Shown: positions 1 to 56,578 of the stretch, one piece after another | Layout: every line of letters begins with the position of its first letter | How positions within the stretch are numbered: the stretch's first letter is position 1 | NCBI GenBank assembly: GCA_964570655.1 | Contig: CAZMYU010000005.1 | Coordinates: 1-56,578, forward strand | DNA length: 56,578 bases | Source of the DNA: an uncultured Gammaproteobacteria bacterium | GTDB lineage: Bacteria; Patescibacteriota; Patescibacteriia; Patescibacteriales; UBA12465 | Direction of reading: 5' to 3' | Position numbers and translations under genes: made by a program | The notes under the pieces: model-generated | The model's database searches: none | The model's input: only the letters and a program-made list of their open reading frames with translations | Told to the model about the DNA's origin: nothing

Positions 1-63
1 TGGCCGTATTTTGGCATACTGGTTGAAAAACCGCCATATGTGTGTACACATTACCGAATGGTA

Positions 64-93
64 TTGACAAAACAAGTTAATTCGTGATATACT
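64..93 (+). promoter_or_regulatory. sigma70 promoter with extended -10
   Basis: TTGACA (64-69), 18-bp spacer, TGaTATACT (-10 at 88-93), upstream of ORF 136. Confidence 0.75.
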
Positions 94-135
94 AGTTTAT
101 TACTTTAACAACCAACTAAACCAAAAATAAGAAAG

Positions 136-483
136 ATGGATAATTTAGATCAGAAAATCGATGCAATCGTTCAGGATTGGAAAGCAGAAGCAGCTATGGC
201 TCATGGACTTGCCTTGGAAGTAGGCACTATTCAGAGAATGAGATATGAGACAGCCTTGCTTCGCTTAATGCGTCGGACCGGAAACAATACTGACCTGGTC
301 AATGCTCTGAACAATTTCTTAATAGCCTTAGATGCCAATTCATATTTTGGAGCTGCTCATGAAAATATGTCTGAAGGAGCTACGAATCAAATTACCGAGG
401 CCATTAACAAGGCTGCCGACGAAGTCCGGTGGGCTTGCGGCGCTCAGCCCAGCAACGAAACAAGAAGTAATTGGCGAAAGTAA
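136..483 (+). CDS. hypothetical protein (115 aa)
   Basis: ORF with own promoter and terminator; no recognisable motif. Confidence 0.7.
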   Translation: MDNLDQKIDAIVQDWKAEAAMAHGLALEVGTIQRMRYETALLRLMRRTGNNTDLVNALNNFLIALDANSYFGAAHENMSEGATNQITEAINKAADEVRWACGAQPSNETRSNWRK

Positions 484-500
484 CAAAACTAACGCCAAAT

Positions 501-533
501 ATTAAAAGGGGTCAAATACGACCCCTTTTTAAT
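501..533 (+). terminator. intrinsic terminator
   Basis: AAAGGGGTC-aaatac-GACCCCTTTT hairpin just after stop at 483. Confidence 0.8.
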
Positions 534-711
534 TTGGTAAATTTTTATTTTTTAATTTTTAACTGTATTCACGCTAAGGGCGGTTATATTGTCGGAAAAT
601 ATTGAAAAATAAGAAGTTTTAAAATCAAGAAGTATTCAATTGTGATACTTCTTTTTTATTTGTTTTTAATGTGGTAGAATTATAATAATAATTTAAATTC
701 TAATTAATATT

Positions 712-2145
712 ATGAAAATTAAAACTAAAATAAATCTTAGTTTTTTGATGGCCTTCGTGGTGATCAATTCTTTCCTGGCTGCTTTTATTGGTGTCTATAC
801 TACCAATCTGGTTAAGGACAAGATTCATGCTTATCTGCAATCCAGTAGTCGGGCTAGAGCCGAACATATTAGAACTTTTTTGCAGGATCAAGAAAAGACC
901 GCCGTTATTTTGGCCGAAGCCTCGGTCTTTCGTGATTTTTTGAAAGAGTCGGCCACTAGTGCTCAGTATCCAATTATCAAAGAAAAAGTCAATAAACGTT
1001 TGCTTCGCACTATCAAGGCTGATCCTAGTATTTACGAAGTGTTTATTTTAAGTGCTGATGGTAAAATACTGGCTTCCTCTGATCCTAGTCAGGAAGGAGA
1101 AGACAAGTCTCAAGATGATTATTTCGTCTCGGCCAAAAATGGAACATATGTTAAGGATGTTTATTTTTCTGAAACTATTAAAAAACTGTCTTATTCTGTC
1201 TCGACTCCCATCAAGGATGATGCTGGTACTCTTTTGGGCGTCTCGGTTTTGCGGTATTTGCCCAGCGTCTTTTTTGACATTGTGAAAAGTGAAAATGGTT
1301 TGGGCGATACTGAGGAGAATTTTTTGATTAATAGAGATAAGTTTTTTATTAGCCCCTCTCGTTTTTTGGGAGAAGAGGTGATTTTGAAGCAAAAAGTAGA
1401 GACCCAAAATGCCAATAATTGTTTTGATCCCCAAGAAGAGGAATATGTTAAGAAAAATGGTTATAGTGGTATGGTGCAGAAATTTGGTAGTCAAATACTA
1501 GAAGCCAAAGATTATCGCAATGTTGATGTCATGGCTACTCATGCCTATATTCCCGAAACTGGGTGGTGTTTGATTACCAAGGCCGACAAAGTTGATTTGT
1601 TTGCTTTTCGGGGTATTTTGATAATTATTTTTTTCTTAGCTTTTACTATAGCCGCTATTCTTTTCTATTTATTTGGTTTTGCAATTGCCAAAAAGATTAC
1701 TAGCCCGATTAAAAATTTGCAGATTAAGATTGATAAAATCAAAAAGGGTCAATTTGATATTCAGGCTGGTATTAATTCTGGCGATGAATTGGGTGTTCTT
1801 TCAGAAAATTTTAATGTCATGGCCATGGATTTGAAAAAAGCCAAAACTGAGTTAGAAAATTATAATGCCAAATTGAAGCAGGAAGTAGCTGAACAAACCA
1901 AGAATTTGGAGGCGGTCAAAGCCCAATTGCAAGTAGCCAATTTGGGTTTGGAGCAAAAAGTAAAGGCTCGAACCGTGGAACTGCAAAAACTCCAGGCTGA
2001 TCAGGAAAAGATAATTCAGGAAAAGACCAGGGAACTCCAACAGAAAATTGAGGATCTAGAAAAGCTCAATAAATTTATGACCGATCGCGAGCTCAAAATG
2101 GTGGCCTTGAAGAAGGAATTAGAAGACTTGAAATCTAAATCATAA
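712..2145 (+). CDS. membrane sensor, TM-dCache-TM-HAMP-coiled coil, no kinase domain
   Basis: Two TM segments flanking a Cache-like region (YFSETIKKLSYSVSTPIKDDAG); HAMP (ITSPIKNL...GDELGVLSENFNVMA); heptad tail ending RELKM..LKKEL. Confidence 0.8.
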   Translation: MKIKTKINLSFLMAFVVINSFLAAFIGVYTTNLVKDKIHAYLQSSSRARAEHIRTFLQDQEKTAVILAEASVFRDFLKESATSAQYPIIKEKVNKRLLRTIKADPSIYEVFILSADGKILASSDPSQEGEDKSQDDYFVSAKNGTYVKDVYFSETIKKLSYSVSTPIKDDAGTLLGVSVLRYLPSVFFDIVKSENGLGDTEENFLINRDKFFISPSRFLGEEVILKQKVETQNANNCFDPQEEEYVKKNGYSGMVQKFGSQILEAKDYRNVDVMATHAYIPETGWCLITKADKVDLFAFRGILIIIFFLAFTIAAILFYLFGFAIAKKITSPIKNLQIKIDKIKKGQFDIQAGINSGDELGVLSENFNVMAMDLKKAKTELENYNAKLKQEVAEQTKNLEAVKAQLQVANLGLEQKVKARTVELQKLQADQEKIIQEKTRELQQKIEDLEKLNKFMTDRELKMVALKKELEDLKSKS

Positions 2146-2155
2146 TCCCCCTCAT

Positions 2156-2204
2156 AAAAGCCGTTTCATGCAGACCTTTTAACCAAGGTAGAAACGGCTT
2201 TTTT
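2156..2204 (+). terminator. hairpin terminator
   Basis: AAAAGCCGTTTC...GAAACGGCTTTT followed by T-rich run after stop at 2145. Confidence 0.65.
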
Positions 2205-2218
2205 CTTTTTTAAAGAAC

Positions 2219-2298
2219 CTGGATCCTGGCCTTCGCCAGGATGACAGGTGCGGGGGTTGTTTGTTTTAATTGTCATCCTGGCGAAGGCCAGGATCCAG
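2219..2298. repeat. inverted pair of 28-nt REP hairpins (GIY-YIG-associated family)
   Basis: 2219-2246 is the exact reverse complement of 2271-2298 (TGTCATCCTGGCGAAGGCCAGGATCCAG); identical to copies at 46498 and 46859. Confidence 0.95.
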
Positions 2299-2318
2299 AC
2301 CCAGGATTTTAAATTAAA

Positions 2319-2347
2319 TTGACAATTTCATAGCCTCGTGCTATGAT
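2319..2347 (+). promoter_or_regulatory. sigma70 promoter with extended -10
   Basis: TTGACA-17bp-TATGAT with TG at the extended position. Confidence 0.75.
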
Positions 2348-2392
2348 TTTTTATTACTTTCACAACTAAATAACACTTTAAACAAATAGGAA

Positions 2393-3073
2393 ATGACAGA
2401 AAAAAAAGAAAAACCTTTCCATGAATCCATACTGGATTCAATCGTTATGGCTCGTCAGCTTGACCTGCCTCAATTGGCAAAAATCATCAAGGATACCGTC
2501 ATACCAGAAAACCATGATGTAATTATTAAGGCTTGGCAAGAAAAGATTATCGGCTTTGGCCTTGGCGATGATTACGGAATCCCGGAGAGTTTGAGAACCA
2601 AAAACACTATTCAGGTTCTCAAAAAAATGCAAAAAGAAAGAGATCAGGTCCTGAAGTTCGACCTTTGGAAGGACTATGCCGATTTTTTATTAAATCTGGA
2701 AAATCTTTTCCTGGCCGAATTGCAAAGCAAGTTGGACAATCAGGAAATTGAACATTGGCTGGAGTCAATGAATAATTTCGTTGATGAAAATCGGAACACT
2801 GGCGCCTGGGATGTCCCCGAACTGGAGGATATCTGTTTCCAATTGCCTGGTCGCAAAGAGAGCGTTCAAATCAGTATTCCTTATGCGGATGTCAAAAGTA
2901 TTGGTTTGAATTTTATGATTCAGGATGAATCTCATTGGTATTCGCTCCAAAAGCATACCGACCTGCCGACAATTTTCTCACCAGAGCTGATTGAAATAAT
3001 CGTCAAATGGTTACAAGCCGGCGAAGTTGATCTGAGCGAAGAAGCTCAATTCCGGTTTGTTGAAAACGATTAA
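2393..3073 (+). CDS. hypothetical protein (226 aa)
   Basis: Long ORF between a promoter and a terminator; no motif recognised. Confidence 0.75.
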   Translation: MTEKKEKPFHESILDSIVMARQLDLPQLAKIIKDTVIPENHDVIIKAWQEKIIGFGLGDDYGIPESLRTKNTIQVLKKMQKERDQVLKFDLWKDYADFLLNLENLFLAELQSKLDNQEIEHWLESMNNFVDENRNTGAWDVPELEDICFQLPGRKESVQISIPYADVKSIGLNFMIQDESHWYSLQKHTDLPTIFSPELIEIIVKWLQAGEVDLSEEAQFRFVEND

Positions 3074-3082
3074 AATGAAACT

Positions 3083-3112
3083 TAAAAAAGGGAGACCAAA
3101 TGGCCTCCCTTT
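3083..3112. terminator. bidirectional terminator
   Basis: AAAAAAGGGAG...CTCCCTTTT between convergent genes. Confidence 0.75.
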
Positions 3113-3136
3113 TGAATTTATATAGAAAATTAGAGA

Positions 3137-3547
3137 TTAAGCATTAGCTTTTTTAAATTGGCGATATTTATCCATAATCACGGTCGAAATTCCACCAACT
3201 ACTCCAACAATTGCTCCAATGGTTCCAGTTGTAGCTTCAGCGGTTTTACTCAGCACATTGGCTGGATCATAGTTCATGAGATCTTGCAGATTTATAGCTA
3301 CCTCTGCTAATCCCAAAGCAGCTGCTGCGCCTAATAAAATCTCAATAGCTATTAATAATTTCTGTTTATTTTCCGGGGTATCGGGTAATTCTGTTTTGGT
3401 CGCCATACTGGCTAACATTTCTTTGCTTTTGTTGATGAAATCATTGGCTATTTGTTCTTCTTCGGGCGTCATGAGCTCTTCTGGATTTTTTATTTCTTTT
3501 TCGATAGGCGCCGTTACCGGCATTTCGCTTTTACCAAATCCAAACAT
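3137..3547 (-). CDS. hypothetical protein with two C-terminal hydrophobic helices
   Basis: 136-aa ORF with hydrophobic LLIAIEILLGAAAALG and IGAIVGVVGG segments. Confidence 0.7.
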   Translation of the reverse strand: MFGFGKSEMPVTAPIEKEIKNPEELMTPEEEQIANDFINKSKEMLASMATKTELPDTPENKQKLLIAIEILLGAAAALGLAEVAINLQDLMNYDPANVLSKTAEATTGTIGAIVGVVGGISTVIMDKYRQFKKANA

Positions 3548-3559
3548 ATTTTTTAATAA

Positions 3560-3688
3560 TTATTTTAATAATTCGTTAATTTGAGACATCAAGGCATTGT
3601 ATTCCTCGTGGAATTTCAAGGTTTCTTCCTTGCTAGCCGTGCCTTTTTTTATTTTGGTTGCCAAGGCCACCATTTCTTCTTTGGTCAT
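3560..3688 (-). CDS. small hypothetical protein (42 aa), not in ORF track
   Basis: Hand translation MTKEEMVALATKIKKGTASKEETLKFHEEYNALMSQINELLK; ends 12 nt before the start of the 3547 ORF on the same strand. Confidence 0.6.
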   Translation of the reverse strand: MTKEEMVALATKIKKGTASKEETLKFHEEYNALMSQINELLK

Positions 3689-3752
3689 AAGGTTAATTTT
3701 TAATTAATTAGATATTGATATTCTTATTATACAATTTTTAAAGGGGAATTAC

Positions 3753-3898
3753 AATGCCTCAAGAATATTGGACCAAAAACCATGGCGGACTGAGCGAGGC
3801 ACGGTCCCCCGTTAGGGGGCGAGCGAAGGAGCCGTGAGCGGCGCGAAGCCGCTGGGCGAAGCGACCGCGTGTTTTTGGGGCAATATTCTTGAGGCATT
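3753..3898. mobile_element. MITE/REPIN-like element with 28-bp terminal inverted repeats
   Basis: 3753-3780 vs reverse complement of 3871-3898 match 26/28; 90-nt core ~73% GC with internal hairpins. Confidence 0.6.
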
Positions 3899-3946
3899 TT
3901 TTCAGTTTATTAAAAATCCCAAGGCAATGGCTTGGGATTCTTTGGG

Positions 3947-4582
3947 TTATGCGTTTGCTTCTGTCCAATGTTTTTGGAATTTTTTCTTGGCCTCCTGAGA
4001 TCTTTTGTCTCGCCAGGCTTTGGGATCGATTTTGAGCCATTCCTCGGGAATGCTCTTTATAAACCAAAAGCCGGAGCAGGGATTATCAATCTCGACGATG
4101 ACGAAAAAGATGAGGGCCAAGAAATAGGCCGTGCTACCCACAATGATAACTCCATCAGCAGCTGTGCCATAATTTTGGCCCATAAAGGTCAAAAGAATAG
4201 CTATGGAAAACATTAGTACCAAGGCATGGACCAGGGGCGACATTTCTTCGTCTCTTAAGTCCATAAAGGTATCAATGTCCCAGCGTTTGACGGCGGTCCT
4301 CATAGCTTTGTATTCGGTCCAAACGGTATTGATAACAATACCGATTAAGATGGAGTAGAGAACTGAAAAGGCCAGGATCCAAGAGGAGTTGACTATTGTG
4401 CTCATCTCGGCGTTGAAATGGATATTATTCTGATGGAATATCAGTAACCATAACAAGCACATTATAGTGGCAAAGGCTCCAGGTATAACCAGCGCGCAGA
4501 TGGTTTTGACGGCTAGCTCCAAAAATTTCTTGGATTTGTTCCAATTTTTTGGATACTCTATGTTTTTTTTAAATATCTTCAT
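3947..4582 (-). CDS. membrane protein, DUF4239-like
   Basis: Four TM helices; SVLYSILIGIVINTVWTEY and IVEIDNP motifs; ATG at 4582 preceded by GGAGG (track start 4594 is TTG). Confidence 0.6.
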   Translation of the reverse strand: MKIFKKNIEYPKNWNKSKKFLELAVKTICALVIPGAFATIMCLLWLLIFHQNNIHFNAEMSTIVNSSWILAFSVLYSILIGIVINTVWTEYKAMRTAVKRWDIDTFMDLRDEEMSPLVHALVLMFSIAILLTFMGQNYGTAADGVIIVGSTAYFLALIFFVIVEIDNPCSGFWFIKSIPEEWLKIDPKAWRDKRSQEAKKKFQKHWTEANA

Positions 4583-4692
4583 GATTTCCTCCAATTTGAT
4601 GTTAGTGAACGATAGAATACTTTAGTATAATATCTATTTTTTGTCAATATTGCTTAGGCTATGCTATAATAATGACTATTAATAGAAAATTT

Positions 4693-4860
4693 ATGTCCCA
4701 CGAAATTGAAGCTGATTTCAAAAATGATTGGCCAGTTGAGGCTACTCAGTGCTGTAATTGCACTAGTTTTGAGGACGGCGAGCCCCTGGGTTTTTGCACT
4801 GAGGCTCAGGGTGAGGTGCCGCCCACGGCTCATTGCGATTTTTTCAAATCAATCGATTAA
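4693..4860 (+). CDS. small Cys-rich protein, HiPIP-like spacing
   Basis: CCNC-x11-C-x12-C; ATG 4693 chosen because a TGcTATAAT -10 lies just before the track start at 4672. Confidence 0.6.
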   Translation: MSHEIEADFKNDWPVEATQCCNCTSFEDGEPLGFCTEAQGEVPPTAHCDFFKSID

Positions 4861-4878
4861 TTTAAATTAAAAAATGCT

Positions 4879-5166
4879 ATGACTATTGATGGGTCCTTGC
4901 TGGGGCTAATAGTTTTTGGACTACTTATAAATTTTGTCGCCTTTATTATTATGTGGATAGACAAAATAAAATCGGCTCGCTCAGGATCTCCCCGAATTTC
5001 CGAAGGCTTGTTATTTTTCTTGGCCACTATTTTCGGTAGTGTTGGAGTTTATCTAGGTATGTTTGCCTTTCGGCACAAAACTCGCAAATGGTATTTTCTT
5101 GTGGGCATGCCATTACTAATGTTGGAAAACTTTACTCTTTTATATTTTATTTATAATTTAATTTGA
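4879..5166 (+). CDS. DUF1294 (YsdA-like) membrane protein
   Basis: RISEGLLFFLATIFGSVGVYLGMFAFRHKTRK signature. Confidence 0.85.
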   Translation: MTIDGSLLGLIVFGLLINFVAFIIMWIDKIKSARSGSPRISEGLLFFLATIFGSVGVYLGMFAFRHKTRKWYFLVGMPLLMLENFTLLYFIYNLI

Positions 5167-5170
5167 CTAC

Positions 5171-5803
5171 ATGCAAATAAGTATTTTTGATGAATTGAGC
5201 AAAAAGAAATCAGAGGCCAAGAAATACGTCGGCCCTTTTTATTTGTTTTTTGATACTGAAACTACCGGCTTGCCTCAAAACTACAAGGCGCCTTATGATG
5301 ACTTGGACAATTGGCCGAGGATTGTTCAATTGGCCTGGGTGCTGACCGATAGCCAGCAAGAAATTATCGAGCAAAAATCTTTGATTATTAAACCCGATGG
5401 TTTTAGTATTCCCGCGGCCTCATCGGCTGTTCATGGGATTACCGATGCCAAAGCTAATGAATTGGGAATTCCTCTGGTGGAGGCTCTTAATTTTTTGAAT
5501 GAACCACTAATGAGTCAGACTCCCATTCTAGTAGCTCATAATATTGATTTTGATACTAATGTTTTGGGCGCCGAATTTTTGCGGGCCAATTTGACTTCTA
5601 ATTTTATGGATTTAGAACGGATTTGTACTATGAAAAGCAGCGTGGCTTTTTGTGATTTAAATAATCGAAAGTTTCCCAAGCTGACCGAACTGCATTTGCG
5701 TTTGTTTGGCGAAGATTTTTCCGGAGCTCACGATGCCTTGGTGGATGTCTTGGCCTGCTCTCGTTGTTTTTTTGCCCTTAAAGAAAAGGGAATTATTAGC
5801 TAA
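5171..5803 (+). CDS. DEDDh 3'-5' exonuclease (DnaQ-like)
   Basis: ExoI FDTETTGL, ExoII AHNIDFD, ExoIII HDALVDV. Confidence 0.9.
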   Translation: MQISIFDELSKKKSEAKKYVGPFYLFFDTETTGLPQNYKAPYDDLDNWPRIVQLAWVLTDSQQEIIEQKSLIIKPDGFSIPAASSAVHGITDAKANELGIPLVEALNFLNEPLMSQTPILVAHNIDFDTNVLGAEFLRANLTSNFMDLERICTMKSSVAFCDLNNRKFPKLTELHLRLFGEDFSGAHDALVDVLACSRCFFALKEKGIIS

Positions 5804-5809
5804 ACAATT

Positions 5810-7066
5810 ATGAAATATGATGTGGCGATAATTGGTGGTGGTCCGGCGGGAATGATGTCGGCTGGTCGGGCTGGCGAACTAGGAGCTAGAGTAGTTTTGC
5901 TAGAAAAAAATTCTCAGTTAGGAATAAAGTTGTTAAGCACCGGTGGCGGTCGTTGCAATTTTACTAATCACAAGAGTAATCGGGAATTGGCCAGTAGTTT
6001 TGGCAAAAGTGGTGCTTGGCTTTTGTCAGGACTCAGTAAATTTGGCCCCGAAGAAGTGATTAAATTTTTTAATAACCGAGGACTTCGTACCAAGGTGGAA
6101 GAAAATGGCCGAGTTTTTCCAGTTAGTAATTTGGCGACAGATGTTTTGCGAGTTTTAACTGATTATTTAAAATCTTCAGCGGTTGAAGTTCGACTAAGCG
6201 CCGAAGTTAAAGATATTGTTAAGGTTAAAAATAAAATTAGCAAAATTATATTAAGTAATGGAGAGGAAATTGTGGCTGATAAATTTGTAATGTGTGTCGG
6301 GGGAAAATCTTATCCGCTGACTGGCTCCACTGGCGATGGTTATAAGTGGCTGAAAAAATTGGGTCATAGTATTGTTGATTTGCGACCAGCTTTGACGCCT
6401 ATTATTTTAAAAGAAACATTTATCAAGGATTTGGAGGGCTTGAGTTTACCAGTAGTGGGATTAACTATTTATAAAAATAATAAAAAAGCGCTAGAGGCTC
6501 TGGGTCCAATTGTTTTTACCCGTCAGGGACTTAGCGGACCACTGATTTTAAATCTAAGTTCGGAGATTGGACTGCTGGGAGGCAAAAATTTGCCAATTCA
6601 ACTAGATTTTTTGCCAGACCTAGATAAGATTCAACTGGACAAAAAATTACAACAAGAATTTGCTTCTAGTAATAAAGTTTTTAAAAATGCTGTTAGTCAA
6701 CTGGTGCCACCAAAATTAGTAGGCCTGATTGTCCGCTTATCTGGCATTTCGCCTCAGAAAAAATTAAACTCCATTACCAAAGAAGAACGGCAAATCCTAG
6801 GGCATCTCTTAAAAGAATTTGCTTTGAACCTGGATAGTTTGGCTGGCTATGATTTGGCCATGATTAGTGCTGGCGGGGTTGATCTAAAAGAAGTGGATCC
6901 TAAGACTATGAAGTCAAAAATAATTGATAATCTCTATTTGGCCGGTGAAATACTGAATCTTAATGGTCCAACTGGTGGCTACAATCTTCAGCTGTGTTGG
7001 ACCACTGGCTATGTTGCCGGAGAATCTGGTGTCAGGCACCAGAAACGATTGCGAAGTCTGAACTAG
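5810..7066 (+). CDS. HI0933/YhiN (BaiN) family flavoprotein
   Basis: IIGGGPAGMM, GIKLLSTGGGRCNFTN, GGKSYPLTGSTGDG, GPTGGYNLQ. Confidence 0.92.
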   Translation: MKYDVAIIGGGPAGMMSAGRAGELGARVVLLEKNSQLGIKLLSTGGGRCNFTNHKSNRELASSFGKSGAWLLSGLSKFGPEEVIKFFNNRGLRTKVEENGRVFPVSNLATDVLRVLTDYLKSSAVEVRLSAEVKDIVKVKNKISKIILSNGEEIVADKFVMCVGGKSYPLTGSTGDGYKWLKKLGHSIVDLRPALTPIILKETFIKDLEGLSLPVVGLTIYKNNKKALEALGPIVFTRQGLSGPLILNLSSEIGLLGGKNLPIQLDFLPDLDKIQLDKKLQQEFASSNKVFKNAVSQLVPPKLVGLIVRLSGISPQKKLNSITKEERQILGHLLKEFALNLDSLAGYDLAMISAGGVDLKEVDPKTMKSKIIDNLYLAGEILNLNGPTGGYNLQLCWTTGYVAGESGVRHQKRLRSLN

Positions 7067-7087
7067 CACTCAGGTGCCTGACACCTG
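7026..7087. repeat. inverted pair of RAYT-type REPs
   Basis: CTGGTGTCAGGCACCAG (7026-7042) and CAGGTGCCTGACACCTG (7071-7087); same core as REPs flanking the RAYT gene. Confidence 0.8.
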
Positions 7088-7137
7088 GACTTATGGGCAC
7101 TAGCGTGTTATCATTTAAGTAATTAACTTTAAAAAAT

Positions 7138-7695
7138 ATGGGCAATTTTAATCAAGGTAGTCGCTTTGGTGGCAAAAAGAGTTTTGGTCGAGATAGGGAT
7201 TCTAGTATGCACCAAGCTATTTGTTCTGATTGCGGTCAGAAATGTAGCGTGCCATTTAAGCCAACGGGTGACAAGCCAGTGTATTGTAGCGATTGTTTTA
7301 GCAAAAAAGAAAGTGGTGGCAATAATCGATTTCCTCGGAGAGATTCGGGTCGTCCGAGTTTTGGCGACAAAAAGATGTTTACTGCTGTTTGCGATAAATG
7401 TCATAATGAATGCGAAGTACCTTTTAAACCGACTGGCGACAAAGCGGTATATTGTAATGATTGTTTTCGCAGTATTGATAAACCAGGTGCTGGCGCTAGA
7501 AATTCCGGAGGCGCTGATTATCAAAAACAATTTGAGATGTTAAATGCTAAATTGGATAATCTGTTAAAAATTTTGGCACCAAAAGAAGTAGCCGCTCCCA
7601 AAAAAATAGCCAAGGTGGCCAAGGCGGTCAAGCCAGTAAAAATTGTTAAAGCTGCCAAAGCTGTCAAAAAAGTGGCTGCCAAGAAAAAGAAATAA
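7138..7695 (+). CDS. CxxC-x17-CxxC domain protein (two domains) with Lys/Ala-rich tail
   Basis: CSDC-KCSVPFKPTGDKPVYCSDC and CDKC-ECEVPFKPTGDKAVYCNDC; tail of AKK/VKK repeats. Confidence 0.9.
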   Translation: MGNFNQGSRFGGKKSFGRDRDSSMHQAICSDCGQKCSVPFKPTGDKPVYCSDCFSKKESGGNNRFPRRDSGRPSFGDKKMFTAVCDKCHNECEVPFKPTGDKAVYCNDCFRSIDKPGAGARNSGGADYQKQFEMLNAKLDNLLKILAPKEVAAPKKIAKVAKAVKPVKIVKAAKAVKKVAAKKKK

Positions 7696-7717
7696 TTAAT
7701 TATTAAAATACATTTAT

Positions 7718-7840
7718 ATGGCCAAAAGAACTACCGGCGTGGGCAGCAAAAAGACTGGACACCCGCATAAAACCAAAAAACGTTTGGAGATCAAAAGACT
7801 AATGCTGGAACAAAAAGCTCTCAAAAACAAAAAGAAATAA
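7718..7840 (+). CDS. small very basic protein (40 aa), not in ORF track
   Basis: Hand translation MAKRTTGVGSKKTGHPHKTKKRLEIKRLMLEQKALKNKKK; 22 nt after previous stop, before a terminator. Confidence 0.7.
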   Translation: MAKRTTGVGSKKTGHPHKTKKRLEIKRLMLEQKALKNKKK

Positions 7841-7864
7841 TCAATTTCGATACTCATTAAAACC

Positions 7865-7900
7865 AAAAATGGGGTACCTAGCAGGGTATTCCGTTTTTGT
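7865..7900 (+). terminator. intrinsic terminator
   Basis: AAAAATGGGGTACCT-agc-AGGGTATTCCGTTTTT. Confidence 0.65.
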
Positions 7901-8012
7901 TACTGGGTGCTGCGGGGTGGGATTGACTAATTTAAAACATTGTGATAGATTTGAATATTCTAATGGTTTATTGACAATCTAATTTTGGTATAACTTTTCT
8001 AAATAAAAAGAG

Positions 8013-8339
8013 ATGAAAGATGTGTATCAACAAACAGGCTTCAATCTAGATGAAGTTCTGGAACTTTTGAAAAATCCGCCAATTGAATATCCGGAATGTC
8101 TACTACTCAATGAATTGGGGGCTATAATTTATTTTGACCAGGATCAGGAGTCAAAAGGCGAAAAAAAAATGCTGGAATATTTGAAAAACCGGCATCCCCA
8201 GTATCGGGCCATTGCCGCTTTTTATCTGTCAGCTGAGCCTCAAATTGCTGAAAGAAATTCAGCAGCTTTAACCGAGTTTCGCAATCAACCAAAAAACAAG
8301 CAATTGTTGCTAATGGTTGATGAGGCTCTTAATGAATAA
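8013..8339 (+). CDS. hypothetical protein (108 aa)
   Basis: ORF followed by hairpin AAGCTTTGCG...CGCGAAGCTT at ~8361-8390. Confidence 0.7.
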   Translation: MKDVYQQTGFNLDEVLELLKNPPIEYPECLLLNELGAIIYFDQDQESKGEKKMLEYLKNRHPQYRAIAAFYLSAEPQIAERNSAALTEFRNQPKNKQLLLMVDEALNE

Positions 8340-8399
8340 ATAAGATCATTAACTTCGGATAAGCTTTGCGACAACCTCGCGAAGCTTTTTTATTTGGGG

Positions 8400-8421
8400 C
8401 CTGCCGGCCGGCAGGCAGGCC
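8400..8421. repeat. GC-rich palindrome
   Basis: Perfect 16-bp palindrome CCTGCCGGCCGGCAGG (8400-8415) followed by CAGGCC, in AT-rich intergenic DNA. Confidence 0.7.
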
Positions 8422-8432
8422 TGAATACATTG

Positions 8433-8461
8433 TTGACAAAATACCAAAAAAAGATTAATAT
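8433..8461 (+). promoter_or_regulatory. sigma70 promoter
   Basis: TTGACA-17bp-TAATAT upstream of ORF 8501. Confidence 0.65.
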
Positions 8462-8500
8462 TTCTCTAGTTTTTTCAAAATCTATTCAAATACATAAGGT

Positions 8501-8938
8501 ATGGCTAGTAATACTATTATTGTTGGCAGAGTTAATATTCCCAAGGTTAAAACCACTGGGAAAAAGTTTTTAGAAGACTTGCGATTAAATCCAAAGATAT
8601 CTCAAGAAATACTAATTGAATGGTCGGTTGGATTATTGTATTTAATCCCCGAAATCAAAATAAGAATTTCTGGCATTTTTTTGGGTTCCGGTAATGGCCG
8701 AGTTAATTGTTCTGATTTGTTTGTTTTTCCCCAAGACGAGATTGTGATCCCCGGCAGACAGGAGCCAGGGAAGATAAAAATAATCTACTCCGACGCCCAA
8801 TTTGTTTTAAAGGTTGATCCCTCGGTTAAACCAGGTTATTATACTATTTGTTGCTTGGCCACTTATTGTGATCATAGTCGGGATATATCTGGGAATTTCA
8901 AATTTTCTCAGAAATTGGCGATTCGTTATAATGCCTAA
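8501..8938 (+). CDS. hypothetical protein (145 aa)
   Basis: ORF with promoter and downstream hairpin AAGCGCTG...CAGCGCTT (~8945-8972). Confidence 0.65.
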   Translation: MASNTIIVGRVNIPKVKTTGKKFLEDLRLNPKISQEILIEWSVGLLYLIPEIKIRISGIFLGSGNGRVNCSDLFVFPQDEIVIPGRQEPGKIKIIYSDAQFVLKVDPSVKPGYYTICCLATYCDHSRDISGNFKFSQKLAIRYNA

Positions 8939-9052
8939 CTCTTTAAGCGCTGGATAAATTATTCAGCGCTTTTAAATTACTGTAATTAATTGTTCTGTTG
9001 GGTATTTTCTGTTATAATTTTGTTAATATAATTTAATAATTAATTTAAATTT

Positions 9053-9595
9053 ATGTATACCAAAGAAGCTGTGCTCACTTTACCAATTACTCTAGTCAAG
9101 CCGATTCCGGCGGTGCTAGTGACTGGTTTGTCGATTTTGTCGCTGGCCATTCCTTTTTACTTGGGTCACCCACAATGGTTGGTGGGGATAATTGTGAACG
9201 CTTGTTTGTTTTCGGCGGCAATTTTTTTACCCAAAAAATATATTTGGCCAATTATTATTTTGCCGAGCCTAGGAGTATTATCTCGGGGCTTGGTGTTTGG
9301 ACCACTAACTATGTTTTTGGTGTATTTTTTGCCTTTTATTTGGCTAGGCAATTTTGTTTTGGTCTCAACTTTTAAGAAATTATATTCTCAGGTTCATTAT
9401 TTAGTGGCCGTGTCTTTGGCGGCTGTCGCCAAATTTTTCTTTTTGTGGCTAGTAGCTAATATTTATTTTCAATTTGCTCTAGTTCCATCAATTTTCGTAA
9501 AACTTATGGGCTTCAATCAATTGGCTACCGCTCTAGCTGGTGGCGTTGTGACTTGGCTAATTTTTGGAGCTTATAAAAAATATAATGCCAAATAA
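9053..9595 (+). CDS. integral membrane protein, possible ECF S-component
   Basis: About six TM helices; HPQWLVGIIVNACL and QLATALAGG segments. Confidence 0.55.
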   Translation: MYTKEAVLTLPITLVKPIPAVLVTGLSILSLAIPFYLGHPQWLVGIIVNACLFSAAIFLPKKYIWPIIILPSLGVLSRGLVFGPLTMFLVYFLPFIWLGNFVLVSTFKKLYSQVHYLVAVSLAAVAKFFFLWLVANIYFQFALVPSIFVKLMGFNQLATALAGGVVTWLIFGAYKKYNAK

Positions 9596-10247
9596 CAAAA
9601 ATATTAATTACGCCACTTTATATATAGTTCGGCATGGACAGAGTGAACATAATGTTCAACACATTGTTCAGGGTCATTTAGATTCGCCTTTGACTGAGGA
9701 GGGGATTAATCAGGCCAGGGATTTGGCTAATAAATTAAAAGATATAAAATTTAGCGCTGTTTATTCTTCGGATTTGCTGAGAGCCAAAAGAACTGCTGAA
9801 ATTATTGGCAAAGAGCAACAATTGGCTGTTAAAACCAATCAATTACTCCGAGAACGAAATTATGGCCAGTGGCAAGGACAGGAATCCAAAATTTATAATG
9901 AGCGGATCAAGCAAGCTTTGGCTGATTTGAAGTATTTAGAGCCAGAAAATAGATGGCAATTCAAGATTTCAGAGGATGTAGAAAGTGACGAAGAGATTGT
10001 GGCCAGATTTTTAACAATTCTTAGGGAAATCGCTTTAACTCATTTGGGTCAACAGGTTTTAATAGCCACTCATGGAGGCCTGATGAGGACTTTGTTGATG
10101 CATCTAGGTTGGGCAAGTCACGATGAATTACCAGGAGGATCGGCTAAAAATACTTCTTATCTAAAACTGGAATCCGATGGGGTGGATTTTTTCATTAAAG
10201 AAATTGTGGGGATTGAAAAACAAATTCAAGAATCAGGCAGTGAATAA
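9585..10247 (+). CDS. histidine phosphatase (phosphoglycerate mutase-like)
   Basis: RHGQS, SSDLLRAKRTA, LRERNYGQWQG, IATHGG; ATG at 9585 (track start 9564 is TTG). Confidence 0.9.
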   Translation: MPNNKNINYATLYIVRHGQSEHNVQHIVQGHLDSPLTEEGINQARDLANKLKDIKFSAVYSSDLLRAKRTAEIIGKEQQLAVKTNQLLRERNYGQWQGQESKIYNERIKQALADLKYLEPENRWQFKISEDVESDEEIVARFLTILREIALTHLGQQVLIATHGGLMRTLLMHLGWASHDELPGGSAKNTSYLKLESDGVDFFIKEIVGIEKQIQESGSE

Positions 10248-10261
10248 TTTTTTCCAAATTT

Positions 10262-10289
10262 AAAAGGAGCTGGGTTAGCTCCTTTTTTG
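10262..10289. terminator. bidirectional terminator
   Basis: AAAAGGAGCT-gggtt-AGCTCCTTTTTT between convergent genes. Confidence 0.8.
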
Positions 10290-10303
10290 GTTGAGAATAT
10301 TGT

Positions 10304-10639
10304 TTATTCTTCATCAATGATGTTTTTGGTACTTGGGCTGGCAATTATTTCTTTAATTTTTTTGGTGTCTGTTTTTTCCAGGCAAACACCAATTTCTTCC
10401 AGCGGTACGGCGTAGGGTATTCTGGCTTTATTTTTTTCGATGCATTTGATTTTGTCCACAATGGTTTTACCATTATGAAACTCAATCAAAATTGTTTCGC
10501 CAGGGACGGCCTTGCCCTCGATGACCCGACCAGTGATTATGGTTCCAGGTGTTTTTAATTCTTTTTTGGCCTGTGATGAGCCGAAGAATCTGTCGACTTC
10601 CATCACTAAGCCCTTTCCGGTAATTTTAATCTCGTTCAT
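10304..10639 (-). CDS. stand-alone EF-Tu domain II-like beta-barrel protein
   Basis: GTIITGRVIEGKAVPGETI...IKCIEKNK...A..EEIGVCL resembles EF-Tu GTVVTGRVERG...IEMF...A.AGENVGVLL; ATG 10639. Confidence 0.6.
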   Translation of the reverse strand: MNEIKITGKGLVMEVDRFFGSSQAKKELKTPGTIITGRVIEGKAVPGETILIEFHNGKTIVDKIKCIEKNKARIPYAVPLEEIGVCLEKTDTKKIKEIIASPSTKNIIDEE

Positions 10640-10776
10640 CGCTTTTATTTTAAAAGGGGTTTTCAAAAAACATTTCAAACACGCCTTTAAATTTACGGCA
10701 GTTTTATAAATTTGTCAACCACGCTTTTGTTATTTTCTATTAATTGATATAATATAAACAACTAATAATTTTTTCT

Positions 10777-11919
10777 ATGAATCTAAAAAAATATTATATT
10801 CGGTTATTTATTTTAATAACTATTCTTTTTGTTTGTATCGGTATTTTTGTGTATTTAATTGTGAATCGGATCACTGACAATAAATTTCAGAAATCTTTGT
10901 ATAGTTCTATGGATGTGGCTTTGGCGGCAGTAAATCCCGACAGAATCAAAAATATTATAAACGAGTCAATGAATCCGGAATCAGCAGATTATCTTCGAGT
11001 CAAGGATCAATTAACTCGACTAGGCAAGGCTCTTAGTGGCTCTGGAATTGATTCTCTTTATATTGTTGAAAAAAAGGATGAGCAATTTGTATTTTTGGCT
11101 GATTCTTTTGATCCCGGTAATCCGCGTTTTAGTAGTCCGGGCAGTGTTTATCGCCAACCGCCACCAGAATTAAAGGATGTTTTTCAGTATAAATCAGCCT
11201 TTTTATCTAATCCTTATTCAGATGAATTTGGATCTTTTGTATCATTTTTCAAACCAATTACCGTATTTGATACCGGAGACTTGGTCGGTGTAATGGGGGT
11301 AGATATTGATCAGGCCTATTACCAGGGCGTTGTTTATCAAAATCTGATTTGGCCAATGCTCAGCGTTTTGACTCTGTATCTGGTGGCCATTATCTTTTGG
11401 ATTTTTTATATGCGTCGTTTTAGGTCGCGAGAACAATTAGAGGATGCTCGGCAATTGCTAACTGGAGTTATCAATTCTATTCCGGATATTTTCTTTTTGA
11501 TTGATAAGGATTTAAAATTTATTTTATGGAACAAAACTTTAGAAAATATCGTTGGTTATCGGCATGAACAAGTGCTTGGTGCCAAATTAACTGATCTATT
11601 TTTTAAAGCCGATGTCAATATTTTAAATGAGGCCATTGCTGATGTGTATAGTCGAAAAACTACCTCTTTGGAAATGCCCATCAAAGGCAAGGGAAACAAA
11701 CGTCTGTCTTATGAATTTGTTTGTTCATTAGTATTAGACAGCGATGGACAGGTTTCCGGGATTGCTGGCTTGGGTCGAGATGTGAGTAGTCGGCATCAAA
11801 AAGAAGAAGAACTGATTGCCCAAAAGAAACAAATGGAACAAATCAATAAATTAATGGTTGGCCGAGAGCTGAAAATGATTGAACTAAAGAAAGAGCTAGA
11901 TAGTCTCAAAAAAGTTTAG
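10777..11919 (+). CDS. membrane sensor with PAS domain, no kinase domain
   Basis: TM-extracellular domain-TM; PAS (INSIPDIFFLID...WNKTLENIVGY...GLGRDVS); RELKMIELKKEL tail. Confidence 0.8.
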   Translation: MNLKKYYIRLFILITILFVCIGIFVYLIVNRITDNKFQKSLYSSMDVALAAVNPDRIKNIINESMNPESADYLRVKDQLTRLGKALSGSGIDSLYIVEKKDEQFVFLADSFDPGNPRFSSPGSVYRQPPPELKDVFQYKSAFLSNPYSDEFGSFVSFFKPITVFDTGDLVGVMGVDIDQAYYQGVVYQNLIWPMLSVLTLYLVAIIFWIFYMRRFRSREQLEDARQLLTGVINSIPDIFFLIDKDLKFILWNKTLENIVGYRHEQVLGAKLTDLFFKADVNILNEAIADVYSRKTTSLEMPIKGKGNKRLSYEFVCSLVLDSDGQVSGIAGLGRDVSSRHQKEEELIAQKKQMEQINKLMVGRELKMIELKKELDSLKKV

Positions 11920-11979
11920 ATATTATTTGGTGCTTTTGGCAAAATGTGTTATACTATTCCTAGATATTAAAAAAAATAT

Positions 11980-12351
11980 ATGGCTGTCGCTAAAAAAAAT
12001 ATTTTGATTGCTGAGGACGAGTCTTCTTTGGCTCGAGCCCTGGAATTGAAATTAAACAAATTGGATTACCAGGTCGTAATTGTTAGTAATGGTGAGGAAG
12101 CGGTGAATCAATTGAGCACTAATAAGTTCAATATTGTTTTGTTGGATTTAATCATGCCCAGATTAGACGGTTTTGGCGTTTTAGAAAAATTAAAAGCTCT
12201 CAAAATAAAGGTTCCAGTGATTGTTTGTTCCAACTTGGGACAGGCCGAAGATCTCAAACGAGCTAAAGAGCTCGGAGCTATGGATTATTTAGTAAAATCC
12301 GATACCCCTATTAATGGGATAGTTGATCGGATCAAAAAATTTATCAAATAA
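11980..12351 (+). CDS. single-domain response regulator (CheY-like)
   Basis: ILIAEDE, LLDLIMP (phospho-Asp), CSN, YLVK. Confidence 0.92.
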   Translation: MAVAKKNILIAEDESSLARALELKLNKLDYQVVIVSNGEEAVNQLSTNKFNIVLLDLIMPRLDGFGVLEKLKALKIKVPVIVCSNLGQAEDLKRAKELGAMDYLVKSDTPINGIVDRIKKFIK

Positions 12352-12355
12352 ATCA

Positions 12356-14038
12356 ATGCTACCTAATATTGATTTGATCAAAAAAATTCTACTGGAAGAG
12401 AATTATGTCTCGGCCGATGATTTTAGTCGGGCTGAAGCTTATTGTCAAAAAAATCACCTAGATTTGCTGGATTATTTACTGAGCGAAGAGCTCCTGAGTT
12501 CTGATCTTTTGGGTCAAGCTATTGCTGAGCATTATAATGTTTCTTATGGTGATTTGAATACTAATCTCAAAACCACTGAACAGATCAAAAAAATTCCAGA
12601 AAAGATTGGCTTGGATTTCCGAGTTATTTTTTTTGGCGAAAATGAAAAGCAAGTTTTTGTTACTACGGACAATCCAGAAGACAAAAACATCATCAAAACT
12701 CTTCAGCCCTTATTTCCCAAAAAGAAGATTACCTTGCTGTATTCTTTGCCTCAAGACATTGATAGCGCTTTGCTAAATTATCGTCGCACTTTGGGCACTA
12801 GATTTGCGGAAATTATTAAATCTAGTGATCGAGTCGCTCCAGAAATTATTGATGAGATTATTGCCGATGCCGTCACTTATCGATCTTCGGATATTCATTT
12901 TGAACCTGAAGAAAAGGAAGTGGTGATTCGTTTTAGAGTTGATGGGGTGCTGCGGGAGGCCGGCCGAATCCCTCTGCCTTTTTACGAGAATATTTTAAAC
13001 CGGATCAAAGTTCAAAGTCGCCTCAGGACTGATGAACATTATAGTGCTCAAGATGGTTCTATTCGTCATTATCAGGGTACCAGAGCGATTGATTTGCGGG
13101 TTTCGATTGTGCCGACTGTTACTGGCGAAAAGATCGTCATTCGTATTTTGTCCCAATATATTCATAGTTTCAATTTGCGAGATTTGGGGTTAGGACCAGA
13201 CGACCAAAATATTTTAGAAAAATCTTCGGATTTGCCTTTTGGTATGATTTTGGTGGTGGGACCAACTGGTAGCGGTAAAACGACTACTCTATATTCGCTT
13301 CTGCGACGTTTGAATCAGCCCGAAGTCAATATTACAACCATCGAAGATCCGGTTGAATATAAAGTGACTGGTATTAATCAAATTCAGGTCAACCTGCAAA
13401 CCAATTTGACCTTTGCCAAGGGACTTAAATCGATTGTTCGGCAAGATCCGGATATTATTTTGGTGGGTGAAATTCGTGATAATGAAACCGCGGAAATTGC
13501 TGTTAACGCCGCTCTAACTGGTCATTTGCTCCTCTCAACTTTTCATGCCAATGATGCTGCCACGGCTGTCCCAAGATTGCTAGATATGGGGATTGAGCCA
13601 TTTTTGTTAGCTTCTACTTTGGAATTGATTATTGCTCAACGCTTGGTCAGGAAGATTTGCGAAAATTGTCGAGTTAGTCGCAAGGTTTTGGCCAAGGACT
13701 TACTCATCACTTATCCATTTCTCAAACCATTTTTGGATACTAATAGTTTGACTTTTTATCAAGGCAAGGGTTGTCCAGCTTGTAATTTTAGTGGCTATCG
13801 GGATCGCGTTGCTATTTTTGAATTAATTAATGTGACTAATGAATTAGAAGATTTGATTTTGCGGAGACCAGCTAGCACTGAAATCTGGAATTTAGCAGTT
13901 AGTCAGGGCGCTCATTCTTTGTTTGCCGATGGCTTGGAAAAAGTTAAAAATGGCATTACGACTCTCGAGGAAGTTTTGCGAGTAGCTGAGGCACCTGGTG
14001 CTAAGAATTTTAATAGCTATGGAAACAAGAAAAAATAA
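12356..14038 (+). CDS. pilB: type IV pilus assembly ATPase PilB/GspE
   Basis: SDIHFEP, GPTGSGKTT, TIEDPVE, RQDPDIILVGEIRD, tetracysteine CENC...CPAC; ATG at 12356. Confidence 0.92.
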   Translation: MLPNIDLIKKILLEENYVSADDFSRAEAYCQKNHLDLLDYLLSEELLSSDLLGQAIAEHYNVSYGDLNTNLKTTEQIKKIPEKIGLDFRVIFFGENEKQVFVTTDNPEDKNIIKTLQPLFPKKKITLLYSLPQDIDSALLNYRRTLGTRFAEIIKSSDRVAPEIIDEIIADAVTYRSSDIHFEPEEKEVVIRFRVDGVLREAGRIPLPFYENILNRIKVQSRLRTDEHYSAQDGSIRHYQGTRAIDLRVSIVPTVTGEKIVIRILSQYIHSFNLRDLGLGPDDQNILEKSSDLPFGMILVVGPTGSGKTTTLYSLLRRLNQPEVNITTIEDPVEYKVTGINQIQVNLQTNLTFAKGLKSIVRQDPDIILVGEIRDNETAEIAVNAALTGHLLLSTFHANDAATAVPRLLDMGIEPFLLASTLELIIAQRLVRKICENCRVSRKVLAKDLLITYPFLKPFLDTNSLTFYQGKGCPACNFSGYRDRVAIFELINVTNELEDLILRRPASTEIWNLAVSQGAHSLFADGLEKVKNGITTLEEVLRVAEAPGAKNFNSYGNKKK

Positions 14039-15113
14039 TTTATCTTTTGTTTTACTCAAAATCGGCTGGGCACGTGATCACCAAGAAAATTTTTTGGAAA
14101 ACTTGGCTATGTTGCTTTCGGCTGGTTTGGATATTTACGGAGCCTTGTCAGCCATCAAAACCGAGGGACGTTCCAAGATATTTGCTAATTTGATTGATTT
14201 TCTGATTTTACAAATTGATAATGGCGATCCTTTGTGGCTGGCTTTAGAAAAAAGCCAGATTTTTTCGGTCCAGGCTATTTCGCTGATTAAAAATGGCGAA
14301 AAATCTGGTCATTTATCAGAAAACCTCAAGGTCTTAGTGGCTCAAAGACGTAAAGAACGAGAATTTTATAGCAAGATTAAATCGGCTCTCCTGTATCCAT
14401 TATTTGTAATGGGCTTAGCCATTATTGTGGCGCTGGGTACTTCTTGGCTGGTTTTGCCGAAGTTAGCGACCGTGTTTCGATCGCTAGATGTAAAATTGCC
14501 AGCTATTACCAAGGCCTTGATCGATTTTGGAGTGTTTATGTCGCATTATGGCTATATTGTGGTCCCGGGGGTAATTATTATTTTAATTGTTATATTTGTA
14601 GTTTTATTTGTTTTGGCCAAAACCAAGTTTATTGGTCAATTTTTTTTATTGCATGCTCCGGGAATTAGGCGCTTGATTATGGAGGCCGAAATTGCCCGCA
14701 GTACTTATATTTTAGGAACCCTACTGAGTTCTGGTTTGCCAATCGTCAATTCCATGGAATCGCTCATTGATTCAGCTGATATTTATGTTTACCGTCGTTT
14801 TTATAAAATGATTGGCAGGAGATTAGAGGAGGGCGATTCGTTTAAAAAGATTTTTACTAGTGATTCCAGGCTAAGTCGTTTTTGGCCAGCCTCTATCCAA
14901 CAACTCATTATGGCGGCTGAAACTTCTGGTAGCTTACCCGAGATGTTAGTGCGGATTAGCCAAGCTTATTCTGAAAAAGTGGATGTTACTAGCAAAAATT
15001 TGGCTGTGTTGTTTGAACCAGTTTTATTGATAATTGTGTGGTTGGGCGTTTTGGGGGTAGCGGTAGCAATATTTTTGCCAATTTATAGCTTGGTGGGATC
15101 ATTTAATCCCTAA
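14019..15113 (+). CDS. pilC: type IV pilus platform protein PilC/GspF
   Basis: Two GspF repeats (GEKSGHL, AETSGSLPEML), LLYP, FEPVLL, IFLPIY; ATG at 14019. Confidence 0.9.
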   Translation: METRKNNLSFVLLKIGWARDHQENFLENLAMLLSAGLDIYGALSAIKTEGRSKIFANLIDFLILQIDNGDPLWLALEKSQIFSVQAISLIKNGEKSGHLSENLKVLVAQRRKEREFYSKIKSALLYPLFVMGLAIIVALGTSWLVLPKLATVFRSLDVKLPAITKALIDFGVFMSHYGYIVVPGVIIILIVIFVVLFVLAKTKFIGQFFLLHAPGIRRLIMEAEIARSTYILGTLLSSGLPIVNSMESLIDSADIYVYRRFYKMIGRRLEEGDSFKKIFTSDSRLSRFWPASIQQLIMAAETSGSLPEMLVRISQAYSEKVDVTSKNLAVLFEPVLLIIVWLGVLGVAVAIFLPIYSLVGSFNP

Positions 15114-15119
15114 AAATTT

Positions 15120-15581
15120 ATGGAGCGACTGCGGCGCCCACAAAACAAAAAACTTTTGGGCTTCACTTTGCTTGAGGCCTTATTAGTTTTGGCTATGCTC
15201 AGCATTGTTTTGGGGATTAGTGCACCAATCTATCATAATGTCCAAGTCAAAACAGCCTTGGATACTCAAGCCAGTATTGTAGCGGGGACTCTCAGACGAG
15301 CGCAAACTTTGGCTAGCACTATGAATAATGATTCGGCTTGGGGAGTTTTGATTAATAATAATTCAATTATTTTATTTTCTGGTTTGAGCTATGCCACGCG
15401 TAATACTAATTTTGATGAAATTTTTGATTTGCCCACCACTGTTTGGCCCAGCGCTAGTACGGAAATAATTTTTGGTAAAAATACGGGATTACCTAATAGC
15501 TCCTCTACTTTTATTTTGTATTCAGCTAATAACGACAATAGAACTATCAGTGTCAATGCTTGGGGGGCTATTAATTATTGA
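15120..15581 (+). CDS. minor pilin (FimT/GspH-like)
   Basis: Prepilin motif G|FTLLEALLVLAML; RTISVNAWGAI tail. Confidence 0.85.
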   Translation: MERLRRPQNKKLLGFTLLEALLVLAMLSIVLGISAPIYHNVQVKTALDTQASIVAGTLRRAQTLASTMNNDSAWGVLINNNSIILFSGLSYATRNTNFDEIFDLPTTVWPSASTEIIFGKNTGLPNSSSTFILYSANNDNRTISVNAWGAINY

Positions 15582-15583
15582 TT

Positions 15584-16969
15584 ATGAAGACTAATTTTCA
15601 AAAACCAGGTTTTAGTTTGGTAGAAGCGATTCTGGCTGGTTTTTTGTTTTCGGCTCTAGCGACTATTTTAATTACTGTTTTGCTTTATGCTCAAGAGAAT
15701 CCGCTTTTAAGTGGCCAAAGAGCTCGGGCTGTTTATTTGGCCGAAGAGGGAATCGAGGCGGCTCGAGCAATCCAGGAAAATAATTTTGCCAATTTAGGAA
15801 TAGGGACTTTTGGACTAGCCACTAGCTCTAATCAATGGACCCTCAGTGGTTCTAGTGATACTCAGGATGGTTTTACTAGATCAATTGCGGTTAGCGCGCT
15901 AAGCGCCTCTAGGAAAGCTGTGGCCGTCACTGTTAATTGGGTTCAAAATGCCCAAAGAAGCGGGACGGTGTCTTTAAACACGGTTCTCACTAATTGGCGA
16001 GCGCCAACTCTGGGTGATTGGACTAATCCTAATACTTTGGGGGCCAGCCTAGATTTAGCTGGTAATAATGACGCTTGGCGTTTGGTAGTAAGTGGCAGCT
16101 ACGCTTATGTAATTGAAGCGGCCAATCCGTCTAATTTTTTAATTATTGATATATCTAATCCAGCTTTGCCGGTTTTGCAAAGCACTACTAATGTGCCTGG
16201 TAATCCTCGTGACATCAAGGTTGTTGGTAATTATGCCTATATCGCTAGCACTGACAATACTCGAGAAATTAATATTTATGATATTTCCAATCCGCTGACT
16301 CCACTCTTGGCTGGGTCTTATAATGCTATTGGCAATGCTGACGCTTATTCCATTGATGTGGTTGGTAATTATTTATATTTTGGCCGAATAGCCAGCACGG
16401 ATCCGGAGTTTTATGTCTTAGATATTTATAATTTGGCCAGTATTAGCTTGCTGGGTAGTTTGCAATTAACTTCGGCAATTAATGAGGTGGCAGTATCTGG
16501 CAATTACGCCTATTTGGCTACGGCTAACACTGCTCAGGAATTACAAATTATTAATGTGACTACTTCGACAGCGCCAGTTTTGGCTGGTTTTTATAATGTA
16601 ACTGGTAGCGCCACTGCTAATGATGTCCTAGTATTTGGGAATAATGTTGCTCTAGCCCTTAGTAATAATCAAGTAGCTATTTTAAATGTGAGTAGCGTTT
16701 CTTCGCCAACGCTGGTATCTTCAGCCCCAATTAGTTCGCCGGCCTCTGGGATAAGCCTAGGAAATAATAATACCTATCTTTTTGTATCTTCGGCCCTGAG
16801 TACGGCCGAATTACAAATTTTTGACATTAGCACCATTGGTAGTCCGACACTTTTAGGCATTTTCAATGCCAGTGCTAGTGCTAATGATGTTTATTACGAT
16901 CCTACCACTGACCGAGCCTATTTAGCAGATACTAGTAATACCCAAGAATTAATTATTGTGGCTCCCTAA
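15584..16969 (+). CDS. pilin-like protein with LVIVD repeats (putative tip adhesin)
   Basis: G|FSLVEAIL; repeated VSGSYAYV/VVGNYAYI/VSGNYAYL...IIDISNP units. Confidence 0.85.
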   Translation: MKTNFQKPGFSLVEAILAGFLFSALATILITVLLYAQENPLLSGQRARAVYLAEEGIEAARAIQENNFANLGIGTFGLATSSNQWTLSGSSDTQDGFTRSIAVSALSASRKAVAVTVNWVQNAQRSGTVSLNTVLTNWRAPTLGDWTNPNTLGASLDLAGNNDAWRLVVSGSYAYVIEAANPSNFLIIDISNPALPVLQSTTNVPGNPRDIKVVGNYAYIASTDNTREINIYDISNPLTPLLAGSYNAIGNADAYSIDVVGNYLYFGRIASTDPEFYVLDIYNLASISLLGSLQLTSAINEVAVSGNYAYLATANTAQELQIINVTTSTAPVLAGFYNVTGSATANDVLVFGNNVALALSNNQVAILNVSSVSSPTLVSSAPISSPASGISLGNNNTYLFVSSALSTAELQIFDISTIGSPTLLGIFNASASANDVYYDPTTDRAYLADTSNTQELIIVAP

Positions 16970-16972
16970 ATT

Positions 16973-17479
16973 ATGAATCTGACAACAAAAAAACTTGGCT
17001 TTACTTTAATCGAGTTGTTGTTATATACAGCCTTGGCCGGATTTTTAATTTTGGTGATTAGTTCGTTTATGTCGATTTTGTGGCAAGTGCAAGCGAAGAC
17101 GCGGGCGATTTCCGAAGTCGAGCAACAAGGCGCGCAAATTATGGATATTATCTTGACTCAGGTTCGAAGTACTTCAGTGGTAAATATTCCTAGCTCTGGA
17201 CTTAGTTCTAGTACTTTGAGTTTGGCTACCAGTACGCCTGGTAATAATCCAATTGTTTTTACTTTAAATAATAATAATTTACTTTTAAGTTTAGGATCAA
17301 ATTCGGTCCTACCTTTAAATAATAATAAAATAATAATTTCTAATTTGCGTTTTTCTGATTACGGGGCCACGGGCATAGATTCGGTTCGGGTTCAGTTTAC
17401 GGCTAGCTATCTCAATACTGGTAATAAGTCGGAATATAATTATAGTCAAAATTTTTATGGCACAGCCACCAGCCGTTAA
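16973..17479 (+). CDS. minor pilin (PilW-like)
   Basis: G|FTLIELLLYTAL. Confidence 0.85.
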   Translation: MNLTTKKLGFTLIELLLYTALAGFLILVISSFMSILWQVQAKTRAISEVEQQGAQIMDIILTQVRSTSVVNIPSSGLSSSTLSLATSTPGNNPIVFTLNNNNLLLSLGSNSVLPLNNNKIIISNLRFSDYGATGIDSVRVQFTASYLNTGNKSEYNYSQNFYGTATSR

Positions 17480-17861
17480 GCCGGCCTACATTTTACTTAT
17501 TAGTGTTTTGATCTTGGGAGCTATTAGTTTGGTCATCGCTTCAGCCTTGCTTTTGTTGGGAATATCCGGAACCAAAACAGTGATTAGTCTAGAGCAGGGA
17601 GCTAAGGCCCGTTATTTGGCTAATGCTTGTGCCGAAGAAGCCCTGGAACAAATTAGGAGCTCCACTACTTATGTGGGGGTAGTCAATTTAACTTATTCTG
17701 AAGGAACTTGTTCGTATACGGTGACAAATACTGGCGGAAGCACTCGGGAGATCAGGGTAATTAGTACTGCTTATAGTAATACTCAAAGATTATTGATTAA
17801 TCTGAGTTCTTTAAGCCCGCAATTAACAGTTTCTAGCTGGAAAGAAGTAGCTGATTTTTAA
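17457..17861 (+). CDS. minor pilin (PilX-like)
   Basis: AYILLISVLILGA hydrophobic N-terminus lacking Glu5; ARYLANACAEEALEQI. Confidence 0.75.
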   Translation: MAQPPAVKPAYILLISVLILGAISLVIASALLLLGISGTKTVISLEQGAKARYLANACAEEALEQIRSSTTYVGVVNLTYSEGTCSYTVTNTGGSTREIRVISTAYSNTQRLLINLSSLSPQLTVSSWKEVADF

Positions 17862-17971
17862 AAATTATGCTATTATTCTAATAGGTTTATTTTTTATATA
17901 ATATTTTTTTTATTTTAATTACTTATAAGTAGTTTTTAAAAACTAGTTATAGATAATTAACACCAATCATT

Positions 17972-18448
17972 ATGAGTTGTTGCTCAGGCAAAACCAAAGC
18001 CCCCAAAAAGGCCAAAAAAGCCAAAAAAGGCTTTACTTTATTAGAAGTATTATTGGTAGTAGCGATTATCGCCATTTTGGCGGGAATTGTGATTCTAGCC
18101 TTAAATCCTTCTAAGCAATTAGCTGATTCACGCAATTCTCAACGTCGAGTTGATGTGAACACCATTTTAAATGCCGTGTATCAATATGCTGTGGATAATA
18201 ATGGCACTGTTCCAGCCACCATTTTGACTACCAGCACTGAAATTTGTAAGGCTAGCAGCACCTGCACTGGGTTAGTTGACCTATCAGTTTTAACCAATAG
18301 TGAAAAATTTTTGACTTCTATACCAACAGATCCAACCGGAGCTAGTACTAATGGTACTGGTTATAGGATTATGAAAACTGTTAACAATCGTGTCACGGTT
18401 ACAGCTCCTTCGGCTGAAAATGGAGCTTCCATTTCGGTTACTAGATAG
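17972..18448 (+). CDS. major type IV pilin candidate
   Basis: KG|FTLLEVLLVVAIIAILAGIV..LNP; preceded by its own AT-rich intergenic region and followed by a hairpin at 18462-18493. Confidence 0.88.
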   Translation: MSCCSGKTKAPKKAKKAKKGFTLLEVLLVVAIIAILAGIVILALNPSKQLADSRNSQRRVDVNTILNAVYQYAVDNNGTVPATILTTSTEICKASSTCTGLVDLSVLTNSEKFLTSIPTDPTGASTNGTGYRIMKTVNNRVTVTAPSAENGASISVTR

Positions 18449-18512
18449 TTTGAAAATATGTTGGAGCCATAATTTTTGTCGATTATGGCTCTAATCATAT
18501 TCTTAAGCTCTT

Positions 18513-20903
18513 ATGAAGAAAATTAGTAACAAAATTTCTCTAATCATTATTATTATCGCTGTTATCGGTGCTGGTCTTACCAGTTTTTTGGTTTATTATT
18601 TGTCTTCCAATGTAATTAAAAATCAGATTGGGATCGATCATTTAGATGTGGCTAGATCAATTTCTTCTAGCGTTGATCAATTTATCGATGAGCAACTTCG
18701 ATCAGTTGAATCAGTGGCCACTCGAAGTTTGGTAAAAAATTTTTTATCCCAAGCCAATCCCGATCCGGTTAGTCTTTATGGTAGTTTGGAAAATAATATT
18801 GTTGTTTATCCAGCCTGGCAACATATTGAAATTTTAGATTTACAGGGAAAGATTTTAGTATCAACTAACAAGGAAAGGCAAGGTTTTAAAATTACTAGTC
18901 TAATGAAAGATCATAATTGCCAAACCTTGTTAGATCAGGCTTTGTCCGGAAAAATAGTTTATAGCGATGTGCATTTTGCCGATCTTGATAAAAAAAATCC
19001 GGTGATGGTTTTTATGGTGCCAGTTTTTGACAACAATTCTAAGGTTGTCGGAGTGGTAGAGATGACCATGGACTGGTTGAAGGCTATTAAACTGTTTAAT
19101 GATTTTAGCGGAGAAAGAATTATTCATTTACTAAACCAAGATGGTTTGGAAATTGCGGAAAGTGGCCAAGATAATACCAATTATGTTTTAACAGAAGATT
19201 ATAGTCAATTACCTTTTTTTTCTGAGCTCCAGGGTTCTCAGGATAGATCTCTGATAGTCGATGAAGCCGGGGATGATGACGATCAAGAAGCAGCCGAAAT
19301 TTCTAAATCAGCTCTGATCTCAGTGGTTCAACAAAAAGGCAACGATAATTATCTTGGCAATGGTTGGATATTATTTACCGAGCAATCCAAAGATTTGGCT
19401 TTTGCTTCAGTTCGGGACCTATCACTTAAATTATTTGTTATTACCTTGCTTCTATTTGGATTATTTTTCTTTAGTATTAGAATGGCCATTAACAAATTAA
19501 TTATTAATCCTCTGGACCAAGTGGCTGACGGAGTCGAAAAAATTTCTCATGGTGACTTTTCGGTCAAAATTCTTCACCAGTCAAACGATGAGATTGGATC
19601 TTTGGTGCTTGGAGTCAACGATATGAAAGACAAACTCCAGGGTTTATATGGTCAGCTCAATCAAAAAGTCAAAGAGAAAACCGAGCTTTTAAATCAAAAA
19701 TTATTAGAAATCAAGGACAAAAATAAATCTCTAGAAGATAATCAACGAGCCGTCCTAAATATTTTAGAGGATATTAATATTGAGAAAAAAAGAACCGAAG
19801 CCCTAGCAACAGATTTGGAAAAATTTAAAATGGCCGTAGATAATGCTTCGGACCATATTGTGATTACTGATGTCGAGGGAATAATCCTCTATGCCAATCC
19901 AGCCGTTACCAAAATTACTGGCTTCGCTGTGGAGGATATAATTGGCAAAAAGGCTGGCAACAAAGAATTATGGGGCGGCCAAATGGACCAGGCTTTTTAT
20001 GAAAAGCTATGGAAAACAATCAAAACAGACAAGCAAGTTTTTGTCGGTGATGTTAATAATAAACGTATAAGTGGTGAGCAATATGTAGCCGCTGTAAGTC
20101 TATCCCCAGTTTTGAACAAAGATGGTCAAGTAGTCTTTTTTGTGGGTATTGAAAGGGATGTCACTAAAGAAAAGGACATTGATAAGGCCAAAACTGAATT
20201 TGTCTCCTTGGCCTCTCATCAACTCAGAACTCCGCTATCAGCTATTAATTGGTATGCTGAAATGTTGCTCGATGGTGACGCTGGCGCGGTTAATGAAGAA
20301 CAAAAAAAATATTTAGATGAGATTTATCATGGCAACCAAAGAATGGTGGCTCTAATTAATGCTTTGCTCAATGTTTCGCGTTTAGATTTGGGGACCTTTA
20401 TGATTGAGCCGGAAATGGTCAATCCTATTTCGCTGGCACAAGAAGTTATTAAGGATTTAACTCCTAAAATAAAAAATAAAAATCAAAAAATAATTGAAAA
20501 TTATGACGCCAATCTTCCGTTAATTAAGCTAGACCCCAAATTGATCAGGATTGTTTTTGATAATTTATTATCCAATGCCGTCAAATATACTCCAGACAAA
20601 GGGACTATTAAAATTGATATTAGCAAGAATACCAAGGATTTGATAATTAAAGTTGCGGACACTGGCTATGGGATTCCAACCGCTGATCAACCGCGCATCT
20701 TCCAAAAATTGTTTAGAGCTGATAATATTCGGGACAAGGATACCGACGGAACCGGCCTGGGGCTATATATAGTCAAGGCTATTATTACTGCTAGTCAGGG
20801 AACCTTGGGTTTTGTATCCAAAGAAAACAAAGGAACAACTTTTACGGTCACCTTGCCCTTGTCCGGAATGACTCCTAAGGAAGGTACCAAAGGATTATCA
20901 TAA
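18513..20903 (+). CDS. sensor histidine kinase (Cache-HAMP-PAS-HisKA-HATPase)
   Basis: H-box EFVSLASHQLRTPL, N-box NLLSNAVKYT, DTGYGI, GTGLGLYIVK. Confidence 0.93.
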   Translation: MKKISNKISLIIIIIAVIGAGLTSFLVYYLSSNVIKNQIGIDHLDVARSISSSVDQFIDEQLRSVESVATRSLVKNFLSQANPDPVSLYGSLENNIVVYPAWQHIEILDLQGKILVSTNKERQGFKITSLMKDHNCQTLLDQALSGKIVYSDVHFADLDKKNPVMVFMVPVFDNNSKVVGVVEMTMDWLKAIKLFNDFSGERIIHLLNQDGLEIAESGQDNTNYVLTEDYSQLPFFSELQGSQDRSLIVDEAGDDDDQEAAEISKSALISVVQQKGNDNYLGNGWILFTEQSKDLAFASVRDLSLKLFVITLLLFGLFFFSIRMAINKLIINPLDQVADGVEKISHGDFSVKILHQSNDEIGSLVLGVNDMKDKLQGLYGQLNQKVKEKTELLNQKLLEIKDKNKSLEDNQRAVLNILEDINIEKKRTEALATDLEKFKMAVDNASDHIVITDVEGIILYANPAVTKITGFAVEDIIGKKAGNKELWGGQMDQAFYEKLWKTIKTDKQVFVGDVNNKRISGEQYVAAVSLSPVLNKDGQVVFFVGIERDVTKEKDIDKAKTEFVSLASHQLRTPLSAINWYAEMLLDGDAGAVNEEQKKYLDEIYHGNQRMVALINALLNVSRLDLGTFMIEPEMVNPISLAQEVIKDLTPKIKNKNQKIIENYDANLPLIKLDPKLIRIVFDNLLSNAVKYTPDKGTIKIDISKNTKDLIIKVADTGYGIPTADQPRIFQKLFRADNIRDKDTDGTGLGLYIVKAIITASQGTLGFVSKENKGTTFTVTLPLSGMTPKEGTKGLS

Positions 20904-20925
20904 TAATTAAATAATTTTAAAAAAT

Positions 20926-21306
20926 ATGGAAGACAAAGTTATTTTGGTAGTGGAGGATGAGCGACCATTATCGGAAGCCATCAAAATTAAACTAGAAAAA
21001 AGTGGTTTAGGGGTAGTCACAGCGCGGAGTATTGATCAAGCTCTCAATCACCTCAAAGATCAGGTGAAAGTTGATGCTATTTGGCTAGATCATTATTTGT
21101 TGGGCAAAGGCAATGGCCTAGATTTGGTGGTCAAAATTAAAAGTGATGATTCGCCTTGGAAAACTATTCCAATTTTTGTGGTTTCCAATACCGTTACTCA
21201 AGACAAGATTAGCTCCTATTTAAATTTGGGAGTTAATAAATATTATACCAAGGCTGATTATCGCCTCGAAGATATTATCAAGGACATTAAAGCGGCGATT
21301 GTCTAA
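20926..21306 (+). CDS. single-domain response regulator
   Basis: LVVEDE, WLDHYL, VVSN, YYTK. Confidence 0.88.
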   Translation: MEDKVILVVEDERPLSEAIKIKLEKSGLGVVTARSIDQALNHLKDQVKVDAIWLDHYLLGKGNGLDLVVKIKSDDSPWKTIPIFVVSNTVTQDKISSYLNLGVNKYYTKADYRLEDIIKDIKAAIV

Positions 21307-21311
21307 AAAAG

Positions 21312-21782
21312 ATGGCGAAGAAAACTCCAATTCCCAAAGAGATTTTAAAAAAACAAACCCATCCAAAACTACAAGTGGTTTTATGGGTTTATTTTTTGAT
21401 CGCTATTATTTTTCTAGGTCTGGCTATTTGGCATGTCTTTTGGGATGATGTCCGCGGATGGTTGATTTTTGGACCATTAGCTCTAGGTCTAATTATTGGA
21501 GCTATTATTTCTAGAATTGCCAAAATATCTTGGGACTTGCAAACTCGCCAGGTAATCTCTAAGATAGATATCTTGGGGTTAGGAGTTTTGCTAGCTTATC
21601 TAATATTTTGCTGGTGGCGTCAAAGACTAATCGCTCAATTTGTTCATGGTCCAGAAATTACTACTGTTACTTTTTCTTTATTATCCGGAATTATGTATGG
21701 TCGAATGTTGGGGGTGCGCGGAAAAATCAAAAAAGTCATCAGGAAAAAAGAAAAATCTGTAATTTATATTAAAAAAAAATAA
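21312..21782 (+). CDS. hypothetical membrane protein
   Basis: Four hydrophobic segments and basic termini. Confidence 0.7.
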   Translation: MAKKTPIPKEILKKQTHPKLQVVLWVYFLIAIIFLGLAIWHVFWDDVRGWLIFGPLALGLIIGAIISRIAKISWDLQTRQVISKIDILGLGVLLAYLIFCWWRQRLIAQFVHGPEITTVTFSLLSGIMYGRMLGVRGKIKKVIRKKEKSVIYIKKK

Positions 21783-21785
21783 TTT

Positions 21786-23039
21786 ATGGAATTTTTTAAA
21801 TATCAAAATGAAAATTTGTATTGCGAGGGGATATCTTTGGGGGTTTTAACTAAAAGATTTAAAACTCCTTTTTATGTTACTAGTTCTCAAGCCATTATTA
21901 AACAAGCGGCTAATTTTGAATATAATTTTTCAAAATTAAAACATCTGACCTGTTATGCTGTTAAGGCCAATGATAATTTGAGTATTTTGAAATTATTAGC
22001 TGCCGCTGGCTTAGGGGCTGATGTTGGTTCCTGTGGCGAATTGTATCGAGCCAAACTCTCTGGCTTTCCAGCCAATAAAATAATTATGTCCGGGGTTGGT
22101 AAAACTAGTGATGATATTGTCGCCGCTTTGCAGGCTAAGATTTTGATGTTAAAAGTGGAATCGCTCAAAGAATTAGAGCAAATATCTAAATTGTCTAAAC
22201 AGCTCAAACTAGTGGCTGGGATTTCACTGAGAATCAACCCGCAGGTTTTGGCCGAGACTCATCATGCTCATACAGCTACTGGTGGATTGGAACATAAATT
22301 TGGGATTGATCAAAAAGACTTATCTCCAGCCTTAAAAATTATTAAAAAATCTAGTAATTTGCGACTAATTGGTTTGAATCTGCATATTGGATCACAAATC
22401 TTTAAAGTTGAGCCTTATCTCTTGGCTATCTCTAAAATGTTGAAAATAAAAAAACGCCTAACGGCGCAAGGAATTTTTGTTAAATATTTAGATATTGGTG
22501 GTGGATTTCCAATTACTTATGATCCAGATAAACCAGTGAGAGATTTGGAATACTTTGCTAAAGATATTATCAAGGTTTTGGAAAATGAATCAGCTAAAAT
22601 TATTTTTGAACCTGGCCGTTATCTAGTGGCTAATGCTTCAGCTTTAATTTCTCAAATTGTTTATATCAAAAAAAATTCTCAAGGTAAAAAATTTATAGTC
22701 ATGGATGCCGGCATGTCTGAATTAATGCGGCCAATTTTATATGATGCTTATCATCAAATCATCCCTATCAAAAAAGCTAAATCAACTAAATTGATTGCCG
22801 ATATCGTTGGCCCGCTTTGCGAATCAGGAGATGTTTTGGCTAAAGCGCGAGAAATTTCCAAAGTTAGAGAGCACGATTTTTTGGCAATTATGTCAGTGGG
22901 GGCTTATGGTACAGTGATGTCCAATAATTATAATGGCCGACTACGTCCACCAGAGCTCCTAATTAGTAATCGTCAAGTAAAAATTATTAGAAAAGGTGAA
23001 ACTCTCAAGCAGGCTATTCAAAATGAAATTGCTATATAA
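21786..23039 (+). CDS. lysA: diaminopimelate decarboxylase
   Basis: YAVKAN (PLP Lys), KFGI, HIGSQ, LDIGGGF, FEPGRY, GPLCESGD, GAYGTVMSNNYN. Confidence 0.9.
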   Translation: MEFFKYQNENLYCEGISLGVLTKRFKTPFYVTSSQAIIKQAANFEYNFSKLKHLTCYAVKANDNLSILKLLAAAGLGADVGSCGELYRAKLSGFPANKIIMSGVGKTSDDIVAALQAKILMLKVESLKELEQISKLSKQLKLVAGISLRINPQVLAETHHAHTATGGLEHKFGIDQKDLSPALKIIKKSSNLRLIGLNLHIGSQIFKVEPYLLAISKMLKIKKRLTAQGIFVKYLDIGGGFPITYDPDKPVRDLEYFAKDIIKVLENESAKIIFEPGRYLVANASALISQIVYIKKNSQGKKFIVMDAGMSELMRPILYDAYHQIIPIKKAKSTKLIADIVGPLCESGDVLAKAREISKVREHDFLAIMSVGAYGTVMSNNYNGRLRPPELLISNRQVKIIRKGETLKQAIQNEIAI

Positions 23040-23213
23040 AAAACTCCAGGTATCAAGGCCCTGTACTTGGTGGACAAAGCGTCGCCTGGAGTTTTAAGCG
23101 AAAGGGTGGTTCCCAATCAACCCGATATGATTTTTTTATGAACAAAGGAGATTTAATCATCCAGAACACAAGCGGAACCACCCAATCTATATACGACACA
23201 AACGAAAAAACTG
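23038..23213 (-). ncRNA. structured ncRNA candidate (~175 nt), 6S-like
   Basis: Minus-strand TTGACA(23249-23244)-17bp-TAATAT promoter; perfect 10-bp stem 23104-23113/23174-23183; 3' hairpin with U-tract. Confidence 0.45.
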
Positions 23214-23220
23214 TAATTAG

Positions 23221-23249
23221 ATATTAATATATATTTTTTTAATTGTCAA
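23221..23249 (-). promoter_or_regulatory. sigma70 promoter for the ncRNA candidate
   Basis: TTGACA-17bp-TAATAT directly after the NRAMP stop; no annotated gene downstream. Confidence 0.65.
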
Positions 23250-23252
23250 GAG

Positions 23253-24542
23253 TTAAGCTCGGCCAAGGCTCAAAAACATAGCCAGGGCAGAGAGAGCCAT
23301 CACACCAAAAGTTAACCAAACTAGAGTAGATGATAGGCGACTACTGCTATATTCACCCATGATATTTTTGTTACTAGCGATTTTGGCAATTACAAAAATC
23401 AGAGGCACGGCTACTACTCCATTAAAAACAGCTGTGAAAACTAGGGCCTTGATTGGATCAATGCCAATAAAATTAATAATTAGACCAATGATAGTGGCAA
23501 TCGTAATGATCCCATAAAAACCATGGGCTTTTTTTAATTTCAAATTGAGTCCTTGCTTGAAGTTTAGAGCCTCTGAGAGGGCATAGGAGGCTGAGCCAGA
23601 CAAAACTGGAATACCCAGTAGTCCCAGGCCAATCACTCCAATAGCGAAGATAATTTTGGCTATAAACCCGGCATTAGGAAAGGTTTGAACTAGTGGTTCT
23701 AGAGCCCGGGCGGCATCAGCAGCGGTGCCAATATTAGTAATCCCATTACTATGTAAAACCGTGGCCGCCACGACAATAATCGACCAAGCTGTTAATTGGG
23801 AAGCCAGCATGCCGATAAAATTATCGAGACGCATGTTTTTCAAAAATCTTCGACTGATTCGCGGAGTGCCATCTTTTCTGATTAAATGTTGAGCTTTTTC
23901 CTCTTCCACTTCCTCAGAAGCCCCCCAAAAGAACATATAGGGAGAGATAGTAGTACCCAAGACGCCGGTTAATATAAAGAAAAAAGAAAAAGACCAGTCA
24001 ATATGAGGGATTAGGGTTGATTTAAAAATTATTGGCCAGGGTTGATGCACTAAAAATAGAGTGACGATATAAGAAAGCAGAGCCGCGGCAAACCATTTGA
24101 GAATGCGAGCATAAACCTTGTAAGTGGTAAAGATTTCTAAGACCAAAATTAGGGCCGTAAAAAATAAAGTTAGAGCAGCAAAATTGATCGGAATAATTAA
24201 TCTAGCCGCTTCAGCCATGGCTCCAATATCAGCGCCAATATTAATAGTATTAGCAACAAACACTAAAATGACAATAAAAAATAAAAGTTTTTTGCTATAG
24301 AATTTTTTGACGACTCCAGCAATTCCATGACCAGTGACTGCTCCAATACGCGCACAAGCCTCTTGGACAGCAATCAGCATCGGCAGAATTGGAATAATGG
24401 TCCAAAGCTGTCCGTAACCAAATTGAGCACCGGTTTGGCTATAGGTAGCAATGCCCGATGGATCGTCATCAGCGGCACCAGTAATAATGCCTGGTCCTAA
24501 TTTTTTGAAAAATTTCTTTATTCCTAATTTGAATTTACGCAT
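23253..24542 (-). CDS. NRAMP-family divalent metal transporter
   Basis: LGPGIITGAADDDPSGIATYSQTGAQFG; GTTISPYMFF. Confidence 0.9.
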   Translation of the reverse strand: MRKFKLGIKKFFKKLGPGIITGAADDDPSGIATYSQTGAQFGYGQLWTIIPILPMLIAVQEACARIGAVTGHGIAGVVKKFYSKKLLFFIVILVFVANTINIGADIGAMAEAARLIIPINFAALTLFFTALILVLEIFTTYKVYARILKWFAAALLSYIVTLFLVHQPWPIIFKSTLIPHIDWSFSFFFILTGVLGTTISPYMFFWGASEEVEEEKAQHLIRKDGTPRISRRFLKNMRLDNFIGMLASQLTAWSIIVVAATVLHSNGITNIGTAADAARALEPLVQTFPNAGFIAKIIFAIGVIGLGLLGIPVLSGSASYALSEALNFKQGLNLKLKKAHGFYGIITIATIIGLIINFIGIDPIKALVFTAVFNGVVAVPLIFVIAKIASNKNIMGEYSSSRLSSTLVWLTFGVMALSALAMFLSLGRA

Positions 24543-24554
24543 AATTATAATGAA

Positions 24555-25502
24555 TTATTGAGCCTGAAATGATTCCGAAATATCCTCAGCCAAAATTTTG
24601 GCCTTTTTAGCACTATGAATAGATTTGAATAGAAAAAATCCAACGATCAGGAAAGTAATGACTGGAGAAACCCAGGATTTAATCTCTACTCCAAAAGAAT
24701 CTAAAACCATGATCAGTCCTAAAAATAAAATAGAGTACATGGCCCCATTTTTAAGAAAGGGATATTTTTTGATTCGATCAATATTGCCAACCGTTAGTTG
24801 TCGAACAATCAAAGCCCCCAAACCATTTCCAATTAAAATTAAGGGGATGCTGAGGGTAAAAGCAAAGGCTCCTAGAACGCCATCGATAGAAAAAGTGAGG
24901 TCAATGATTTCTAAAAAAACTATTTTGCTAAAATCAGATCTAGCTTGAGTCATCAAGGATTTTTCTTTGTTCTCGGCGCTTTCTTTGAAACCAGAGGTAA
25001 TGAAAAAAGCGGCGCTGCCGATGGTGGCCCCCAAGGCCATATTTTTATCAACTGCGAAGTAAACAATAGCCACGACAATTAGAGAAGCGACGACGTAAAA
25101 CCAGGTTTCGTTTTTGGAAAAAAACTTTTCAATGGCTTTAAGGCCATAGACCTTTTCTTCAGCAAAAAGCCAATGAAAAAATAAGAGAATCAAAAATATT
25201 CCACCACCAGCTAGTAGGGTTGGGGCTGATCTTTCAATGGATTCATGGACCACTGGATCACTAGAAAAGGTAGCTGAAACGGCCCCCCAAAAACCCATAT
25301 CAACATTAGCCAAATAGACTATTAGACAAGGCAAAAGTCCCCGAACCACAAAGACGGCAAAAAATATGCCCCAAGTCAAAAACCAACGGCGGGCTTTTTT
25401 GCCCATAGTGCCCAGTACTTGGGCATTAATAATCGCATTGTCAATACTGGAGATAGTCTCAAACAAACACAAACCTAAAATTATTAAAACAATACTCATC
25501 AT
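24555..25502 (-). CDS. DUF475/TerC-like membrane protein
   Basis: ETISSIDNAIINA; FLEIIDLTFSIDGVLGAFA. Confidence 0.85.
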   Translation of the reverse strand: MMSIVLIILGLCLFETISSIDNAIINAQVLGTMGKKARRWFLTWGIFFAVFVVRGLLPCLIVYLANVDMGFWGAVSATFSSDPVVHESIERSAPTLLAGGGIFLILLFFHWLFAEEKVYGLKAIEKFFSKNETWFYVVASLIVVAIVYFAVDKNMALGATIGSAAFFITSGFKESAENKEKSLMTQARSDFSKIVFLEIIDLTFSIDGVLGAFAFTLSIPLILIGNGLGALIVRQLTVGNIDRIKKYPFLKNGAMYSILFLGLIMVLDSFGVEIKSWVSPVITFLIVGFFLFKSIHSAKKAKILAEDISESFQAQ

Positions 25503-25565
25503 AATAAATAGACTAAATTAATTATACAAATAGTATAACATTTTTTAGAAAATTTAATAACTCCC

Positions 25566-25611
25566 AATCCTGGTGCCTGGCACCAGAATTCTGGTGCCTG
25601 GCACCAGGAAT
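25566..25611. repeat. tandem REP doublet, left flank of RAYT
   Basis: Two copies of CTGGTGCCTGGCACCAG (25570-25586, 25591-25607). Confidence 0.9.
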
Positions 25612-25792
25612 TAAAAAACATCAAAAAAACCAATGTTTTAGAGTCTTTAATCTAATGTTTTGATAAATTATTTCGGGCTTGATTATTTTAAAATTTGTAT
25701 TAAAATATAGATAAATTAATTAAAATTAATATTCAATTTCAAACAAGCCCCTCATTTGTTGGGGCTTTTTGTTTTGGATAAAATTTAAACGT

Positions 25793-26449
25793 ATGGGACG
25801 GCCACTTAGAATTCAATACCCCGGAGCCCTGTATCATGTCTTTACTAGGGGCAATAATAAAAAAATAATATTTATGAATGATGGCGATTATGGATTATTT
25901 TTGTCTATTTTAAAAAAGGTTGTAAATGATTACGGATGGGTAATATACGCTTACTGTTTAATGCCCAATCATTATCATCTGCTAATTGAAACACCAAAGG
26001 CTAATTTGGCTAAGGGGATGTTTGAGTTAAATTATAAATACGCTAATAAATTCAATTATTTTTATAAAAAAGTGGGGCATTTGTTTGCTGGAAGATATAA
26101 AGCTATTTTAGTTGAAAAAGAATCCTATTTGTTCAGATTGATAAAGTATATTGCTCAAAATCCAGTTAGAAAAAGACTGGTTAAGAGTCCATCGACTTGG
26201 CGGTGGAGCAGTTGTTTCGAAATAATTAAAAACAAAAGAATAACCGGATGCATAGATAGAGAAAAAATAATGTTATTATTTGGCAACATGTTAGAATATA
26301 AACGATTTATTTCAACTGGAAAAATTAGCGAAAATTTTGTTAGACTCGGTATTCAAAATAAGTATATTCTCGGATCTCAGAGTTTTATAGCTAGTATTAG
26401 GAATCTTGGTGCCAGGCACCAGAATCCTGGTGCCTGGCACCAGGAATAG
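25793..26449 (+). mobile_element. REP-associated tyrosine transposase (RAYT, Y1 HUH family)
   Basis: YHVFTRGNN, AYCLMPNHYHLL (HUH), FAGRYKA, KYIAQNPVR (catalytic Tyr), WRWSS; flanked by REPs; ATG 25793. Confidence 0.9.
26402..26447. repeat. tandem REP doublet, right flank of RAYT (inside the 3' end of the ORF)
   Basis: 43/46 identical direct repeat of 25566-25611; encodes LGARHQNPGAWHQE. Confidence 0.9.
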
Positions 26450-26522
26450 AAAAAAATTAAAAAAGCCCAATGTTTGTAGGCTTTTTTAGTTTATTTTTTG
26501 TTAAAAATATTTTTTATTTAGT

Positions 26523-28721
26523 TTATTTTTTAAACCTTTTAAGCAATAGGGAATTGGAGACCACCGAAACAGAAGAAAGGGCCATGGCTAGACCAGCCAA
26601 TTCTGGTTTGAGGATGAGTCCCCAACCAGCAAAGACTCGAGCGGCAATCGGAATGCCGATGATATTATAAATCAAAGCAAAAAATAAATTTTGTTTTATT
26701 TTACTCATTGTTTTCTTGGATAATTTAAGAGCCGTGAAAATATCGTTTAAATCATTTCTAACAATGACAATTCCTCCTGATTCTAAAGCAATATCCGTAC
26801 CCGAACCCATAGCAATTCCTAAATCAGCGGCCATCAGCGCTGGAGCATCGTTGATACCATCGCCAACCATGGCCACAATCTTGCCCTGTTTTTTTAGTTC
26901 CTGAATTTTGGCCGCTTTTTCTACGGGTTTGACCTCGGCGATAACATTATCAATGTCAATTTCCTGGGCAATGGCTAGAGCCGTAGTCCGGTGATCACCG
27001 CTGAGCATATAAATTTCTAAGCCCTGTTTTTTTAATTTGGCCATAACCTCTCTGGCATTTTCCCGGGGAACATCAGCGACATCAATTTCGCCCAAAAGTT
27101 TGTCACTCGTACTTAAAAAAATTGAGGCGCCTTGATAATTTTCTGATTCTTCAATATTTAGATTGGTTTGTTCTTTGATTAACTCTCTGTTACCCAAAAA
27201 ATATTTTTGACCGTTAATTATGCCGGTTACCCCAGTTCCGGGGAAGGCTGCAAAATCTTCAACACTTTCAAATTTGATATTTTCAGCTTTAGCATAATTA
27301 ATAATGGCTTCAGCTAGGGGATGTTCAGAATTGTTTTCTAGGGCCGCCGCCACAGCTACGATTTGATGTTTGCTTAAATCGTTAAACGATTTAATATTAG
27401 TAATTTTGGGCTGACCCTTGGTTAGGGTGCCGGTTTTATCAAAAACAATCGTGGTAATTTCTGAGGCTATTTGGAGAGGCTCACCACCTTTGATTAGAAT
27501 TCCATATTTGGCTCCTTGACCAGTGCCGACCATCAGAGCTGTAGGAGTGGCTAGTCCTAGAGCACAAGGGCAGGCAATTACCAAAACTGAAGTCATGGCC
27601 ATAAGGCTGAAATTAAGTCCGGCTCCTAGCCAAAAATACCAGATCAAGAAAGTTAGTCCAGCAATAATTAAAACTCCCGGGACAAAGTAGGCCGAGATTT
27701 TATCAGCTAGATTTTGAATTGGGGCTTTAGACCCTTGGGCATCATCTACTAATTTGATAATTTGAGCTAGCACAGTGTCAGCTCCCAAGCGATCGGCTCG
27801 AAACTCAAAGGAACCATTTTTGTTTATAGTAGCACCGATAACTCGATCGCCAATATTTTTAGCCACTGGTAAGCTCTCGCCACTAATCATAGATTCATCA
27901 ATAGCTGAAGCACCTTTAATAATTAGACCATCAGCTGGGACTTTTTCTCCAGGACGAACCAAAATAGTATCGCCAATTTTGACCTCTTCAATATTGATTT
28001 CCAAATACTGACCATCTTTTAAAACCCGAGCTTGCTTGGGACTCAAATCCATTAATTTAGAGATAGCTTCGGAAGTTCGATTTTTAGCCTTCATTTCTAG
28101 CCATTTGCCCAAACTGACAAAAGCGATTAGAAAGGCTCCGGTTTCAAAATACAAATCCGGAATCATCATGCCTTCTAAGCCAACTAGACTATGATTAGTG
28201 AAAATATAGATCAAATAATTACTAAAACTATAAAAGAAAGCAGCGCTAGTACCAATCGCAATTAGGCTATCCATATTAAAGGTTTTGGCCTTGAGTCCAC
28301 TCCAAAAACCTTTATAAAATCCAGCGCCAATAATAAATTGGGAGGGAATAGCTAGTAGTAATGAGATAATTCCTGCATAAGAGCGACCGTAATCAAAAAC
28401 CATAAAATACATCATCGGAATAGCCAGCGCAAAAGCCCAGATGGTTTGGCGCAAATGATCTTTTTGCATTTTTTCCTTTTTTTGTTTATCGGCCTCTTTA
28501 TCAACAGTTAATATTTCTTCAGCCTTATAACCAGCTTTTTTAACAGCTTGAATGAGGGTCTGACTATTTATCTGACTATCATCAATGAGTGCCCAAGCCT
28601 TGTCGCTGGCCAAATTAACAAAAACTTCTTGAACACCCGGAGTTTTTTGCAGGCGACTTTGAATGAGATTGGCACACGAAGCACAATGCATGCCGGAAAT
28701 ATTTAAATTAATTTTTTTCAT
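26523..28721 (-). CDS. copA: Cu(I)-translocating P1B-type ATPase
   Basis: [40 protein letters not shown] and MALSS motifs. Confidence 0.95.
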
Positions 28722-28733
28722 AATATTTATTGA

Positions 28734-30092
28734 TTATTTAGCAATGACGTTAAAATAACCACGATACATACCCATGGAACAAGAAAAATTTAGGCGTCCC
28801 ACTTGAGTCGGGGTGAATTCAATAATGTTGACACCGGCTTTCAGGTTTTTTCGAATATTCATGGAGGACATCAAAATACTAGCCGCACAAGAATACGGTT
28901 CCTGAGCATCTATTTCCCAACGGACTGGCATATTTTTGTAAACAGTGAAGCTAGCTGGCGTATAGCCATAACTATCTTCCACCATTCTAACTACTTGTAC
29001 GCCATTTTCTATTTTGACATTAGGATCTAAATTTTTGACATCTTTAACTCGGTCTATTTTTTGAGTGGGGCTCTTGGGAATATTAAAACCGGCCAAATGC
29101 CAGCCATTATTAATATTAAAAACTGCAAAAACAATTAGAATTAATCCGGCCACCTTAAAAAATCTTCTTTGAAAATTGCCCGAAGCGATAGCTGAGATCC
29201 CGCCAATACTTAAAAGCCCGGCTGTCGTGCCAATAGCAAAGAGTCCCATAACTAAAGCTCCGCCAATAAAACTACCGGTTCCCACAGCATAAATTTGCAT
29301 GGCCTGAGTAAAACCACAGGGCAAGAAAAAAGTCAGGGCCCCCAGACCCATCGCACCAAGATGATTATAATTATTATTTTTTTGTTTATTTAGTTTTCGA
29401 CCAAAATGTTTAGGCAAAATAATTTTGATTTTTTCTAAAATTGGAAAGATATTCAAAATCTGCAGACCCATTAGCAACAGAACTAGCCCAATTAATATTG
29501 TTAAAATTCCCAAAGCCAGAGAAGAGAATTGAAAAGCCGAGCCAATCCACCCCAAAAGACCACCTAAAATCATAAAACCAATAAAGCGCCCAAGATTAAA
29601 AAATAAATGAGGAATAAATTTTTGCGAAGAGCTAGCTTCAGGATGTTTTTGATTATAAGATCCAGCTACTCCCAAAACTAGACCACCAACTAGGGCTAAA
29701 CAACTAGAAAAACCGGCACTCAATCCAATCAAAATGACAATCGGCCAAGTAAGCGACTCGGCGTCTATTTTGAAACCTTTGTCTAAACCACTAAGTTTAT
29801 AAATTCCCAGCAAGACAATAATAATTGCTCCGGCCACGAGCCAATCTAGCCATTTTTTTGAATTAGGCTGAGTCGGATTATTGTTTTTGCTAGTTAATGA
29901 GTAGCCAGCTTCCACAATGGCTTTATCAATTTGATTCCAATCTGGTTCTTGTTCATAATAAATTTCTCCCCGACCTTGGCGAAAACTGAATTTGGCATCC
30001 TTAACCTTGTCTATCTCCTTGGTTTTATCTTCTAGGATCAATTCACAAGACCGACAATGCAGTCCGCTGACTAATATTTCTTTTTTGAGCAT
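28734..30092 (-). CDS. HMA-DsbD_2/TauE-like-cupredoxin fusion
   Basis: GLHCRSC; GFSSCLALVGG; FFLPCGFTQAM; YSC...FSCSMGMYRG. Confidence 0.85.
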   Translation of the reverse strand: MLKKEILVSGLHCRSCELILEDKTKEIDKVKDAKFSFRQGRGEIYYEQEPDWNQIDKAIVEAGYSLTSKNNNPTQPNSKKWLDWLVAGAIIIVLLGIYKLSGLDKGFKIDAESLTWPIVILIGLSAGFSSCLALVGGLVLGVAGSYNQKHPEASSSQKFIPHLFFNLGRFIGFMILGGLLGWIGSAFQFSSLALGILTILIGLVLLLMGLQILNIFPILEKIKIILPKHFGRKLNKQKNNNYNHLGAMGLGALTFFLPCGFTQAMQIYAVGTGSFIGGALVMGLFAIGTTAGLLSIGGISAIASGNFQRRFFKVAGLILIVFAVFNINNGWHLAGFNIPKSPTQKIDRVKDVKNLDPNVKIENGVQVVRMVEDSYGYTPASFTVYKNMPVRWEIDAQEPYSCAASILMSSMNIRKNLKAGVNIIEFTPTQVGRLNFSCSMGMYRGYFNVIAK

Positions 30093-30106
30093 AGGGATAA
30101 AATTAA

Positions 30107-30379
30107 TTATTTATTATAAAGACGATTAACCTTGAGAATTTCGTCAGTCATTTTTTGTTTGAGTTTTTCGTTTTTGGAAGCCATGGCGTTTTTAAAGCAA
30201 GAATTTAAATGGCCAGTCATTAGTTGCTCATGGGCTGATTTGAGTAGGCCAATCACGGCCAAGTTTTGCTGCATAATGTCGATGCAATATTCATTATCCT
30301 TGGTCATACCAATAATTTTTTCCAGTAGGGAAGAGGCTTTTTTGAAACTAATTAAAGTTTTGGTTTTGGGGTCAAGCAT
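30107..30379 (-). CDS. csoR: CsoR-family copper-sensing repressor
   Basis: YCIDIMQQ...GHLNSC (Cys-His-Cys fingerprint); heads the copA operon. Confidence 0.88.
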   Translation of the reverse strand: MLDPKTKTLISFKKASSLLEKIIGMTKDNEYCIDIMQQNLAVIGLLKSAHEQLMTGHLNSCFKNAMASKNEKLKQKMTDEILKVNRLYNK

Positions 30380-30403
30380 AGTTGTAAAATATTAATTATA
30401 AAT

Positions 30404-30458
30404 TATACCAATACCTGGGGTATAGGTATAGTATATTCGCAAAACAAATGACCGTCAA
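30404..30458 (-). promoter_or_regulatory. csoR promoter with CsoR-type operator
   Basis: TTGACG(30458-30453)-17bp-TATACT(30435-30430); nested inverted repeat TATACC/ATACC-tgg-GGTAT/GGTATA at 30404-30430. Confidence 0.75.
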
Positions 30459-30484
30459 GGACACTAGTATTAATTAACGATAAT

Positions 30485-30513
30485 TTGACAAAAGCGCCAG
30501 ATTTTATTAAGAT
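30485..30513 (+). promoter_or_regulatory. hppA promoter
   Basis: TTGACA-17bp-TAAGAT. Confidence 0.65.
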
Positions 30514-30575
30514 AACAGGCTTGTTCTTTAACAATCATTTCTCTAAATATTTTTTCAACCTCAAAAAATTAATCG

Positions 30576-32960
30576 ATGAAAAAAATTCTGTTTGTCTCAA
30601 TTTTTTTATTTCCGCTCCTGGCCTTGGCTAGCGAAGCGGATTTAAAAATTCCCGATTTAAATCCCCAGCAAAGCAATTTATTGCTTTGGGGCTTACTGAT
30701 CTGTGTAGGTGGCTTGATCTTCGCCGCCTATCAATTCTTTAAAGTCAAAAAACTTCCGGCACACGAATCGATGTTAGAAGTAGCGAGCGTAATCTTTGCT
30801 ACTTGTAAGACCTACCTAAAACAGCAGGGCAAGTTTCTAATTGTATTATTTGCCTTTATTGGATCTTGCGTGGCCTTTTATTTTGGCATCTTACAAGATA
30901 ATCCATTTAGTGGAGTAATGCTGATTCTGCTCTGGGTCATCATTGGCATCTTGGGATCCTACGCTGTAGCCTGGTTTGGGATTCGGATGAATACCCTGGC
31001 CAATTCTCGAATGGCCTTTGCCTCACTGAGACGTCAACCCTTGAAATTGCTAGACATCCCCTTGGATTCTGGTATGAGTATTGGGGTGATGCTCGTCAGC
31101 GTGGAGCTGATTATGATGTTGGTGATTTTACTTTTTATCCCGCGGGAATATGCGGGAGCTTCGTTTATCGGCTTCGCTATTGGTGAGTCTTTGGGCGCTT
31201 CGGCCCTGAGAATCGCTGGCGGAATCTTTACCAAGATTGCCGATGTTGGTTCTGACCTAATGAAGGTTGTTTTCGGAATCAAAGAAGATGACCCAAGAAA
31301 TCCGGGGGTAATTGCTGACTGCACTGGTGATAATGCCGGTGACTCAGTTGGACCAACTGCTGATGGCTTTGAAACTTATGGAGTGACCGGCGTGGCGCTT
31401 ATTAGTTTTATAGTCTTGGCCGTTCCTAATGTGGAGCTCCAAGCCACCTTATTGTTTTGGATTTTCTCTATGAGAATTCTGATGGTCCTCACTTCAGTTT
31501 TGGCCTTTGGAATCAATAAGGTTTATAGCCGAATAAGATTCGGCCATCAGGATGATCTGGACTTTGAGAAACCACTTAGCAACCTGGTTTGGATAACTTC
31601 AATATTATCCATAGCTATGACCTTTGCGGTTACTTATTGGCAATTAGGTTCTTTGCCTAATGATCTCTGGTTAGTATTATCAGTTATTATTTCCTGCGGA
31701 ACCTTGGGGGCAGCTTTGATTCCGGAATTTACCAAAATTTTCACCTCACCCAAATCCAAACACGTCCAAGAAATTGTGAGTGCCTCTCGCGAAGGCGGAG
31801 CTAGTTTAACAATTCTGTCTGGACTAGTGGCTGGAAACTTTTCCGCTTTTTGGAAAGGCTTGGTAATCGTCGGACTTATGTTTTTGGCTTTTATAGCTAG
31901 TAATTATGGTTTGGAAGATTACATGATCTATCCATCGGTGTTTGCCTTTGGACTGGTCGCCTTCGGATTCTTAGGCATGGGTCCAGTGACTATTGCGGTG
32001 GACAGTTATGGCCCGGTCACCGACAATGCTCAGTCGGTTTATGAACTAAGCTTGATTGAAGAAACCCCGGGAATTGCCCAAGAAATTGAAGAGGATTTTG
32101 GGTTTAAACCTGATTTCGAAAAATCCAAGTATTACTTGGAAGCCAATGATGGCGCTGGGAATACCTTTAAAGCCACAGCCAAGCCAGTCTTGATAGCCAC
32201 CGCCGTGGTTGGCTCAACTACGATGATCTTTTCACTAATTCTCTTGATCAAGAAAAGTTTTGGTCTGGAGCCAGAGGGAATTTTGAATATCCTAAACCCC
32301 TATACCATTCTGGGTTTCCTCTGCGGTGGAGCAGTAATTTACTGGTTTTCAGGTGCATCAATTCAGGCCGTAACCACTGGCGCCTATCGGGCCGTAGCGT
32401 ATATTAAAAAAAATATTCGCTTGGACGAAAATGCGCCCAAAAAAGCCGATATGGAAAAGTCAAAAGAAGTGGTCAAAATCTGCACACAGTATGCCCAAAA
32501 GGGCATGCTCAACATCTTTGTGGCGCTATTCTCGTTCGCCTTGGCTTTTGCCTTTTTTTCCGCTTCTTCGGCCGACAATCCCCAACCCGCCTCGTTCTTT
32601 ATCAGTTACCTGATCGGTATTGCGGTCTTCGGATTGTACCAAGCCATTTTCATGGCTAATGCCGGGGGTGCTTGGGATAATGCCAAAAAGGTGGTGGAAG
32701 TAGATCTTAAAGAGAAGGGCACTGAACTTCACGCCGCCACTGTAATTGGTGATACCGTGGGCGATCCATTTAAAGACACGTCATCTGTAGCTTTAAACCC
32801 AATTATTAAATTTACAACGCTGTTTGGATTGTTGGCGATGGAAATCGCCATTGCCCCAGCTTTTGTCAGTATCGCTCCCTGGATTGGAGCAATTTTCTTC
32901 GTAGCAGCTTTGATTTTTGTCTGGCGTTCATTTTACGCCATGCGCATCAAGGTCGAATAA
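30576..32960 (+). CDS. hppA: membrane-bound ion-translocating pyrophosphatase, K+-independent type
   Basis: GGIFTKIADVGSDL, EDDPRNPGVIADCTGDNAGD, DSYGPVTDNA, GNTFKAT, GDTVGDPFKDT. Confidence 0.93.
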   Translation: MKKILFVSIFLFPLLALASEADLKIPDLNPQQSNLLLWGLLICVGGLIFAAYQFFKVKKLPAHESMLEVASVIFATCKTYLKQQGKFLIVLFAFIGSCVAFYFGILQDNPFSGVMLILLWVIIGILGSYAVAWFGIRMNTLANSRMAFASLRRQPLKLLDIPLDSGMSIGVMLVSVELIMMLVILLFIPREYAGASFIGFAIGESLGASALRIAGGIFTKIADVGSDLMKVVFGIKEDDPRNPGVIADCTGDNAGDSVGPTADGFETYGVTGVALISFIVLAVPNVELQATLLFWIFSMRILMVLTSVLAFGINKVYSRIRFGHQDDLDFEKPLSNLVWITSILSIAMTFAVTYWQLGSLPNDLWLVLSVIISCGTLGAALIPEFTKIFTSPKSKHVQEIVSASREGGASLTILSGLVAGNFSAFWKGLVIVGLMFLAFIASNYGLEDYMIYPSVFAFGLVAFGFLGMGPVTIAVDSYGPVTDNAQSVYELSLIEETPGIAQEIEEDFGFKPDFEKSKYYLEANDGAGNTFKATAKPVLIATAVVGSTTMIFSLILLIKKSFGLEPEGILNILNPYTILGFLCGGAVIYWFSGASIQAVTTGAYRAVAYIKKNIRLDENAPKKADMEKSKEVVKICTQYAQKGMLNIFVALFSFALAFAFFSASSADNPQPASFFISYLIGIAVFGLYQAIFMANAGGAWDNAKKVVEVDLKEKGTELHAATVIGDTVGDPFKDTSSVALNPIIKFTTLFGLLAMEIAIAPAFVSIAPWIGAIFFVAALIFVWRSFYAMRIKVE

Positions 32961-32985
32961 GCACGAAATTGTTTATTAGCAATCT

Positions 32986-33014
32986 AACCCCAGATTTTCA
33001 TCTGGGGTTTTTTA
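32986..33014 (+). terminator. intrinsic terminator
   Basis: AACCCCAGAT-tttc-ATCTGGGGTT-TTTT. Confidence 0.85.
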
Positions 33015-33097
33015 TTGACAAAGACCACTTGGAGTGCTTAAATAAGTGAGGTTTTAAAAATAAATCAATCGTTGTTTAACAATTAAAATATAAAAAG

Positions 33098-34378
33098 ATG
33101 AGTTTAGAAAAAAACAGAGGTTGGGTCGACATTCTGGTCGGCTTGATCTGGGGCGATGAGGGCAAAGGATCTGTAGTGGATTATTTGGCTCATCGTTACA
33201 AAGTGGTAGCCCGTTTTAACGGGAGCATTAATTGCGGACACACTGTTATCATTGACGGTAAAAAATTTGTGTTTCATCAATTACCGTCAGCCGCCTTACA
33301 TGATGAAGTCATTTTGCTCATCGGTCCAGGTTGTATAGTGGACCTACAGGTTCTCTATGAAGAAATGGAAACCCTGAAAGCCCAAGGGTATCATCCTCAA
33401 TTAAAACTTTCTGATCAGGTGGCCATTATTTTACCACAACATCGAGAACTGGATGCCTGGAGGGATGCCAAGCAAAAACTGGGTACAACTCAAAAAGGCA
33501 ATGGTCCAGCCGCTACCGACCGCTATAGCCGAATAGGAATCAACCTGGAGCATTTTTATAATAAAGAAATACTCCTAAAAAGATTCACAGCTATTGAAGA
33601 GGAAACCAGGAGAACAATTATTGGTAGTACTGAGATTAATCCAGAACTTTGGTATGAGCAAATGGAACCACTGATCGATTATTTTTCCAGGTATCGCTTG
33701 GGAAACACTCCGGTGTTTGTTGAATCTATCTTAAAAGAAGGTGGCCATATTCTGTGCGAAGGAGCTCAGGCCGCTTTCTTGGATATCCTTCATGGCAATT
33801 ATCCTTATGTGACCTCCGGTCACTGTCTCGCGAGCTTTGCACCAGTCTCTTTGGGCTTTTCCGTTAAGCAGGTCAGAGACATTTTCGGAGTAGCCAAAGC
33901 CTACAACACCAGAGTTGGTGAGGGACCCTTTATTACTGAAAACCACGGAGAATGGGGCAAGAGACTCCAAGAACTTGGTTTAGAAAAAGGGGCTTCTACT
34001 GGTCGAGTGCGTCGTTGCGGAGCCTTGGATCTGCCAATGCTTAGACAAGCCATTCTTATGAATGGTATAACCAAATTGATTATTACCAAATTGGACGTCT
34101 TGGGTAAAGCCGGTAAATCAAAGATCTGCCATTCGTACATGGAGAAACATCTTAATGTAGATCATGTTGACAAAGTGCGGTATGCCCCTGGTTCAATTCT
34201 GCAAATGCAAGAAATGAAAGCCTGTTTCTCCGGAGAATTTCCGGAATTTGAGATTGATTCCTCCAAACTGCCAGAAGTAGCCAAACACTACCTGGAGTAT
34301 ATCGAAAGAAATCTCAAAATCCCAATCGCTTTTGTCAAATATGGACCTGAGCGAGATGAAATCATGAGAAGTTTTTAA
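33098..34378 (+). CDS. purA: adenylosuccinate synthetase (divergent)
   Basis: WGDEGKG, EGAQ..LDILHGNYPYVTS, TRVGEGP, TGRVRRCG, TKLDVL. Confidence 0.88.
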   Translation: MSLEKNRGWVDILVGLIWGDEGKGSVVDYLAHRYKVVARFNGSINCGHTVIIDGKKFVFHQLPSAALHDEVILLIGPGCIVDLQVLYEEMETLKAQGYHPQLKLSDQVAIILPQHRELDAWRDAKQKLGTTQKGNGPAATDRYSRIGINLEHFYNKEILLKRFTAIEEETRRTIIGSTEINPELWYEQMEPLIDYFSRYRLGNTPVFVESILKEGGHILCEGAQAAFLDILHGNYPYVTSGHCLASFAPVSLGFSVKQVRDIFGVAKAYNTRVGEGPFITENHGEWGKRLQELGLEKGASTGRVRRCGALDLPMLRQAILMNGITKLIITKLDVLGKAGKSKICHSYMEKHLNVDHVDKVRYAPGSILQMQEMKACFSGEFPEFEIDSSKLPEVAKHYLEYIERNLKIPIAFVKYGPERDEIMRSF

Positions 34379-34385
34379 AAACTTT

Positions 34386-34420
34386 AAACCGTATATTCAT
34401 CAAGAATTATGCGGTTTTTT
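34386..34420 (+). terminator. intrinsic terminator
   Basis: AAACCGTATA...TATGCGGTTTTTT. Confidence 0.6.
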
Positions 34421-34469
34421 AATACTCTTTTATTTATGTTATAATAATGTTATTATAGTTATCCAATCT

Positions 34470-35657
34470 ATGTCTGCCCAACCACTAGCGGCCGCTTTTC
34501 GACCGCAGAACCTAACTGAATTCGTTGGACATGAACACCTGCTCAAACCCGGGGCTTTTTTGCGTGAGGCCATAAAAAACGACCGGGTGCCATCAATTAT
34601 TTTTTGGGGACCACCCGGAACCGGCAAAACTACCTTGGCCTATCTAATTGCTAAAGAAACCAAGGCTGATTTTATTAAATTAAGTGCGACCAGCAGTGGG
34701 GTCAAAGATTTACGGGTCATTATTGATAAAGCCGGATCCAATGAACGACTAAAAATAAAAACCATTTTGTTTATCGACGAAATTCATCGTTGGAACAAAG
34801 CCCAACAAGATGCTTTGCTACCAGAAGTCGAAAGTGGCCGATTAATTTTGATTGGAGCTACTACGGAAAATCCTAGTTTTGAATTAAACTCCGCTTTGAT
34901 TTCGCGCGCTCAAGTAGTGGTTTTAAATTCTTTACAAACTGAAGATCTCAAAAAAATACTCAGACAAGCTATCAAAAAATTGGGTGCTAAAATTAAAATT
35001 AACGACAAAACTCTAGGACTCATCGCTCGTTTTGCCGATGGGGATGCTCGAGTGGCTTTGAATATTTTAGAAAATGCTCGCAGTCAATCAGCTACTATTA
35101 CTAGTGAAATAGTCAAAGAGATAGTTGATCGTCCCAATTTGCTTTATGACAAAAATGGCGAAGAACATTATAATATTATTTCGGCGCTGCACAAATCCAT
35201 TCGTGGAGGTGATGCGATCGCTGGACTCTATTACTTGGCTAGAATGTTAGAGGGCGGGGAAGATCCGCTATATGTTGCCAGACGCCTACTTCGTTTTGCC
35301 TCAGAAGATATCGGGCTCGCCAATAACAGTGCGCTCATGCTCGCTAATAATGTTTTTGAGGCTTGCCAAAAAATTGGATTACCAGAATGCAAAGTTCATT
35401 TGGCTCACTTAGTTGTCTATCTGGCCAAATCGCCTAAAAGTGTTGCAGCTTATCTGGCCTATGAACAAATCAAAGAAGAAGTCGCCAAGACTGGGTCACT
35501 GCCAGTACCGCTACATATTAGAAACGCCCCAACCAAATTAATGAAGGATCTCGGATATAGCCGAGGCTATAAATATACTCCGCTGGTTGATAGTTCTAGT
35601 CAAGAATATTTACCGAAAGAGTTGAAAGACAGTCCGATCCGGAAAATAAAATTATGA
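34470..35657 (+). CDS. rarA: replication-associated recombination protein A (AAA+)
   Basis: [58 protein letters not shown]. Confidence 0.95.
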
Positions 35658-36874
35658 ACAAAAAATTAATTATATTACTCACGGTTTTTATCGATGTTTT
35701 AGGTTTGGGAATTATTATTCCCATTATGCCTTTTTATGTTGCCCAATTTTCCACTTCGCCAATAATTATTACCGCTCTGTTTGCGGTGTTTGCGGCTTGC
35801 GCTTTTTTTAGCGCTCCATTTTTGGGCGCTTTATCTGACAAAATTGGTCGGCGCCCGGTTTTAATTATTAGTATTTTTTCTAGTGCTTTGGGTTGGCTAA
35901 TGTTTGCTTGGGCTCCTAGTTTAATTTTTTTATTTGTCGGCCGAATCATTGATGGCTTGGCGGCGGGTAATTTTTCCATCGCTCAAGGATATCTAAGTGA
36001 TATCTCCAAAACCCCCAAAGAACGCACAGCTAATATGGGACTGATTGGAGCGATCTTTGGAGTGGGGTTAATTATTGGCCCAGCCTTAGGTGGATTACTA
36101 AGTCTCGTGTCTTTAAGCTTCCCTTTTTGGATTGTCGCCGGATTAGCCTTTATAAATTTTGTTTCCGCTATTTTGTTTTTGCCAGAAACCAACCAGAATA
36201 AGCAAGTCGACAAAAAAATAGAGTTTAATCCTTTTCTACCGATTAGTCGATCATTTAGAAACAAAAATATTCAAGCCAATCTAATAGCTTGGGTACTTTT
36301 TGGTTTGGGTATTAGTTTACTCCAAGCGATTATGGCTCTCTACCTAGCCCGAGCCTTTGGTTTGTCAGCCCATTTCGCTTCTTATATTTTTACCTTTACC
36401 GGAGTTCTACTGGTTATTAATCAAGGATTTTTGTTGCAAAAATTTTGGCTGAAAAAGTTTAACGAAAGATATTTGCAATCAATGATGTTAATCGTTTTCA
36501 CTATTGGCTTCATGATTGTTAGTATCAAATATTTGTGGGTGTTTATTATCGGACTTATCCTGACTACTTTTGGTCAATCCCTCTTGCGAGCCGTAATGAC
36601 TTCGGAAATGCTCAAAAAAGTAGACGATCATCGACACGGTGAAATTCTCGGTGTTAATCATTCGCTGATGTCCCTCACACTCATTATTGGACCACTCCTG
36701 GCTGGCTGGCTATTTAACTGGCAGATGACTTCGCCTTTTTGGTTGGGAGCAATTTTGATGTTCGTAGCTTACTTAGCGCTTAAAATCAAAAAAGATAGAT
36801 ACCAAAAACAAAATCTAGATTTAGAAATAAACACTGAAGAGCTTTATGAAAAAAATATTCCAACTGCAATCTGA
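35654..36874 (+). CDS. MFS transporter (TetA/DHA1-like)
   Basis: Motif A GALSDKIGRRPVL; GRIIDGLAAGN; IIGPALGG; ~12 TM. Confidence 0.9.
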   Translation: MNKKLIILLTVFIDVLGLGIIIPIMPFYVAQFSTSPIIITALFAVFAACAFFSAPFLGALSDKIGRRPVLIISIFSSALGWLMFAWAPSLIFLFVGRIIDGLAAGNFSIAQGYLSDISKTPKERTANMGLIGAIFGVGLIIGPALGGLLSLVSLSFPFWIVAGLAFINFVSAILFLPETNQNKQVDKKIEFNPFLPISRSFRNKNIQANLIAWVLFGLGISLLQAIMALYLARAFGLSAHFASYIFTFTGVLLVINQGFLLQKFWLKKFNERYLQSMMLIVFTIGFMIVSIKYLWVFIIGLILTTFGQSLLRAVMTSEMLKKVDDHRHGEILGVNHSLMSLTLIIGPLLAGWLFNWQMTSPFWLGAILMFVAYLALKIKKDRYQKQNLDLEINTEELYEKNIPTAI

Positions 36875-38681
36875 ATATAAACCAGCCGGTGATCAACCTG
36901 AGGCTATCAAAAAATTGATAGCTGGGCTTCAGCGTGGCGATGATTTTCAAACTCTCTTAGGCGTGACTGGTTCAGGCAAAACTTTTACTATGGCTAATGT
37001 TTTGACGGAGTATAACAAGCCGGTTTTGGTAATGGCTCCGAACAAAGCTTTGGCTGCTCAACTGTATCGAGAATACAAAAACTTTTTTCCGGGTAACGCG
37101 GTGCATTATTTTGTGTCTTATTATGATTATTATCAGCCCGAAGCTTATTTGCCAATTACTGACACTTATATTGAAAAAGAGGCTATGATCAATCAAGAAA
37201 TCGATCGTTTACGTCATGCCGCTACCTCTTCGCTGGTTTCTAGACGGGATGTGATTGTGGTGGCCTCAGTTTCTTGTATTTATAATTTGGGTATCCCAGT
37301 TTCTTATACTGAAGCGGCTATTCATTTAGAAATCAATCAACCATTAACGCGCAGTGATTTGATTGCTCAATTAATCAAGATTCATTTTAAAAGAACCAGT
37401 GGCGAGATTAAACGCGGAGAATTTAGAGTGCGCGGTGATGTTTTTGAAATTAGACCGATGTCGGAAAATATTACTTATCGCCTAGAACTAAGCGGACAAA
37501 AAGTAGCGGAAATTAATGTTATTGATCATTTGTCCCGCCACTCCCTAGAAAATTTAAAAGAAATCGTCATCTTTCCACCCAAGCATTTTGTATCGACCCA
37601 ACCCCAAGTAGAGCAAGCTATTTCCCAAATTCAAAGTGAACTACAAGAACGCTTGGAATATTTTAAAAAAAACGAGATGTATTTGGAAGCCGAGCGACTG
37701 AGCCGGCGTACTCGTTATGACATTGAAATGCTGCACACTCTAGGGTATTGTCAGGGCATTGAAAATTATTCTCGTCATCTAACGGGAAAATTAGTCGGGG
37801 AAGCGCCTGATACTTTGCTAGGATATTTTCCTTGGAAAGACGGAAAACCGGATTTTTTGACTATTATGGATGAAAGTCATATTGGACTGCCGCAAATTGG
37901 AGGAATGTATGAAGGAGATAGGGCCCGCAAACAAAATCTAATAAAATATGGCTGGCGCTTGCCATCAGCCCTAGATAATCGACCACTCAAATTTACCGAA
38001 TTTTTGCAAAGAGTTGGGCAAGTGATTTTTACCAGTGCCACGCCCGGTATTTTTGAAACCCAAAAATCCAAACAAGTGGCTGAGCAGGTGATTCGTCCGA
38101 CCGGATTAGTAGACCCAGAGATTGAAATCAAACCAGTGTATGACAAAAAAGCCAATCGCAGTCAGATTGATGATATTGTGGAACAGATCAAGGTTTTGGC
38201 AGCCAAAAATGAACGGATAATTGTTAATACGCTCACCAAAAAACAAGCTGAAGATCTGCATGCTTATTTGGGCAAGCAAAAAATCAATTCCAATTATCTG
38301 CATTCGGACATCAAGACTTTTGAGCGCACCGATATTTTGAAACATTTTCGAGAAGGGAAGTTTGATGTCTTAATTGGAGTTAATTTACTGCGCGAAGGTT
38401 TGGATTTGCCAGAAGTCACTCTGGTAGCTATTTTGGATGCTGACCGGGAAGGATTCTTGCGTAGTCAAACTTCGCTAATGCAAACCATGGGGAGAGCGGC
38501 GCGCAATGTTTCGGGGCGAATTATTTTGTATGCCGATACTATTACTGGCTCCATGAAAAGAGCTATTGCCGAATCTCGTCGCCGACGCCTGAAACAATTA
38601 GCCTATAATAAAAAACACGGCATCACCCCACAGACAATTAAAAAGAAGATTGAAGAGTTGTTGGATATGGCTCAGGAATAG
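36846..38681 (+). CDS. uvrB: excinuclease ABC subunit B
   Basis: LLGVTGSGKT, FVSYYDYYQPEAY, DESH, LREGLDLPEV, QTMGRAARN. Confidence 0.97.
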   Translation: MKKIFQLQSEYKPAGDQPEAIKKLIAGLQRGDDFQTLLGVTGSGKTFTMANVLTEYNKPVLVMAPNKALAAQLYREYKNFFPGNAVHYFVSYYDYYQPEAYLPITDTYIEKEAMINQEIDRLRHAATSSLVSRRDVIVVASVSCIYNLGIPVSYTEAAIHLEINQPLTRSDLIAQLIKIHFKRTSGEIKRGEFRVRGDVFEIRPMSENITYRLELSGQKVAEINVIDHLSRHSLENLKEIVIFPPKHFVSTQPQVEQAISQIQSELQERLEYFKKNEMYLEAERLSRRTRYDIEMLHTLGYCQGIENYSRHLTGKLVGEAPDTLLGYFPWKDGKPDFLTIMDESHIGLPQIGGMYEGDRARKQNLIKYGWRLPSALDNRPLKFTEFLQRVGQVIFTSATPGIFETQKSKQVAEQVIRPTGLVDPEIEIKPVYDKKANRSQIDDIVEQIKVLAAKNERIIVNTLTKKQAEDLHAYLGKQKINSNYLHSDIKTFERTDILKHFREGKFDVLIGVNLLREGLDLPEVTLVAILDADREGFLRSQTSLMQTMGRAARNVSGRIILYADTITGSMKRAIAESRRRRLKQLAYNKKHGITPQTIKKKIEELLDMAQE

Positions 38682-38720
38682 TTGGAGTAAAAAATCTTAT
38701 AATAATATAACTATAATTTT

Positions 38721-39284
38721 ATGGACATTAGAAAAATAAAAACCAGAGTTTTTGACGAAGATTGTTCGTTAGAAATAATGGATTTTGTAAAAAGTGACGG
38801 AAAAAAATGGAAAACTATTTTCGATCTATGGAGAGGATTAAAAATGGGCATGCGGGATTATAAATCTCGAGAGCCAAATTTTCCCGAAGGACTTTCCGAG
38901 GTTGCATTTTGCCTTTGGTCAGGATCTTCTCGTTTTATCTCTGCTTATCGTCTATCAAATACTTCATTTGACACCTTTAACACAAAAACTAACAGGGCTG
39001 AACAGATTAAGGCCTGTAGCGTGGAAAACGATCTCACTTCTTTCGGGCCGAAATCAAAATGGGATGATTTATATTTTCTTGATTTTTATAATAGCGGAAA
39101 AGTTGATGGAAAATTTGATATTTATTGTATACCGAATAAATTAATTTATAAAAATAAAGTTAATAGAAGTCAAACACTTATAGATCAACAAGAACAAAAA
39201 CGTCGTCCTCGTTTTTCTATAAAAAAAGATATTATTGCAAAAAATAAACTTAAGCCGATTGCAACAAAAATAAAAGTTTGGTAA
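38721..39284 (+). CDS. type II restriction endonuclease, Bsp6I-like
   Basis: NFPEGLSE, QIKACS..DLTSFGP, DQQEQKRRPRFS resemble R.Bsp6I as recalled; convergent with a matching MTase. Confidence 0.75.
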   Translation: MDIRKIKTRVFDEDCSLEIMDFVKSDGKKWKTIFDLWRGLKMGMRDYKSREPNFPEGLSEVAFCLWSGSSRFISAYRLSNTSFDTFNTKTNRAEQIKACSVENDLTSFGPKSKWDDLYFLDFYNSGKVDGKFDIYCIPNKLIYKNKVNRSQTLIDQQEQKRRPRFSIKKDIIAKNKLKPIATKIKVW

Positions 39285-40862
39285 TTATTCCATTGCTTTC
39301 ATCATTTGTCTAGCCACAGCTTCAACCACTGGAACACTAACTGAATTTCCAAATTGCTTATAAAGAGCTGAATCAGCTAATTGCGGTAATTTATAATCAG
39401 CAGGGAATCCCTGGATACGAGCACATTCCAGTGGAGTCAATTTTCTAATACCTTTTTTATCTTTAATAATTGGCACATTATGTCCACCGGTTCCCATATT
39501 AGCAGTTAGCGTTGGGCAAACACCACTTTTATTTTCACGAACATAATGTCTTCGCCATTGATATACCTTACCTTCCTCTTTTATAAAGTTTTTCAATTTT
39601 TTATATAACGGCTTGCCATTATAATAATATTTTTCAGGAACATTCTTCTCTAACAAATCAGTAATCTTTTTAGTAAGCTTAACTGGGTTGGGAAATTCAA
39701 ATTTTTCGGCATAATCTTTATTTCTAAAACCAACGATATAAATACGCTCCCTATTTTGTGGAATATTTCCATATTCCATGCTGTTTAAAACTTTTGTTTT
39801 TACATGGTAACCAAGATTTTTTAATGTTTCTTCTATTACTTTAAATGTTTTTCCTTGGTCGTGACTTTTTAGATTTTTAACATTTTCCAATAAAAAACCT
39901 TCTGGTTTTCGGGCGTCAATTATTCGAGTGATATCAAAAAATAAATTCCCCCTGCCTTTCTCGTCGTCAAAGCCCTGTCTATGCCCGGCTATAGAAAAAG
40001 CTTGACAAGGGAATCCCCCTAAAAGGAAGTCGAATTCAGGTAAATCATCTATCCCGATTTTTCTTATATCTTCAACTATTAATTTGGAATCTTTAAAATT
40101 AAGATCATATGTTTCCTTGCATTGAGATTCAAAATCATTAGCAAAAACTGTTTTAAATCCAGCATTTTCAAATCCTAGTCGTATTCCACCAACACCGGCA
40201 AAAAGATCAATTGTTTTAAATCCGTGTTTAGTTTTTTTAGAGTTTTTTTTCTCTGGTTCATTGGCTATACTACTTATAACCTGAATAACAACACCACGCA
40301 CTTCGACCTCTTTCCGATAAAAGGGAAGCATAGACTGGTTTCTTGGTTCAAGTCGATATCTTGTTTTTTCTCGGTATAGCTTTTTAAGAGTTGCCTGATT
40401 ATCATCAATAATAGCCACGACTGTTTGTCCATTTTCTGCCACTGATTGTTTTTTGATTATAACAATATCTCCATCGAAAATTCCTTCGTCAATCATGCTA
40501 TCACCCGTAACACGCAAAGCGTAATATCCTTCGGCGGTTTTAATAGATGGATTAACTATAGAAATAGTGTCTTCAATATTTTCAATAACTTCTATTGGAT
40601 ATCCAGCAGCAATTTTTCCGACAATAGGAATTTCTACGATAGATTTTATTTCTTTTTTAATAGATAAACCCCTGGCAGAATTTTCTGATTTCGAAATATA
40701 TTCCTTAGCTTCAAGATTATCGATATGTTCATGAATAGTAGAAACCGCCTTAAGCTTTAATTTTTTCCGTATTTCTTCAATAGTTGGCGATATGCCATTT
40801 TCAGCAATATAGGAACTTATAAAATCAAATACCTGTTTTTGTTTTTTTGTAATATTTTGCAT
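39285..40862 (-). CDS. lexA: LexA repressor - C5 cytosine DNA methyltransferase fusion
   Basis: N-terminal wHTH, A86-G87 site, S122 and K160; then FAGVGG, GGFPCQ, ENVKN, QNRER, YKQFGNSV; target-recognition region YQWRRHYVRENKSGVCPTLTANMGTGGHNVP resembles M.Bsp6I (GCNGC). Confidence 0.92.
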   Translation of the reverse strand: MQNITKKQKQVFDFISSYIAENGISPTIEEIRKKLKLKAVSTIHEHIDNLEAKEYISKSENSARGLSIKKEIKSIVEIPIVGKIAAGYPIEVIENIEDTISIVNPSIKTAEGYYALRVTGDSMIDEGIFDGDIVIIKKQSVAENGQTVVAIIDDNQATLKKLYREKTRYRLEPRNQSMLPFYRKEVEVRGVVIQVISSIANEPEKKNSKKTKHGFKTIDLFAGVGGIRLGFENAGFKTVFANDFESQCKETYDLNFKDSKLIVEDIRKIGIDDLPEFDFLLGGFPCQAFSIAGHRQGFDDEKGRGNLFFDITRIIDARKPEGFLLENVKNLKSHDQGKTFKVIEETLKNLGYHVKTKVLNSMEYGNIPQNRERIYIVGFRNKDYAEKFEFPNPVKLTKKITDLLEKNVPEKYYYNGKPLYKKLKNFIKEEGKVYQWRRHYVRENKSGVCPTLTANMGTGGHNVPIIKDKKGIRKLTPLECARIQGFPADYKLPQLADSALYKQFGNSVSVPVVEAVARQMMKAME

Positions 40863-40895
40863 ATTGATATAAAAAATTATTTATGCTACAATTTA

Positions 40896-40924
40896 ATTAT
40901 AACCGAAAGAAAACCGAAAATCAA
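40896..40924 (-). promoter_or_regulatory. lexA-MTase promoter containing a direct repeat (candidate LexA box)
   Basis: TTGATT(40924-40919)-17bp-TATAAT(40901-40896); AACCGAAA at 40901 and 40912 fills the spacer. Confidence 0.7.
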
Positions 40925-40947
40925 GGCACTTATCCACAGCAATAAAT

Positions 40948-40975
40948 AAAAAAAGACCTTCGTTTTTAGAAGGTC
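40948..40975 (-). terminator. intrinsic terminator
   Basis: GACCTTC/GAAGGTC stem with a 7-nt T-tract on the minus strand. Confidence 0.7.
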
Positions 40976-41001
40976 GATTTGGGAGAAAGGATTTGGCCAA
41001 A

Positions 41002-41145
41002 TTACATCGGAGAGTAATTAGCCATTGGATTAAGATGGTACTGGTATATTGCTATTGCAACCAGTATAAGGGTTATACCAAGTAAAATGAAGCTAAGCTT
41101 CGCAGCAATACTGGGTTTCGGAATTCTTTTTAAAAATTTCAACAT
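41002..41145 (-). CDS. small single-TM protein (47 aa), not in ORF track
   Basis: Hand translation MLKFLKRIPKPSIAAKLSFILLGITLILVAIAIYQYHLNPMANYSPM. Confidence 0.55.
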   Translation of the reverse strand: MLKFLKRIPKPSIAAKLSFILLGITLILVAIAIYQYHLNPMANYSPM

Positions 41146-41174
41146 TTTGGTATTTTTTTACAGGTTTTGACAAA

Positions 41175-41276
41175 TTATGAAGGAATTCCGCCGCTCATAC
41201 AAGCGACGACAACGATAGTACTTATAACAGTGATAACAACGAAAACGAAAATGGTTCCTGAGTGTTTTTTGATCAT
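41175..41276 (-). CDS. small single-TM peptide (33 aa), not in ORF track
   Basis: Hand translation MIKKHSGTIFVFVVITVISTIVVVACMSGGIPS; follows a consensus promoter. Confidence 0.5.
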   Translation of the reverse strand: MIKKHSGTIFVFVVITVISTIVVVACMSGGIPS

Positions 41277-41319
41277 TTGTGATTAATTTTGGGTTAACGA
41301 ACGATTATTAATACTTTAT

Positions 41320-41348
41320 AGTATAGCATAATATTCAAAAGATGTCAA
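41320..41348 (-). promoter_or_regulatory. sigma70 promoter with extended -10
   Basis: TTGACA-17bp-TATACT with TG at the extended position. Confidence 0.75.
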
Positions 41349-41396
41349 TGGTTTGATGAAAATAGCCAAAAAAGGCAACAAAATAAGTAATTAGAC

Positions 41397-41425
41397 CTGG
41401 ATCCCCAGTCGAGCTGGGGATGACA
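41397..41425 (-). repeat. REP variant (29 nt)
   Basis: Reverse complement reads TGTCATCCCCAGCTCGACTGGGGATCCAG; ends identical to the 28-nt family. Confidence 0.85.
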
Positions 41426-41434
41426 GATAATCAT

Positions 41435-43936
41435 ATGGAAGAACAAATCATTATAAAAGGGGCGAAAATGCACAATCTCAAGAATATTGACCTGAGCATC
41501 CCCCACAACAAATTAACAGTTATTAGCGGTGTTTCTGGCTCGGGCAAGTCATCGCTGGCTTTTGATACCATTTTTGCTGAAGGTCAACGGCAATACGTGG
41601 AGTCTTTGTCGCCCTATATGCGCCAGTTTTTGGGACAAAAAAAACCAGCCGAAGTGGATCAAATCATTGGTCTAGCTCCGGCTATTTCCATTGACCAAAA
41701 AGCCCTATCTCATAATCCGCGCTCCACTGTTGGAACTTTAACCGAGATTCATGACTATCTACGGGTTTTATATGCCCGTTTGGGTGAAGTCTTTTGTCCG
41801 GTTTGCGGTCACAAAATTGAAAAATTAACTTTGGAAGAAATGGTCGATATTATTATTAATCGCGGCAAAGAATTCCAAAAGGAATATGTCACCATTTTTA
41901 GTCCAGTCGTTTCTGGCCGCAAAGGTGAATATTATCAATTGCTCTATGATTATTTATCTCTTGGTTATAGCCAGGCGCGCATTGATGGTGTACTGCATAA
42001 TTTACGTGAACCTATCAAATTATCGGCCACCAAAAAACATAATATTGAAATTTTGATCGACAAAGTGATGCTAAATGACGAAGGTCGAATGTTTGAAGCG
42101 GTGGAAAATTCTATTAATTATAGCAAGGGGCTAGCCATTGCTAATTATGAAAACCAAGAATTTTTATTATCTTCTAATTGGACTTGTCCGAATGATAATT
42201 TTTCTTTTCCCGAAGTAGAGCCGCGACTTTTTTCTTTTAATTCTCCGCATGGCGCTTGTCCGGATTGTTCCGGCCTAGGAAAAATCGGCTTTAGCACCGA
42301 AGACGCCTGCCCAAGTTGCCAAGGCCAAAGGCTCAAACCTGAAGCCCTGTCAGTCAAAATAAAAAATCAAAATATCGCTCAAGTTTCCAAAATGTCCGCT
42401 TCCAAGGCTCATGATTTCTTTTGGAATTATTTTTCCAAAATGACCAAACGCCAATTGGCGATTGCCGAAAATGTGATGACCCAAATTATTAATCGCCTAG
42501 ATTTTATGATTAGGGTGGGGCTAGACTATATTTCCTTGGACCGGGAAGCCGAAACCTTGTCAGGTGGTGAAGCCCAAAGAATTAGGTTGTCCTCACAAAT
42601 TGGTTCGCAATTATCGCGTACTCTCTATGTCTTGGATGAGCCAACTATTGGTCTGCACGAAAAAGATACCGATCGACTTATCCAAACTCTCAAAACTTTA
42701 AGAGACAAGCATAATACTGTCGTCATTGTTGAGCACGATGAACGCACTATTTTGGAATCTGATTATTTGGTAGATTTAGGGCCACTGGCCGGAGTACATG
42801 GCGGAGAAATTGTCGCCATTGGTGCCACCAAGGATTTACTCGGTCCTAAGAGTGAGCAATTTAAAGACTCATTAACTTTGAAATATTTAAAAAAGAAACG
42901 ACAAATCGAAGCTCCCCGAGAAAGACGCAGTCAAAATCACGGCGAACTTAAAATTATTGGTGGACGAGCTAATAATTTGAAAAACATTAATGTTAGCATT
43001 CCTCTGGGACGACTAGTGGGAATTACCGGAGTTTCAGGGAGCGGTAAATCTTCGCTACTTTATGATGTCGTTTATAAAAATATTACTAGGATCAAAAATC
43101 GACCAGGTGGCCGAGCCAAACTGGAAAACGTCACTGATATCAAAGGCACTGAATCAATTAATAAAATTATTGTTATCAATCAATCACCAATTGGTCGCAC
43201 TCCACGTTCTAATCCGGCTACCTACACGGGAATCTTTACGCCAATTCGAGATTTTTTTGCCGAGCTACCAGCGGCCAAAGAACGAGCCTATACTTTGTCG
43301 CGTTTTTCTTTTAATCGCCCAGGAGGACGTTGCGAAGCTTGTGCGGGAGCTGGTTTTAATCTAATTGAAATGCATTTTCTACCAGCCGTGCTAGTAGAAT
43401 GCGAAGTCTGTCGAGGCAAACGTTTTAATCGAGAAACTTTGCAGGTAAAATATAAAGGATTAAACATTTCCGAAATATTAAACTTAACTATTGATGAGGC
43501 CTATGATTTATTTTCTGAACACTATCAGATTGCCGATAAATTAAAAGTGTTAAAAGAGGTTGGATTAGGTTATTTACAACTTGGACAATCCGCGACCACC
43601 TTGTCGGGCGGAGAGGCCCAGAGAATTAAAATCGCCAAAGAACTCACTCATACCTTGGGTCAAAAAACCCTCTATCTACTAGACGAACCAACTACTGGGC
43701 TTCATTATGAAGACATCAAAATGCTTCTGCAGGTTTTAAACAAATTAGTCGACAAAGGAAACTCCGCTCTAATCATTGAACATAATTTGCATATGATCAA
43801 ATCTATGGATTATGTCCTAGATTTAGGCCCTGGTGGTGGAGATAATGGTGGAAAACTAATTGCCAAGGGCGAACCCGAAGATTTAGTAAGGGATGAAAAT
43901 AGTATTACCGGAAAATATTTGAAAGAATATTTATAA
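41435..43936 (+). CDS. uvrA: excinuclease ABC subunit A
   Basis: HNLKNID, GVSGSGKSS twice, LSGGEAQRI twice, Zn fingers; ATG 41435 (track start 41420 lies in the REP). Confidence 0.97.
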   Translation: MEEQIIIKGAKMHNLKNIDLSIPHNKLTVISGVSGSGKSSLAFDTIFAEGQRQYVESLSPYMRQFLGQKKPAEVDQIIGLAPAISIDQKALSHNPRSTVGTLTEIHDYLRVLYARLGEVFCPVCGHKIEKLTLEEMVDIIINRGKEFQKEYVTIFSPVVSGRKGEYYQLLYDYLSLGYSQARIDGVLHNLREPIKLSATKKHNIEILIDKVMLNDEGRMFEAVENSINYSKGLAIANYENQEFLLSSNWTCPNDNFSFPEVEPRLFSFNSPHGACPDCSGLGKIGFSTEDACPSCQGQRLKPEALSVKIKNQNIAQVSKMSASKAHDFFWNYFSKMTKRQLAIAENVMTQIINRLDFMIRVGLDYISLDREAETLSGGEAQRIRLSSQIGSQLSRTLYVLDEPTIGLHEKDTDRLIQTLKTLRDKHNTVVIVEHDERTILESDYLVDLGPLAGVHGGEIVAIGATKDLLGPKSEQFKDSLTLKYLKKKRQIEAPRERRSQNHGELKIIGGRANNLKNINVSIPLGRLVGITGVSGSGKSSLLYDVVYKNITRIKNRPGGRAKLENVTDIKGTESINKIIVINQSPIGRTPRSNPATYTGIFTPIRDFFAELPAAKERAYTLSRFSFNRPGGRCEACAGAGFNLIEMHFLPAVLVECEVCRGKRFNRETLQVKYKGLNISEILNLTIDEAYDLFSEHYQIADKLKVLKEVGLGYLQLGQSATTLSGGEAQRIKIAKELTHTLGQKTLYLLDEPTTGLHYEDIKMLLQVLNKLVDKGNSALIIEHNLHMIKSMDYVLDLGPGGGDNGGKLIAKGEPEDLVRDENSITGKYLKEYL

Positions 43937-43947
43937 CTTTTCGCTTT

Positions 43948-45123
43948 ATGCCCGACTTAAAAGACAAACTGAAAAAAATTCCTAGTTCACCCGGAGTTTA
44001 TTTTTGGCTGGGAAAAAACCAAAAAGTTTTGTATGTTGGACGAGCCACTAGTCTCAAAAATCGTCTTGGCCAATACTTTCAAAAAAATATTGACCCGCGC
44101 ATAGCCGAAATGGTAGCTCAAGCTCAAAATATTAAAGTTATAAAAACCGACTCAGTTTTAGAAGCTATTATTCTCGAGGCCCAAAATATCAAAAAATATT
44201 GGCCTAAATATAATATTAAGGATCGTGATGACCGATCTTTTATTTATATTATTATTCCCAAAAAAACTTTTACCTGTCCAATAATTGTGCGGGGGAGGGA
44301 ATTGGAAAAAACCAAAGCCAAGTTTAAACAAGCCAAAATTTTTGGACCCTACCAATCACAAGCCTTAGCTTATAATGCTCTCAAAATAATCCGTCGAATT
44401 TTTCCTTATAGCACCTGTGAGACAAATAGTGGTCGGGCTTGCTTTGATTACCAGATCGGTTTATGCCCTGGAGCTTGCCTGGGGATAATTAACGCCAAAG
44501 AATATCAAAAAAATATTGCTAGCATTGTTTTGCTCCTCTCTGGTAAACGCCAAGCCTTAATTAAAAAATTAATCAAAGCCAATCCAGGCCAAGCTCAAGC
44601 TCTCAAACATCTGCAGGATGTTTCGCTATTAACTGGCGAAAAAAATCTAAACGACAAAATCAAACGTATCGAAGCTTATGATATTTCCCATTTAAGCGGA
44701 CAGGAGCCCTACGCTTCGATGGTAGTTTTCAGTGGTGAAGAAGCTAGCAAAAATGATTACCGCTTGTTTAAAATTAAAGAAGCCAAAGGAGGAGACGATG
44801 AAAGAGCCCTCACAGAGGTGCTTGGTCGTCGTTTCAAACATCAGGAATGGCCACGCCCAGATATTATTATGGTCGATGGCGGAGCTCCTCAAGTAAATTT
44901 TGTGGCTAATTTTTTAAGCTCTCAAGATATAAAAATTCCTTTGGTCGGAATTTCCAAATACGGTGGTGATAAATTGGTTTTTAGTAAAAACTTAAACAGT
45001 TCCCAGAAAAAAACAATCAGTATTTTAAAAGCAAGCTTGCTTCAAATTAGAGAGGAAGCTCATCGATTTGCTATTTCGGCTGGCCGGCGGGCCAGAAGAC
45101 GAAAAACTATTCACGGTTTTTAA
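43948..45123 (+). CDS. uvrC: excinuclease ABC subunit C (short form)
   Basis: PGVYFW..LYVGRATSLKNRL (GIY-YIG), YQIGLCPGAC, RIEAYDISH, PDIIMVDGG, LQIREEAHRFA. Confidence 0.9.
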   Translation: MPDLKDKLKKIPSSPGVYFWLGKNQKVLYVGRATSLKNRLGQYFQKNIDPRIAEMVAQAQNIKVIKTDSVLEAIILEAQNIKKYWPKYNIKDRDDRSFIYIIIPKKTFTCPIIVRGRELEKTKAKFKQAKIFGPYQSQALAYNALKIIRRIFPYSTCETNSGRACFDYQIGLCPGACLGIINAKEYQKNIASIVLLLSGKRQALIKKLIKANPGQAQALKHLQDVSLLTGEKNLNDKIKRIEAYDISHLSGQEPYASMVVFSGEEASKNDYRLFKIKEAKGGDDERALTEVLGRRFKHQEWPRPDIIMVDGGAPQVNFVANFLSSQDIKIPLVGISKYGGDKLVFSKNLNSSQKKTISILKASLLQIREEAHRFAISAGRRARRRKTIHGF

Positions 45124-45169
45124 AAAATATGCTATAATCAAATTAGCTATTTATCAACCAATTTATTTT

Positions 45170-45637
45170 ATGTCTAAAACAAACATCAAAAAATTTTATC
45201 GCTCCCGCACTGATCGATTCTTTTTGGGCGTTTGCGGTGGCTTAGCCGAATTTTTTCAAGTTGATGCCAATTTGGTTCGGGCTGTTTTTATACTCCTAGC
45301 CTTTGCTAACGGATTGGGTTGTCTGCTTTATATTTCGTTGGCGATTATAATTCCTCTCAAACCAAAAGGACTGCCAGAAAATGGCGGCGACCACACTGAG
45401 CATCATAGTGGCCTTCTAAACATTGTCGGTCTTTTTGTGGTGATTATCGGTGTTTTACTTTTGGCCAAAATGTTTTTTCCTTTTGTAATCAATTGGAATA
45501 TACTTTATTCCATTATTATCATAATTTTAGGATTATTTTTAATAATTAAAAAAGATAATTTAATATTTTTATGCCCAAAATTACTAAGGGTAACGGCGCC
45601 CAAAAAACTGCCGAACCCAAAACTTTTAAAAAAATAG
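45170..45637 (+). CDS. PspC-domain membrane protein
   Basis: KKFYRSRTDRFFLGVCGGLAEFF..D.NLVR; ATG 45170; 3' end overlaps next gene by 67 nt. Confidence 0.8.
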   Translation: MSKTNIKKFYRSRTDRFFLGVCGGLAEFFQVDANLVRAVFILLAFANGLGCLLYISLAIIIPLKPKGLPENGGDHTEHHSGLLNIVGLFVVIIGVLLLAKMFFPFVINWNILYSIIIIILGLFLIIKKDNLIFLCPKLLRVTAPKKLPNPKLLKK

Positions 45638-46371
45638 CCAATGAGATGGGGGTCCGCGAAGCCCTAAAACATCATTATCACGACCATCGCCTAGAAAGCT
45701 GCAGTTGTGGCAATGATGATCATTGTCAATGTTATTTTAATAAAATCTTTTTGGGACTTATCTTTTTGTTGGTTGGTTTATTGTATTTAGCCAAGAGTTT
45801 CAATATTCTACCATTTAATTTGAATTTTAATGTTTTGAATTTCTGGCCAGTTTTGATTATTATTATTGGACTCTTCTTGATCAACCGTCAATCCAAATTA
45901 TCTTTGTTTATCGGAATTTTATCAGCCGCGGTTTTTATGATGGTCATCATATTTATTATTAGCTATGTGGATAGCAAATATGATTATAATTTTGAATTAA
46001 ACACCCCGATTGTGGCTCATATCCAAAAAGTCAAAACCACTGTGGAGGGAGAAAATACTATCAAAATTAGCAATATTCGTGGTAATCAATTAATCGTGAG
46101 CCCGCTCACTGTTGAAGGTCAAGCTAAAGGTAATTGGTTTTTTGAGGGCAGCTTCCCAGTCAAACTTTTTGATGAAAATGGCCAAAAATTAGGCGAAGGT
46201 GTAGCCAAGGCCGAAGGGGAATGGACCACTGAAGATTTTGTGAATTTCAAAGCCCAGATTGACTTTATCAAAGCTTCTTCTTCTAAAGGTGTCCTAATTT
46301 TAGAAAAAGATAATCCATCAGGCGATCCAAACAATTCGGAAAAAATGATTATCCCAGTAAACTTCTACTAA
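45571..46371 (+). CDS. LiaF/DUF5668-like TM region plus Gmad2 Ig-like domain
   Basis: IFLGLIFLLVGLLYL...FWPVLIIIIGL; SPLTVEGQAKGNWFFEGSFPV...LILEKDNPSG. Confidence 0.75.
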   Translation: MPKITKGNGAQKTAEPKTFKKIANEMGVREALKHHYHDHRLESCSCGNDDHCQCYFNKIFLGLIFLLVGLLYLAKSFNILPFNLNFNVLNFWPVLIIIIGLFLINRQSKLSLFIGILSAAVFMMVIIFIISYVDSKYDYNFELNTPIVAHIQKVKTTVEGENTIKISNIRGNQLIVSPLTVEGQAKGNWFFEGSFPVKLFDENGQKLGEGVAKAEGEWTTEDFVNFKAQIDFIKASSSKGVLILEKDNPSGDPNNSEKMIIPVNFY

Positions 46372-46386
46372 TACATATTACTCTTC

Positions 46387-46420
46387 AACACCCCATCAAT
46401 TCGATGGGGTGTTTTGTTTT
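46387..46420 (+). terminator. intrinsic terminator
   Basis: AACACCCCATC-aattc-GATGGGGTGTT-TTGTTTT. Confidence 0.85.
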
Positions 46421-46483
46421 ACTTTTGTCTGTCATCCCCAGCACTCCTTCTTGTCACCTTGATTGTTTTTTTACTTATCATCC

Positions 46484-46849
46484 CTAACCCCCTTCTTTGT
46501 CATCCTGGCGAAGGCCAGGATCCAGGTTCAAATTAAATTTCTGACCAAAAGCTAATTCAAATAAGGGTAGGTATAAATCATCCCAGTTAGGGTTGACTTC
46601 TTCTATTAATCTTATCTTCCATTCACGCCTCCAATACTTTAAATCCTTCTCTCTTTTAATAGCTAGACCGATATCACCATAAATTTCATAATAGACTAAT
46701 TTATCAATATTATATTTACTGGTAAAACAATCTGATCTGATTTTCTGTTTATGCTGATAGACTCTATTGATAAGACTGTTAGTTACTCCGATATACAGCG
46801 TGCCGTTTCTTTTACTAGCCAATATGTAGGTATAATATTTCCCCTCCAT
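46484..46849 (-). CDS. stand-alone GIY-YIG nuclease (YhbQ/UPF0213-like)
   Basis: YYTYILASKRNGTLYIGVTNSLINRVYQHK, LVYYE, AIKREKDLK, NPNWDDL. Confidence 0.92.
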   Translation of the reverse strand: MEGKYYTYILASKRNGTLYIGVTNSLINRVYQHKQKIRSDCFTSKYNIDKLVYYEIYGDIGLAIKREKDLKYWRREWKIRLIEEVNPNWDDLYLPLFELAFGQKFNLNLDPGLRQDDKEGG

Positions 46850-46886
46850 ATAATTAACCTGGATCCTGGCCTTCGCCAGGATGACA
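46498..46886. mobile_element. GIY-YIG gene bounded by perfect 31-bp inverted REP repeats
   Basis: 46498-46528 TGTCATCCTGGCGAAGGCCAGGATCCAGGTT is the exact reverse complement of 46856-46886. Confidence 0.7.
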
Positions 46887-46976
46887 GTTTAGAGGGGTAA
46901 TATTAATAAAGATGCTGAAGGGCTGGACACGCAGTGGAGGGGGAATATTAACGGTGAATAAACGATGTTGGCATCC

Positions 46977-47651
46977 TCAGCGACTGGTGTCCAGTTTATA
47001 GCCCCGACCAATAAAGGTATGAATAAGATCGGGTTTGTCAGGTATCCTCATCTTACGCCGTAAACTGCTCATATGAGTCTCGATGGTATTAGACAAAAGA
47101 TCACCGTTGATATCCCAAACATTTTCTAAAATCTGCGTTCGGGACAAAACCTTGCCCCGATTCTTGATCAAAAATTCCAAGATAGCAAATTCCTTCTTGG
47201 TTAATTCTATTTTTTTGGATCCGCGTTTCACTATATATTCATCGCTATCAATTGATAAATCCCCCAGTTTAAAAAAACGCCCCTGGATGTTGAGGGGGCG
47301 ACGGAGAAGGGCTTTGAGATGTAATAGCAATTCGTCAAAGACGAAAGGCTTACTTAGAAAATCATCAATACCTAATTCATATAAATTTTTCTTAGTAGCC
47401 AAATCATTTTTGCCGGTGATAATAATGATTGGTACGGGATTATTATCTTGGCGAATTTCCCGCACTACTTCTGGCCCGGCTTGTTTGGGCAAAATATCGT
47501 TCATAATAATAGCCTGATAAGTATTGGTTCGAGCCAAAAAGGATCCTTGCTCACCATCACTAGCGATATCAACGCTAAAATACCGAGCTTCCAGGCCCGC
47601 TTTTAAAAACTGAGCGACTTCTGGTTGGTCCTCTATTATTAAGAGACGCAT
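46977..47651 (-). CDS. orphan OmpR-family response regulator, atypical acceptor site
   Basis: LIIEDQ receiver and wHTH (LTKKEFAILEFL, NTIETHMSSLRRK, HTFIGRGY); IIMNDILP where LDxxLP is expected. Confidence 0.9.
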   Translation of the reverse strand: MRLLIIEDQPEVAQFLKAGLEARYFSVDIASDGEQGSFLARTNTYQAIIMNDILPKQAGPEVVREIRQDNNPVPIIIITGKNDLATKKNLYELGIDDFLSKPFVFDELLLHLKALLRRPLNIQGRFFKLGDLSIDSDEYIVKRGSKKIELTKKEFAILEFLIKNRGKVLSRTQILENVWDINGDLLSNTIETHMSSLRRKMRIPDKPDLIHTFIGRGYKLDTSR

Positions 47652-47733
47652 AATCTAGATGTTTAAACTTACGGCTATTTAAGCTCAAGCCTCAAAAAAT
47701 GTCAAGAGCTCTAATTTATGCTATAATATTTTC

Positions 47734-49206
47734 ATGATTAAAATACCCAACTTAGCTCGCAATACCTCTTATTTAACCCTGGCCCTCATCGGCCAGAAAA
47801 TTATTACTTTTGCTTATTTTGCTCTCCTGGCTCGACATTTTGGCCCGGAGTTTTTAGGCAAATATTATCTAGCCATCTCAGTGACTACTATTTTTGCTAT
47901 TTTTATTGACCTGGGATTTATCAATTTTTTAACCAGAGAAACTGCCAAAACTCCAGACAAAACCGAACATTTGCTCGGAAATGTGCTCAGCCTCAAAATT
48001 GTCTTGAGTTTTCTAGCGATCATTTTGGTTCTAGTTTTTGCTAATATTTCTGGTTACGACTATTTGACTCGCACTCTCATCTATATCGCCCTAATCTCCA
48101 TGGTTTTGGATTCTTTTAGTACCACTTTTTTGGGGGTCATCCGCGGTTTTCACAATTTGAAATACGAAAGTATTACCGCCATTATCTTTCAATTAATAGT
48201 TTTAGGTGTTGGTGGTTTGGGCATATACCAGCATTGGCCGATTACTCTAATCATGGGGGCTCTAGCCTTGGCCAGTATTTATAATTTTGTCTATACTTGG
48301 CTAATTATTAAAAAGAAATTTAATCTAAAACTACATCTCGTTTTTAATCCCGAGAGTGCCCGATTAATTTTTGTGAGCTCCTGGCCCTTTGCGGTTTTTG
48401 CTATTTGTCAAAGAATCTATACTTATTTGGACTCGGTTTTGCTATCTTTGTTTGCTGGTGACTATTACGTCGGACTTTATCAGGTGGCTTTTAAAATAAT
48501 TTTTGCTCTCCAATTTTTGCCCATGGCTTTTATCGCTTCGCTATATCCAGCCATGAGTTCTTATTGGGTGAGTAATCGTCCCCAACTAAAGATTGCCTTT
48601 GAACGAGCCATGAATTATCTCAGTATTATTTCTTGGCCACTAGTAGCGGGCACCCTAGTTCTAGCTGATCAGATTGTCCTAATTTTCAAAAGTGGTTATA
48701 GCGAAGCCATTTGGCCACTACGAATTACCATCCTAGCTCTGTTTTTTATTTTTTGGAATTTTCCAATTGGTTCTATGCTCAATGCTTGCGACAAACAAAA
48801 ACAAAATACCCGCAATATGATTATTGTCACAATCATTAGCGTAATTTTAAATTTAATTTTAATTCCTTATTACCGAGTCATTGGAGCCGCTATTACGGTC
48901 CTGATCACCAACGCCCTAATGTTTGGCCTCGGAATTTATCAAATTAGAAAAATATTCACTTACCACCCCCATAAAAACCTAATAGTTTGGCTAAAATCGG
49001 GACTAGCGGCCCTGTTTATGGCGTGGGTAATAATTTTCTTAAAAGATTCTACCCCCACTCTGACCTTAATTGTTTTGGGGGCGATAATATATTTTATAAT
49101 GATTTTTATTCTCGGTGGTTTTCAAAAGGCCGACTTATTATATATCTTTAAATCATTTGGAAAAAAATCAAATTCCGAACCAAAAATAGAAAACAATGTC
49201 CAGTAA
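47734..49206 (+). CDS. Wzx-like polysaccharide flippase
   Basis: NLARNTSYL, FIDLGF, DSVLLSLFAGDYYVGLYQVAFKI; 12-14 TM. Confidence 0.88.
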   Translation: MIKIPNLARNTSYLTLALIGQKIITFAYFALLARHFGPEFLGKYYLAISVTTIFAIFIDLGFINFLTRETAKTPDKTEHLLGNVLSLKIVLSFLAIILVLVFANISGYDYLTRTLIYIALISMVLDSFSTTFLGVIRGFHNLKYESITAIIFQLIVLGVGGLGIYQHWPITLIMGALALASIYNFVYTWLIIKKKFNLKLHLVFNPESARLIFVSSWPFAVFAICQRIYTYLDSVLLSLFAGDYYVGLYQVAFKIIFALQFLPMAFIASLYPAMSSYWVSNRPQLKIAFERAMNYLSIISWPLVAGTLVLADQIVLIFKSGYSEAIWPLRITILALFFIFWNFPIGSMLNACDKQKQNTRNMIIVTIISVILNLILIPYYRVIGAAITVLITNALMFGLGIYQIRKIFTYHPHKNLIVWLKSGLAALFMAWVIIFLKDSTPTLTLIVLGAIIYFIMIFILGGFQKADLLYIFKSFGKKSNSEPKIENNVQ

Positions 49207-50224
49207 ACTCAAACCCTTATTAATCACCTTAGAATACCCGCCGTTTAAGGGCGGGGTAGCTTTGTATTATTATAATCTTCATAAATTTTGGCCCGATAAT
49301 AACTTGGAAGTTCTAAGTTTGCGACAAAAATTGAACCCTTGGCAATATTTTTATTATCTGGGACAAATTAAAAAACAAAAATTTAATCACTTAATTGTTG
49401 GACAAATTCTACCTCTAGGAACCGTAGCTTTGTTTTACAAAATTTTTCGCAAAAAATCATATTCTTTGATTTTGCATGGCCTCGATCTCAGTTTGGCTCT
49501 GCGGCACAAAAAAAGACTTACCCGACTTATTTTGAAATCAGCCAAACATATTATTTGTGCCAATTATTTTACTGCTGGCCTGATTTCGGAGTTTAAAGAC
49601 AAAATTCAAGTAGTCAACCCGGGGCTAGATATTGAGGAAGTAGAAAAAAATCTCAACCTAGCGCCAGACATTGATTATCACAAGATAATTCTAATTAGTA
49701 TTGGCCGCTTAGTTAAGAGAAAGGGAATTGATAAGACTATTGAGGCTTTAAAATCATTAGACAAAATGCAAAGCCAAAAAATTGATTATTTAATAATCGG
49801 AACTGGCCCGGATGAAAAATATTTGAAAGATTTAGCTGGCCATTGCCAATTTATAAAATTTTTAGGGGAAGTCGCCGAACTGGAAAAATGGCAATACCTA
49901 AAAAATTGTGATATTTTTATTATGCCCACTCGCAATATTGCTGGTGATTTTGAAGGCTTTGGCACGGTCTATTTAGAGGCTAATTTGGCCAAAAAACCAA
50001 TAATTGCTGGCAAGGCCGGCGGAGTCGGGGATGCCGTAATCAATAATTTAAATGGCCTAATGGTTGATGGTGAAAATACTTCAGAGATTTTAGAAGCCCT
50101 AATGAAATTAATTGACAATCCAGAGCTTCGATGGAAATTAGGGGCCGAAGGTTATGCTCGAGTTAAGATGGATTTTAATTGGCAAAGCCAAGCTCAGAAA
50201 ATATTTAAAATTTTAAACTCCTAA
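49196..50224 (+). CDS. glycosyltransferase family 4
   Basis: YPPFKGGV, SIGRLVKRKG, EGFGTVYLEA (EX7E). Confidence 0.92.
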   Translation: MSSKLKPLLITLEYPPFKGGVALYYYNLHKFWPDNNLEVLSLRQKLNPWQYFYYLGQIKKQKFNHLIVGQILPLGTVALFYKIFRKKSYSLILHGLDLSLALRHKKRLTRLILKSAKHIICANYFTAGLISEFKDKIQVVNPGLDIEEVEKNLNLAPDIDYHKIILISIGRLVKRKGIDKTIEALKSLDKMQSQKIDYLIIGTGPDEKYLKDLAGHCQFIKFLGEVAELEKWQYLKNCDIFIMPTRNIAGDFEGFGTVYLEANLAKKPIIAGKAGGVGDAVINNLNGLMVDGENTSEILEALMKLIDNPELRWKLGAEGYARVKMDFNWQSQAQKIFKILNS

Positions 50225-50230
50225 AGATTT

Positions 50231-50911
50231 ATGATCTCCATAATTATTCCTATTTATAATCAAGCCAACAAATTACTGGCAACTATTTCGGCGCTGGAAG
50301 TGCAAACCTATCAAGATTTTGAAATTATTATTGTCAATGATGGCTCCACAGATAATTTTGCTAAGGTCTCTCAAAAAATTGACATCCCAGTCAAAATTAT
50401 AAACCAAGATCATAAAGGGGCACCAACGGCTCGTAATTTAGGATTTCAAAATTCTAGTGGTGAATATGTTTTGTTTTGCGATGCAGATGCCGTTTTGAAT
50501 TTTCGCGCTCTAGAAAAAATGATGAGTGCCTTACATGATCATCCGGACTGCGCTTATGCTTATGCTGGATTCAAGTTTGGTTGGAAGACTTTTAGACTCT
50601 GGCCCTTTGATGCTGAGCGTCTTAGACGCATGCCTTATATCCACACCATGTCACTCATTCGACGATCGGCTTTTCCGGCGGGTGGTTGGGATGAAAGTTT
50701 GAAAAAACTGCAAGACTGGGATTTGTTTCTAACTATTTTAGAGCAGGGCGGACGAGGATATTTTATTAATGAAATACTTTTTTATGTCAAAAGTGGTGGT
50801 CAAATCAGTGCCTGGTTGCCCGGCTTGGCTTACAAACTTTTACCATTTTTAGGATCAGTTAAAAAATATCAAGAAGCGATGCGGATAGTGAAGGAGAAAC
50901 ATAAACTATGA
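50231..50911 (+). CDS. glycosyltransferase family 2
   Basis: ISIIIPIYNQ, VNDGSTD, ARNLG, FCDAD, QDWDL. Confidence 0.92.
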   Translation: MISIIIPIYNQANKLLATISALEVQTYQDFEIIIVNDGSTDNFAKVSQKIDIPVKIINQDHKGAPTARNLGFQNSSGEYVLFCDADAVLNFRALEKMMSALHDHPDCAYAYAGFKFGWKTFRLWPFDAERLRRMPYIHTMSLIRRSAFPAGGWDESLKKLQDWDLFLTILEQGGRGYFINEILFYVKSGGQISAWLPGLAYKLLPFLGSVKKYQEAMRIVKEKHKL

Positions 50912-51969
50912 ATTCAAGAGAACAAAAATTAAATGCCTTTACATTGATCGAATTATTAGTGGTCATCGCCATCATCGGCATCTTGGCCACCGTTAGCGTT
51001 GTCGCTCTAAATAATGCTCGAGCCAAAAGTCGTGACGCTAAACGACTAGCTGATATCAAGAATATCCAAACCGCTTTAGCGATGTATTATAATGACAAAA
51101 AAGAATACCCCATGACTCTAATTTCTGGCCAGGCTCTCTATGCCACTAGTCTAGATGGCGCTGGTAATGTAGCCACAACCACTTATATAGCTAACATTCC
51201 CACTCCACCGACTCCTGCTGATGGAGCTAATTGTACTACTGCCAGCAACGCTTTGGCTTATTCCACTTCTTCAGATTTGCAATCTTATATACTATCAACC
51301 TGTATATCGTCGCCTCCCCAAACTCAGGCTAGCAGTAGCGGCGCTGCCATTTATATTTCCGACCCAATCCAATCTCAACCTTGTGGGCAATACATAATTG
51401 ATTATGCTGGTCAAAAATATCAAACTATTCAAATTGGCACCCAATGTTGGATGAAAGAAAACTTAAATGTAGGAACAACCGTGGCTATCTCAACTGGCCA
51501 AACCAATAACAGTATTATTGAAAAATATTGCGCCAATGATTTGAATTCTAATTGTTTACTTTACGGTGGTCTTTATAAATGGGATGAAATGATGAATTGG
51601 TCAGTGGTCGAGGGGGCCCAAGGTATTTGTCCACCCGGTTGGCATATTCCCACACTGGCCGAACAAAACATCCTACTAGCTTATACCACCACTCCGGGAC
51701 AAACCTGTGATCCCGCCAGATATGATGCCTGGGGTTGCTCTGGGGCTGGCACAGTCCTACAAAGACCGTCTGGTTTTTATATGACCATGGGCGGTAACTG
51801 CACTGCCGCCGGAGTTTGCGCTTCTCAAGGTTCTTATGGTTACTGGTGGTCATCATATATCGGTGGTAACTCTGGTTACCTGCAGGTATTTTGGACTGGT
51901 TCGGCATCGGTCATGCAACTACATCAAGATAGATCTCTTGGTGTTTCGGCCCGCTGTCTAAAAAATTAA
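50908..51969 (+). CDS. type IV pilin fused to a FISUMP (Fib_succ_major) domain
   Basis: A|FTLIELLVVIAIIGILA..ARAKSRDAKR; YQTIQIGTQCWMKENL, YGGLYKW, QGICPPGWHIP, YWWSS, SARCLKN. Confidence 0.88.
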   Translation: MNSREQKLNAFTLIELLVVIAIIGILATVSVVALNNARAKSRDAKRLADIKNIQTALAMYYNDKKEYPMTLISGQALYATSLDGAGNVATTTYIANIPTPPTPADGANCTTASNALAYSTSSDLQSYILSTCISSPPQTQASSSGAAIYISDPIQSQPCGQYIIDYAGQKYQTIQIGTQCWMKENLNVGTTVAISTGQTNNSIIEKYCANDLNSNCLLYGGLYKWDEMMNWSVVEGAQGICPPGWHIPTLAEQNILLAYTTTPGQTCDPARYDAWGCSGAGTVLQRPSGFYMTMGGNCTAAGVCASQGSYGYWWSSYIGGNSGYLQVFWTGSASVMQLHQDRSLGVSARCLKN

Positions 51970-51972
51970 AAT

Positions 51973-53376
51973 ATGTTCAAAAATCGGGAAAACTTTTTAA
52001 TACTGGGTCTAATAATTCTGGCGGAATTATTTTCTTTTTCGGCGTACTTGGTGCCAGATTTTAAAATCTACGCTTTTGGCATTATTAGTCTCTTGTTTTT
52101 AATTTTAACTATTTACAAATTAGAATACGGAATTTTTATCGCCCTGGCTGAATTATTTATCGGCTCCAAAGGTTATTTGTTTGCTTTGGACATAAACGGA
52201 ATCAACTTATCTATCAGACTAGCTTTTTGGATAATTATTTTAGCTGTTTATATCTCTCAATTTAAAAAAATAAAGTTGAACTGGCCAATTTTAAAACCCT
52301 ATTATCTTTTGGCTTTTTTTGTAGTTATCGGTCTGGTTATTGGTATTATCAATAAACATTCTTGGCCGGATTTGTTTTTTGATTTCAATGGTTGGCTATA
52401 TTTTCTATTGATCTTTCCGATCCTAACTCTAAATTCGGAAAATATCAGTCGTCTCAAAAAGATTTTTTATGTAGCTAGCGCCTGGCTAGCCGTCAAAACA
52501 TTATTTTTAGCTTTTGCTTTTTCCCATAATCTGGGCTCTATCAATTTTGATCTATACAAATGGCTCAGAACTAGTGGAGTAGGGGAGGCCACCGCTATGG
52601 GCGGAGGATTTTTTAGAATCTTTCTGCAATCACAAATTTTCATAGCCGCTGCTTTTATTTTACTATTTGTTAATCTGTGGTTAAATTGGTCGAAGATAAA
52701 AAAAACAGACCGCATCAAAACTGGAATTCTAAGCATTCTTTATCTGTCGGCAATTATTTTTAGTTTGTCTCGTAGTTTTTGGCTGGGAATTGGAATATCA
52801 CTAGTAATCATTAGCCTCATATCTTTTAAATCATATTTTATAAAAGTCGGTCGAGGCTTATTAATTTTTATTAGTTTATTAATTGTGTCGCTCGGTGTGG
52901 TAATAATGGTCATCAAATTTCCAATTCCCGAGCCAGGTAATTTTGATTGGTCCACCCTGTCTAATCGAGCTAATTTATTGAGTTCAGACTCAGCTATTAA
53001 TTCTCGCTATGAATTAGCCAAGGTCTTGTGGCCCGAAATTTTAAAACACCCCCTCTGGGGCGAGGGCTTTGGCCAAACTGTCACCTATAAATCCAACGAC
53101 CCCCGGGTTTTACAAACCAGCCCAAATGGGCTATATACGACCTATGCTTTTGAGTGGGGATACCTAGATATTTGGCTCAAAATTGGCTTATTTGGCCTAC
53201 TTAGCTATCTTTACCTATTATTTAGCCTTTTATCCCAAAAGATGCTAAAATACCCAGGTCTTAGTGCGGTCCTGCTCATGCTCATGGTGGCTAGTATCTT
53301 TACGCCTTATCTAAACCATCCATTGGGCATAGGACTTCTCATTTTTTGCACGCTCCTCTTGTATTTACGGGAATAA
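51973..53376 (+). CDS. O-antigen ligase / O-oligosaccharyltransferase-like (Wzy_C)
   Basis: Many TM helices; SLSRSFW, SAINSR, HPLWGEGFG, WLKIGLFGL. Confidence 0.8.
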   Translation: MFKNRENFLILGLIILAELFSFSAYLVPDFKIYAFGIISLLFLILTIYKLEYGIFIALAELFIGSKGYLFALDINGINLSIRLAFWIIILAVYISQFKKIKLNWPILKPYYLLAFFVVIGLVIGIINKHSWPDLFFDFNGWLYFLLIFPILTLNSENISRLKKIFYVASAWLAVKTLFLAFAFSHNLGSINFDLYKWLRTSGVGEATAMGGGFFRIFLQSQIFIAAAFILLFVNLWLNWSKIKKTDRIKTGILSILYLSAIIFSLSRSFWLGIGISLVIISLISFKSYFIKVGRGLLIFISLLIVSLGVVIMVIKFPIPEPGNFDWSTLSNRANLLSSDSAINSRYELAKVLWPEILKHPLWGEGFGQTVTYKSNDPRVLQTSPNGLYTTYAFEWGYLDIWLKIGLFGLLSYLYLLFSLLSQKMLKYPGLSAVLLMLMVASIFTPYLNHPLGIGLLIFCTLLLYLRE

Positions 53377-53427
53377 TATTGTATTATTTAGACTAAATAA
53401 AATAAAAAAATAAAGTTCAATAAATCT

Positions 53428-53886
53428 ATGGATCAACAAATAATTTCCCGCGAAGGTTATGAGAAGCTAAAAGAAGAGTTAAACTTGCTAAGTACTTTTC
53501 GACGACGAGAAATCGCTGATCGAATTGAAAAAGCCAAAGAGCTCGGCGACCTCAGTGAAAATGCTGAATATGCCGAAGCCAAAGACGCTCAAGCTCTCAA
53601 CGAAGGACGAATTGCTGAACTAATGGGCACTCTCAAAAATGTGGTGGTGGTTGATAATCAAAGCGGCGCTACGGAAGTTACCATGGGTTCCACTGTCAAA
53701 GTCAAAACCGGCGATGTGACCAAAGAATATACGATTGTTAGTTTCAACGAGGCTAGCCCCAGTGATGGCAAGATTTCTAATGAATCACCGCTGGGTATGG
53801 CCTTTATTCACAAAAAGAAAGGCGAAACCGTCACTGTCGAAACCCCTAAAGGAGAAATGAAATATAAAATTGTAGATATCAAATGA
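53428..53886 (+). CDS. greA: transcription elongation factor GreA
   Basis: AKELGDLSENAEY, KISNESPLG. Confidence 0.96.
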   Translation: MDQQIISREGYEKLKEELNLLSTFRRREIADRIEKAKELGDLSENAEYAEAKDAQALNEGRIAELMGTLKNVVVVDNQSGATEVTMGSTVKVKTGDVTKEYTIVSFNEASPSDGKISNESPLGMAFIHKKKGETVTVETPKGEMKYKIVDIK

Positions 53887-53899
53887 CAAACCGCAGGTT

Positions 53900-53928
53900 T
53901 GTCATCCCCAACTCGATTGGGGATCCAG
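53900..53928 (+). repeat. REP variant (29 nt)
   Basis: TGTCATCCCCAACTCGATTGGGGATCCAG between greA and lysS. Confidence 0.85.
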
Positions 53929-53945
53929 TTTTTTAAATAAAACAT

Positions 53946-55418
53946 ATGTCCAATCAAAACATTCCCGCTAGCGAACGGGAAGAGCGACTACGAAAATTAG
54001 CCGAACTACAAAAATTGAATATTGATCCTTATCCAGCGATAAGTGCCAAAAATATCAGCGTGACCGAGGTCTTGGCTGATTTTGTTAATCTCGAAAAAAA
54101 TCAAAAAGAAGTAATTATTGCTGGGCGCCTCAGAACTCTGAGGGCTCATGGTAATCTCACTTTTGCCAACTTGCAAGATGGAGCCGATACCATTCAAGTC
54201 GCTATTTCCAAAAACGAAGTCGGAGTTGATCAATATAAAATATTTACCAAACTCATTGACATGGGTGACATTGTCGAATTTTCTGGAGTAGCTTTTGTAA
54301 CTCATAAAGGTGAAAACAGTATTTTGGCCAAATCTTTTAAAATACTCAGCAAATCTTTAATGCCTTTACCGGAAAAATGGCACGGCCTCAAAGATGAAGA
54401 AGAAAAATTCCGCAAACGTTATCTAGATATCATGCTTAATGAAGATATTTACGACCTAGTCATTAAACGTTCCAAATTTTGGCAAGCGACTCGTCAGTTT
54501 ATGCTCAACAATGGTTTTATCGAAGTAGAAACCCCAGTTTTAGAAGTGTCAACTGGCGGAGCCGATGCCCGACCTTTTATTACTCATCACAACGCGCTGG
54601 ACATGGAAGTTTATTTGCGAATTTCCACTGGTGAACTCTGGCAAAAGAGACTCATGGTCGCCGGACTGCCCAAAACTTTCGAAATTGGCCGACAATTTAG
54701 AAACGAAGGCATGGACGCCGAGCATCTGCAAGATTATACCCAAATGGAATTTTATTGGGGTTATGCCGACTTCAACAAAGGTATGAAATTGGTGGAGGAG
54801 ATGTATAAATATATTGCTAAGGAAACTTTTGGCACCCTCAAATTTAAAATTAAAGATTTTGCTGTTGATCTTGGGGCTAAATGGGAAATTTATGATTATC
54901 GAGAAACAGTCAAAAAAATGACCGGCATTGATGTTTTAGATGCCACCGAAAAAGAAATTAGAAAAAAATTGGATGAACTCCAAATAGTTTATGATGCTAA
55001 GGGATTTAATATTACTCGAGCCATTGATAATCTTTGGAAATATTGTCGCAAACAAATTGCTGGGCCAGGATTTTTGATCAATACGCCAGTCGCTATCTCA
55101 CCGCTGGCCAAAAGAAGGGAAGACAACCCAGAACTTACCCAAAGATTTCAACCCATTATTGCCGGTTCCGAACTAGGTAATGGTTATAGCGAGCTCAACG
55201 ATCCGATTGATCAAGAAAACCGCTTTAAAGAACAGACCAAGTTGCGAGAAGCTGGTGATGATGAAGCCCAAATGCATGATCATGATTTTGTGGAAGCCTT
55301 AGAATACGGCATGCCCCCAACCTGTGGCTTTGGATTCTCTGAAAGACTCTTTAGTTTTCTTATGAACAAAACAGCCCGGGAATGCCAAATCTTTCCTCTC
55401 ATGAAACCAAGAGATTAG
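53946..55418 (+). CDS. lysS: lysyl-tRNA synthetase, class II
   Basis: LPEKWHGLKD, RKRYLD, FEIGRQFRNEG, GNGYSELNDP, YGMPPTCGFG. Confidence 0.96.
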   Translation: MSNQNIPASEREERLRKLAELQKLNIDPYPAISAKNISVTEVLADFVNLEKNQKEVIIAGRLRTLRAHGNLTFANLQDGADTIQVAISKNEVGVDQYKIFTKLIDMGDIVEFSGVAFVTHKGENSILAKSFKILSKSLMPLPEKWHGLKDEEEKFRKRYLDIMLNEDIYDLVIKRSKFWQATRQFMLNNGFIEVETPVLEVSTGGADARPFITHHNALDMEVYLRISTGELWQKRLMVAGLPKTFEIGRQFRNEGMDAEHLQDYTQMEFYWGYADFNKGMKLVEEMYKYIAKETFGTLKFKIKDFAVDLGAKWEIYDYRETVKKMTGIDVLDATEKEIRKKLDELQIVYDAKGFNITRAIDNLWKYCRKQIAGPGFLINTPVAISPLAKRREDNPELTQRFQPIIAGSELGNGYSELNDPIDQENRFKEQTKLREAGDDEAQMHDHDFVEALEYGMPPTCGFGFSERLFSFLMNKTARECQIFPLMKPRD

Positions 55419-55425
55419 ATATTTT

Positions 55426-55457
55426 AAAAGACTGCTGGTTGAGAGCAGTCTTTTTTT
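55426..55457. terminator. bidirectional terminator
   Basis: AAAAGACTGCT-ggttgag-AGCAGTCTTTTTTT. Confidence 0.85.
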
Positions 55458-56262
55458 AATTAAGCACTTCTACGCTTTCTTTGATTTTTGATCTTAGGAG
55501 TTTGGCTTGTTCCAAAATATTGGCTTCGGGATCGATCTCGGCTAGACCATTTAAAACTAAGGGCTTACCGATAATCATTTTGCCTTTATGCCCCATGCTA
55601 ATTTTGAGATGGATTTTGGATCCAAACTTAATGGGCATAATCGGTTCTAAACCAATCAATCTAATAGGAATAACTGCTCGAGGCTTGGCTTTGACGGCGG
55701 TGAGAGCGGCACCAATTCGACAGTCGTTAATCTTACCCGTACGACTACGAGTGCCCTCAAAAAAAAGAATCAAGTTTCCGTCTTTCAGTATATCACTGAA
55801 AACATCAACTTGTTCGTGAATTTTTGCCAAAGTACTGCAATCTCTTTTGACTGGCACGGTTTTGAGAGTTTTGAAAAATGTACCAACCAATTCATTGAAA
55901 TAAAAGTTTTTAACGTCCGGAGCATTAAAGGCAATCCGATTTTGATGAAAAAACATATCAAATAGCCTAGTTACTCCATAATCAATCAGGAAGGAATCAA
56001 TTAGAGTGAGATGGTTCGATAAATACAAAATTCCAACACCAGTTGGAATATTTTCGCGACCAATTACTTTTATATGATTGCCGACCTTAAAGACCAGGGC
56101 CGTTAAAAAATACATGAGAATTCTTAAAAAATAAACAGCAATACCGTTTGGCAAGGCATAAATGAGCAAAACCATCACTGCAATCACTGGTAAAAATACC
56201 CCCAGAATCAAATAAACCAAAGCGTAAGCAAAGAAGGCGAAGAGATTTCCTATTTTTTTCAT
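55456..56262 (-). CDS. lysophospholipid acyltransferase (PlsC-like)
   Basis: SNHLTLID (HX4D), PVKR, FFEGTRSRTG, VIPIRL. Confidence 0.8.
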   Translation of the reverse strand: MKKIGNLFAFFAYALVYLILGVFLPVIAVMVLLIYALPNGIAVYFLRILMYFLTALVFKVGNHIKVIGRENIPTGVGILYLSNHLTLIDSFLIDYGVTRLFDMFFHQNRIAFNAPDVKNFYFNELVGTFFKTLKTVPVKRDCSTLAKIHEQVDVFSDILKDGNLILFFEGTRSRTGKINDCRIGAALTAVKAKPRAVIPIRLIGLEPIMPIKFGSKIHLKISMGHKGKMIIGKPLVLNGLAEIDPEANILEQAKLLRSKIKESVEVLN

Positions 56263-56335
56263 GGCTTCAATTTTTAAAATAACTTTGTTTTAGCTTACCA
56301 GGATTTAGGGAATTAATCAATGTCCATAAAACCCC

Positions 56336-56369
56336 ACTCCCATACTCCTAATATTAGGAGTATGGGAGT
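56336..56369. repeat. perfect 34-bp loopless palindrome
   Basis: ACTCCCATACTCCTAAT|ATTAGGAGTATGGGAGT. Confidence 0.9.
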
Positions 56370-56398
56370 TTGACTTAAACAAGCATAACTTGTAATAT
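56370..56398 (+). promoter_or_regulatory. tRNA promoter
   Basis: TTGACT-17bp-TAATAT. Confidence 0.65.
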
Positions 56399-56460
56399 AT
56401 GGAGTATTAATGAAATATTGAAGCCCGCCTACGCTCCCTTAGAGCTTCGGCGTGGCGAAG

Positions 56461-56531
56461 TCGGGGATCGTCTAATGGTAGGACGCTAGGTTCTGGCCCT
56501 GGTAATTATGGTTCGAATCCATATCCCCGAG
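56461..56531 (+). tRNA. tRNA-Gln(CTG)
   Basis: Acceptor TCGGGGA/TCCCCGA (U1-A72), D-arm GTC-TAATGGTAG-GAC, anticodon loop TTCTGGC, T-arm TATGG-TTCGAAT-CCATA; CCA not encoded. Confidence 0.93.
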
Positions 56532-56578
56532 CAAATCAGGATAAGCAGTCGCGAAATCGTCTGCTTTTCTGTAATATG

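Follow-up and report, generated by a model that had tools for sequence, protein, structure and literature searches.

What is a perfectly inverted pair of hairpins doing 44 kb away from the nuclease gene whose flanking repeats it matches, and does its lack of mismatches mean that it arrived recently? We addressed these questions for positions 2219–2298 of a 56,578-nt stretch of DNA (the window), which is contig C5 of a Patescibacteria-type genome of 869 kb (21 contigs, 38.7% G+C, ~96% complete). A repeat search recovered two copies of a 28-nt tagged REP, the left arm on the minus strand at 2219–2246 and the right arm on the plus strand at 2271–2298, separated by an asymmetric 24-nt spacer, GGTGCGGGGGTTGTTTGTTTTAAT, at 2247–2270. 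The arms (CTGGATCCTGGCCTTCGCCAGGATGACA and TGTCATCCTGGCGAAGGCCAGGATCCAG) are 100% complementary and their TGTC tags face inward. Read on the minus strand, the left arm consists of the TGTC tag, an 8-bp stem formed by ATCCTGGC and GCCAGGAT around a 4-nt GAAG loop, and a CCAG tail. The 20-nt palindromic core of the repeat is found at four sites in the window (2223, 2275, 46502, and 46863), compared with 0 in 100 shuffles. When folded as single-stranded DNA, the 80-nt pair forms one 28-bp hairpin (−36.1 kcal/mol, z = −9.4), and when the arms are folded separately, each gives an 8-bp hairpin (about −9 and −13 kcal/mol).

Two further copies bracket a GIY-YIG open reading frame on the minus strand (46484–46849). 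One of them (46498–46525, plus strand) is located at the 3' end of the gene and overlaps the end of the reading frame, and the other (46859–46886, minus strand) begins 10 nt upstream of the start codon; the tags of both point outward. AAC precedes the left copy of the pair, as it does both gene-flanking copies (GAAC-CTGG / CCAG-GTTC), and the right copy reads CCAG-ACC, its tail continuing as CCAG-ACCC. In the initial annotation, this locus was described as an inverted REP pair that lacks a nuclease and is identical to the GIY-YIG flanks, with two identical 28-nt hairpins 24 nt apart, tags inward here and outward at the gene, and an AAC extension on the left copy. We recovered each of these features, and exactly the same 28-mer is present at both loci. 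We also considered whether the pair could be a copy of the nuclease cassette from which the gene has been deleted. This origin was ruled out because the tags face inward at the pair and outward at the cassette.

The immediate surroundings of the pair bear on the level at which it might act. Upstream, a gene at 712–2145 with the Pfam domains of a Cache/HAMP sensor, whose product is not on record, is followed on the plus strand by its probable intrinsic terminator (2156–2211), a 12-bp stem and then a U-run with a predicted RNA fold of −17.8 kcal/mol (z = −3.4). Downstream, a sigma-70-like promoter on the plus strand (2319–2347; TTGACA-17-TATGAT, an 11/12 match, with TG) is predicted to drive an orphan gene at 2393–3073. 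This promoter and its leader have a 97% identical second copy, which adjoins another REP pair on contig C2. The pair is therefore positioned between a terminator and the next promoter, as had been proposed from the window alone, and this placement argues for a DNA-level role at 2219–2298. The orphan gene has no homologue but itself among 5.8 billion proteins and only weak partial matches in 60 genomes of the family, and the sole other contig encoding it breaks at the repeat. Metagenome scans with the left flank and with the pair pattern (22–26-nt gap) gave no match in either case.

Across the whole genome, the core of this repeat, which we call family 1, is present in 54 copies, 27 per strand, compared with 0 for a control pattern; 54 is a lower bound because several copies sit at contig ends. 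The full 28-mer is perfect in 51 of the 54, two copies have one mismatch, one has two, and none has three or four, for a total of 4 mismatches in 1512 nt (0.26% diverged). Even though ~90% of the genome is coding, almost every copy is intergenic. Fifteen tags-inward (HH) homodimers were found, with a spacer of 24 nt (23 nt in one of them), together with one HH heterodimer of family 1 with a second repeat type. Tags-outward (TT) arrangements are limited to two nuclease genes and one gene-less heterodimer, and there is a single HT pair. The pairs are dispersed singly, not in cassette arrays. These counts, which the initial annotation had proposed to obtain, take the 28-mer beyond the two loci known from the window, and 54 copies with 15 such pairs in 869 kb agree with its suggestion of a dispersed unit that has spread. 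The family-1 core was absent from 40 of 40 relatives, none of them of the same genus, and no copy of the 28-mer was found in viral contigs. The identical 28-mer is carried by four genomes outside the candidate phyla: Sphingomonas, an Alphaproteobacteria MAG, a Chromatiaceae MAG, and an unclassified MAG.

What is copied at these sites appears to be larger than the 28-mer. Once oriented, the 15 spacers share the motif G.TGC...G..T...T..TTTAAT (consensus among pairs, GRTGC..G.TTG.TTATTTTAAT), and their mean pairwise identity is 69%, compared with 33% for random sequence as calculated from composition. Spacer-like sequence (≤4 mismatches) was found beside the REP only (10/10), and the idea that the spacer is an independent genomic motif was ruled out by this confinement to the REP neighbourhood. 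Given that homologous spacers are found only beside the REP, the spacer is part of the element, and the ~80-nt pair has propagated as a unit, as REPINs do. These alignments make the ~80-nt pair the counterpart of a REPIN, a unit that has been copied to 15 or more intergenic sites in this lineage. The earlier label of a REPIN-like unit therefore holds for the structure, with homologous spacers and two inverted REPs copied together, and fails for the enzyme, as no cognate RAYT is flanked by family 1.

A dispersed, intergenic element with 28–32-nt terminal inverted repeats around a short core could equally be described as a MITE moved by a DDE-type transposase. No direct repeats were found at the borders of the 15 pairs, however, and hence no target-site duplication at any of them; instead, the inverted symmetry tends to extend into the flanks (GAAC...GTTC). 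In addition, single arms also insert alone, and no transposase gene with these ends was found in a search that was not DDE-specific. Together, these observations make a MITE origin extremely improbable.

Insertion of single arms is best seen in three genes, each of which carries one in-frame copy: leuS (contig C6, 21969–21996), tsaD (contig C1, 54927–54954), and rsmA/ksgA (contig C6, 36373–36400). The inserts add the peptide SSWRRPGSRS or LDPGLRQDD, and each is missing from 9 of 9 aligned orthologues of related genera. Their absence from all aligned orthologues indicates lineage-specific insertion of a single 28–30-nt element. No consistent target duplication was found at the borders of these three inserts. 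A pilin paralogue in the window that lacks a pair (start ~50909) was tried as a within-genome empty site and rejected, as its upstream sequence is unrelated.

The copied unit also allowed us to examine the proposal, made in the initial annotation on the basis of zero mismatches, that the repeat spread recently. In its strongest form this would be a very recent neutral burst in which all copies are young. The perfection of 51 of the 54 copies, the absence of the repeat from the 40 relatives, and the near identity of some spacers (2/24 nt differ between the window spacer and the one at 20324 on contig C6, and 1/24 between those on C16 and C18) are all consistent with such a burst. The spacers within the same units, however, are ~31% diverged on average, and the lowest identity between two of them is 46%. 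Six pairs provide an internal clock, as they occupy homologous positions ~15 nt in front of type IV pilin paralogues. In these pairs the arms are 98–100% identical, compared with 79% for the spacer and 89% for the adjoining leader and first codons, so that, where the surroundings are paralogous, neither the spacer nor the adjoining coding sequence is as well conserved as the arms. Moreover, the lack of copies with three or four mismatches suggests that decay is prevented or that decayed copies are removed. Since the arms are nearly identical while spacers and flanks have diverged, the identity of the arms reflects constraint or homogenisation and not youth. We conclude that selection, the loss of defective copies, or homogenisation keeps the arms from changing; the argument from zero mismatches to a recent spread does not stand, and a neutral burst is quite unlikely. 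The spacer is inserted one way round in three of the pilin-linked pairs and the other way in three, and this split would be explained by one inversion or re-insertion event in a subgroup's ancestor.

Constraint on the arms could in principle operate on RNA. The element could be a terminator, an mRNA stabiliser, or a processing or translation-control hairpin, its identity maintained by selection for RNA structure independently of any nuclease. REPs of other bacteria act in this way (PMC3733652), the 28-bp stem is very stable, and many pairs are found inside operons, 6–25 nt from neighbouring genes. Six or seven pairs sit ~15 nt before pilin start codons, and pairs at such positions, like those inside operons, must be transcribed there. 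The pair at 2219–2298, in contrast, follows a separate terminator and precedes the next promoter, and is thus probably little transcribed; it also has no U-run after it. Selection on structure alone would permit compensatory changes, yet almost all copies are identical. A search of Rfam gave no family match, only generic hairpin (miRNA) models far below threshold. RNA-level roles are therefore possible at the operon-internal pairs and unlikely at 2219–2298, and they would be compatible with the nuclease-based reading developed below; as a full explanation of the repeat, RNA structure is unlikely.

The open reading frame bracketed by family 1 provides a candidate for the source of this constraint. 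It encodes a single-domain GIY-YIG nuclease of the Ssn type (PF01541, E = 4.9e-14, the only Pfam domain) of 121 aa with a core of ~105 aa, and the REP and the sequence immediately beyond it supply the codons for the last ~14–17 residues (from ~L109). Comparison with NCBIfam and with PDB sequences gave no match. The putative catalytic residues Y8, Y19, R29, E67, and N86 are invariant in 37 homologues. The genome encodes nine small stand-alone GIY-YIG proteins in addition to UvrC, and among the nine only the window gene and a gene on contig C8 are close to each other (59% identity). The C8 paralogue is likewise bracketed by outward-facing tags, in this case those of a second repeat, family 2 (TGTC-ATCCCCAR-CTYGA-YTGGGGAT-CCAG), which has 15 copies in the genome. 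Two of these are in the window: one on the minus strand at 41397–41425 (TGTC-ATCCCCAG-CTCGA-CTGGGGAT-CCAG), 9 nt upstream of a uvrA-like start codon, and an intergenic one on the plus strand at 53900–53928. With the window gene associated with family 1 and the C8 paralogue with family 2, this small genome has two enzyme-repeat pairs.

The association of this nuclease type with tagged hairpins extends beyond this organism. Homologues flanked by tagged hairpins, about 50–66% identical, are found in Patescibacteria and Proteobacteria, the proteobacterial ones with the cassette layout being 50–55% identical. In the four non-CPR genomes that carry the 28-mer, the better matches (7/10) are 46–55% identical (E = 1e-21 to 1e-31) and have tagged motifs flanking them; one of the four genomes carries a Neisseria-type ATTCCCGC motif. 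These values served as a proxy for the published definition of the Ssn family (cd10448), which asks for BLAST E < 1e-10 to N. meningitidis SsnA or a place in the cd10448 clade. Among 30 loci of the phylum, an outward TGTC- or CGTC-tagged hairpin is present at 20, on both sides at 12, and the stems vary, the commonest being ATTCCCGC. Of the genomes sampled from the phylum, 86 of 301 encode Ssn-type homologues (E ≤ 1e-15), but within the organism's own family only 2 of 60 do. This distribution is patchy and looks like one of acquired genes.

Given the anatomy of the pairs, we also weighed the possibility that they are classical REPINs mobilised by a RAYT-type (HUH/Y1) tyrosine transposase, the link to the GIY-YIG gene being incidental. 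Three Y1_Tnp (PF01797) proteins are encoded in the genome, one of them in the window at ~25.8 kb, and an inverted pair with a short spacer and no target duplication is what a REPIN would look like. Each Y1 gene, however, has its own, different palindrome (CTGGTGCCTGGCACCAG, CTGGAGCCAGGCTCCAG, and GGGGTCTGACCCC), and no family-1 or family-2 repeat was found near any of the three, whereas one or the other of these two families flanks each of the two Ssn-type genes. The tag is also TGTC, compared with the GTAG of RAYT-linked REPs (PMC3733652). Mobilisation by a RAYT is accordingly very unlikely.

A repeat class of this kind has been described. The CGTC-1 tagged REPs, which include Neisseria dRS3 and Rickettsia RPE-6, have a CGTC or TGTC tag, an 8-bp stem beginning with AT, a 4-nt loop, and a CCA tail; they occur mainly as HH homodimers with conserved spacers of 20–100 bp and occasionally as in-frame copies in housekeeping genes (Di Nocera, De Gregorio & Rocco 2013, PMC3733652). 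The window repeat (TGTC / ATCCTGGC / GAAG / GCCAGGAT / CCAG, mostly HH homodimers) shows every one of these features. That survey covered five phyla and no candidate phyla, and a dedicated enzyme was then reported as unknown. The present genome differs in having two coexisting families, each with a nuclease gene, and in the unusually high identity of the copies (51/54 perfect).

A nuclease that acts on such a hairpin has since been described in Neisseria. SsnA, a 94-aa GIY-YIG protein of N. meningitidis, and homologues from three other species bind the repeat CGTCATTCCCGCGMAVGCGGGAATCYRG (NTS) only as single-stranded DNA, and both sequence and shape are needed for recognition (Chenal 2025, PMC11893778). 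Cleavage takes place a few nucleotides before the tag, ~3 nt as read from oligonucleotide lengths, and genes for SsnA homologues have the motif nearby in 71% of cases and on both sides in 42% (PMC11893778). Chenal et al. (Nat Commun 2025, PMC11893778) likened the repeat-gene-repeat layout to an insertion sequence and to REP/RAYT systems; the published function in Neisseria, in which SsnA and the repeat restrict transforming single-stranded DNA, is not transposition.

Our system resembles this one in several respects. Both have a 28-nt motif with a (C/T)GTC tag, an 8-bp stem starting with AT, a GMAV loop, and a CYRG tail (PMC11893778), and the window 28-mer shares its length, loop (GAAG), and tail (CCAG) with the NTS consensus. 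The 28-mer fits in full the published pattern for Ssn-related motifs (SRMs), HGTCWYN(0-2)YYVSBRHN(0-5)WNVSBRGN(0-2)RNCYNB (PMC11893778), which hits 56 sites in the genome, compared with 1.15 on average in 20 genomes simulated with a Markov-1 model; the family-2 repeat falls outside this particular pattern. An SRM is further expected to flank the gene of an SsnA homologue, often on both sides, and this is what we found around the reading frame at 46484–46849, an arrangement equivalent to 'NTS-ssnA-NTS'. The protein, like Ssn enzymes, comes from a single-domain GIY-YIG gene of ~95–105 aa, and its Y8 and Y19 have the same 11-residue spacing as the catalytic Y6 and Y17 of the N. meningitidis enzyme, whose catalytic glutamate is E64. 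In both systems, tens to hundreds of copies are almost all intergenic, and each enzyme has its own motif variant. Among the differences are the stem sequence, here ATCCTGGC, and the host, here a Patescibacteria genome of 0.87 Mb; the text of PMC11893778 mentions neither CPR nor Patescibacteria, and inverted pairs, conserved spacers, and in-frame intragenic copies are not treated in it. By its features, then, the repeat at 2219–2298 is classified as an HH homodimer of a TGTC-tagged, CGTC-1-type REP, currently termed a pair of SRMs. Both the repeat class and its nuclease partner have already been published (PMC3733652, PMC11893778).

Taken together, these results suggest that each arm of the pair is a recognition site for the nuclease whose gene lies 44 kb away, a reading to which we assign a probability of roughly 80%. 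By analogy with characterised Ssn enzymes, in a single-stranded phase, as might arise during replication, repair, recombination, or DNA uptake, each arm would form its 8-bp hairpin and leave the TGTC tag and the CCAG tail unpaired. The nuclease would then bind the hairpin of the arm sequence-specifically and nick the strand ~3 nt 5' of the tag. Both nicks would be expected to fall inside the 24-nt spacer, on opposite strands, near 2267/2268 on the top strand and near 2249/2250 on the bottom strand. Because recognition of this kind is sequence-specific, the arms would not be free to drift. Binding and cleavage by this particular protein, the positions of the cuts, and a part for the nuclease in spreading the repeat are all inferred. 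GIY-YIG enzymes are hydrolytic, and to our knowledge they have no strand-transfer activity. Since such an enzyme hydrolyses DNA and does not join it, host repair or replication would have to copy the repeat. Within one strand of the homodimer, the 28-bp fold-back (−36 kcal/mol) is preferred over the two small hairpins (about −9 and −13 kcal/mol), and this fold-back may hide the motif from an enzyme that is inactive on duplex DNA. A further point against the reading is that one family-1 copy, on contig C15, follows a GIY-YIG gene of a different subtype.

A more far-reaching proposal, which we make tentatively and consider possible but doubtful, is that Ssn-associated repeats copy themselves in the form of the HH pair and not as single hairpins, so that a hydrolytic GIY-YIG nuclease rather than a transposase would drive a REPIN-like system. 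Repair or copy synthesis would begin at nicks made in both strands of the spacer, and the arms would be re-templated from other copies. The arms would thereby stay identical, while spacers would drift and sometimes flip, and the 28-bp fold-back of the homodimer would shield resident copies from self-cleavage. If this proposal is true, it would represent a second, mechanistically independent route to REPIN-type repeats, active in genome-reduced Patescibacteria.

Comparison with two transposase-based systems shows what such a route would share with them and where it would differ. With REPIN/RAYT systems (REPtrons; Nunvar 2010, Bertels & Rainey 2011, Ton-Hoang 2012, as cited in PMC11893778 and PMC3733652), the common features are copying of an inverted REP pair together with its short spacer, a single-copy gene that has this repeat on either side, the lack of a target duplication, and single-stranded DNA hairpins as substrates; the flanked enzyme here differs in being a hydrolytic GIY-YIG protein and not an HUH/Y1 transposase, and the tag in being TGTC and not GTAG. 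With IS200/IS605 elements, the system would have in common the recognition of subterminal single-stranded DNA hairpins and cleavage a short distance away. It differs from them in that there is no Y1 transposase, no asymmetry between left and right ends, and no known strand-transfer chemistry.

Patescibacteria rely on both pili and DNA uptake. Given this dependence and the position of pairs directly upstream of six or seven pilin paralogues, a link to the uptake or recombination of single-stranded DNA is worth considering. The genome is a very clean natural example of the Ssn arrangement, with two nuclease paralogues each bracketed by its own repeat variant in 0.87 Mb, and the two enzyme-repeat pairs provide ready-made substrates and predictions for Ssn specificity. 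It adds to the published picture an inverted pair with its spacer as the copied unit, arms that remain identical while spacers drift, and three in-frame insertions in essential genes. These data bear on a question left open by PMC11893778, namely whether Ssn nucleases help to spread their own repeats.

Single copies of the REP (the 28-nt, TGTC-tagged hairpin repeat) lie in frame within three universal genes: leuS (contig C6, 21969-21996), tsaD (C1, 54927-54954) and rsmA/ksgA (C6, 36373-36400). Their presence adds the peptide SSWRRPGSRS or LDPGLRQDD to the encoded proteins, and for each gene the insert was missing in 9/9 orthologs. Five unrelated genomes also contain the exact 28-mer, each once or twice: those of a Sphingomonas and of Gammaproteobacteria, Alphaproteobacteria, Chromatiaceae and unclassified MAGs (loci L001-L005). 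No nuclease gene was found in the 8-kb stretch around each of these copies. Nuclease homologs flanked by Ssn-related motifs (SRM) are encoded elsewhere in all four of the five genomes that were searched.

Head-to-head REP pairs recur in front of paralogous type IV prepilin genes, about 15 nt upstream, at six intact sites (C4 80033, C6 367, C9 18819, C16 14721, C18 11406 and C20 5251) and at one disrupted site (C1, about 130.9 kb). The prepilin leader of these REP-linked paralogs reads MNS(H/R)ERKL..., followed by FTLIELLVVIAIIGILA. A pilin paralog in the window (start about 50909) shares this leader but has no pair, and the genome holds about 30 pilin-like genes altogether. In Neisseria, NTS repeats have been reported to cluster around surface-protein genes, an arrangement with which the placement of REP pairs upstream of prepilin genes is to be compared. 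Some pilin paralogs carry, in frame within their leader peptides, a GC-rich palindrome, GCCCCACTTCGCCAAGGCTTCGCGGGGC, which adds APLRQGFAGQ there. Counting its occurrences at other sites too, this palindrome is present at C4 80153, C18 11526, C1 131008 and seven more positions. At the disrupted site on C1, the REP loop is broken by GC-rich sequence of the same kind.

The promoter and leader beside the REP pair in the window (2299-2385, TTGACAATTTCATAGCCTCGTGCTATGATTTTTTATTACTTT...) recur at C2 119600-119855 with about 97% identity. The C2 copy adjoins another REP pair and stands in front of a gene unrelated to that in the window; the linker and the spacer between the REP arms have diverged between the two sites. 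REP pair and promoter together possibly represent a duplicated module.

Directly outside the REP upstream of the nuclease gene, the window carries a spacer-like sequence, GTTTAGAGGGGTAATATTAAT, followed by a decayed-looking REP, AAAGATGCTGAAGGGCTGGACACGCAG, and then by a second spacer-like stretch (46887-46951 for the whole arrangement). The nuclease cassette may formerly have been flanked by head-to-head REP pairs. A tags-outward pair without a gene is present at C15 12805-12890, where one family-1 and one family-2 REP lie 29 nt apart; this mixed pair may be what is left of a cassette that collapsed, or it may consist of two single copies that happen to be neighbours. Seven more small GIY-YIG genes, of other subtypes and encoding 78-94 aa, were detected (C7 7569, C9 4253, C1 101106, C1 116582, C4 63789, C4 90663 and C15 8304). 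Most of them neighbour a tRNA gene or a tRNA-like fragment with GC-rich hairpins, and the C15 gene has a family-1 REP 5 nt past its stop codon.

The window also encodes a RAYT-like Y1 transposase of 226 aa (PF01797, E = 1.7e-13; about 25760-26440, plus strand, within the region 25570-26443). This gene is flanked by the palindrome CTGGTGCCTGGCACCAG, with copies at 25570, 25591 and 26427. Genome-wide, the pattern gave 22 strand-hits, which correspond to fewer loci because both strands were counted for every palindromic copy. Two more Y1 genes are located at about 102.7 kb on C3 and about 86.6 kb on C1, each with a different flanking palindrome. Since each of the three Y1 genes has its own palindrome, the genome contains three REPtron-like systems besides its two Ssn systems. 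Finally, an octamer, TTGAAAGA, forms arrays that often directly adjoin REP copies (C2 63763, C6 about 320 and about 6210, C9 about 18920, C20 about 5200, and others), and its double unit gave 74 hits.

What the first reader, a model, noticed from the sequence alone, without database searches (positions are those of the whole stretch)
23038..23249. Unannotated ~175-nt structured RNA gene, 6S-like
Seen (minus strand): consensus promoter right after the NRAMP stop, then GTGTCGT/GCGACGC stem, a bubble (ATATAGATT opposite TTTCGCTTAAAACTCCAG), a perfect GGGTGGTTCC/GGAACCACCC stem and an irregular apical hairpin. It ends in AAAACTCCAGG/CCTGGAGTTTT plus T6, which competes with the closing stem. Size and stem-bubble-stem layout fit 6S RNA, and CTTAAAACT recalls E. 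coli 6S from memory. The closing stem is short for a 6S RNA, and a 35-codon ORF runs through it.
Basis: partly seen in the sequence, partly recalled or inferred. Interest (0 to 1): 0.65.

Follow-up and report, generated by a model that had tools for sequence, protein, structure and literature searches.

The report
Orphan small-RNA unit, not 6S

Summary
Three features on the minus strand of 23038-23249 are real. There is a consensus promoter (TTGACA-17-TAATAT) 3 nt after the NRAMP stop. There is a perfect 10-bp GC-rich stem (GGGUGGUUCC/GGAACCACCC). There is a strong terminator with U6 that abuts the stop of the convergent lysA gene. In this genome that promoter form is 64 times denser between genes than inside them, so an independent ~176-nt transcript is likely.

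The 6S-like stem-bubble-stem is not real. The 7-bp closing stem is at chance level: 76% of shuffled leaders do as well. Its pair probability in the full-length RNA is 0.0000, because the terminator wins by 10.7 kcal/mol. The 60 nt inside the stem fold no better than shuffles.

Rfam gives no 6S match, or any other. The recalled CUUAAAACU motif is in E. coli 6S, but in a different structural position. I found no homologue in 148 family genomes, about 100 related loci, phages, plasmids or protein space. The same genome holds a better rod-shaped 6S-like candidate elsewhere.

Verdict: a lineage-specific orphan sRNA candidate that doubles as the NRAMP 3'UTR. Function unknown; modest interest.

The parts
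23244..23249 (-). -35 hexamer TTGACA, 3 nt after the NRAMP stop codon (23253-23255)
   Evidence: Genome-wide, this promoter form is 64 times denser between genes than inside them.
23221..23226 (-). -10 hexamer TAATAT (17-nt spacer). The predicted transcription start is about 23214.
   Evidence: The same TTGACA-17-TAATAT form lies 30-95 nt before ORFs at several other loci of this genome. The start site is inferred from spacing, not mapped.
23184..23214 (-). 31-nt AU-rich 5' leader, predicted single-stranded in the full-length RNA
   Evidence: MFE and centroid folds
23193..23199 (-). At chance level; not part of the favoured fold.
23104..23183 (-). Stem domain: a perfect 10-bp stem (23183-23174 with 23113-23104) closing a 60-nt AU-rich interior with no significant structure of its own
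   Evidence: Pair probabilities 0.99-1.0. Domain z = -3.67, interior z = -0.71. Apart from one repeat family, only about 7 such perfect long-loop inverted repeats lie between genes in this genome.
23079..23085 (-). 3' arm of the 'closing stem' (GCGACGC). It lies inside the 5' half of the terminator hairpin.
23038..23095 (-). Intrinsic terminator: an extended hairpin (11 + 3 + 7 bp) and U6. The U tract overlaps the lysA stop codon (23037-23039, + strand), so the hairpin is shared by both convergent genes. G-U pairs and the longer U run favour the minus strand.
   Evidence: z = -4.79 and pair probabilities 0.69-1.0 across the 11 outer-stem pairs, at least 0.92 for all but the outermost. The single SNP in a second contig, at 23062, changes U-A to U-G on the minus strand and would give A-C on the plus strand.
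23253..24542 (-). NRAMP (MntH-type) transporter gene. No terminator lies between its stop and the RNA, so the RNA sequence is also its 3'UTR.
   Evidence: Pfam PF01566, E = 3.7e-72. The first terminator-like site is 209 nt after the stop, against a genome median of 57 nt.
21786..23039 (+). Convergent lysA (diaminopimelate decarboxylase). Its stop abuts the shared terminator.
   Evidence: Pfam PF02784 and PF00278. The gene is rare in the order: 4 of 316 genomes match, and the other three are only 31-32% identical.

Best explanation
This is a young, lineage-specific small-RNA transcription unit.

A consensus sigma-70-type promoter directly after the NRAMP stop codon starts a transcript of about 176 nt on the minus strand. 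The transcript has four parts:
- a 31-nt AU-rich single-stranded leader;
- one stable 10-bp GC-rich stem holding out a 60-nt, largely unstructured AU-rich loop;
- an 8-nt linker;
- a strong intrinsic terminator that also ends the convergent lysA gene.

NRAMP has no terminator of its own. The same sequence is therefore also made as the 3'UTR of the TerC-NRAMP mRNA. This matches the layout of 3'UTR-type sRNAs that keep their own promoter and share the parent mRNA's terminator.

Shown: the sequence signals and their statistics.
Inferred: that the unit is transcribed, and that it acts as an RNA. The most likely mode is base-pairing through the leader or the large loop, but no target stood out. It is not a 6S RNA.
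For: Promoter. TTGACA-17-TAATAT. In this genome exact TTGACA-N17-TAnnnT is 81 intergenic against 10 genic, and 66 of the 81 lie directly before an ORF or tRNA. The same hexamer pair precedes ORFs at other loci.

Structure. The whole unit has z = -3.57, the stem domain z = -3.67 and the terminator z = -4.79. Pair probabilities are at least 0.99 for the stem and at least 0.92 for all but the outermost terminator pair, which is 0.69.

Strand. The core folds at -37.1 kcal/mol on the minus strand and -27.2 on the plus strand. G-U pairs and the U6 run are on the minus side. The one SNP in a second, metagenomic copy keeps pairing only on the minus strand.

Context.
- The convergent spacer is 213 nt against a median of 75 nt, and many of the longest convergent spacers coincide with tRNA genes.
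- The NRAMP stop-to-terminator distance is 209 nt against a median of 57 nt.
- NRAMP genes in relatives have simple terminators within about 30-60 nt of the stop.
- The RNA has 42% GC, against a 33.5% median for intergenic regions.
- The genome holds several other promoter-RNA-terminator units without ORFs.
Against: There is no homologue anywhere, so there is no covariation or conservation.

The 60-nt interior has no significant structure.

No mRNA target is better than those found for shuffled controls.

I estimate that about 1-5 of the 81 intergenic promoter matches are chance, scaling from the genic density. About 1.5 long-loop 10-bp inverted repeats are expected by chance across all intergenic DNA.

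The spacer is a lineage-specific junction: lysA is next to NRAMP only here. The signals could therefore be leftovers of a rearrangement.
Confidence: 0.55

Rival explanations
1. There is no RNA gene. The spacer is just the long 3'UTR of NRAMP plus a bidirectional terminator. The promoter is a relic or an incidental match, for example of a stable-RNA promoter that once followed NRAMP. The inverted repeat has no function.
For: There is no conservation at all. The NRAMP-lysA junction is unique to this genome. In five relatives NRAMP is followed by a promoter plus tRNA-Gln(CUG), and one of those promoters shares TTGACAATTA...TATTAATATCTA with ours. The interior of the hairpin is unstructured.
Against: A strict consensus promoter, a perfect 10-bp stem and a terminator all on one strand and in the right order are unlikely by chance. 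The rough per-spacer odds are about 0.003-0.01 for the promoter and about 0.003 for the stem. Promoter motifs of this form in this genome are overwhelmingly functional.
Confidence: 0.25
2. It is a 6S-type RNA: a rod with a central bubble that mimics an open promoter, binds RNA polymerase holoenzyme and templates short product RNAs.
For: The size of about 176 nt fits. No Rfam 6S is detectable in this order, so the slot is formally open. If the 7-bp stem forms, it leaves loops of 9 and 18 nt. CUUAAAACU also occurs in E. coli 6S.
Against: - No RF00013 match even at E<=10.
- The closing stem is at chance level and has zero ensemble probability.
- The Rfam consensus has a closing stem of about 27 bp in two segments, against 7 bp here.
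- In E. coli the motif lies in the apical stem, not the central bubble.
- The RNA is absent from 147 family genomes.
- The same genome has a rod-shaped RNA at C1:76495-76640 with z = -6.9. An earlier finding (e1-2098123) reports a conserved rod-shaped RNA in this genome that I take to be the same unit.
Confidence: 0.04
3. It is a switch-type attenuator. The 7-bp stem (an antiterminator) competes with the terminator, and a ligand or protein decides whether transcription reads on antisense into lysA.
For: The 3' arm of the 7-bp stem lies inside the 5' half of the terminator, which is the usual riboswitch geometry. Read-through would run antisense to lysA.
Against: The stem is at chance level. 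There is no sense-strand gene downstream, no Rfam riboswitch match and no conservation. The supposed aptamer interior has no significant fold.
Confidence: 0.04
4. It is an mRNA for a small protein of 48 aa (from GTG 23199) or 35 aa (from the internal ATG).
For: An open frame spans most of the unit. The N-terminal part, YIDWVVPLVFWMI, is hydrophobic. Shine-Dalgarno motifs are not enriched before ORFs in this genome by a crude test, so the lack of one here is uninformative.
Against: No protein among 5.8 billion clusters shares even three 5-residue words with it. Its composition is odd: 4 Trp and 7 Pro in 48 residues. The frame ends inside the terminator loop. By my own estimate, an open frame of this length is not rare in six frames of a 213-nt AT-rich spacer.
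Confidence: 0.05
5. It is a DNA-level element. The 10-bp inverted repeats 60 bp apart would be protein-binding sites or the ends of a decayed miniature transposable element.
For: The stem is a perfect Watson-Crick palindrome, equally good on both strands. A RAYT gene and a palindromic repeat family exist in this genome.
Against: It is single-copy in the genome. I read no target-site duplication in the sequence. It is unrelated to the genome's repeat family.
Confidence: 0.04

Closest known systems
3'UTR-type sRNAs with their own promoter that share the parent mRNA's terminator (e.g. DapZ after dapB in Salmonella, MicL within cutC in E. coli; from established knowledge)
   Same: The promoter sits at the very end of a coding gene on the same strand. 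The sRNA and the parent mRNA end at one intrinsic terminator. The size is 100-300 nt.
   Different: There is no evidence of transcription, of a chaperone or of a target here. There is no conservation. The terminator is also shared with a convergent gene.
6S RNA (SsrS, Rfam RF00013)
   Same: The length is about 180 nt, and it is a stand-alone unit with its own promoter. The 9-mer CUUAAAACU is shared with E. coli 6S.
   Different: There is no model match. It has a 7-bp chance-level closing stem instead of about 27 bp. The bubble does not exist in the favoured fold. The motif is in a non-equivalent position. It is not conserved in relatives.
Other uncatalogued promoter-hairpin-terminator RNAs of Patescibacteria noted in this scan (e.g. 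the rod-shaped RNA at C1:76495-76640 of this genome; earlier findings e1-2098123 and e1-1143596)
   Same: The same strict consensus promoter, an intrinsic terminator, no ORF and no Rfam family.
   Different: Those RNAs are reported as conserved across many CPR genomes and fold much more strongly (z = -6.9). This one is unique to one genome and has only one significant helix besides the terminator.

Membership tests
6S RNA (RF00013) | Scores above the family's covariance-model threshold | tested here: not met
   No match at the gathering score or at E<=10 on 501 nt. 0 of 41 genomes of the order match, while the control search matched 5 of 14 well-known genomes, among them E. coli and B. subtilis. 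E. coli ssrS scores 139.8 bits with the same library.
6S RNA (RF00013) | A long closing stem (about 27 bp in two segments in the Rfam consensus) on the outer side of the central bubble | tested here: not met
   There are only 7 bp, two of them G-U. 76% of shuffled leaders do as well. Pair probability is 0.0000, and forcing the stem costs 10.7 kcal/mol.
6S RNA (RF00013) | A large central bubble between two stems in the stable fold | tested here: not met
   The bubble's 3' strand is the 5' arm of the terminator. In the MFE and centroid folds the terminator forms instead.
6S RNA (RF00013) | A housekeeping RNA conserved among related genomes | tested here: not met
   BLASTN found nothing real in 60 relatives. 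The single-sequence covariance model found nothing in 147 other family genomes or in 39 relatives with lax filters.
6S RNA (RF00013) | The shared motif CUUAAAACU in an equivalent structural position | tested here: not met
   In E. coli 6S the motif spans model positions about 109-117, an internal loop plus the 3' strand of the apical stem. Only 'AA' is conserved in the consensus.
6S RNA (RF00013) | Binds sigma-70 RNA polymerase and templates product RNAs | not testable with these tools
   This needs biochemistry or small-RNA sequencing.
Independently transcribed bacterial sRNA gene (generic) | Own promoter and intrinsic terminator on one strand, with no conserved ORF | tested here: met
   Promoter, terminator, and no protein relative of the ORF.
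Independently transcribed bacterial sRNA gene (generic) | A discrete transcript is detected | not testable with these tools
Riboswitch / transcription attenuator | A conserved aptamer followed by a regulated gene on the same strand | tested here: not met
   There is no Rfam cis-regulatory match and no sense-strand gene after the terminator. The interior fold is not significant, and there are no homologues.
tRNA / tRNA-like or SRP RNA | A cloverleaf, or the SRP domain IV motifs | tested here: not met
   ARAGORN finds nothing, even with introns allowed and a lowered threshold. RF00169 and RF01854 give no match in this genome. The lineage also lacks the SRP54-type GTPase domain of Ffh and FtsY.

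The most novel reading that the evidence does not exclude
The unit is a conformational switch rather than a plain sRNA. While the RNA is being made, the 7-bp leader helix would transiently block the terminator. A cellular signal would then set how much transcription runs antisense into lysA. Candidate signals are Mn2+ (from the upstream transporter operon) or lysine/diaminopimelate. This would link metal or amino-acid status to the only lysine-pathway gene this reduced bacterium keeps.
Probability: 0.04. Interest if true: 0.65.

Novelty: new member of a known kind. Interest (0 to 1): 0.25.

Why it matters
If it is transcribed, this would be an evolutionarily young sRNA born at a gene-order junction in a roughly 0.87-Mb CPR genome. 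Regulatory RNAs in these bacteria are almost unstudied, and I found no open-access paper on 6S RNA in Patescibacteria.

It does not fill the missing-6S slot. With no relatives and no expression data, it cannot yet teach much.

Two by-products are more useful. The first is the demonstration that this genome's promoters are strict enough to predict transcription units from sequence alone. The second is the apparent absence of the whole SRP system from this order.

Tried and rejected
1. Rfam at the gathering score and at E<=10: only noise, namely a lncRNA and an sRNA model at E>1.
2. Homologue hunts, all empty:
   - BLASTN in 60 relatives;
   - covariance model R1 in 148 family genomes, in 40 genomes with lax filters and in 100 NRAMP or lysA loci from genomes and metagenomes;
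   - nhmmer and blastn on 103 loci;
   - phages and plasmids;
   - tblastx against the own genome and the loci;
   - the ORF peptide against 5.8 billion proteins.
3. Synteny:
   - NRAMP orthologues at 65-73% identity in 19 family genomes and 80 metagenome loci never carry the RNA.
   - lysA's nearest relatives, at 57% identity or less, have other neighbours.
4. An exact-pattern scan for the stem arms:
   - It found 101 hits in genome contigs, mostly one Desulfobacterales repeat family.
   - One hit, L148, is a real structured RNA of another Patescibacterium (z = -7.7).
   - Its own syntenic relatives, L215 and L216, do not keep that helix sequence, and R1 scores it at noise level. I rejected it as a coincidence.
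5. tRNA-derived origin: ARAGORN with introns found nothing, and matches to the genome's tRNAs are at noise level.
6. Target prediction: duplex energies and perfect complementarity to all translation-start regions were no better than for shuffled controls. One search timed out.
7. Shine-Dalgarno test of the ORF: uninformative, because SD-like cores are not enriched before ORFs in this genome with my crude start calls.
9. A first alignment with wrong locus coordinates, a failed 'of' argument and an over-long source list were technical misses.

Full report
**Setting.** The window is contig C5 of an assembly of 0.87 Mb with 38.7% GC, 21 contigs and 95.85% completeness. It belongs to an ultra-small Patescibacteria/CPR lineage. 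The finding lies in the 213-nt spacer between two convergent genes. One is an NRAMP transporter (23253-24542, minus strand; Pfam PF01566). The other is lysA, diaminopimelate decarboxylase (21786-23039, plus strand; PF02784 and PF00278).

**The observation.**
- Folding the minus strand from 23215 to 23030 gives -55.4 kcal/mol, with z = -3.57 against dinucleotide shuffles.
It has the perfect 10-bp stem GGGUGGUUCC/GGAACCACCC and a long terminator hairpin.
- The 7-bp 'closing stem' GUGUCGU/GCGACGC is absent from it.
- In the ensemble of the 176-nt transcript the closing-stem pairs have probability 0.0000. The 10-bp stem is at 0.99-1.0. The 11 outer terminator pairs run from 0.69 at the outermost pair to 1.0, and all the others are at least 0.92. 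Forcing the closing stem costs 10.7 kcal/mol.
- A helix of that size between the 31-nt leader and the 65-nt tail is expected by chance. 76% of shuffled leaders give at least 7 bp, and 58% give an equal or better duplex energy.
- The 'irregular apical hairpin' also adds nothing. The 60 nt inside the 10-bp stem fold with z = -0.71.
- The 'stem-bubble-stem' layout is therefore an artefact of reading the 5' arm of the terminator as a bubble strand.

**What is robust.** The stem domain has z = -3.67 and the terminator z = -4.79. The promoter is the strongest signal.

I scanned the whole genome for exact TTGACA, 17 nt, then TAnnnT with at least 4 of 6 matches to TATAAT.
- There are 81 hits in 97 kb of intergenic DNA and 10 in 772 kb of coding DNA, a 64-fold difference in density.
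- 66 of the 81 intergenic hits are followed within 160 nt by an ORF of at least 50 codons, or within 250 nt by a tRNA.
- The identical hexamer pair TTGACA-17-TAATAT precedes ORFs at several other loci.
- The hit at 23249 is one of 15 'orphans'. Several of these precede other ORF-free units that end in a terminator.

Context agrees with an inserted unit.
- Convergent spacers have a median of 75 nt, and many of the longest ones coincide with tRNA genes.
- The first terminator after NRAMP lies 209 nt from the stop, against a median of 57 nt.
- NRAMP genes of relatives carry simple terminators 30-60 nt after the stop.

**Strand.**
- The core folds at -37.1 kcal/mol on the minus strand and -27.2 on the plus strand.
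- The inner terminator stem contains G-U pairs that would be A-C on the plus strand.
- The U run is 6 on the minus side and 4 on the plus side.
- One other copy of the locus exists: a 1427-nt JGI metagenome contig with an identical lysA. It differs at a single base in 1427, window position 23062. There the minus-strand A becomes G, turning U-A into U-G in the terminator stem. This is one data point, but it is consistent with selection on the minus-strand RNA.

**Is it a 6S RNA?** No test supports that.
- Rfam gives no 6S match at the gathering score, or even at E<=10 on the 501-nt region.
- RF00013 finds nothing in 41 genomes of the order. The model may simply not see this lineage's 6S, if it has one.
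- I checked the recalled motif. E. coli ssrS does contain GCCUUAAAACUGCGACGAC.
- In the Rfam alignment, however, that stretch is an internal loop plus the 3' strand of the apical stem. It is not the 3' side of the central bubble, and only 'AA' is conserved in the consensus.
- The Rfam consensus has a closing stem of about 27 bp in two segments. Here there are 7 chance-level pairs.
- The same genome holds a much better rod-shaped candidate at C1:76495-76640. It has its own TTGACA-17 promoter, z = -6.9 and a one-sided 10-nt bulge. An earlier agent reported a rod-shaped RNA in this genome as conserved across Falkowbacteria-type CPR genomes (e1-2098123). I take it to be the same unit.

**Relatives.** I found none.
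- BLASTN in 60 relatives gave only promoter-sized noise.
- A covariance model of the 121-nt core (R1) found only itself in 148 family genomes, in 40 genomes with lax filters and in 100 fetched loci.
- NRAMP orthologues exist in 19 other family genomes and in 80 metagenome loci, at 65-73% identity. lysA is never their neighbour and the RNA is never there.
- In five of those loci NRAMP is followed by a promoter and tRNA-Gln(CUG). One of the promoters shares TTGACAATTA...TATTAATATCTA with ours. This allows, but does not show, that our promoter is a reused stable-RNA promoter.
- lysA itself is nearly unique in the order. 4 of 316 genomes match, and the other three are 31-32% identical. Its nearest relatives anywhere are 57% identical or less and have other neighbours.
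- The spacer is therefore a junction specific to this lineage, and the RNA is at most genus-old.

An exact-pattern scan for the two stem arms turned up a real, strongly folded RNA in another Patescibacterium (L148, z = -7.7). Its own syntenic relatives carry a different helix sequence at that position, and R1 scores it as noise. The shared 10-mer is a coincidence.

**Other readings tested.**
- *tRNA-like:* ARAGORN finds nothing, even with introns allowed.
- *SRP RNA:* there is no RF00169 or RF01854 match in the genome. The lineage also lacks the partner proteins (see below).
- *Pseudogene or mobile element:* tblastx and searches of phages and plasmids gave nothing. The sequence is single-copy.
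- *Small protein:* the 48-aa frame has no relative among 5.8 billion protein clusters. The SD test was uninformative.
- *Trans-acting sRNA:* no target region pairs better than with shuffled RNAs.
- *Attenuator:* the geometry fits, but the key stem is at chance level and nothing lies downstream on that strand.

**Conclusion.** The best-supported reading (about 0.55) is an independently promoted, intrinsically terminated RNA of about 176 nt. It is also the 3'UTR of the TerC-NRAMP operon, it is specific to this lineage, and its function is unknown. The main rival (about 0.25) is a non-functional spacer with a relic promoter. The 6S reading is about 0.04.

**Side observation.** The SRP system appears to be missing from this order.
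- The small SRP RNA model matches 0 of 31 relatives, and the large model 0 of 1.
- The SRP54-type GTPase domain (PF00448, found in Ffh and FtsY) matches 0 of 41 genomes, some of them single-contig. It matches 14 of 14 control genomes.
- tblastn with E. coli Ffh against this genome finds nothing better than E = 0.27.
- The assembly contains only one 100-N gap, so masking is not the cause.

Noticed in passing
whole genome G000 and 40 relatives of the same order: The SRP protein-targeting system appears to be absent. The SRP54-type GTPase domain (PF00448, Ffh and FtsY) matches 0 of 41 genomes but 14 of 14 controls. The small SRP RNA matches 0 of 31 genomes and the large SRP RNA 0 of 1. tblastn with E. 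coli Ffh finds nothing, and masking is not the cause. Earlier notes on other Patescibacteria report ftsY and ffh missing from their usual cluster.
   Followed up: partly
window 2219-2298, and at least 12 more copies (e.g. C4:80032-80113, C16:14720-14801, C6:366-447, C9:18818-18899): A palindromic repeat family. Perfect arms of about 27-29 bp (CCTGGATCCTGGCCTTCGCCAGGATGACA and its complement) flank a variable centre of about 25 nt. The centre occurs in both orientations among the copies.
   Followed up: no
G000 C1:76460-76640 (+): A promoter (TTGACA-17-TACACT) is followed by a rod-shaped hairpin RNA of about 120 nt, within a transcript of roughly 145 nt, with a one-sided 10-nt bulge CGACAAGCAU and a U-run. 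z = -6.9, and no Rfam match. It is probably the conserved rod RNA of earlier finding e1-2098123, and it is a better 6S-like candidate than the flagged unit.
   Followed up: partly
G000 C3:115250-115517 (-), C19:9620-9797 (-), C4:280-430 (+), C4:10150-10360 (-), C11:330-474 (-): Further 'orphan' consensus promoters are followed by ORF-free stretches, most of which end in an intrinsic terminator. None matches an Rfam family; only generic hairpin matches appear, all below their gathering scores.
   Followed up: partly
whole genome G000: Promoters are unusually strict and therefore predictive. Exact TTGACA-N17-TAnnnT occurs 81 times between genes and 10 times inside them, and 24 intergenic sites match TTGACA, a 16- or 17-nt spacer, and TATAAT perfectly. 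SD-like cores are not enriched before ORFs by a crude test.
   Followed up: partly
L148:5380-5615 (Patescibacteria group bacterium H41-bin076_1, JBBTQY010000005.1); syntenic L215 and L216: A promoter, a strongly folded RNA of about 200 nt (z = -7.7) and a terminator lie upstream of a tyrosine-recombinase-like gene. Two related genomes keep the promoter and terminator but carry a different structured sequence between them. There is no Rfam match.
   Followed up: partly
L009, L014, L015, L019, L026 (relatives), downstream of NRAMP: In five relatives NRAMP is followed by a promoter and tRNA-Gln(CUG). In this genome that tRNA lies at window 56461-56532, and its 3' flank is nearly identical to that in L015.
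   Followed up: partly
window 21786-23039: lysA is almost unique in its order. 4 of 316 genomes match, and the other three are 31-32% identical. The nearest relatives anywhere are 57% identical or less; the closest are Patescibacteria, followed by Chlorobi-type sequences.
   Followed up: partly
whole genome G000: ARAGORN finds 46 tRNAs and one tmRNA, but no tRNA-Gly(GCC). This may be an assembly gap.
   Followed up: no
window 23062: This is the only difference, in 1427 nt, from a JGI metagenome contig (3300076591, Ga0565080_049097). It falls in the inner terminator stem and preserves pairing only on the minus strand.
   Followed up: yes

Follow-up and report, generated by a model that had tools for sequence, protein, structure and literature searches.

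Type II restriction-modification (R-M) systems balance their nuclease and methylase by several solutions, namely C-proteins, autoregulatory methylases with a short HTH, antisense RNAs, and methylation-sensitive promoters. In Type I systems, ClpXP degrades HsdR after DNA damage, which is known as restriction alleviation. It is established that the methylases of EcoRII, SsoII, Ecl18kI, and ScrFI repress themselves through their N-terminal HTH regions (PMC3874152). Published LexA operators include direct repeats with a period of 11 bp (PMC8565304; PMC7739468). A full-text literature search yielded no account of a methyltransferase fused to LexA or of an R-M system under LexA control.

The window (the whole 56.6-kb stretch of DNA analysed here) carries a locus with a related design. 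As in the SsoII, EcoRII, Ecl18kI, and ScrFI type, a C5 methylase bears an N-terminal DNA-binding module, and a candidate operator overlaps the M promoter. Both follow a logic in which the "antitoxin" of the Type II R-M pair represses its own gene, and the likeness is functional only. Instead of a short HTH extension, the methylase here is joined to a complete LexA, with a wHTH and an S24 domain that has the Ala-Gly bond, Ser, and Lys. The complete LexA adds a potential RecA or damage input, unlike in the SsoII/EcoRII type. Furthermore, R and M are divergent in Ecl18kI and SsoII and share the regulated intergenic region, whereas here the genes are convergent and the M region is separate from R.

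The locus consists of a Bsp6I-family Type II restriction endonuclease gene (38721..39284, plus strand, 187 aa; Pfam RE_Bsp6I) and a LexA-C5 DNA methyltransferase fusion gene (39285..40862, minus strand, 525 aa; assigned by Pfam, NCBIfam, and alignments). They converge tail-to-tail with a gap of 0 nt, and both ORFs are exactly as an earlier note on this DNA had described them. Adjoining methylase and nuclease genes are the arrangement of a Type II R-M system, and PADLOC labels the two MTase_II and REase_II. Coordinates and Pfam matches also agree with the note in placing the pair between uvrB (36846-38681), on the nuclease-gene side, and uvrA (41420-43936) with uvrC (43948-45123) beyond it, on the fusion-gene side. 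The uvrB stop and the nuclease ATG are only 39 bp apart. The extent of the whole cassette, comprising the nuclease gene, the LexA-MTase gene, and the promoter region, is set by blastn homology at 38713..40950 (no single strand). Across this segment, nucleotide identity with three related loci (L003, L014, and L015) is about 80%, and the homology ends 31 nt past the uvrB stop on one side and about 88 nt upstream of the ATG of the fusion gene on the other. The GC content of the cassette is 0.32, compared with about 0.39 in the flanks. A search on either side of the cassette for repeats or for scars of integration found nothing convincing. Two small hydrophobic ORFs upstream (41002-41276) were rejected as parts of the cassette; they lie outside the homology block and are not conserved elsewhere.

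The C5 cytosine methyltransferase domain covers residues 215-521 of the fusion (39300..40220, minus strand; Pfam DNA_methylase, PF00145, 323 bits). It also matches the NCBIfam model dcm TIGR00675 with 349.5 bits, and M.HhaI aligns with this half over its full length (211 bits). Motifs I (FxGxGG), IV (PCQ, at 40002-40010 on the minus strand), VI (ENV), and X (GN) are invariant in 77 of 77 relatives. In the alignment, Loop 2 is shorter by 5 residues than in M.HhaI, and a Loop 2 deletion is also reported for M.Bsp6I (PMC2790894). The recognition domain lies within the methyltransferase domain, between motifs VIII and IX, at about residues 379-472 (minus strand), and its identity is 0.777 within classes of partner nucleases and 0.772 between classes. 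GCNGC is depleted in every nuclease class, with O/E values of 0.44-0.79, and its overall O/E of 0.60 across loci is the lowest of 16 palindromes; in the window itself the depletion is modest (O/E 0.81, third of 16 palindromes). Proteins that combine RE_Bsp6I and a methylase in a single chain occur in the same methylase clade as the fusion. The nearest stand-alone methylases bear names in the sources that are uninformative for specificity. The enzyme is probably an m5C methylase of GCNGC specificity, and we propose that nuclease and methylase share GCNGC as their one recognition sequence. The earlier note had suggested this specificity from a resemblance to M.Bsp6I; it is indirectly supported by the nuclease's place in the RE_Bsp6I family, the depletion of GCNGC, the constant recognition domain, the RE_Bsp6I-MTase relatives, and the M.Bsp6I-like Loop 2 deletion (PMC2790894).

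The known systems to compare at this level are Bsp6I (GCNGC) and Fnu4HI and NgoFVII (GCNGC/GCSGC). The nuclease here falls in the Bsp6I Pfam family; the methylase, with its shortened Loop 2, is of the HhaI/Bsp6I kind, and GCNGC is depleted in host DNA. Unlike the Bsp6I system, the cassette has LexA on its methylase, one methylase type goes with seven nuclease families, and GCNGC is a predicted site.

The nuclease matches RE_Bsp6I (PF09504) with 46.8 bits against a cutoff of 25, its residues 10-174 aligning with positions 10-171 of the 179 in the profile, and the PADLOC REase_II profile matches it with 90 bits. Its 822 homologs carry the NCBI name "Bsp6I family type II restriction endonuclease". 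In 27 loci, its length is constant (186-190 aa) and many residues are invariant. The AF2 model is confident (pLDDT 92.8), and Foldseek gives weak matches, none below 1e-3, with DpnI as the best (E 0.026) followed by PA-N endonucleases. These weak fold neighbours are of the PD-(D/E)XK type.

A partner nuclease gene abuts the fusion gene in 78 of 82 loci, convergent at the stop codon. However, it is not always the same nuclease. The comparison of loci shows that the module of LexA-MTase and promoter has one constant recognition domain and is paired with at least seven unrelated nuclease families. At some loci, the alternative partner is an NgoFVII-like nuclease. For the four nuclease families without a Pfam match, profile searches with PDB sequences, NCBIfam, and PADLOC were empty, save for a weak REase_II match for c6. 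The only feature to emerge in them is a set of invariant PD...(D/E)xK-like motifs in A1, A3, and A4.

According to the earlier note, LexA would take the place of a C-protein controller. This turns out to be an oversimplification: at 16 of 77 related loci, a C-like XRE HTH gene (HTH_3) stands directly upstream of the nuclease, alongside the LexA-MTase. Since C-proteins stand beside some of the relatives, LexA is no simple substitute for them. In loci with both regulators, LexA would control M and the C-protein R. Upstream of the window's nuclease a C-protein gene is absent, as at most loci, and a consensus scan found no clear promoter of its own. With neither, its expression may be weak or come from read-through of uvrB transcription. 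The cassette shares with the C-protein systems PvuII, AhdI, and Esp1396I a dedicated transcription factor that times R versus M. In the window's cassette, however, there is no C gene, and the LexA module would act on M, of which it is covalently a part, and not on R.

The LexA half begins with a wHTH DNA-binding domain (residues 1-65, recognition helix ...AVSTIHEHI..., 40668..40862; Pfam LexA_DNA_bind, PF01726, 57 bits), followed by an S24 autoprotease and dimerisation domain (residues 79-193, 40284..40628; Pfam Peptidase_S24, 100 bits, and alignment with E. coli LexA), all on the minus strand. The NCBIfam model lexA TIGR00498 matches with 182.8 bits, above its cutoff of 111, over model positions 1-201 of 203, and this half can be aligned end-to-end, from residue 1, with the LexA proteins of T. 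maritima and E. coli. In the E. coli alignment, the putative cleavage bond Ala86-Gly87 (40602-40607, minus strand) corresponds to Ala84-Gly85, Ser122 (40497-40499, minus strand) to Ser119, and Lys160 (40383-40385, minus strand) to Lys156. An AF2 model of the whole fusion is too poor to give the domain arrangement (mean pLDDT 60.6, below 50 in the S24 region). In public annotation, such fusions are named "transcriptional repressor LexA" or "SOS regulatory protein LexA". The fusion shares with canonical LexA (E. coli, T. maritima) full-length homology, the cleavage site, the catalytic dyad, and a candidate operator at its own promoter. In contrast to canonical LexA, it is joined to an enzyme, has no detectable SOS regulon, and is carried by a mobile R-M cassette; one genome can also hold several paralogous copies whose operators differ.

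A consensus scan places the fusion promoter at 40896..40924 on the minus strand (10/12), with the -35 element TTGATT (40919-40924), a 17-nt spacer, and the -10 element TATAAT (40896-40901). Most related loci keep this promoter architecture. The spacer is filled by a candidate LexA operator, the direct repeat TTTCGGTTTTCTTTCGGTT (40901..40919, minus strand), which reads TTCGG-N6-TTCGG with an 11-bp period. The direct-repeat LexA of Alphaproteobacteria has the same kind of geometry, GTTC-N7-GTTC (PMC8565304). The repeat is found in 67 of 77 fusion promoters. By exact pattern and by weight matrix (28.9 bits), it is a single site in the 56.6-kb window. The half-site of the operator co-varies with the wHTH recognition helix across loci, including those of a second fusion family. 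Because the conserved operator follows the recognition helix in this way, LexA-type autorepression at the MTase promoter is well supported by comparative evidence. This co-variation, together with the lack of any other site in the window, points to a private autoregulatory operator and no SOS regulon. The key paper on the LexA motif of Patescibacteria is reportedly that of Sanchez-Osuna et al., 2017, in Environ Microbiol.

Just upstream of the -35 element lies a DnaA-box-like 9-mer, TGTGGATAA (reverse complement TTATCCACA; 40930..40938, minus strand). A perfect copy stands in 50 of 76 promoters, compared with a background frequency of 0.029 per kb, and 49 of the 77 DnaA-type boxes in 979 kb are at fusion promoters. 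Distant loci carry the DnaA-like box in either orientation. This element may also couple expression of the cassette to replication initiation.

We consider it fairly probable that the locus as a whole is a mobile Type II R-M cassette with an autorepressing LexA-fused MTase that is derepressed by damage-triggered cleavage. The dimeric fusion would bind its own operator and repress its own transcription. Upon entry into a naive cell, a burst of methylase would be followed by a low steady level, as in the autoregulating methylases of the SsoII/EcoRII type. RecA filaments on single-stranded DNA, arising from general damage or from breaks that the cassette's own nuclease makes at under-methylated sites, would stimulate the Ser122/Lys160-dependent cleavage at Ala86-Gly87. 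Cleavage would separate the wHTH from the S24-MTase body, and the derepressed promoter would raise methylase output until the damage signal ends. Such damage-induced derepression of the MTase gene is plausible, although the window has no recA gene. The outcome would be a damage-sensing feedback that shields newly synthesised or recombined DNA, that is, a Type II "restriction alleviation". It would share its proposed purpose with the alleviation known from Type I systems, namely to prevent self-restriction at sites that damage or repair has left unmodified. The means differ: here, transcription of the methylase in a Type II system would be derepressed via LexA-type self-cleavage.

S24 domains form the LexA dimer interface, and the LexA half could be merely a constitutive autorepressor that also supplies this interface, without any response to RecA, like the N-terminal HTH of M.SsoII. 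Indeed, the known N-terminal autorepression of methylases works without signal input (PMC3874152). However, all 77 relatives have Ala86, Ser122, and Lys160, and 76 of 77 have Gly87, down to 62% identity, and residues 121-160 form the best-conserved block of the LexA half and are among the best conserved in the whole protein. A role in dimerisation only is disfavoured because the cleavage residues and the catalytic core are conserved beyond what dimerisation needs, and we regard it as unlikely. The claim that the MTase of this Type II pair is truly fused to a complete, apparently cleavage-competent LexA stands. The comparison of relatives shows that all catalytic residues of both halves are under strong purifying selection and that the fusion is real and old.

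ClpXP and Lon degrade both fragments of cleaved LexA in E. coli. If the S24-MTase fragment were degraded after cleavage, the outcome would be opposite to the proposal. Methylation would lapse and the nuclease would cut the host chromosome, so that damage or infection would throw a suicide switch with an abortive-infection-like or post-segregational-killing logic. In addition to the E. coli precedent, the new C-terminus ...Ile-Ala-Ala resembles the E. coli Val-Ala-Ala degron in sequence, and R-M systems are known to behave as addiction modules (PMC3874152). However, this degron-like end would be on the small wHTH fragment, and the MTase fragment would be without it. Cleavage would also derepress the promoter and replenish the fusion, and prior methylation lasts for a generation, which would make killing slow. 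This makes such a switch quite unlikely.

Derepression of the methylase also has to be weighed against a role of the fusion as the master SOS repressor of uvr and other repair genes, with the methylase as a passenger and the uvrB/uvrA position as SOS operon structure. The fusion passes the NCBIfam lexA equivalog threshold, carries the public label "transcriptional repressor LexA", sits among uvrB, uvrA, and uvrC, and is the only lexA in the 56.6-kb window. However, neither exact pattern nor weight matrix detects an operator before uvrA, uvrB, or uvrC in the window, where the one site is at the fusion promoter. Of 73 operator sites in 979 kb of flanks, 63 lie at fusion promoters. The only strong site elsewhere, an extra one in L082, falls inside the pyrG coding sequence and is a chance match. 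Since the operator occurs essentially at fusion promoters only, both in the window and in these flanks, no canonical SOS regulon of recA, repair, and translesion genes is seen in the sense of a proposed definition (PMC8565304). Furthermore, the gene travels horizontally in a 2.2-kb cassette, one genome has two LexA-MTase fusions whose operators differ, and in another a separate lexA belongs to a different R-M operon. The question of a second lexA, raised by the earlier note, thus has two answers: there is none in the window, and in one related genome a separate lexA heads a different R-M operon. As for the linkage that the note had proposed, the pairing of fusion and partner nuclease recurs, and the association with uvr genes does not, none of the three being near any of the 80 other loci (0/80). 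This absence, the lack of operators at the uvr genes, and the sharp cassette boundaries speak against a functional location inside a uvr cluster. By comparison of loci, the uvr neighbourhood is shown to be incidental, and a master SOS repressor is very unlikely.

The linker between LexA and MTase (residues 196-215, 40218..40277, minus strand) holds A8 and A7 homopolymer runs in its codons and is the least conserved segment of the protein (mean column identity 0.55). An assembly or frameshift artefact at these runs, a possibility named beforehand, is ruled out for practical purposes, since the intact single-ORF architecture recurs in at least 120 independent protein clusters (the best 120) and at least 80 species-representative Patescibacteria genomes, from many studies and assemblers, with linkers that vary in length (11-22 aa) and sequence and have no internal Met, so that a separate methylase would be without an internal start codon. 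Judging from this distribution and the homology boundaries, the cassette is a compact, discrete, horizontally mobile Type II R-M unit that is common in Patescibacteria (CPR bacteria).

On viral contigs, the related methylase is mostly without LexA, and a phage origin of the fusion is therefore not supported. The combination of LexA with R-M is a recurring theme, since a second fusion family joins LexA to an N4/N6 MTase and an unfused lexA-M-R operon with lexA as its first gene exists in another genome. Tentatively, and with somewhat less than even confidence, we suggest that Patescibacteria have repeatedly taken up self-cleaving LexA-type repressors as damage sensors built into Type II R-M systems, either fused to an m5C or N4/N6 methylase or as the first gene of an M-R operon. 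Double-strand breaks by the system's own nuclease, or other damage that activates RecA, would raise methylation and form a self-restriction homeostat. LexA-MTase and its promoter would be a universal GCNGC "protection module" with which unrelated nucleases are swapped, and the DnaA box would tie this module to replication initiation.

If true, the proposed mechanism would give RecA filaments, and hence DNA damage, a direct input into the protection arm of a Type II R-M system. This would be the Type II counterpart of restriction alleviation and perhaps also a feedback that guards against autoimmunity. The pairing of one methylase module with seven unrelated nuclease families is a clear case, from nature, of R-M evolution by modular exchange. 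Annotation of these fusions as "LexA" would mislead reconstructions of SOS regulons in Patescibacteria. Members of the Candidate Phyla Radiation are hard to culture, and their regulation is almost unknown. Since the fusion is abundant and strongly conserved in CPR bacteria, it would offer a compact, easily cloned test of RecA-LexA signalling in this group.

The LexA-C5 DNA methyltransferase fusion (525 aa) is encoded at 39285-40862 (-), and a Bsp6I-like endonuclease (187 aa) at 38721-39284 (+). The two ORFs are convergent, with zero nucleotides between their stop codons. Together with the promoter region they form a cassette with uvrB directly to its left and uvrA and uvrC to its right. All Pfam matches are above the gathering threshold: LexA_DNA_bind (residues 1-65), Peptidase_S24 (79-193) and DNA_methylase (215-521) in the fusion, and RE_Bsp6I in the nuclease. 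NCBIfam identifies the N-terminal half as a lexA equivalog over its full length (182.8 bits against a cutoff of 111); for the C-terminal half it gives dcm (349.5 bits). Residues 1-200 align end to end with the solved structures of T. maritima and E. coli LexA, and the C-terminal 316 residues align with full-length M.HhaI. In the structure-sequence alignment, the cleavage bond and the Ser/Lys dyad of E. coli LexA fall on Ala86-Gly87, Ser122 and Lys160. These are the residues named in the earlier note, whose coordinates were also correct. The LexA cleavage chemistry thus appears intact. The sole GCNGC site of the fusion ORF (GCAGC, 40606-40610) overlaps the Ala-Ala-Gly codons of the cleavage site, which is probably a coincidence.

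Since the junction codons of the fusion contain A8 and A7 runs, a frameshift or an assembly artefact had to be excluded. Both are ruled out by the recurrence of the same architecture across clusters, genomes and assemblers. Among 5.8 billion proteins, each of the best 120 matches represents a different cluster at 90% identity, about 525 aa long, and every one has the three Pfam domains. They come from many projects and assemblers, and the named sources are Patescibacteria lineages. When one genome per species was scanned, at least 546 related loci emerged; in the best 80 of these (62-89% identity), the LexA and methylase halves are contiguous without exception (80/80), in a full-length single ORF wherever the contig extent permits. 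The fusion is genuine, as described in the earlier note. An alignment of 77 full-length fusion proteins shows that Ala86, Ser122 and Lys160 are invariant, Gly87 is conserved in 76, and the methylase motifs FxGxGG, PCQ, ENV and GN do not vary. The linker between LexA and the methylase (11-22 residues) is the least conserved segment. Because clusters, contiguity, catalytic residues and motifs are conserved while the linker varies, the fusion is judged to be old, cohesive and selected in both halves. Clustering at 50% reduces the family to one representative and fragments. No internal Met was found in the linker of any of the 77 proteins, and the methylase can apparently be produced solely as a LexA fusion.

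The fusion has a sigma-70-type promoter at 40924-40896 (-) (TTGATT, 17 nt, TATAAT), which comes after the terminator that closes an unrelated unit further upstream. The architecture of the aligned 120 nt upstream of the fusions is strongly conserved. In 67 of 77 loci, the -35/-10 spacer is occupied by the direct repeat TTTCGG-N6-TTCGGT, whose period is 11 bp. The core pattern has a single exact match in the window, at 40903-40918, and a 19-nt weight matrix (22 bits) yields this one site alone in 56.6 kb (28.9 bits). The related loci, 979 kb in all, contain 73 matrix matches, of which 63 are at fusion promoters and four more are inverted in the same intergenic region; the single strong off-promoter match falls within the pyrG coding sequence. 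Changes in the half-site track changes in the wHTH recognition helix: AVSTIHEHI accompanies TTCGG, and SVSTAHHH or STAHYH accompanies TTTCTA or TTTCGA, a second family of LexA-N4/N6 methylase fusions included. LexA operators with direct repeats of such geometry are known (GTTC-N7-GTTC, PMC8565304), and Patescibacteria LexA is cited among direct-repeat binders (PMC7739468). A private predicted operator would thus overlap the fusion promoter, and the LexA half probably represses its own promoter, with no detectable regulon beyond it. A 5'-UTR element, AATTGTAGCRYAAAT, lies directly past the -10 box (about 40870-40895, -) and is conserved in most related loci; it may show where transcription begins or serve as an additional binding site.

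Immediately upstream of the -35 box is a DnaA-box-like 9-mer, TGTGGATAA (40930-40938, -), whose reverse complement, TTATCCACA, is the consensus DnaA box. Apart from it, the window has one perfect TGTGGATAA, at 18190-18198 (+), inside the ORF 17972-18448. A perfect box is present in 50 of 76 fusion promoters. Of 77 perfect boxes in 979 kb, 49 are located at fusion promoters, an enrichment of about 190-fold over background (0.029 per kb). Both the orientation of the element and its distance vary in distant loci, which fits an independent protein-binding site. This putative DnaA box suggests replication-coupled control of the methylase.

An ORF adjoins the fusion stop codon in 78 of 82 loci, and three of the four remaining loci are contig ends. 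With two exceptions, the 78 partners are convergent, and the gap from the fusion stop codon is mostly -23 to +13 nt (37 and 69 nt in two loci). The partner nucleases belong to seven families without relation to one another: Bsp6I-like (27 loci, the window included), NgoFVII-like (RE_NgoFVII_C; PADLOC REase_II, 346 bits), PDDEXK_5, and four without a Pfam match, three of which have invariant PD...(D/E)xK-type motifs. Fusions at least 85% identical to that of the window adjoin members of all seven. In its recognition domain (about residues 379-472), the methylase is equally conserved between partner classes (identity 0.772) and within them (0.777), so one methylase specificity is predicted to serve all seven nuclease families. 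By these sequence criteria, the cassette is a Type II restriction-modification (R-M) system.

Indirect but consistent evidence points to a GCNGC-like specificity. The partner families include Bsp6I (GCNGC) and NgoFVII (GCSGC). Among the representative proteins related to the methylase, the group of P0217, P0219 and P0229 includes two single-chain RE_Bsp6I-C5 methylase fusions, with methylases 45-47% identical to that of the window. The same group includes a 777-aa chain of LexA, S24, C5 methylase and an Eco57I-like methylase fragment. Aligned to M.HhaI, the fusion's methylase has a five-residue deletion in Loop 2, and such a deletion reportedly distinguishes the loop of M.Bsp6I (PMC2790894). 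Across about 1 Mb of fusion-bearing loci, GCNGC has the lowest observed/expected ratio (O/E) of 16 N-centred palindromes (0.60) and is depleted in all partner classes (0.44-0.79), whereas the control CGNCG is at about 1.0 in every class except one, where it is 0.82. The depletion is weaker in the window alone (0.81), where 104 sites are left to protect. CCNGG (0.70) and GGNCC (0.72) are also depleted across the loci, consistent with other common R-M specificities, such as the MvaI/BcnI-type system of the related locus L069.

The earlier note gave weight to the position of the cassette in a uvr cluster. A fusion with an adjoining nuclease proved widespread, but no uvrA, uvrB or uvrC homolog was found near the fusion in 80 other loci (fetched flanks up to 8 kb), and the uvr context is to be dropped. 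For example, an 85%-identical copy adjoins ftsA, ftsZ and a pyridine-nucleotide-disulphide oxidoreductase gene (Pyr_redox family). In loci with the same nuclease, nucleotide similarity (about 80% identity) spans 38713-40950, from 31 nt past the uvrB stop codon to a point about 88 nt 5' of the fusion ATG. In loci with other nucleases, it is restricted to 39282-40940 and ends exactly at the fusion stop codon. The GC content is 0.32 in the cassette versus about 0.39 in its surroundings, and no repeats were found flanking it. Judged from these comparisons, the uvr linkage is incidental and the cassette is a mobile unit. All three Uvr proteins are short, with 611 aa in UvrB (36846-38681), 838 aa in UvrA (41420-43936) and just 391 aa in UvrC (43948-45123). 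For UvrC, GIY-YIG and RNase H-like domains are the only reported Pfam matches. The uvrB gene and the upstream MFS transporter gene overlap by 29 nt. Between the cassette and uvrA are two small hydrophobic ORFs, 41002-41145 (-; 47 aa) and 41175-41276 (-; 33 aa). They come with a promoter close to consensus (41348-41320) and a hairpin resembling a terminator (40975-40955), and are conserved in no related locus.

LexA was also proposed to replace a C-protein. An XRE-type HTH gene (HTH_3, 66-81 aa) is located immediately 5' of the nuclease gene in 16 of 77 loci, as in C-protein-controlled systems, so LexA is no simple substitute: LexA goes with the methylase, and the optional C-protein goes with the nuclease. 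Five loci have a different small ORF at this position. In three of the five, L053, L057 and L060, these ORFs (60-62 aa) look AbrB/SpoVT-like by motif, lie 5' of c2- or c4-class nucleases and may be an alternative controller. In 52 loci, the window among them, no small ORF precedes the nuclease gene. Since no C gene or clear promoter was found for the nuclease gene of the window, and no terminator between it and uvrB, the nuclease may, speculatively, be transcribed by read-through from uvrB.

The association of LexA with R-M recurs in other forms. In L069 (L069:1609-4396), an N4/N6-type methylase is joined to LexA and S24 in a second kind of fusion (621 aa), with a convergent MvaI/BcnI-family nuclease (4-nt overlap), a 73-aa C-protein and a TTTCTA-N5-TTTCTA promoter repeat. 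This family occupies all of the best 120 clusters of its own homology search. In another genome, an unfused lexA (192 aa; TIGR00498, 134.8 bits, above cutoff) leads an operon (L038:2337-5368, -), followed by genes for an N6/N4 methylase of 524 aa and an RE_TdeIII nuclease of 278 aa; the operon lies 2.6 kb from that genome's LexA-C5 methylase cassette. In viral contigs, the related C5 methylase is mostly without LexA. The phage-like IMG/VR contigs L083-L091 encode C5 methylases that lack LexA and share 52-56% identity with the methylase half, and two short IMG/VR contigs terminate inside LexA-module fusions.

In the parent families, LexA dimers repress by operator occupancy, and RecA filaments stimulate the Ser/Lys-mediated cleavage of the Ala-Gly bond, by which the DNA-binding and dimerisation domains come apart. 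Autorepression is established for methylases that have an N-terminal HTH region (PMC3874152). By autorepression, the fusion would give an initial methylase burst on entering an unprotected cell, followed by a low steady state. The leading, still hypothetical, explanation is that the fusion also senses damage. Activated RecA would remove the wHTH and derepress the promoter, yielding more methylase. The trigger could be general damage, or breaks that the nuclease of the cassette makes where GCNGC is unmethylated, and the loop would act as feedback against self-restriction. A rival is a suicide switch, if the S24-methylase fragment is degraded after cleavage. An autorepressor blind to signals is disfavoured because the catalytic residues are invariant. 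A global SOS regulator is disfavoured by the distribution of operator sites and the mobility of the cassette.

The fusion works like autoregulating methylases of the SsoII/EcoRII class; the likeness is functional and does not imply membership of that class. In contrast to them, it has a complete LexA as N-terminal module, and its gene converges with that of the nuclease. It is homologous to LexA by all sequence criteria, but no control of an SOS regulon was found within the sequence searched. Public databases label these proteins LexA or cytosine methyltransferase, and full-text literature searches found no description of a LexA-methylase fusion or LexA-governed R-M systems. Uvr context aside, the fusion and the R-M pair of the earlier note stand, and its interpretation is partly supported. 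The finding is wider than first read: a widespread modular family with a defined candidate operator, a DnaA-box-like element and swappable nucleases.

Follow-up and report, generated by a model that had tools for sequence, protein, structure and literature searches.

The small GIY-YIG gene and the hairpin repeats that enclose it are very likely an ssn gene with its cognate SRM repeats, carried by a host that is probably a low-GC bacterium of the Patescibacteria (CPR). Ssn proteins are site-specific ssDNA endonucleases, described as a family together with their Ssn-related motifs (SRM) by Chenal et al. (2025, Nat Commun 16:2388, PMC11893778). The family is defined by CDD cd10448 (GIY-YIG_unchar_3) and includes SsnA of Neisseria meningitidis with its NTS/SRM repeats (PMC11893778). 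Both the association of gene and repeat and the ability of four homologs to cut the repeat sequence-specifically in ssDNA have been known since 2025 (PMC11893778), and the locus in our window (the whole stretch of 56,578 nucleotides that was analyzed) is a further case. Because the Ssn/SRM system was published in 2025, the locus is known biology and not a new class; a reading of the raw sequence had rediscovered a published system.

The ssn gene and the repeats in the window

The gene lies in a 605-bp convergent intergenic region, between two oppositely oriented copies of the repeat, and more copies are found elsewhere in the window. The features are as follows.

46484..46849, minus strand: ssn gene, 121 aa; an ORF with a Pfam GIY-YIG match
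46559-46849, minus strand: conserved Ssn core, residues 1-97, from the family alignment
46484-46558, minus strand: read-through tail of ssn into SRM-L, residues 98-121, not conserved
46859..46886, minus strand: SRM-R, 28 nt, TGTCATCCTGGCGAAGGCCAGGATCCAG; upstream of ssn on its sense strand, head away from the gene; matches the SRM pattern
46498..46525, plus strand: SRM-L, 28 nt; oppositely oriented at the 3' end of ssn, with the head away from the gene; matches the SRM pattern
2219..2298: gene-less head-to-head SRM dimer (2219-2246, minus strand, and 2271-2298, plus strand; 24-nt spacer), identical to the ssn-flanking repeat; matches the SRM pattern
41397..41425, minus strand: SRM variant of type B, TGTCATCCCCAGCTCGACTGGGGATCCAG; in the intergenic region directly upstream of uvrA
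53900..53928, plus strand: second type B SRM, TGTCATCCCCAACTCGATTGGGGATCCAG; intergenic, upstream of a lysyl-tRNA synthetase gene
46430..46442, plus strand: probable half-SRM remnant, TGTCATCCCCAGC; type B head and 5' stem without the 3' partner, as judged against the copy at 41397-41425

The gene is surrounded by a perfect inverted repeat. The sequence TGTCATCCTGGCGAAGGCCAGGATCCAGGTT at 46498-46528 (plus strand) recurs as its exact reverse complement at 46856-46886, giving perfect 31-nt arms around the 121-aa gene just as the original prediction described. With mismatches the inverted repeat extends to 44 nt (46485-46528 and 46856-46899, 86% complementary). Six nucleotides separate the ATG of ssn (46849-46847) from the right arm, whose inner end is at 46856; this is the predicted spacing. 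SRM-L overlaps the last codons of the extended ORF. From head to tail the repeat consists of TGTC, ATCCTGGC, GAAG, GCCAGGAT and CCAG. In single-stranded form SRM-R makes a hairpin of 8 bp whose loop is GAAG (-11.3 kcal/mol, z -4.4), and the whole gene-less dimer, whose identical copies at 2219 and 2271 had also been noted beforehand, folds into a 28-bp hairpin (-36.1 kcal/mol).

The repeats occur in the window far more often than expected by chance. The pattern HGTCWYN(0-2)YYVSBRHN(0-5)WNVSBRGN(0-2)RNCYNB, which defines SRMs in Chenal et al. (2025), matched exactly four places, the two copies beside ssn and the two of the dimer, against 0.01 expected. A 24-mer of the repeat, with up to 3 mismatches allowed, had 4 matches against 0.00 expected from 100 dinucleotide-preserving shuffles. 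The type B copies have the head and tail of the main repeat, a different 8-bp stem and a 5-nt loop. The one at 41397-41425 is outside the strict SRM pattern; 5-nt-loop SRMs of its kind flank Ssn homologs in three other loci (L009, L032 and L058). In total, the 56.6-kb window holds six SRM copies, one pair of them forming the head-to-head dimer, and the remnant. Their positions are intergenic, apart from overlaps with two ORFs that run into them, the extended one of ssn and the longest one of uvrA. The dimer lies immediately downstream of the terminator of a Cache/HAMP sensor gene, and the remnant lies between the terminator of the upstream gene and SRM-L. No sigma-70-like promoter was found on the ssn strand in a scan that is uninformative for the host lineage.

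The protein is a single-domain GIY-YIG enzyme of the Ssn family. PF01541 (GIY-YIG) matched residues 4-78 of the 121-aa protein (E 4.9e-14) and was its sole Pfam domain. No NCBIfam model matched it, and a search of PDB sequences gave no match; the closest PDB folds to its AlphaFold model were the GIY-YIG proteins 1zg2, Slx1 and UvrC. We used the N. gonorrhoeae ortholog, whose sequence came from a chromosome that PLSDB wrongly lists as a plasmid, to stand in for the N. meningitidis SsnA protein. This 94-aa protein is 52% identical to the ssn product over 91 aa (E 2e-33), and an N. sicca homolog, whose own gene is flanked by dRS3/NTS-type repeats, is 53% identical (E 9e-35); Chenal et al. (2025) took E < 1e-10 as homology to Neisseria SsnA. 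The gonococcal ORF has Y6, Y17 and E64, the residues mutated in the study of N. meningitidis SsnA, and their alignment partners in the ssn product, Y8, Y19 and E67, are invariant in 27 homologs. Across the family alignment Y8, Y19, R29, H33 and E67 do not vary. Homology to SsnA, the catalytic residues and flanking repeats that match the published pattern all place the locus in the Ssn/SRM system.

The C-terminal tail of the protein is an incidental read-through into the repeat. The left repeat arm is indeed translated at the C-terminus of ssn, as ...LDPGLRQDDKEGG*, and this part of the original prediction stood; the tail is not a conserved feature. Alignment of homologs places the end of the conserved core, which is 95-98 aa long in the family, at about residue 97, and only 4 of 80 homologs have an ORF that runs into the downstream repeat. 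In the AlphaFold model pLDDT was 84-97 for residues 1-100 and about 40-55 thereafter (means of 10-residue blocks), and it was below 50 for residues 106-121. We therefore rejected a functional DPGLRQDD tail, which is not conserved, is disordered and arises from a read-through that is rare among homologs. As in other Ssn proteins, which are about 94-100 aa long, the core is one GIY-YIG domain to which no accessory DNA-binding domain is attached.

Association of SRMs with ssn homologs

The pairing of the repeat with the GIY-YIG gene is specific. Homologs of the protein number more than 4,000. We compared 80 homolog loci from many phyla, picked by protein similarity alone, and found at least one strict SRM in 62 of them. 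The density of matches to the published pattern within 250 bp of the gene was enriched 40-fold. With a relaxed hairpin finder, 54 of the 80 loci (68%) had SRMs on both sides, compared with 3.7% of control 290-bp windows, so that the original expectation that such genes would be paired with the repeat more often than random genes was borne out. Orientation was strongly biased, with upstream copies mostly '+' (39 vs 12) and downstream copies mostly '-' (39 vs 10), that is, mostly heads-out as in the window. The distances from the SRMs to the start and stop codons of the homologs were 6-45 nt.

These counts bear directly on the possibility that an abundant REP had landed by chance on either side of a small GIY-YIG gene unrelated to it. 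REP-like elements do favor intergenic regions downstream of genes, and ssn sits in just such a convergent region. However, chance does not account for a 40-fold enrichment with strong orientation bias in 80 loci of many phyla, nor for both-sided flanking at 68% against 3.7% for a single control window; the published figures for RefSeq genomes are 71% and 42% (PMC11893778). We regard a chance neighborhood as refuted, its probability being close to nil.

Repeats within a genome resemble each other and keep the bases that matter to the enzyme. The two copies around one gene were more alike than copies from other genomes (identity 0.94 vs 0.77, in 24 of 24 pairs) and were identical to each other in 7 of 24 homolog loci. 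Copies distant from the gene also resembled the flanking copies of their own gene (0.81 vs 0.66, in 19 of 21). In 33 SRM variants, the window's included, the GTC preceding the palindrome and the C following it were invariant; in N. meningitidis these are the bases most important for cleavage and binding (PMC11893778). The 8-bp stem was paired in 96.6% of cases, with compensatory changes in 6 of its 8 pairs and a covariation score reached by none of 500 shuffles. A metagenome scan with GTCATCCTGGCNNNNGCCAGGATCC returned at least 120 loci from many unrelated organisms with GC contents of 33-72%, and an Ssn homolog was present in only 6.

The function of the locus can be proposed from the characterized Ssn proteins. 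The core of ~97 residues would be a monomeric, Mg2+-dependent GIY-YIG endonuclease. By homology, it would bind the SRM only as ssDNA folded into a hairpin and only on the strand reading TGTC...CCAG, and its cut in the bound strand would fall a few nucleotides to the 5' side of TGTC, the head. This cleavage position is extrapolated, because specificity varies between homologs and a change of the palindrome that kept the hairpin abolished the activity of N. meningitidis SsnA (PMC11893778). In the sequence itself, the genomic targets are the two heads-out copies that bracket the gene together with dispersed intergenic copies, namely the dimer (2219-2298) and perhaps also the two of type B. The most likely effect would be that SRM-bearing ssDNA arising from DNA uptake, replication or repair is cut and recombination is thereby modulated. 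The term 'nickase' in the original prediction should read 'ssDNA endonuclease'.

Residency of the locus and alternative explanations

The ssn locus is stable wherever it was found. It is present as a single copy within the window and is 100% identical over 605 bp in three other samples, making four in all. We searched for an empty site with the exact Ssn and response-regulator proteins and obtained only three short contigs, in all of which the arrangement was unchanged and none of which was empty. The nearest homologs of the neighboring response regulator are at most 55% identical and are not syntenic. A 90-aa ORF beside one of these homologs was considered as an Ssn candidate and rejected, since it is a membrane protein. 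Two ssn homologs found in multiple samples gave a similar picture: one (P0038) lies between ligA and gatC in 10 of the 10 places listed (24 contigs read), and the other (P0031) has one context, with only local variation, in 10 of the 10 places listed (23 contigs read). Recent transposition of these two homologs was rejected, as there was no mobility among the contexts listed. No target-site duplication was visible outside the 44-nt inverted repeat of the ssn locus. There were no relatives of Ssn in 50,697 phage records, and 32 of the 33 matches in a plasmid collection were non-mobilizable replicons or mislabelled chromosomes.

The main alternative is that SRM-ssn-SRM is an active autonomous selfish element, in which the GIY-YIG enzyme acts like a transposase on the cassette as well as on the solitary hairpins, copying or moving them. 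This is close to the original prediction of a minimal selfish unit, and Chenal et al. voiced the idea that Ssn spreads its repeats as a hypothesis without demonstration (PMC11893778). The layout resembles that of an insertion sequence, with terminal inverted repeats and perfect flanking copies. The identical flanking copies in 7 of 24 homolog loci and the likeness of distant copies to those beside their own gene point the same way, as does the finding that the 21 specified bases of the SRM are common to contigs of 33-72% GC. Protein identity is 55-68% among homologs from Patescibacteria, Ignavibacteria, Planctomycetes and Proteobacteria, compared with at most 55% for the neighboring response regulator, which is compatible with horizontal spread; however, strong constraint on a 95-aa enzyme would explain this equally well. 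Against an active element are the single gene copy in the window, the invariance of the locus in four samples, the one context of each multi-sample homolog (10 places listed of 24 and of 23 contigs), the lack of a visible target-site duplication, and the phage and plasmid counts. Single-strand excision of the IS200/IS605 kind cannot work, because inverted SRMs leave one cleavable site on each strand. GIY-YIG nucleases act by hydrolysis without a covalent intermediate, and for this reason no strand transfer is expected from Ssn; any spreading of repeats driven by Ssn would need host replication or repair. No dsDNA nicking or joining activity of Ssn has been reported (PMC11893778). Based on these results, we consider an active selfish element unlikely, and nothing in them supports the predicted propagation of hairpins by the enzyme. 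It is similarly doubtful that the unit is, or recently was, semi-autonomously mobile by a mechanism of a new class, with ssDNA nicks 5' of hairpins on opposite strands leading host replication or repair to copy hairpins and sometimes the gene. If this were true, Ssn would be the enzyme for propagation that the CGTC-tagged REP superfamily has long lacked, and a non-HUH counterpart of RAYT.

Two other explanations concern what the protein and the hairpins are. A free-standing homing endonuclease of the I-TevI or I-BmoI type, copied in by repair of a cut empty allele, would also have a GIY-YIG catalytic domain, be small and lie between genes. However, the conserved protein is the catalytic domain of ~97 aa alone, with neither a DNA-binding domain nor a linker; it has no phage relatives and no intron or intein location; and, contrary to how homing works, occupied sites and dozens of gene-less sites carry the recognized sequence. 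A homing endonuclease is thus extremely improbable. It is also very unlikely that the hairpins are mainly RNA elements (terminators, mRNA stabilizers or control elements for ssn translation) beside an unrelated YhbQ-like repair nuclease. Copies in the window adjoin terminators or gene ends, a position downstream of genes has been noted for many REPs (Di Nocera et al. 2013, PMC3733652), and the SRMs are probably transcribed, because the start and stop codons of the homologs are 6-45 nt away from them. On the other hand, an Rfam scan found no family for the hairpins, its only match being one tRNA; a terminator role does not account for the invariance of the unpaired head, GTC, and of the C that follows the stem; YhbQ of E. 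coli is only 28% identical to the ssn product (E 3e-07), far below Neisseria Ssn; and N. meningitidis SsnA binds the ssDNA form of the SRM with a nanomolar Kd and does not bind RNA (PMC11893778). An RNA-level side effect of the hairpins is compatible with the Ssn/SRM explanation. We conclude from the comparative data that ssn behaves like a resident single-copy gene kept with its repeats, much as RAYT genes are with REPs, and does not resemble an insertion sequence in active transposition.

Comparison with known systems

The window also holds a RAYT/REP pair, so that this pair and Ssn/SRM coexist within 21 kb. The parallel between the two had been drawn in the original prediction, and a Y1_Tnp ORF is indeed found between palindrome doublets:

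25769-26449: RAYT gene; Y1_Tnp (PF01797) at 8e-13; NCBIfam REP_Tyr_transpos scores 65.7 bits and misses the cut-off of 80 bits
25566-25611 and 26402-26447: doublets of the palindrome CTGGTGCCWGGCACCAG flanking RAYT

The likeness to a REPtron (RAYT with GTAG-tagged REPs/REPINs) is one of layout only. In both, a single-copy resident gene lies inside inverted hairpin repeats that its product recognizes as ssDNA, and gene-less copies and dimers are dispersed. The folds and chemistries are unrelated, and the tag and the repeat family differ: ssn encodes a GIY-YIG domain, not PF01797 with its HUH motif and catalytic tyrosine. GIY-YIG enzymes use one-metal hydrolysis, whereas HUH/Tyr enzymes form a covalent 5'-phosphotyrosine that permits rejoining. 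Ssn proteins had already been compared with IS200/IS605 transposases and REP/BIME repeats by Chenal et al. (PMC11893778).

Other GIY-YIG proteins are less close. UPF0213/YhbQ proteins (E. coli YhbQ; PDB 1zg2 and 1ywl) share the size and the single GIY-YIG domain, and 1zg2 is the top structural match, but a C-terminal helix region that does not vary in the Ssn alignment, W-x-R-x-W-K-x-x-L-I-E, is missing from them. We know of no SRM association of UPF0213/YhbQ proteins. In homing endonucleases of the I-TevI type a DNA-binding domain follows the catalytic one at the C-terminus, the gene is found in an intron or free-standing in a phage, and the target is the empty allele; ssn has no second domain, no phage relatives and a repeat present at occupied sites.

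The repeat has the anatomy of CGTC-tagged REPs. These REPs have an unpaired CGTC or TGTC tag, a stem of 8-9 bp starting with AT, a loop of 4-5 nt and a CCA tail, and they occur as numerous extragenic copies in a genome, frequently arranged as head-to-head dimers. The window repeat has the unpaired tag, an 8-bp stem from AT, a loop of 4 nt, or of 5 nt in type B, and the CCA tail; its copies in the window are extragenic apart from the two ORF overlaps and include one head-to-head dimer. The resemblance to CGTC-tagged REPs and to dRS3 had been pointed out in the original prediction and agrees with Di Nocera et al. (2013, PMC3733652), in which CGTC-1 includes Neisseria dRS3 and Rickettsia RPE-6. 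The same paper bears out the statement there that no dedicated transposase had been found for CGTC-tagged REPs; no enzyme is assigned to them there (PMC3733652), which is where they differ from the repeat in the window. Based on the shared motif anatomy, genera and dRS3, CGTC-tagged REPs and the SRMs of Ssn are evidently one repeat type. We found no mutual citation, in the literature searched, between the REP papers of 2013 and 2025 and the Ssn paper, and because the papers do not cite each other this equation is a synthesis and not a quotation. It joins two literatures, that of CGTC-tagged REPs (2013, 'no dedicated transposase') and that of SRM/Ssn (2025).

The closest known system is Ssn/SRM itself. 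The protein has the same single-domain GIY-YIG core of about 95 aa with the catalytic Tyr, Tyr and Glu kept, and the repeat, which fits the published pattern, starts from the invariant GTC of the head, continues with a stem of 8 bp around a loop of 4 nt and ends in C-CAG; it flanks the gene and is dispersed. The differences are in detail. The stem in the window is CCTGGC/GCCAGG, compared with TCCCGCG/CGCGGGA in the published system, and TGTC replaces CGTC as the head; at the gonococcal gene the neighboring copies are heads-in and those at ssn in the window are heads-out; and the ORF in the window extends into the downstream repeat. The host in the window is low-GC and probably CPR, and Patescibacteria/CPR are absent from the text of PMC11893778; the locus widens the reach of Ssn/SRM to small, probably CPR genomes. 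The authors of that study propose such ssDNA-cutting enzymes as tools (PMC11893778), and the CCTGGC stem with the TGTC head is a candidate new specificity for the set.

ssn and SRM copies in the window

The ssn gene, which encodes a small nuclease of the GIY-YIG Ssn family, is present once in the window and is enclosed by two copies of a hairpin repeat, the Ssn-related motif (SRM; unpaired TGTC head, CCAG-side tail). We refer to the copy upstream of ssn as SRM-R and to the downstream copy as SRM-L. The layout in the original prediction was read again directly in the sequence: the two arms are exact reverse complements, one ends 6 nt before the ATG, the other is translated at the C-terminus, and identical copies occur elsewhere as a dimer that has no gene.

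ssn and SRM copies (type A, the copies flanking ssn and in the dimer; type B, variant stem and 5-nt loop)
46484..46849, - strand: ssn ORF, 121 aa; Pfam GIY-YIG PF01541 at residues 4-78, E 4.9e-14
46498-46528, + strand: left arm TGTCATCCTGGCGAAGGCCAGGATCCAGGTT (SRM-L), exact reverse complement of the right arm
46856-46886, - strand: right arm (SRM-R), exact reverse complement of TGTCATCCTGGCGAAGGCCAGGATCCAGGTT; inner end 6 nt from the ssn ATG
2219-2246 (-) and 2271-2298 (+): gene-less head-to-head dimer, same repeat as the ssn flanks; 24-nt spacer
41397-41425, - strand: type B SRM; head TGTCAT, tail GGATCCAG, CCCCAR stem, 5-nt loop
53900-53928, + strand: type B SRM; same head, tail, stem, and loop
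46430-46442, + strand: probable remnant, head and half stem, read from the sequence
46485-46497, 46887-46899, 2247-2258: C-rich box zones 5' of type A heads

With imperfect pairing (86%), the flanking inverted repeat reaches 44 nt. Chance matches to a 24-mer of the repeat, with three mismatches allowed, were expected 0.00 times in the window, and the published degenerate SRM pattern found all four type A copies and no others (0.01 expected). When folded as ssDNA, every SRM copy in the window formed an 8-bp hairpin (z -3.0 to -4.4).

The window Ssn was 52% identical over 91 aa (E 2e-33) to the 94-aa gonococcal SsnA ortholog, which came from a chromosome wrongly labelled as a plasmid, and Y8, Y19, and E67 aligned with its Tyr6, Tyr17, and Glu64. 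A homolog from Neisseria sicca (53% identity, E 9e-35) has dRS3/NTS-type repeats on either side of its gene. Identity to Escherichia coli YhbQ was only 28%. A PDB sequence search matched no chain; the AlphaFold model was confident for residues 1-100, and its closest PDB folds were small GIY-YIG proteins, Slx1, and UvrC.

The C-terminal tail of the window Ssn is incidental read-through. SRM-L is read as LDPGLRQDDKEGG at the 3' end of the ORF. Aligned homologs stop near residue 95-98; the spacer and SRM-L encode the 24 additional residues, and pLDDT was <50 for residues 106-121 in the model. The ORF ran into the downstream SRM in 4 of 80 homologs, and such read-through is tolerated because the SRM reverse complement has no stop codon in the ssn frame. 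Spurious starts likewise arise from the SRM head, whose reverse complement is ATGACA, in the longest uvrA ORF and in Neisseriaceae 'MDSRLRGND'-type ORFs. The ATG at 41420 of that uvrA ORF (window 41397-41440) belongs to the ATGACA of a type B SRM. The true start looks like the second ATG, at 41436 (MEEQIIIKGAK...), which would place the SRM ~10 nt 5' of uvrA.

Genes around ssn and the probable host

No other gene shares the 605-bp gap that holds ssn, and the genes on its two sides are convergent.

Other features of the window
45571-46371, + strand: LiaF-like membrane protein gene, on the lower-coordinate (upstream) side of the ssn gap
46387-46413: clear terminator after the LiaF-like gene
46977-47651, - strand: OmpR-type response regulator, on the higher-coordinate (downstream) side of the gap
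39285-40862, - strand: LexA-S24-methylase ORF, 525 aa; PF01726, PF00717, PF00145 (3e-96; complete C-5 cytosine DNA methylase)
25769-26449, + strand: RAYT-like Y1 transposase; PF01797 8e-13; NCBIfam REP_Tyr_transpos 65.7 bits, under the 80-bit cut-off
12323-18448: type IV pilus cluster; PilB-type ATPase, PilC-type platform protein, several prepilin-like ORFs, LVIVD-repeat protein
56461-56531, + strand: tRNA gene; no other part of the window reached the gathering score of an Rfam family

Genes nearby include uvrA, uvrC, the LexA-S24-cytosine methylase fusion, type IV pilus genes, an H+-pyrophosphatase, and a copper ATPase; the GC content is 35-44%. The closest homologs of the response regulator were all from Patescibacteria MAGs, at ≤55% identity, and from this we infer that the host probably belongs to the CPR and has no close relatives with sequenced genomes. 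The LexA/S24 peptidase/methylase fusion is unusual; the fusion gene and uvrA are divergent, and the intergenic region between them contains a type B SRM. The prepilin-like ORFs bear the N-terminal methylation motif. Transforming ssDNA is a substrate of Neisseria SsnA, which makes the pilus cluster of interest, and we speculate that these genes suit a DNA-uptake lifestyle.

The Ssn/SRM pair coexists with a RAYT/REP pair ≤21 kb away. Tandem doublets of the palindrome CTGGTGCCWGGCACCAG are on each side of the RAYT gene (25566-26447), the downstream doublet overlapping the ORF end, and a solo copy is at 7026-7042.

SRMs are associated with ssn across genomes

We scanned genomes by homolog alignment and picked 80 ssn loci on protein similarity alone (49-68% identity). 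They span Patescibacteria (12), Planctomycetes, Ignavibacteria, Alpha-, Beta-, Gamma-, and Deltaproteobacteria, Omnitrophota, and others. The strict published SRM pattern, which misses evident copies (e.g., at loci L208 and L218), was present in 62 loci; counting only the 200 bp next to the gene, 42 loci had it upstream, 43 downstream, and 24 on both sides. SRM density was 1.62/kb within 250 bp of the gene versus 0.040/kb in the rest of the flanks, a 40-fold enrichment. With a relaxed finder (tag plus GC-rich stem of ≥6 bp), 61 loci had an upstream SRM, 65 a downstream SRM, and 54 had both, whereas only 3.7% of the 1,917 control windows drawn from these loci contained a copy. Upstream SRMs were mostly on the gene's strand (39:12) and downstream SRMs on the opposite strand (39:10), a heads-out majority orientation that matches the window.

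The two SRMs flanking one gene resembled each other (0.94 identity) more than those of different genes (0.77; 24/24 pairs). Seven pairs were perfectly identical, as is the pair in the window. More distant SRMs also resembled the gene-flanking copies of their own locus (0.81 vs 0.66; 19/21). Pairing within the stem was 96.6%, and 6 of the 8 pairs showed compensatory changes. All 33 distinct 28-nt variants had GTC in the head and a C following the stem. Based on the enrichment, orientation, two-sided flanking, and pair likeness in these loci, we conclude that the pairing of SRMs with ssn is real and general. The refuting outcome named in the original prediction, flanking repeats no commoner than at random genes, is contradicted by these counts.

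The window's SRM variant, GTCATCCTGGC-N4-GCCAGGATCC (21 specified bases), was found on at least 120 metagenome contigs (L084-L203) with GC contents from 33% to 72%, and therefore in many unrelated organisms. Most of these copies were solitary, with no ssn on the contig. One Ssn homolog (57% identity; L112 2141-2835, metagenome contig Ga0172371_10024472) adjoins two tandem, superficially CRISPR-like arrays of three SRMs each, with a 36-bp period and the CCTGGC stem found in the window; a seventh copy is across the gene. At L208 2470-2500, upstream of the homolog P0038 (between ligA and gatC), the SRM has collapsed to TGTCAT|AGGAATCCAG. It lacks its loop and 5' stem, a loss that slippage across the hairpin would be expected to cause; the downstream SRM is complete and reaches into the end of the ORF.

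Mechanism, mobility, and known systems

SsnA of Neisseria meningitidis is a 94-aa, single-domain GIY-YIG protein (CDD cd10448) that binds CGTCATTCCCGCGMAVGCGGGAATCYRG (NTS, an oriented dRS3) only as ssDNA, cuts a few nucleotides upstream, and is inactive on dsDNA, RNA, and the reverse strand (Chenal et al. 2025, PMC11893778). Cleavage is abolished in Y6A, Y17A, and E64A, and the positions that matter most for cleavage and binding are the GTC head and the C that follows the stem (PMC11893778). Four Ssn homologs cut their own SRM, and across phyla 71% of homologs have at least one flanking SRM and 42% have SRMs on both sides (PMC11893778).

By homology, the ~97-aa core of the window Ssn would bind the folded SRM on the TGTC...CCAG strand and, with Mg2+, cut that strand a few nucleotides 5' of the tag. 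The cleavable orientation at ssn is on the sense strand upstream and the antisense strand downstream, so that the predicted cuts lie immediately beyond the two ends of the cassette, one on each strand. In the head-to-head dimer, the two predicted cuts lie inside the 24-nt spacer. A C-rich box (AACCCCC or ACCCC) is 5-7 nt upstream of the TGTC head in three of the four type A copies, in a zone that coincides with the predicted cleavage zone. In the 80 homolog loci the 12 nt 5' of the head are pyrimidine-rich and G-poor.

The original prediction held that the enzyme propagates its repeats as a minimal selfish unit. Single-strand excision like that of IS200/IS605 is ruled out because the inverted copies leave one cleavable site per strand. 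GIY-YIG enzymes hydrolyze DNA without a covalent intermediate, and strand transfer as by HUH/Tyr transposases is impossible for them; any propagation of SRMs must therefore use host replication or repair. In addition, ssn behaves as a resident gene. The locus was 100% identical in three further samples, the homologs P0038 and P0031 had one context each in all 10 places listed, and a search of a phage collection found no ssn-carrying phage. Matches in the plasmid collection were nearly all large non-mobilizable replicons or mislabelled chromosomes, a caveat on counts from PLSDB. PLSDB counts 1.7-4.9 Mb replicons as plasmids (N. gonorrhoeae NZ_CP119140.1 and other >1.5-Mb records), of which at least the two 2.17-Mb N. 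gonorrhoeae entries are evidently entire chromosomes, with little or no annotation.

Based on the fixed contexts, identical loci, rarity on mobile elements, and hydrolytic chemistry, we favor a RAYT-like picture in which a single-copy gene is retained alongside its repeats and Ssn would target ssDNA that carries an SRM when DNA is taken up, replicated, or repaired. We think it unlikely that the enzyme also seeds new repeats. The original prediction was right about the pairing and its relatives, which were already published as the Ssn/SRM system, and its selfish-propagation step is a hypothesis.

Judged from its sequence, the locus is an uncharacterised new member of that system, from a lineage (Patescibacteria/CPR) absent from the text of PMC11893778. 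Its interest is modest: it is a candidate for a new specificity, it occurs in CPR beside a RAYT/REP pair, and it bridges the CGTC-REP and Ssn literatures. CGTC-tagged REPs, whose tag is sometimes TGTC, have 8-9 bp stems starting with AT, 4-5 nt loops, and a CCA tail, are mostly head-to-head dimers, include dRS3 as Neisseria CGTC-1, and are reported to have no dedicated transposase (Di Nocera et al. 2013, PMC3733652). The resemblance to CGTC-tagged REPs and dRS3 that the original prediction gave for the window repeat was borne out, base for base, by this description. In the literature examined, the Ssn paper does not cite Di Nocera 2013, nor does Ssn come up in a 2025 survey of REPs; equating SRMs with CGTC-tagged REPs is thus a useful synthesis of biology that is already published.
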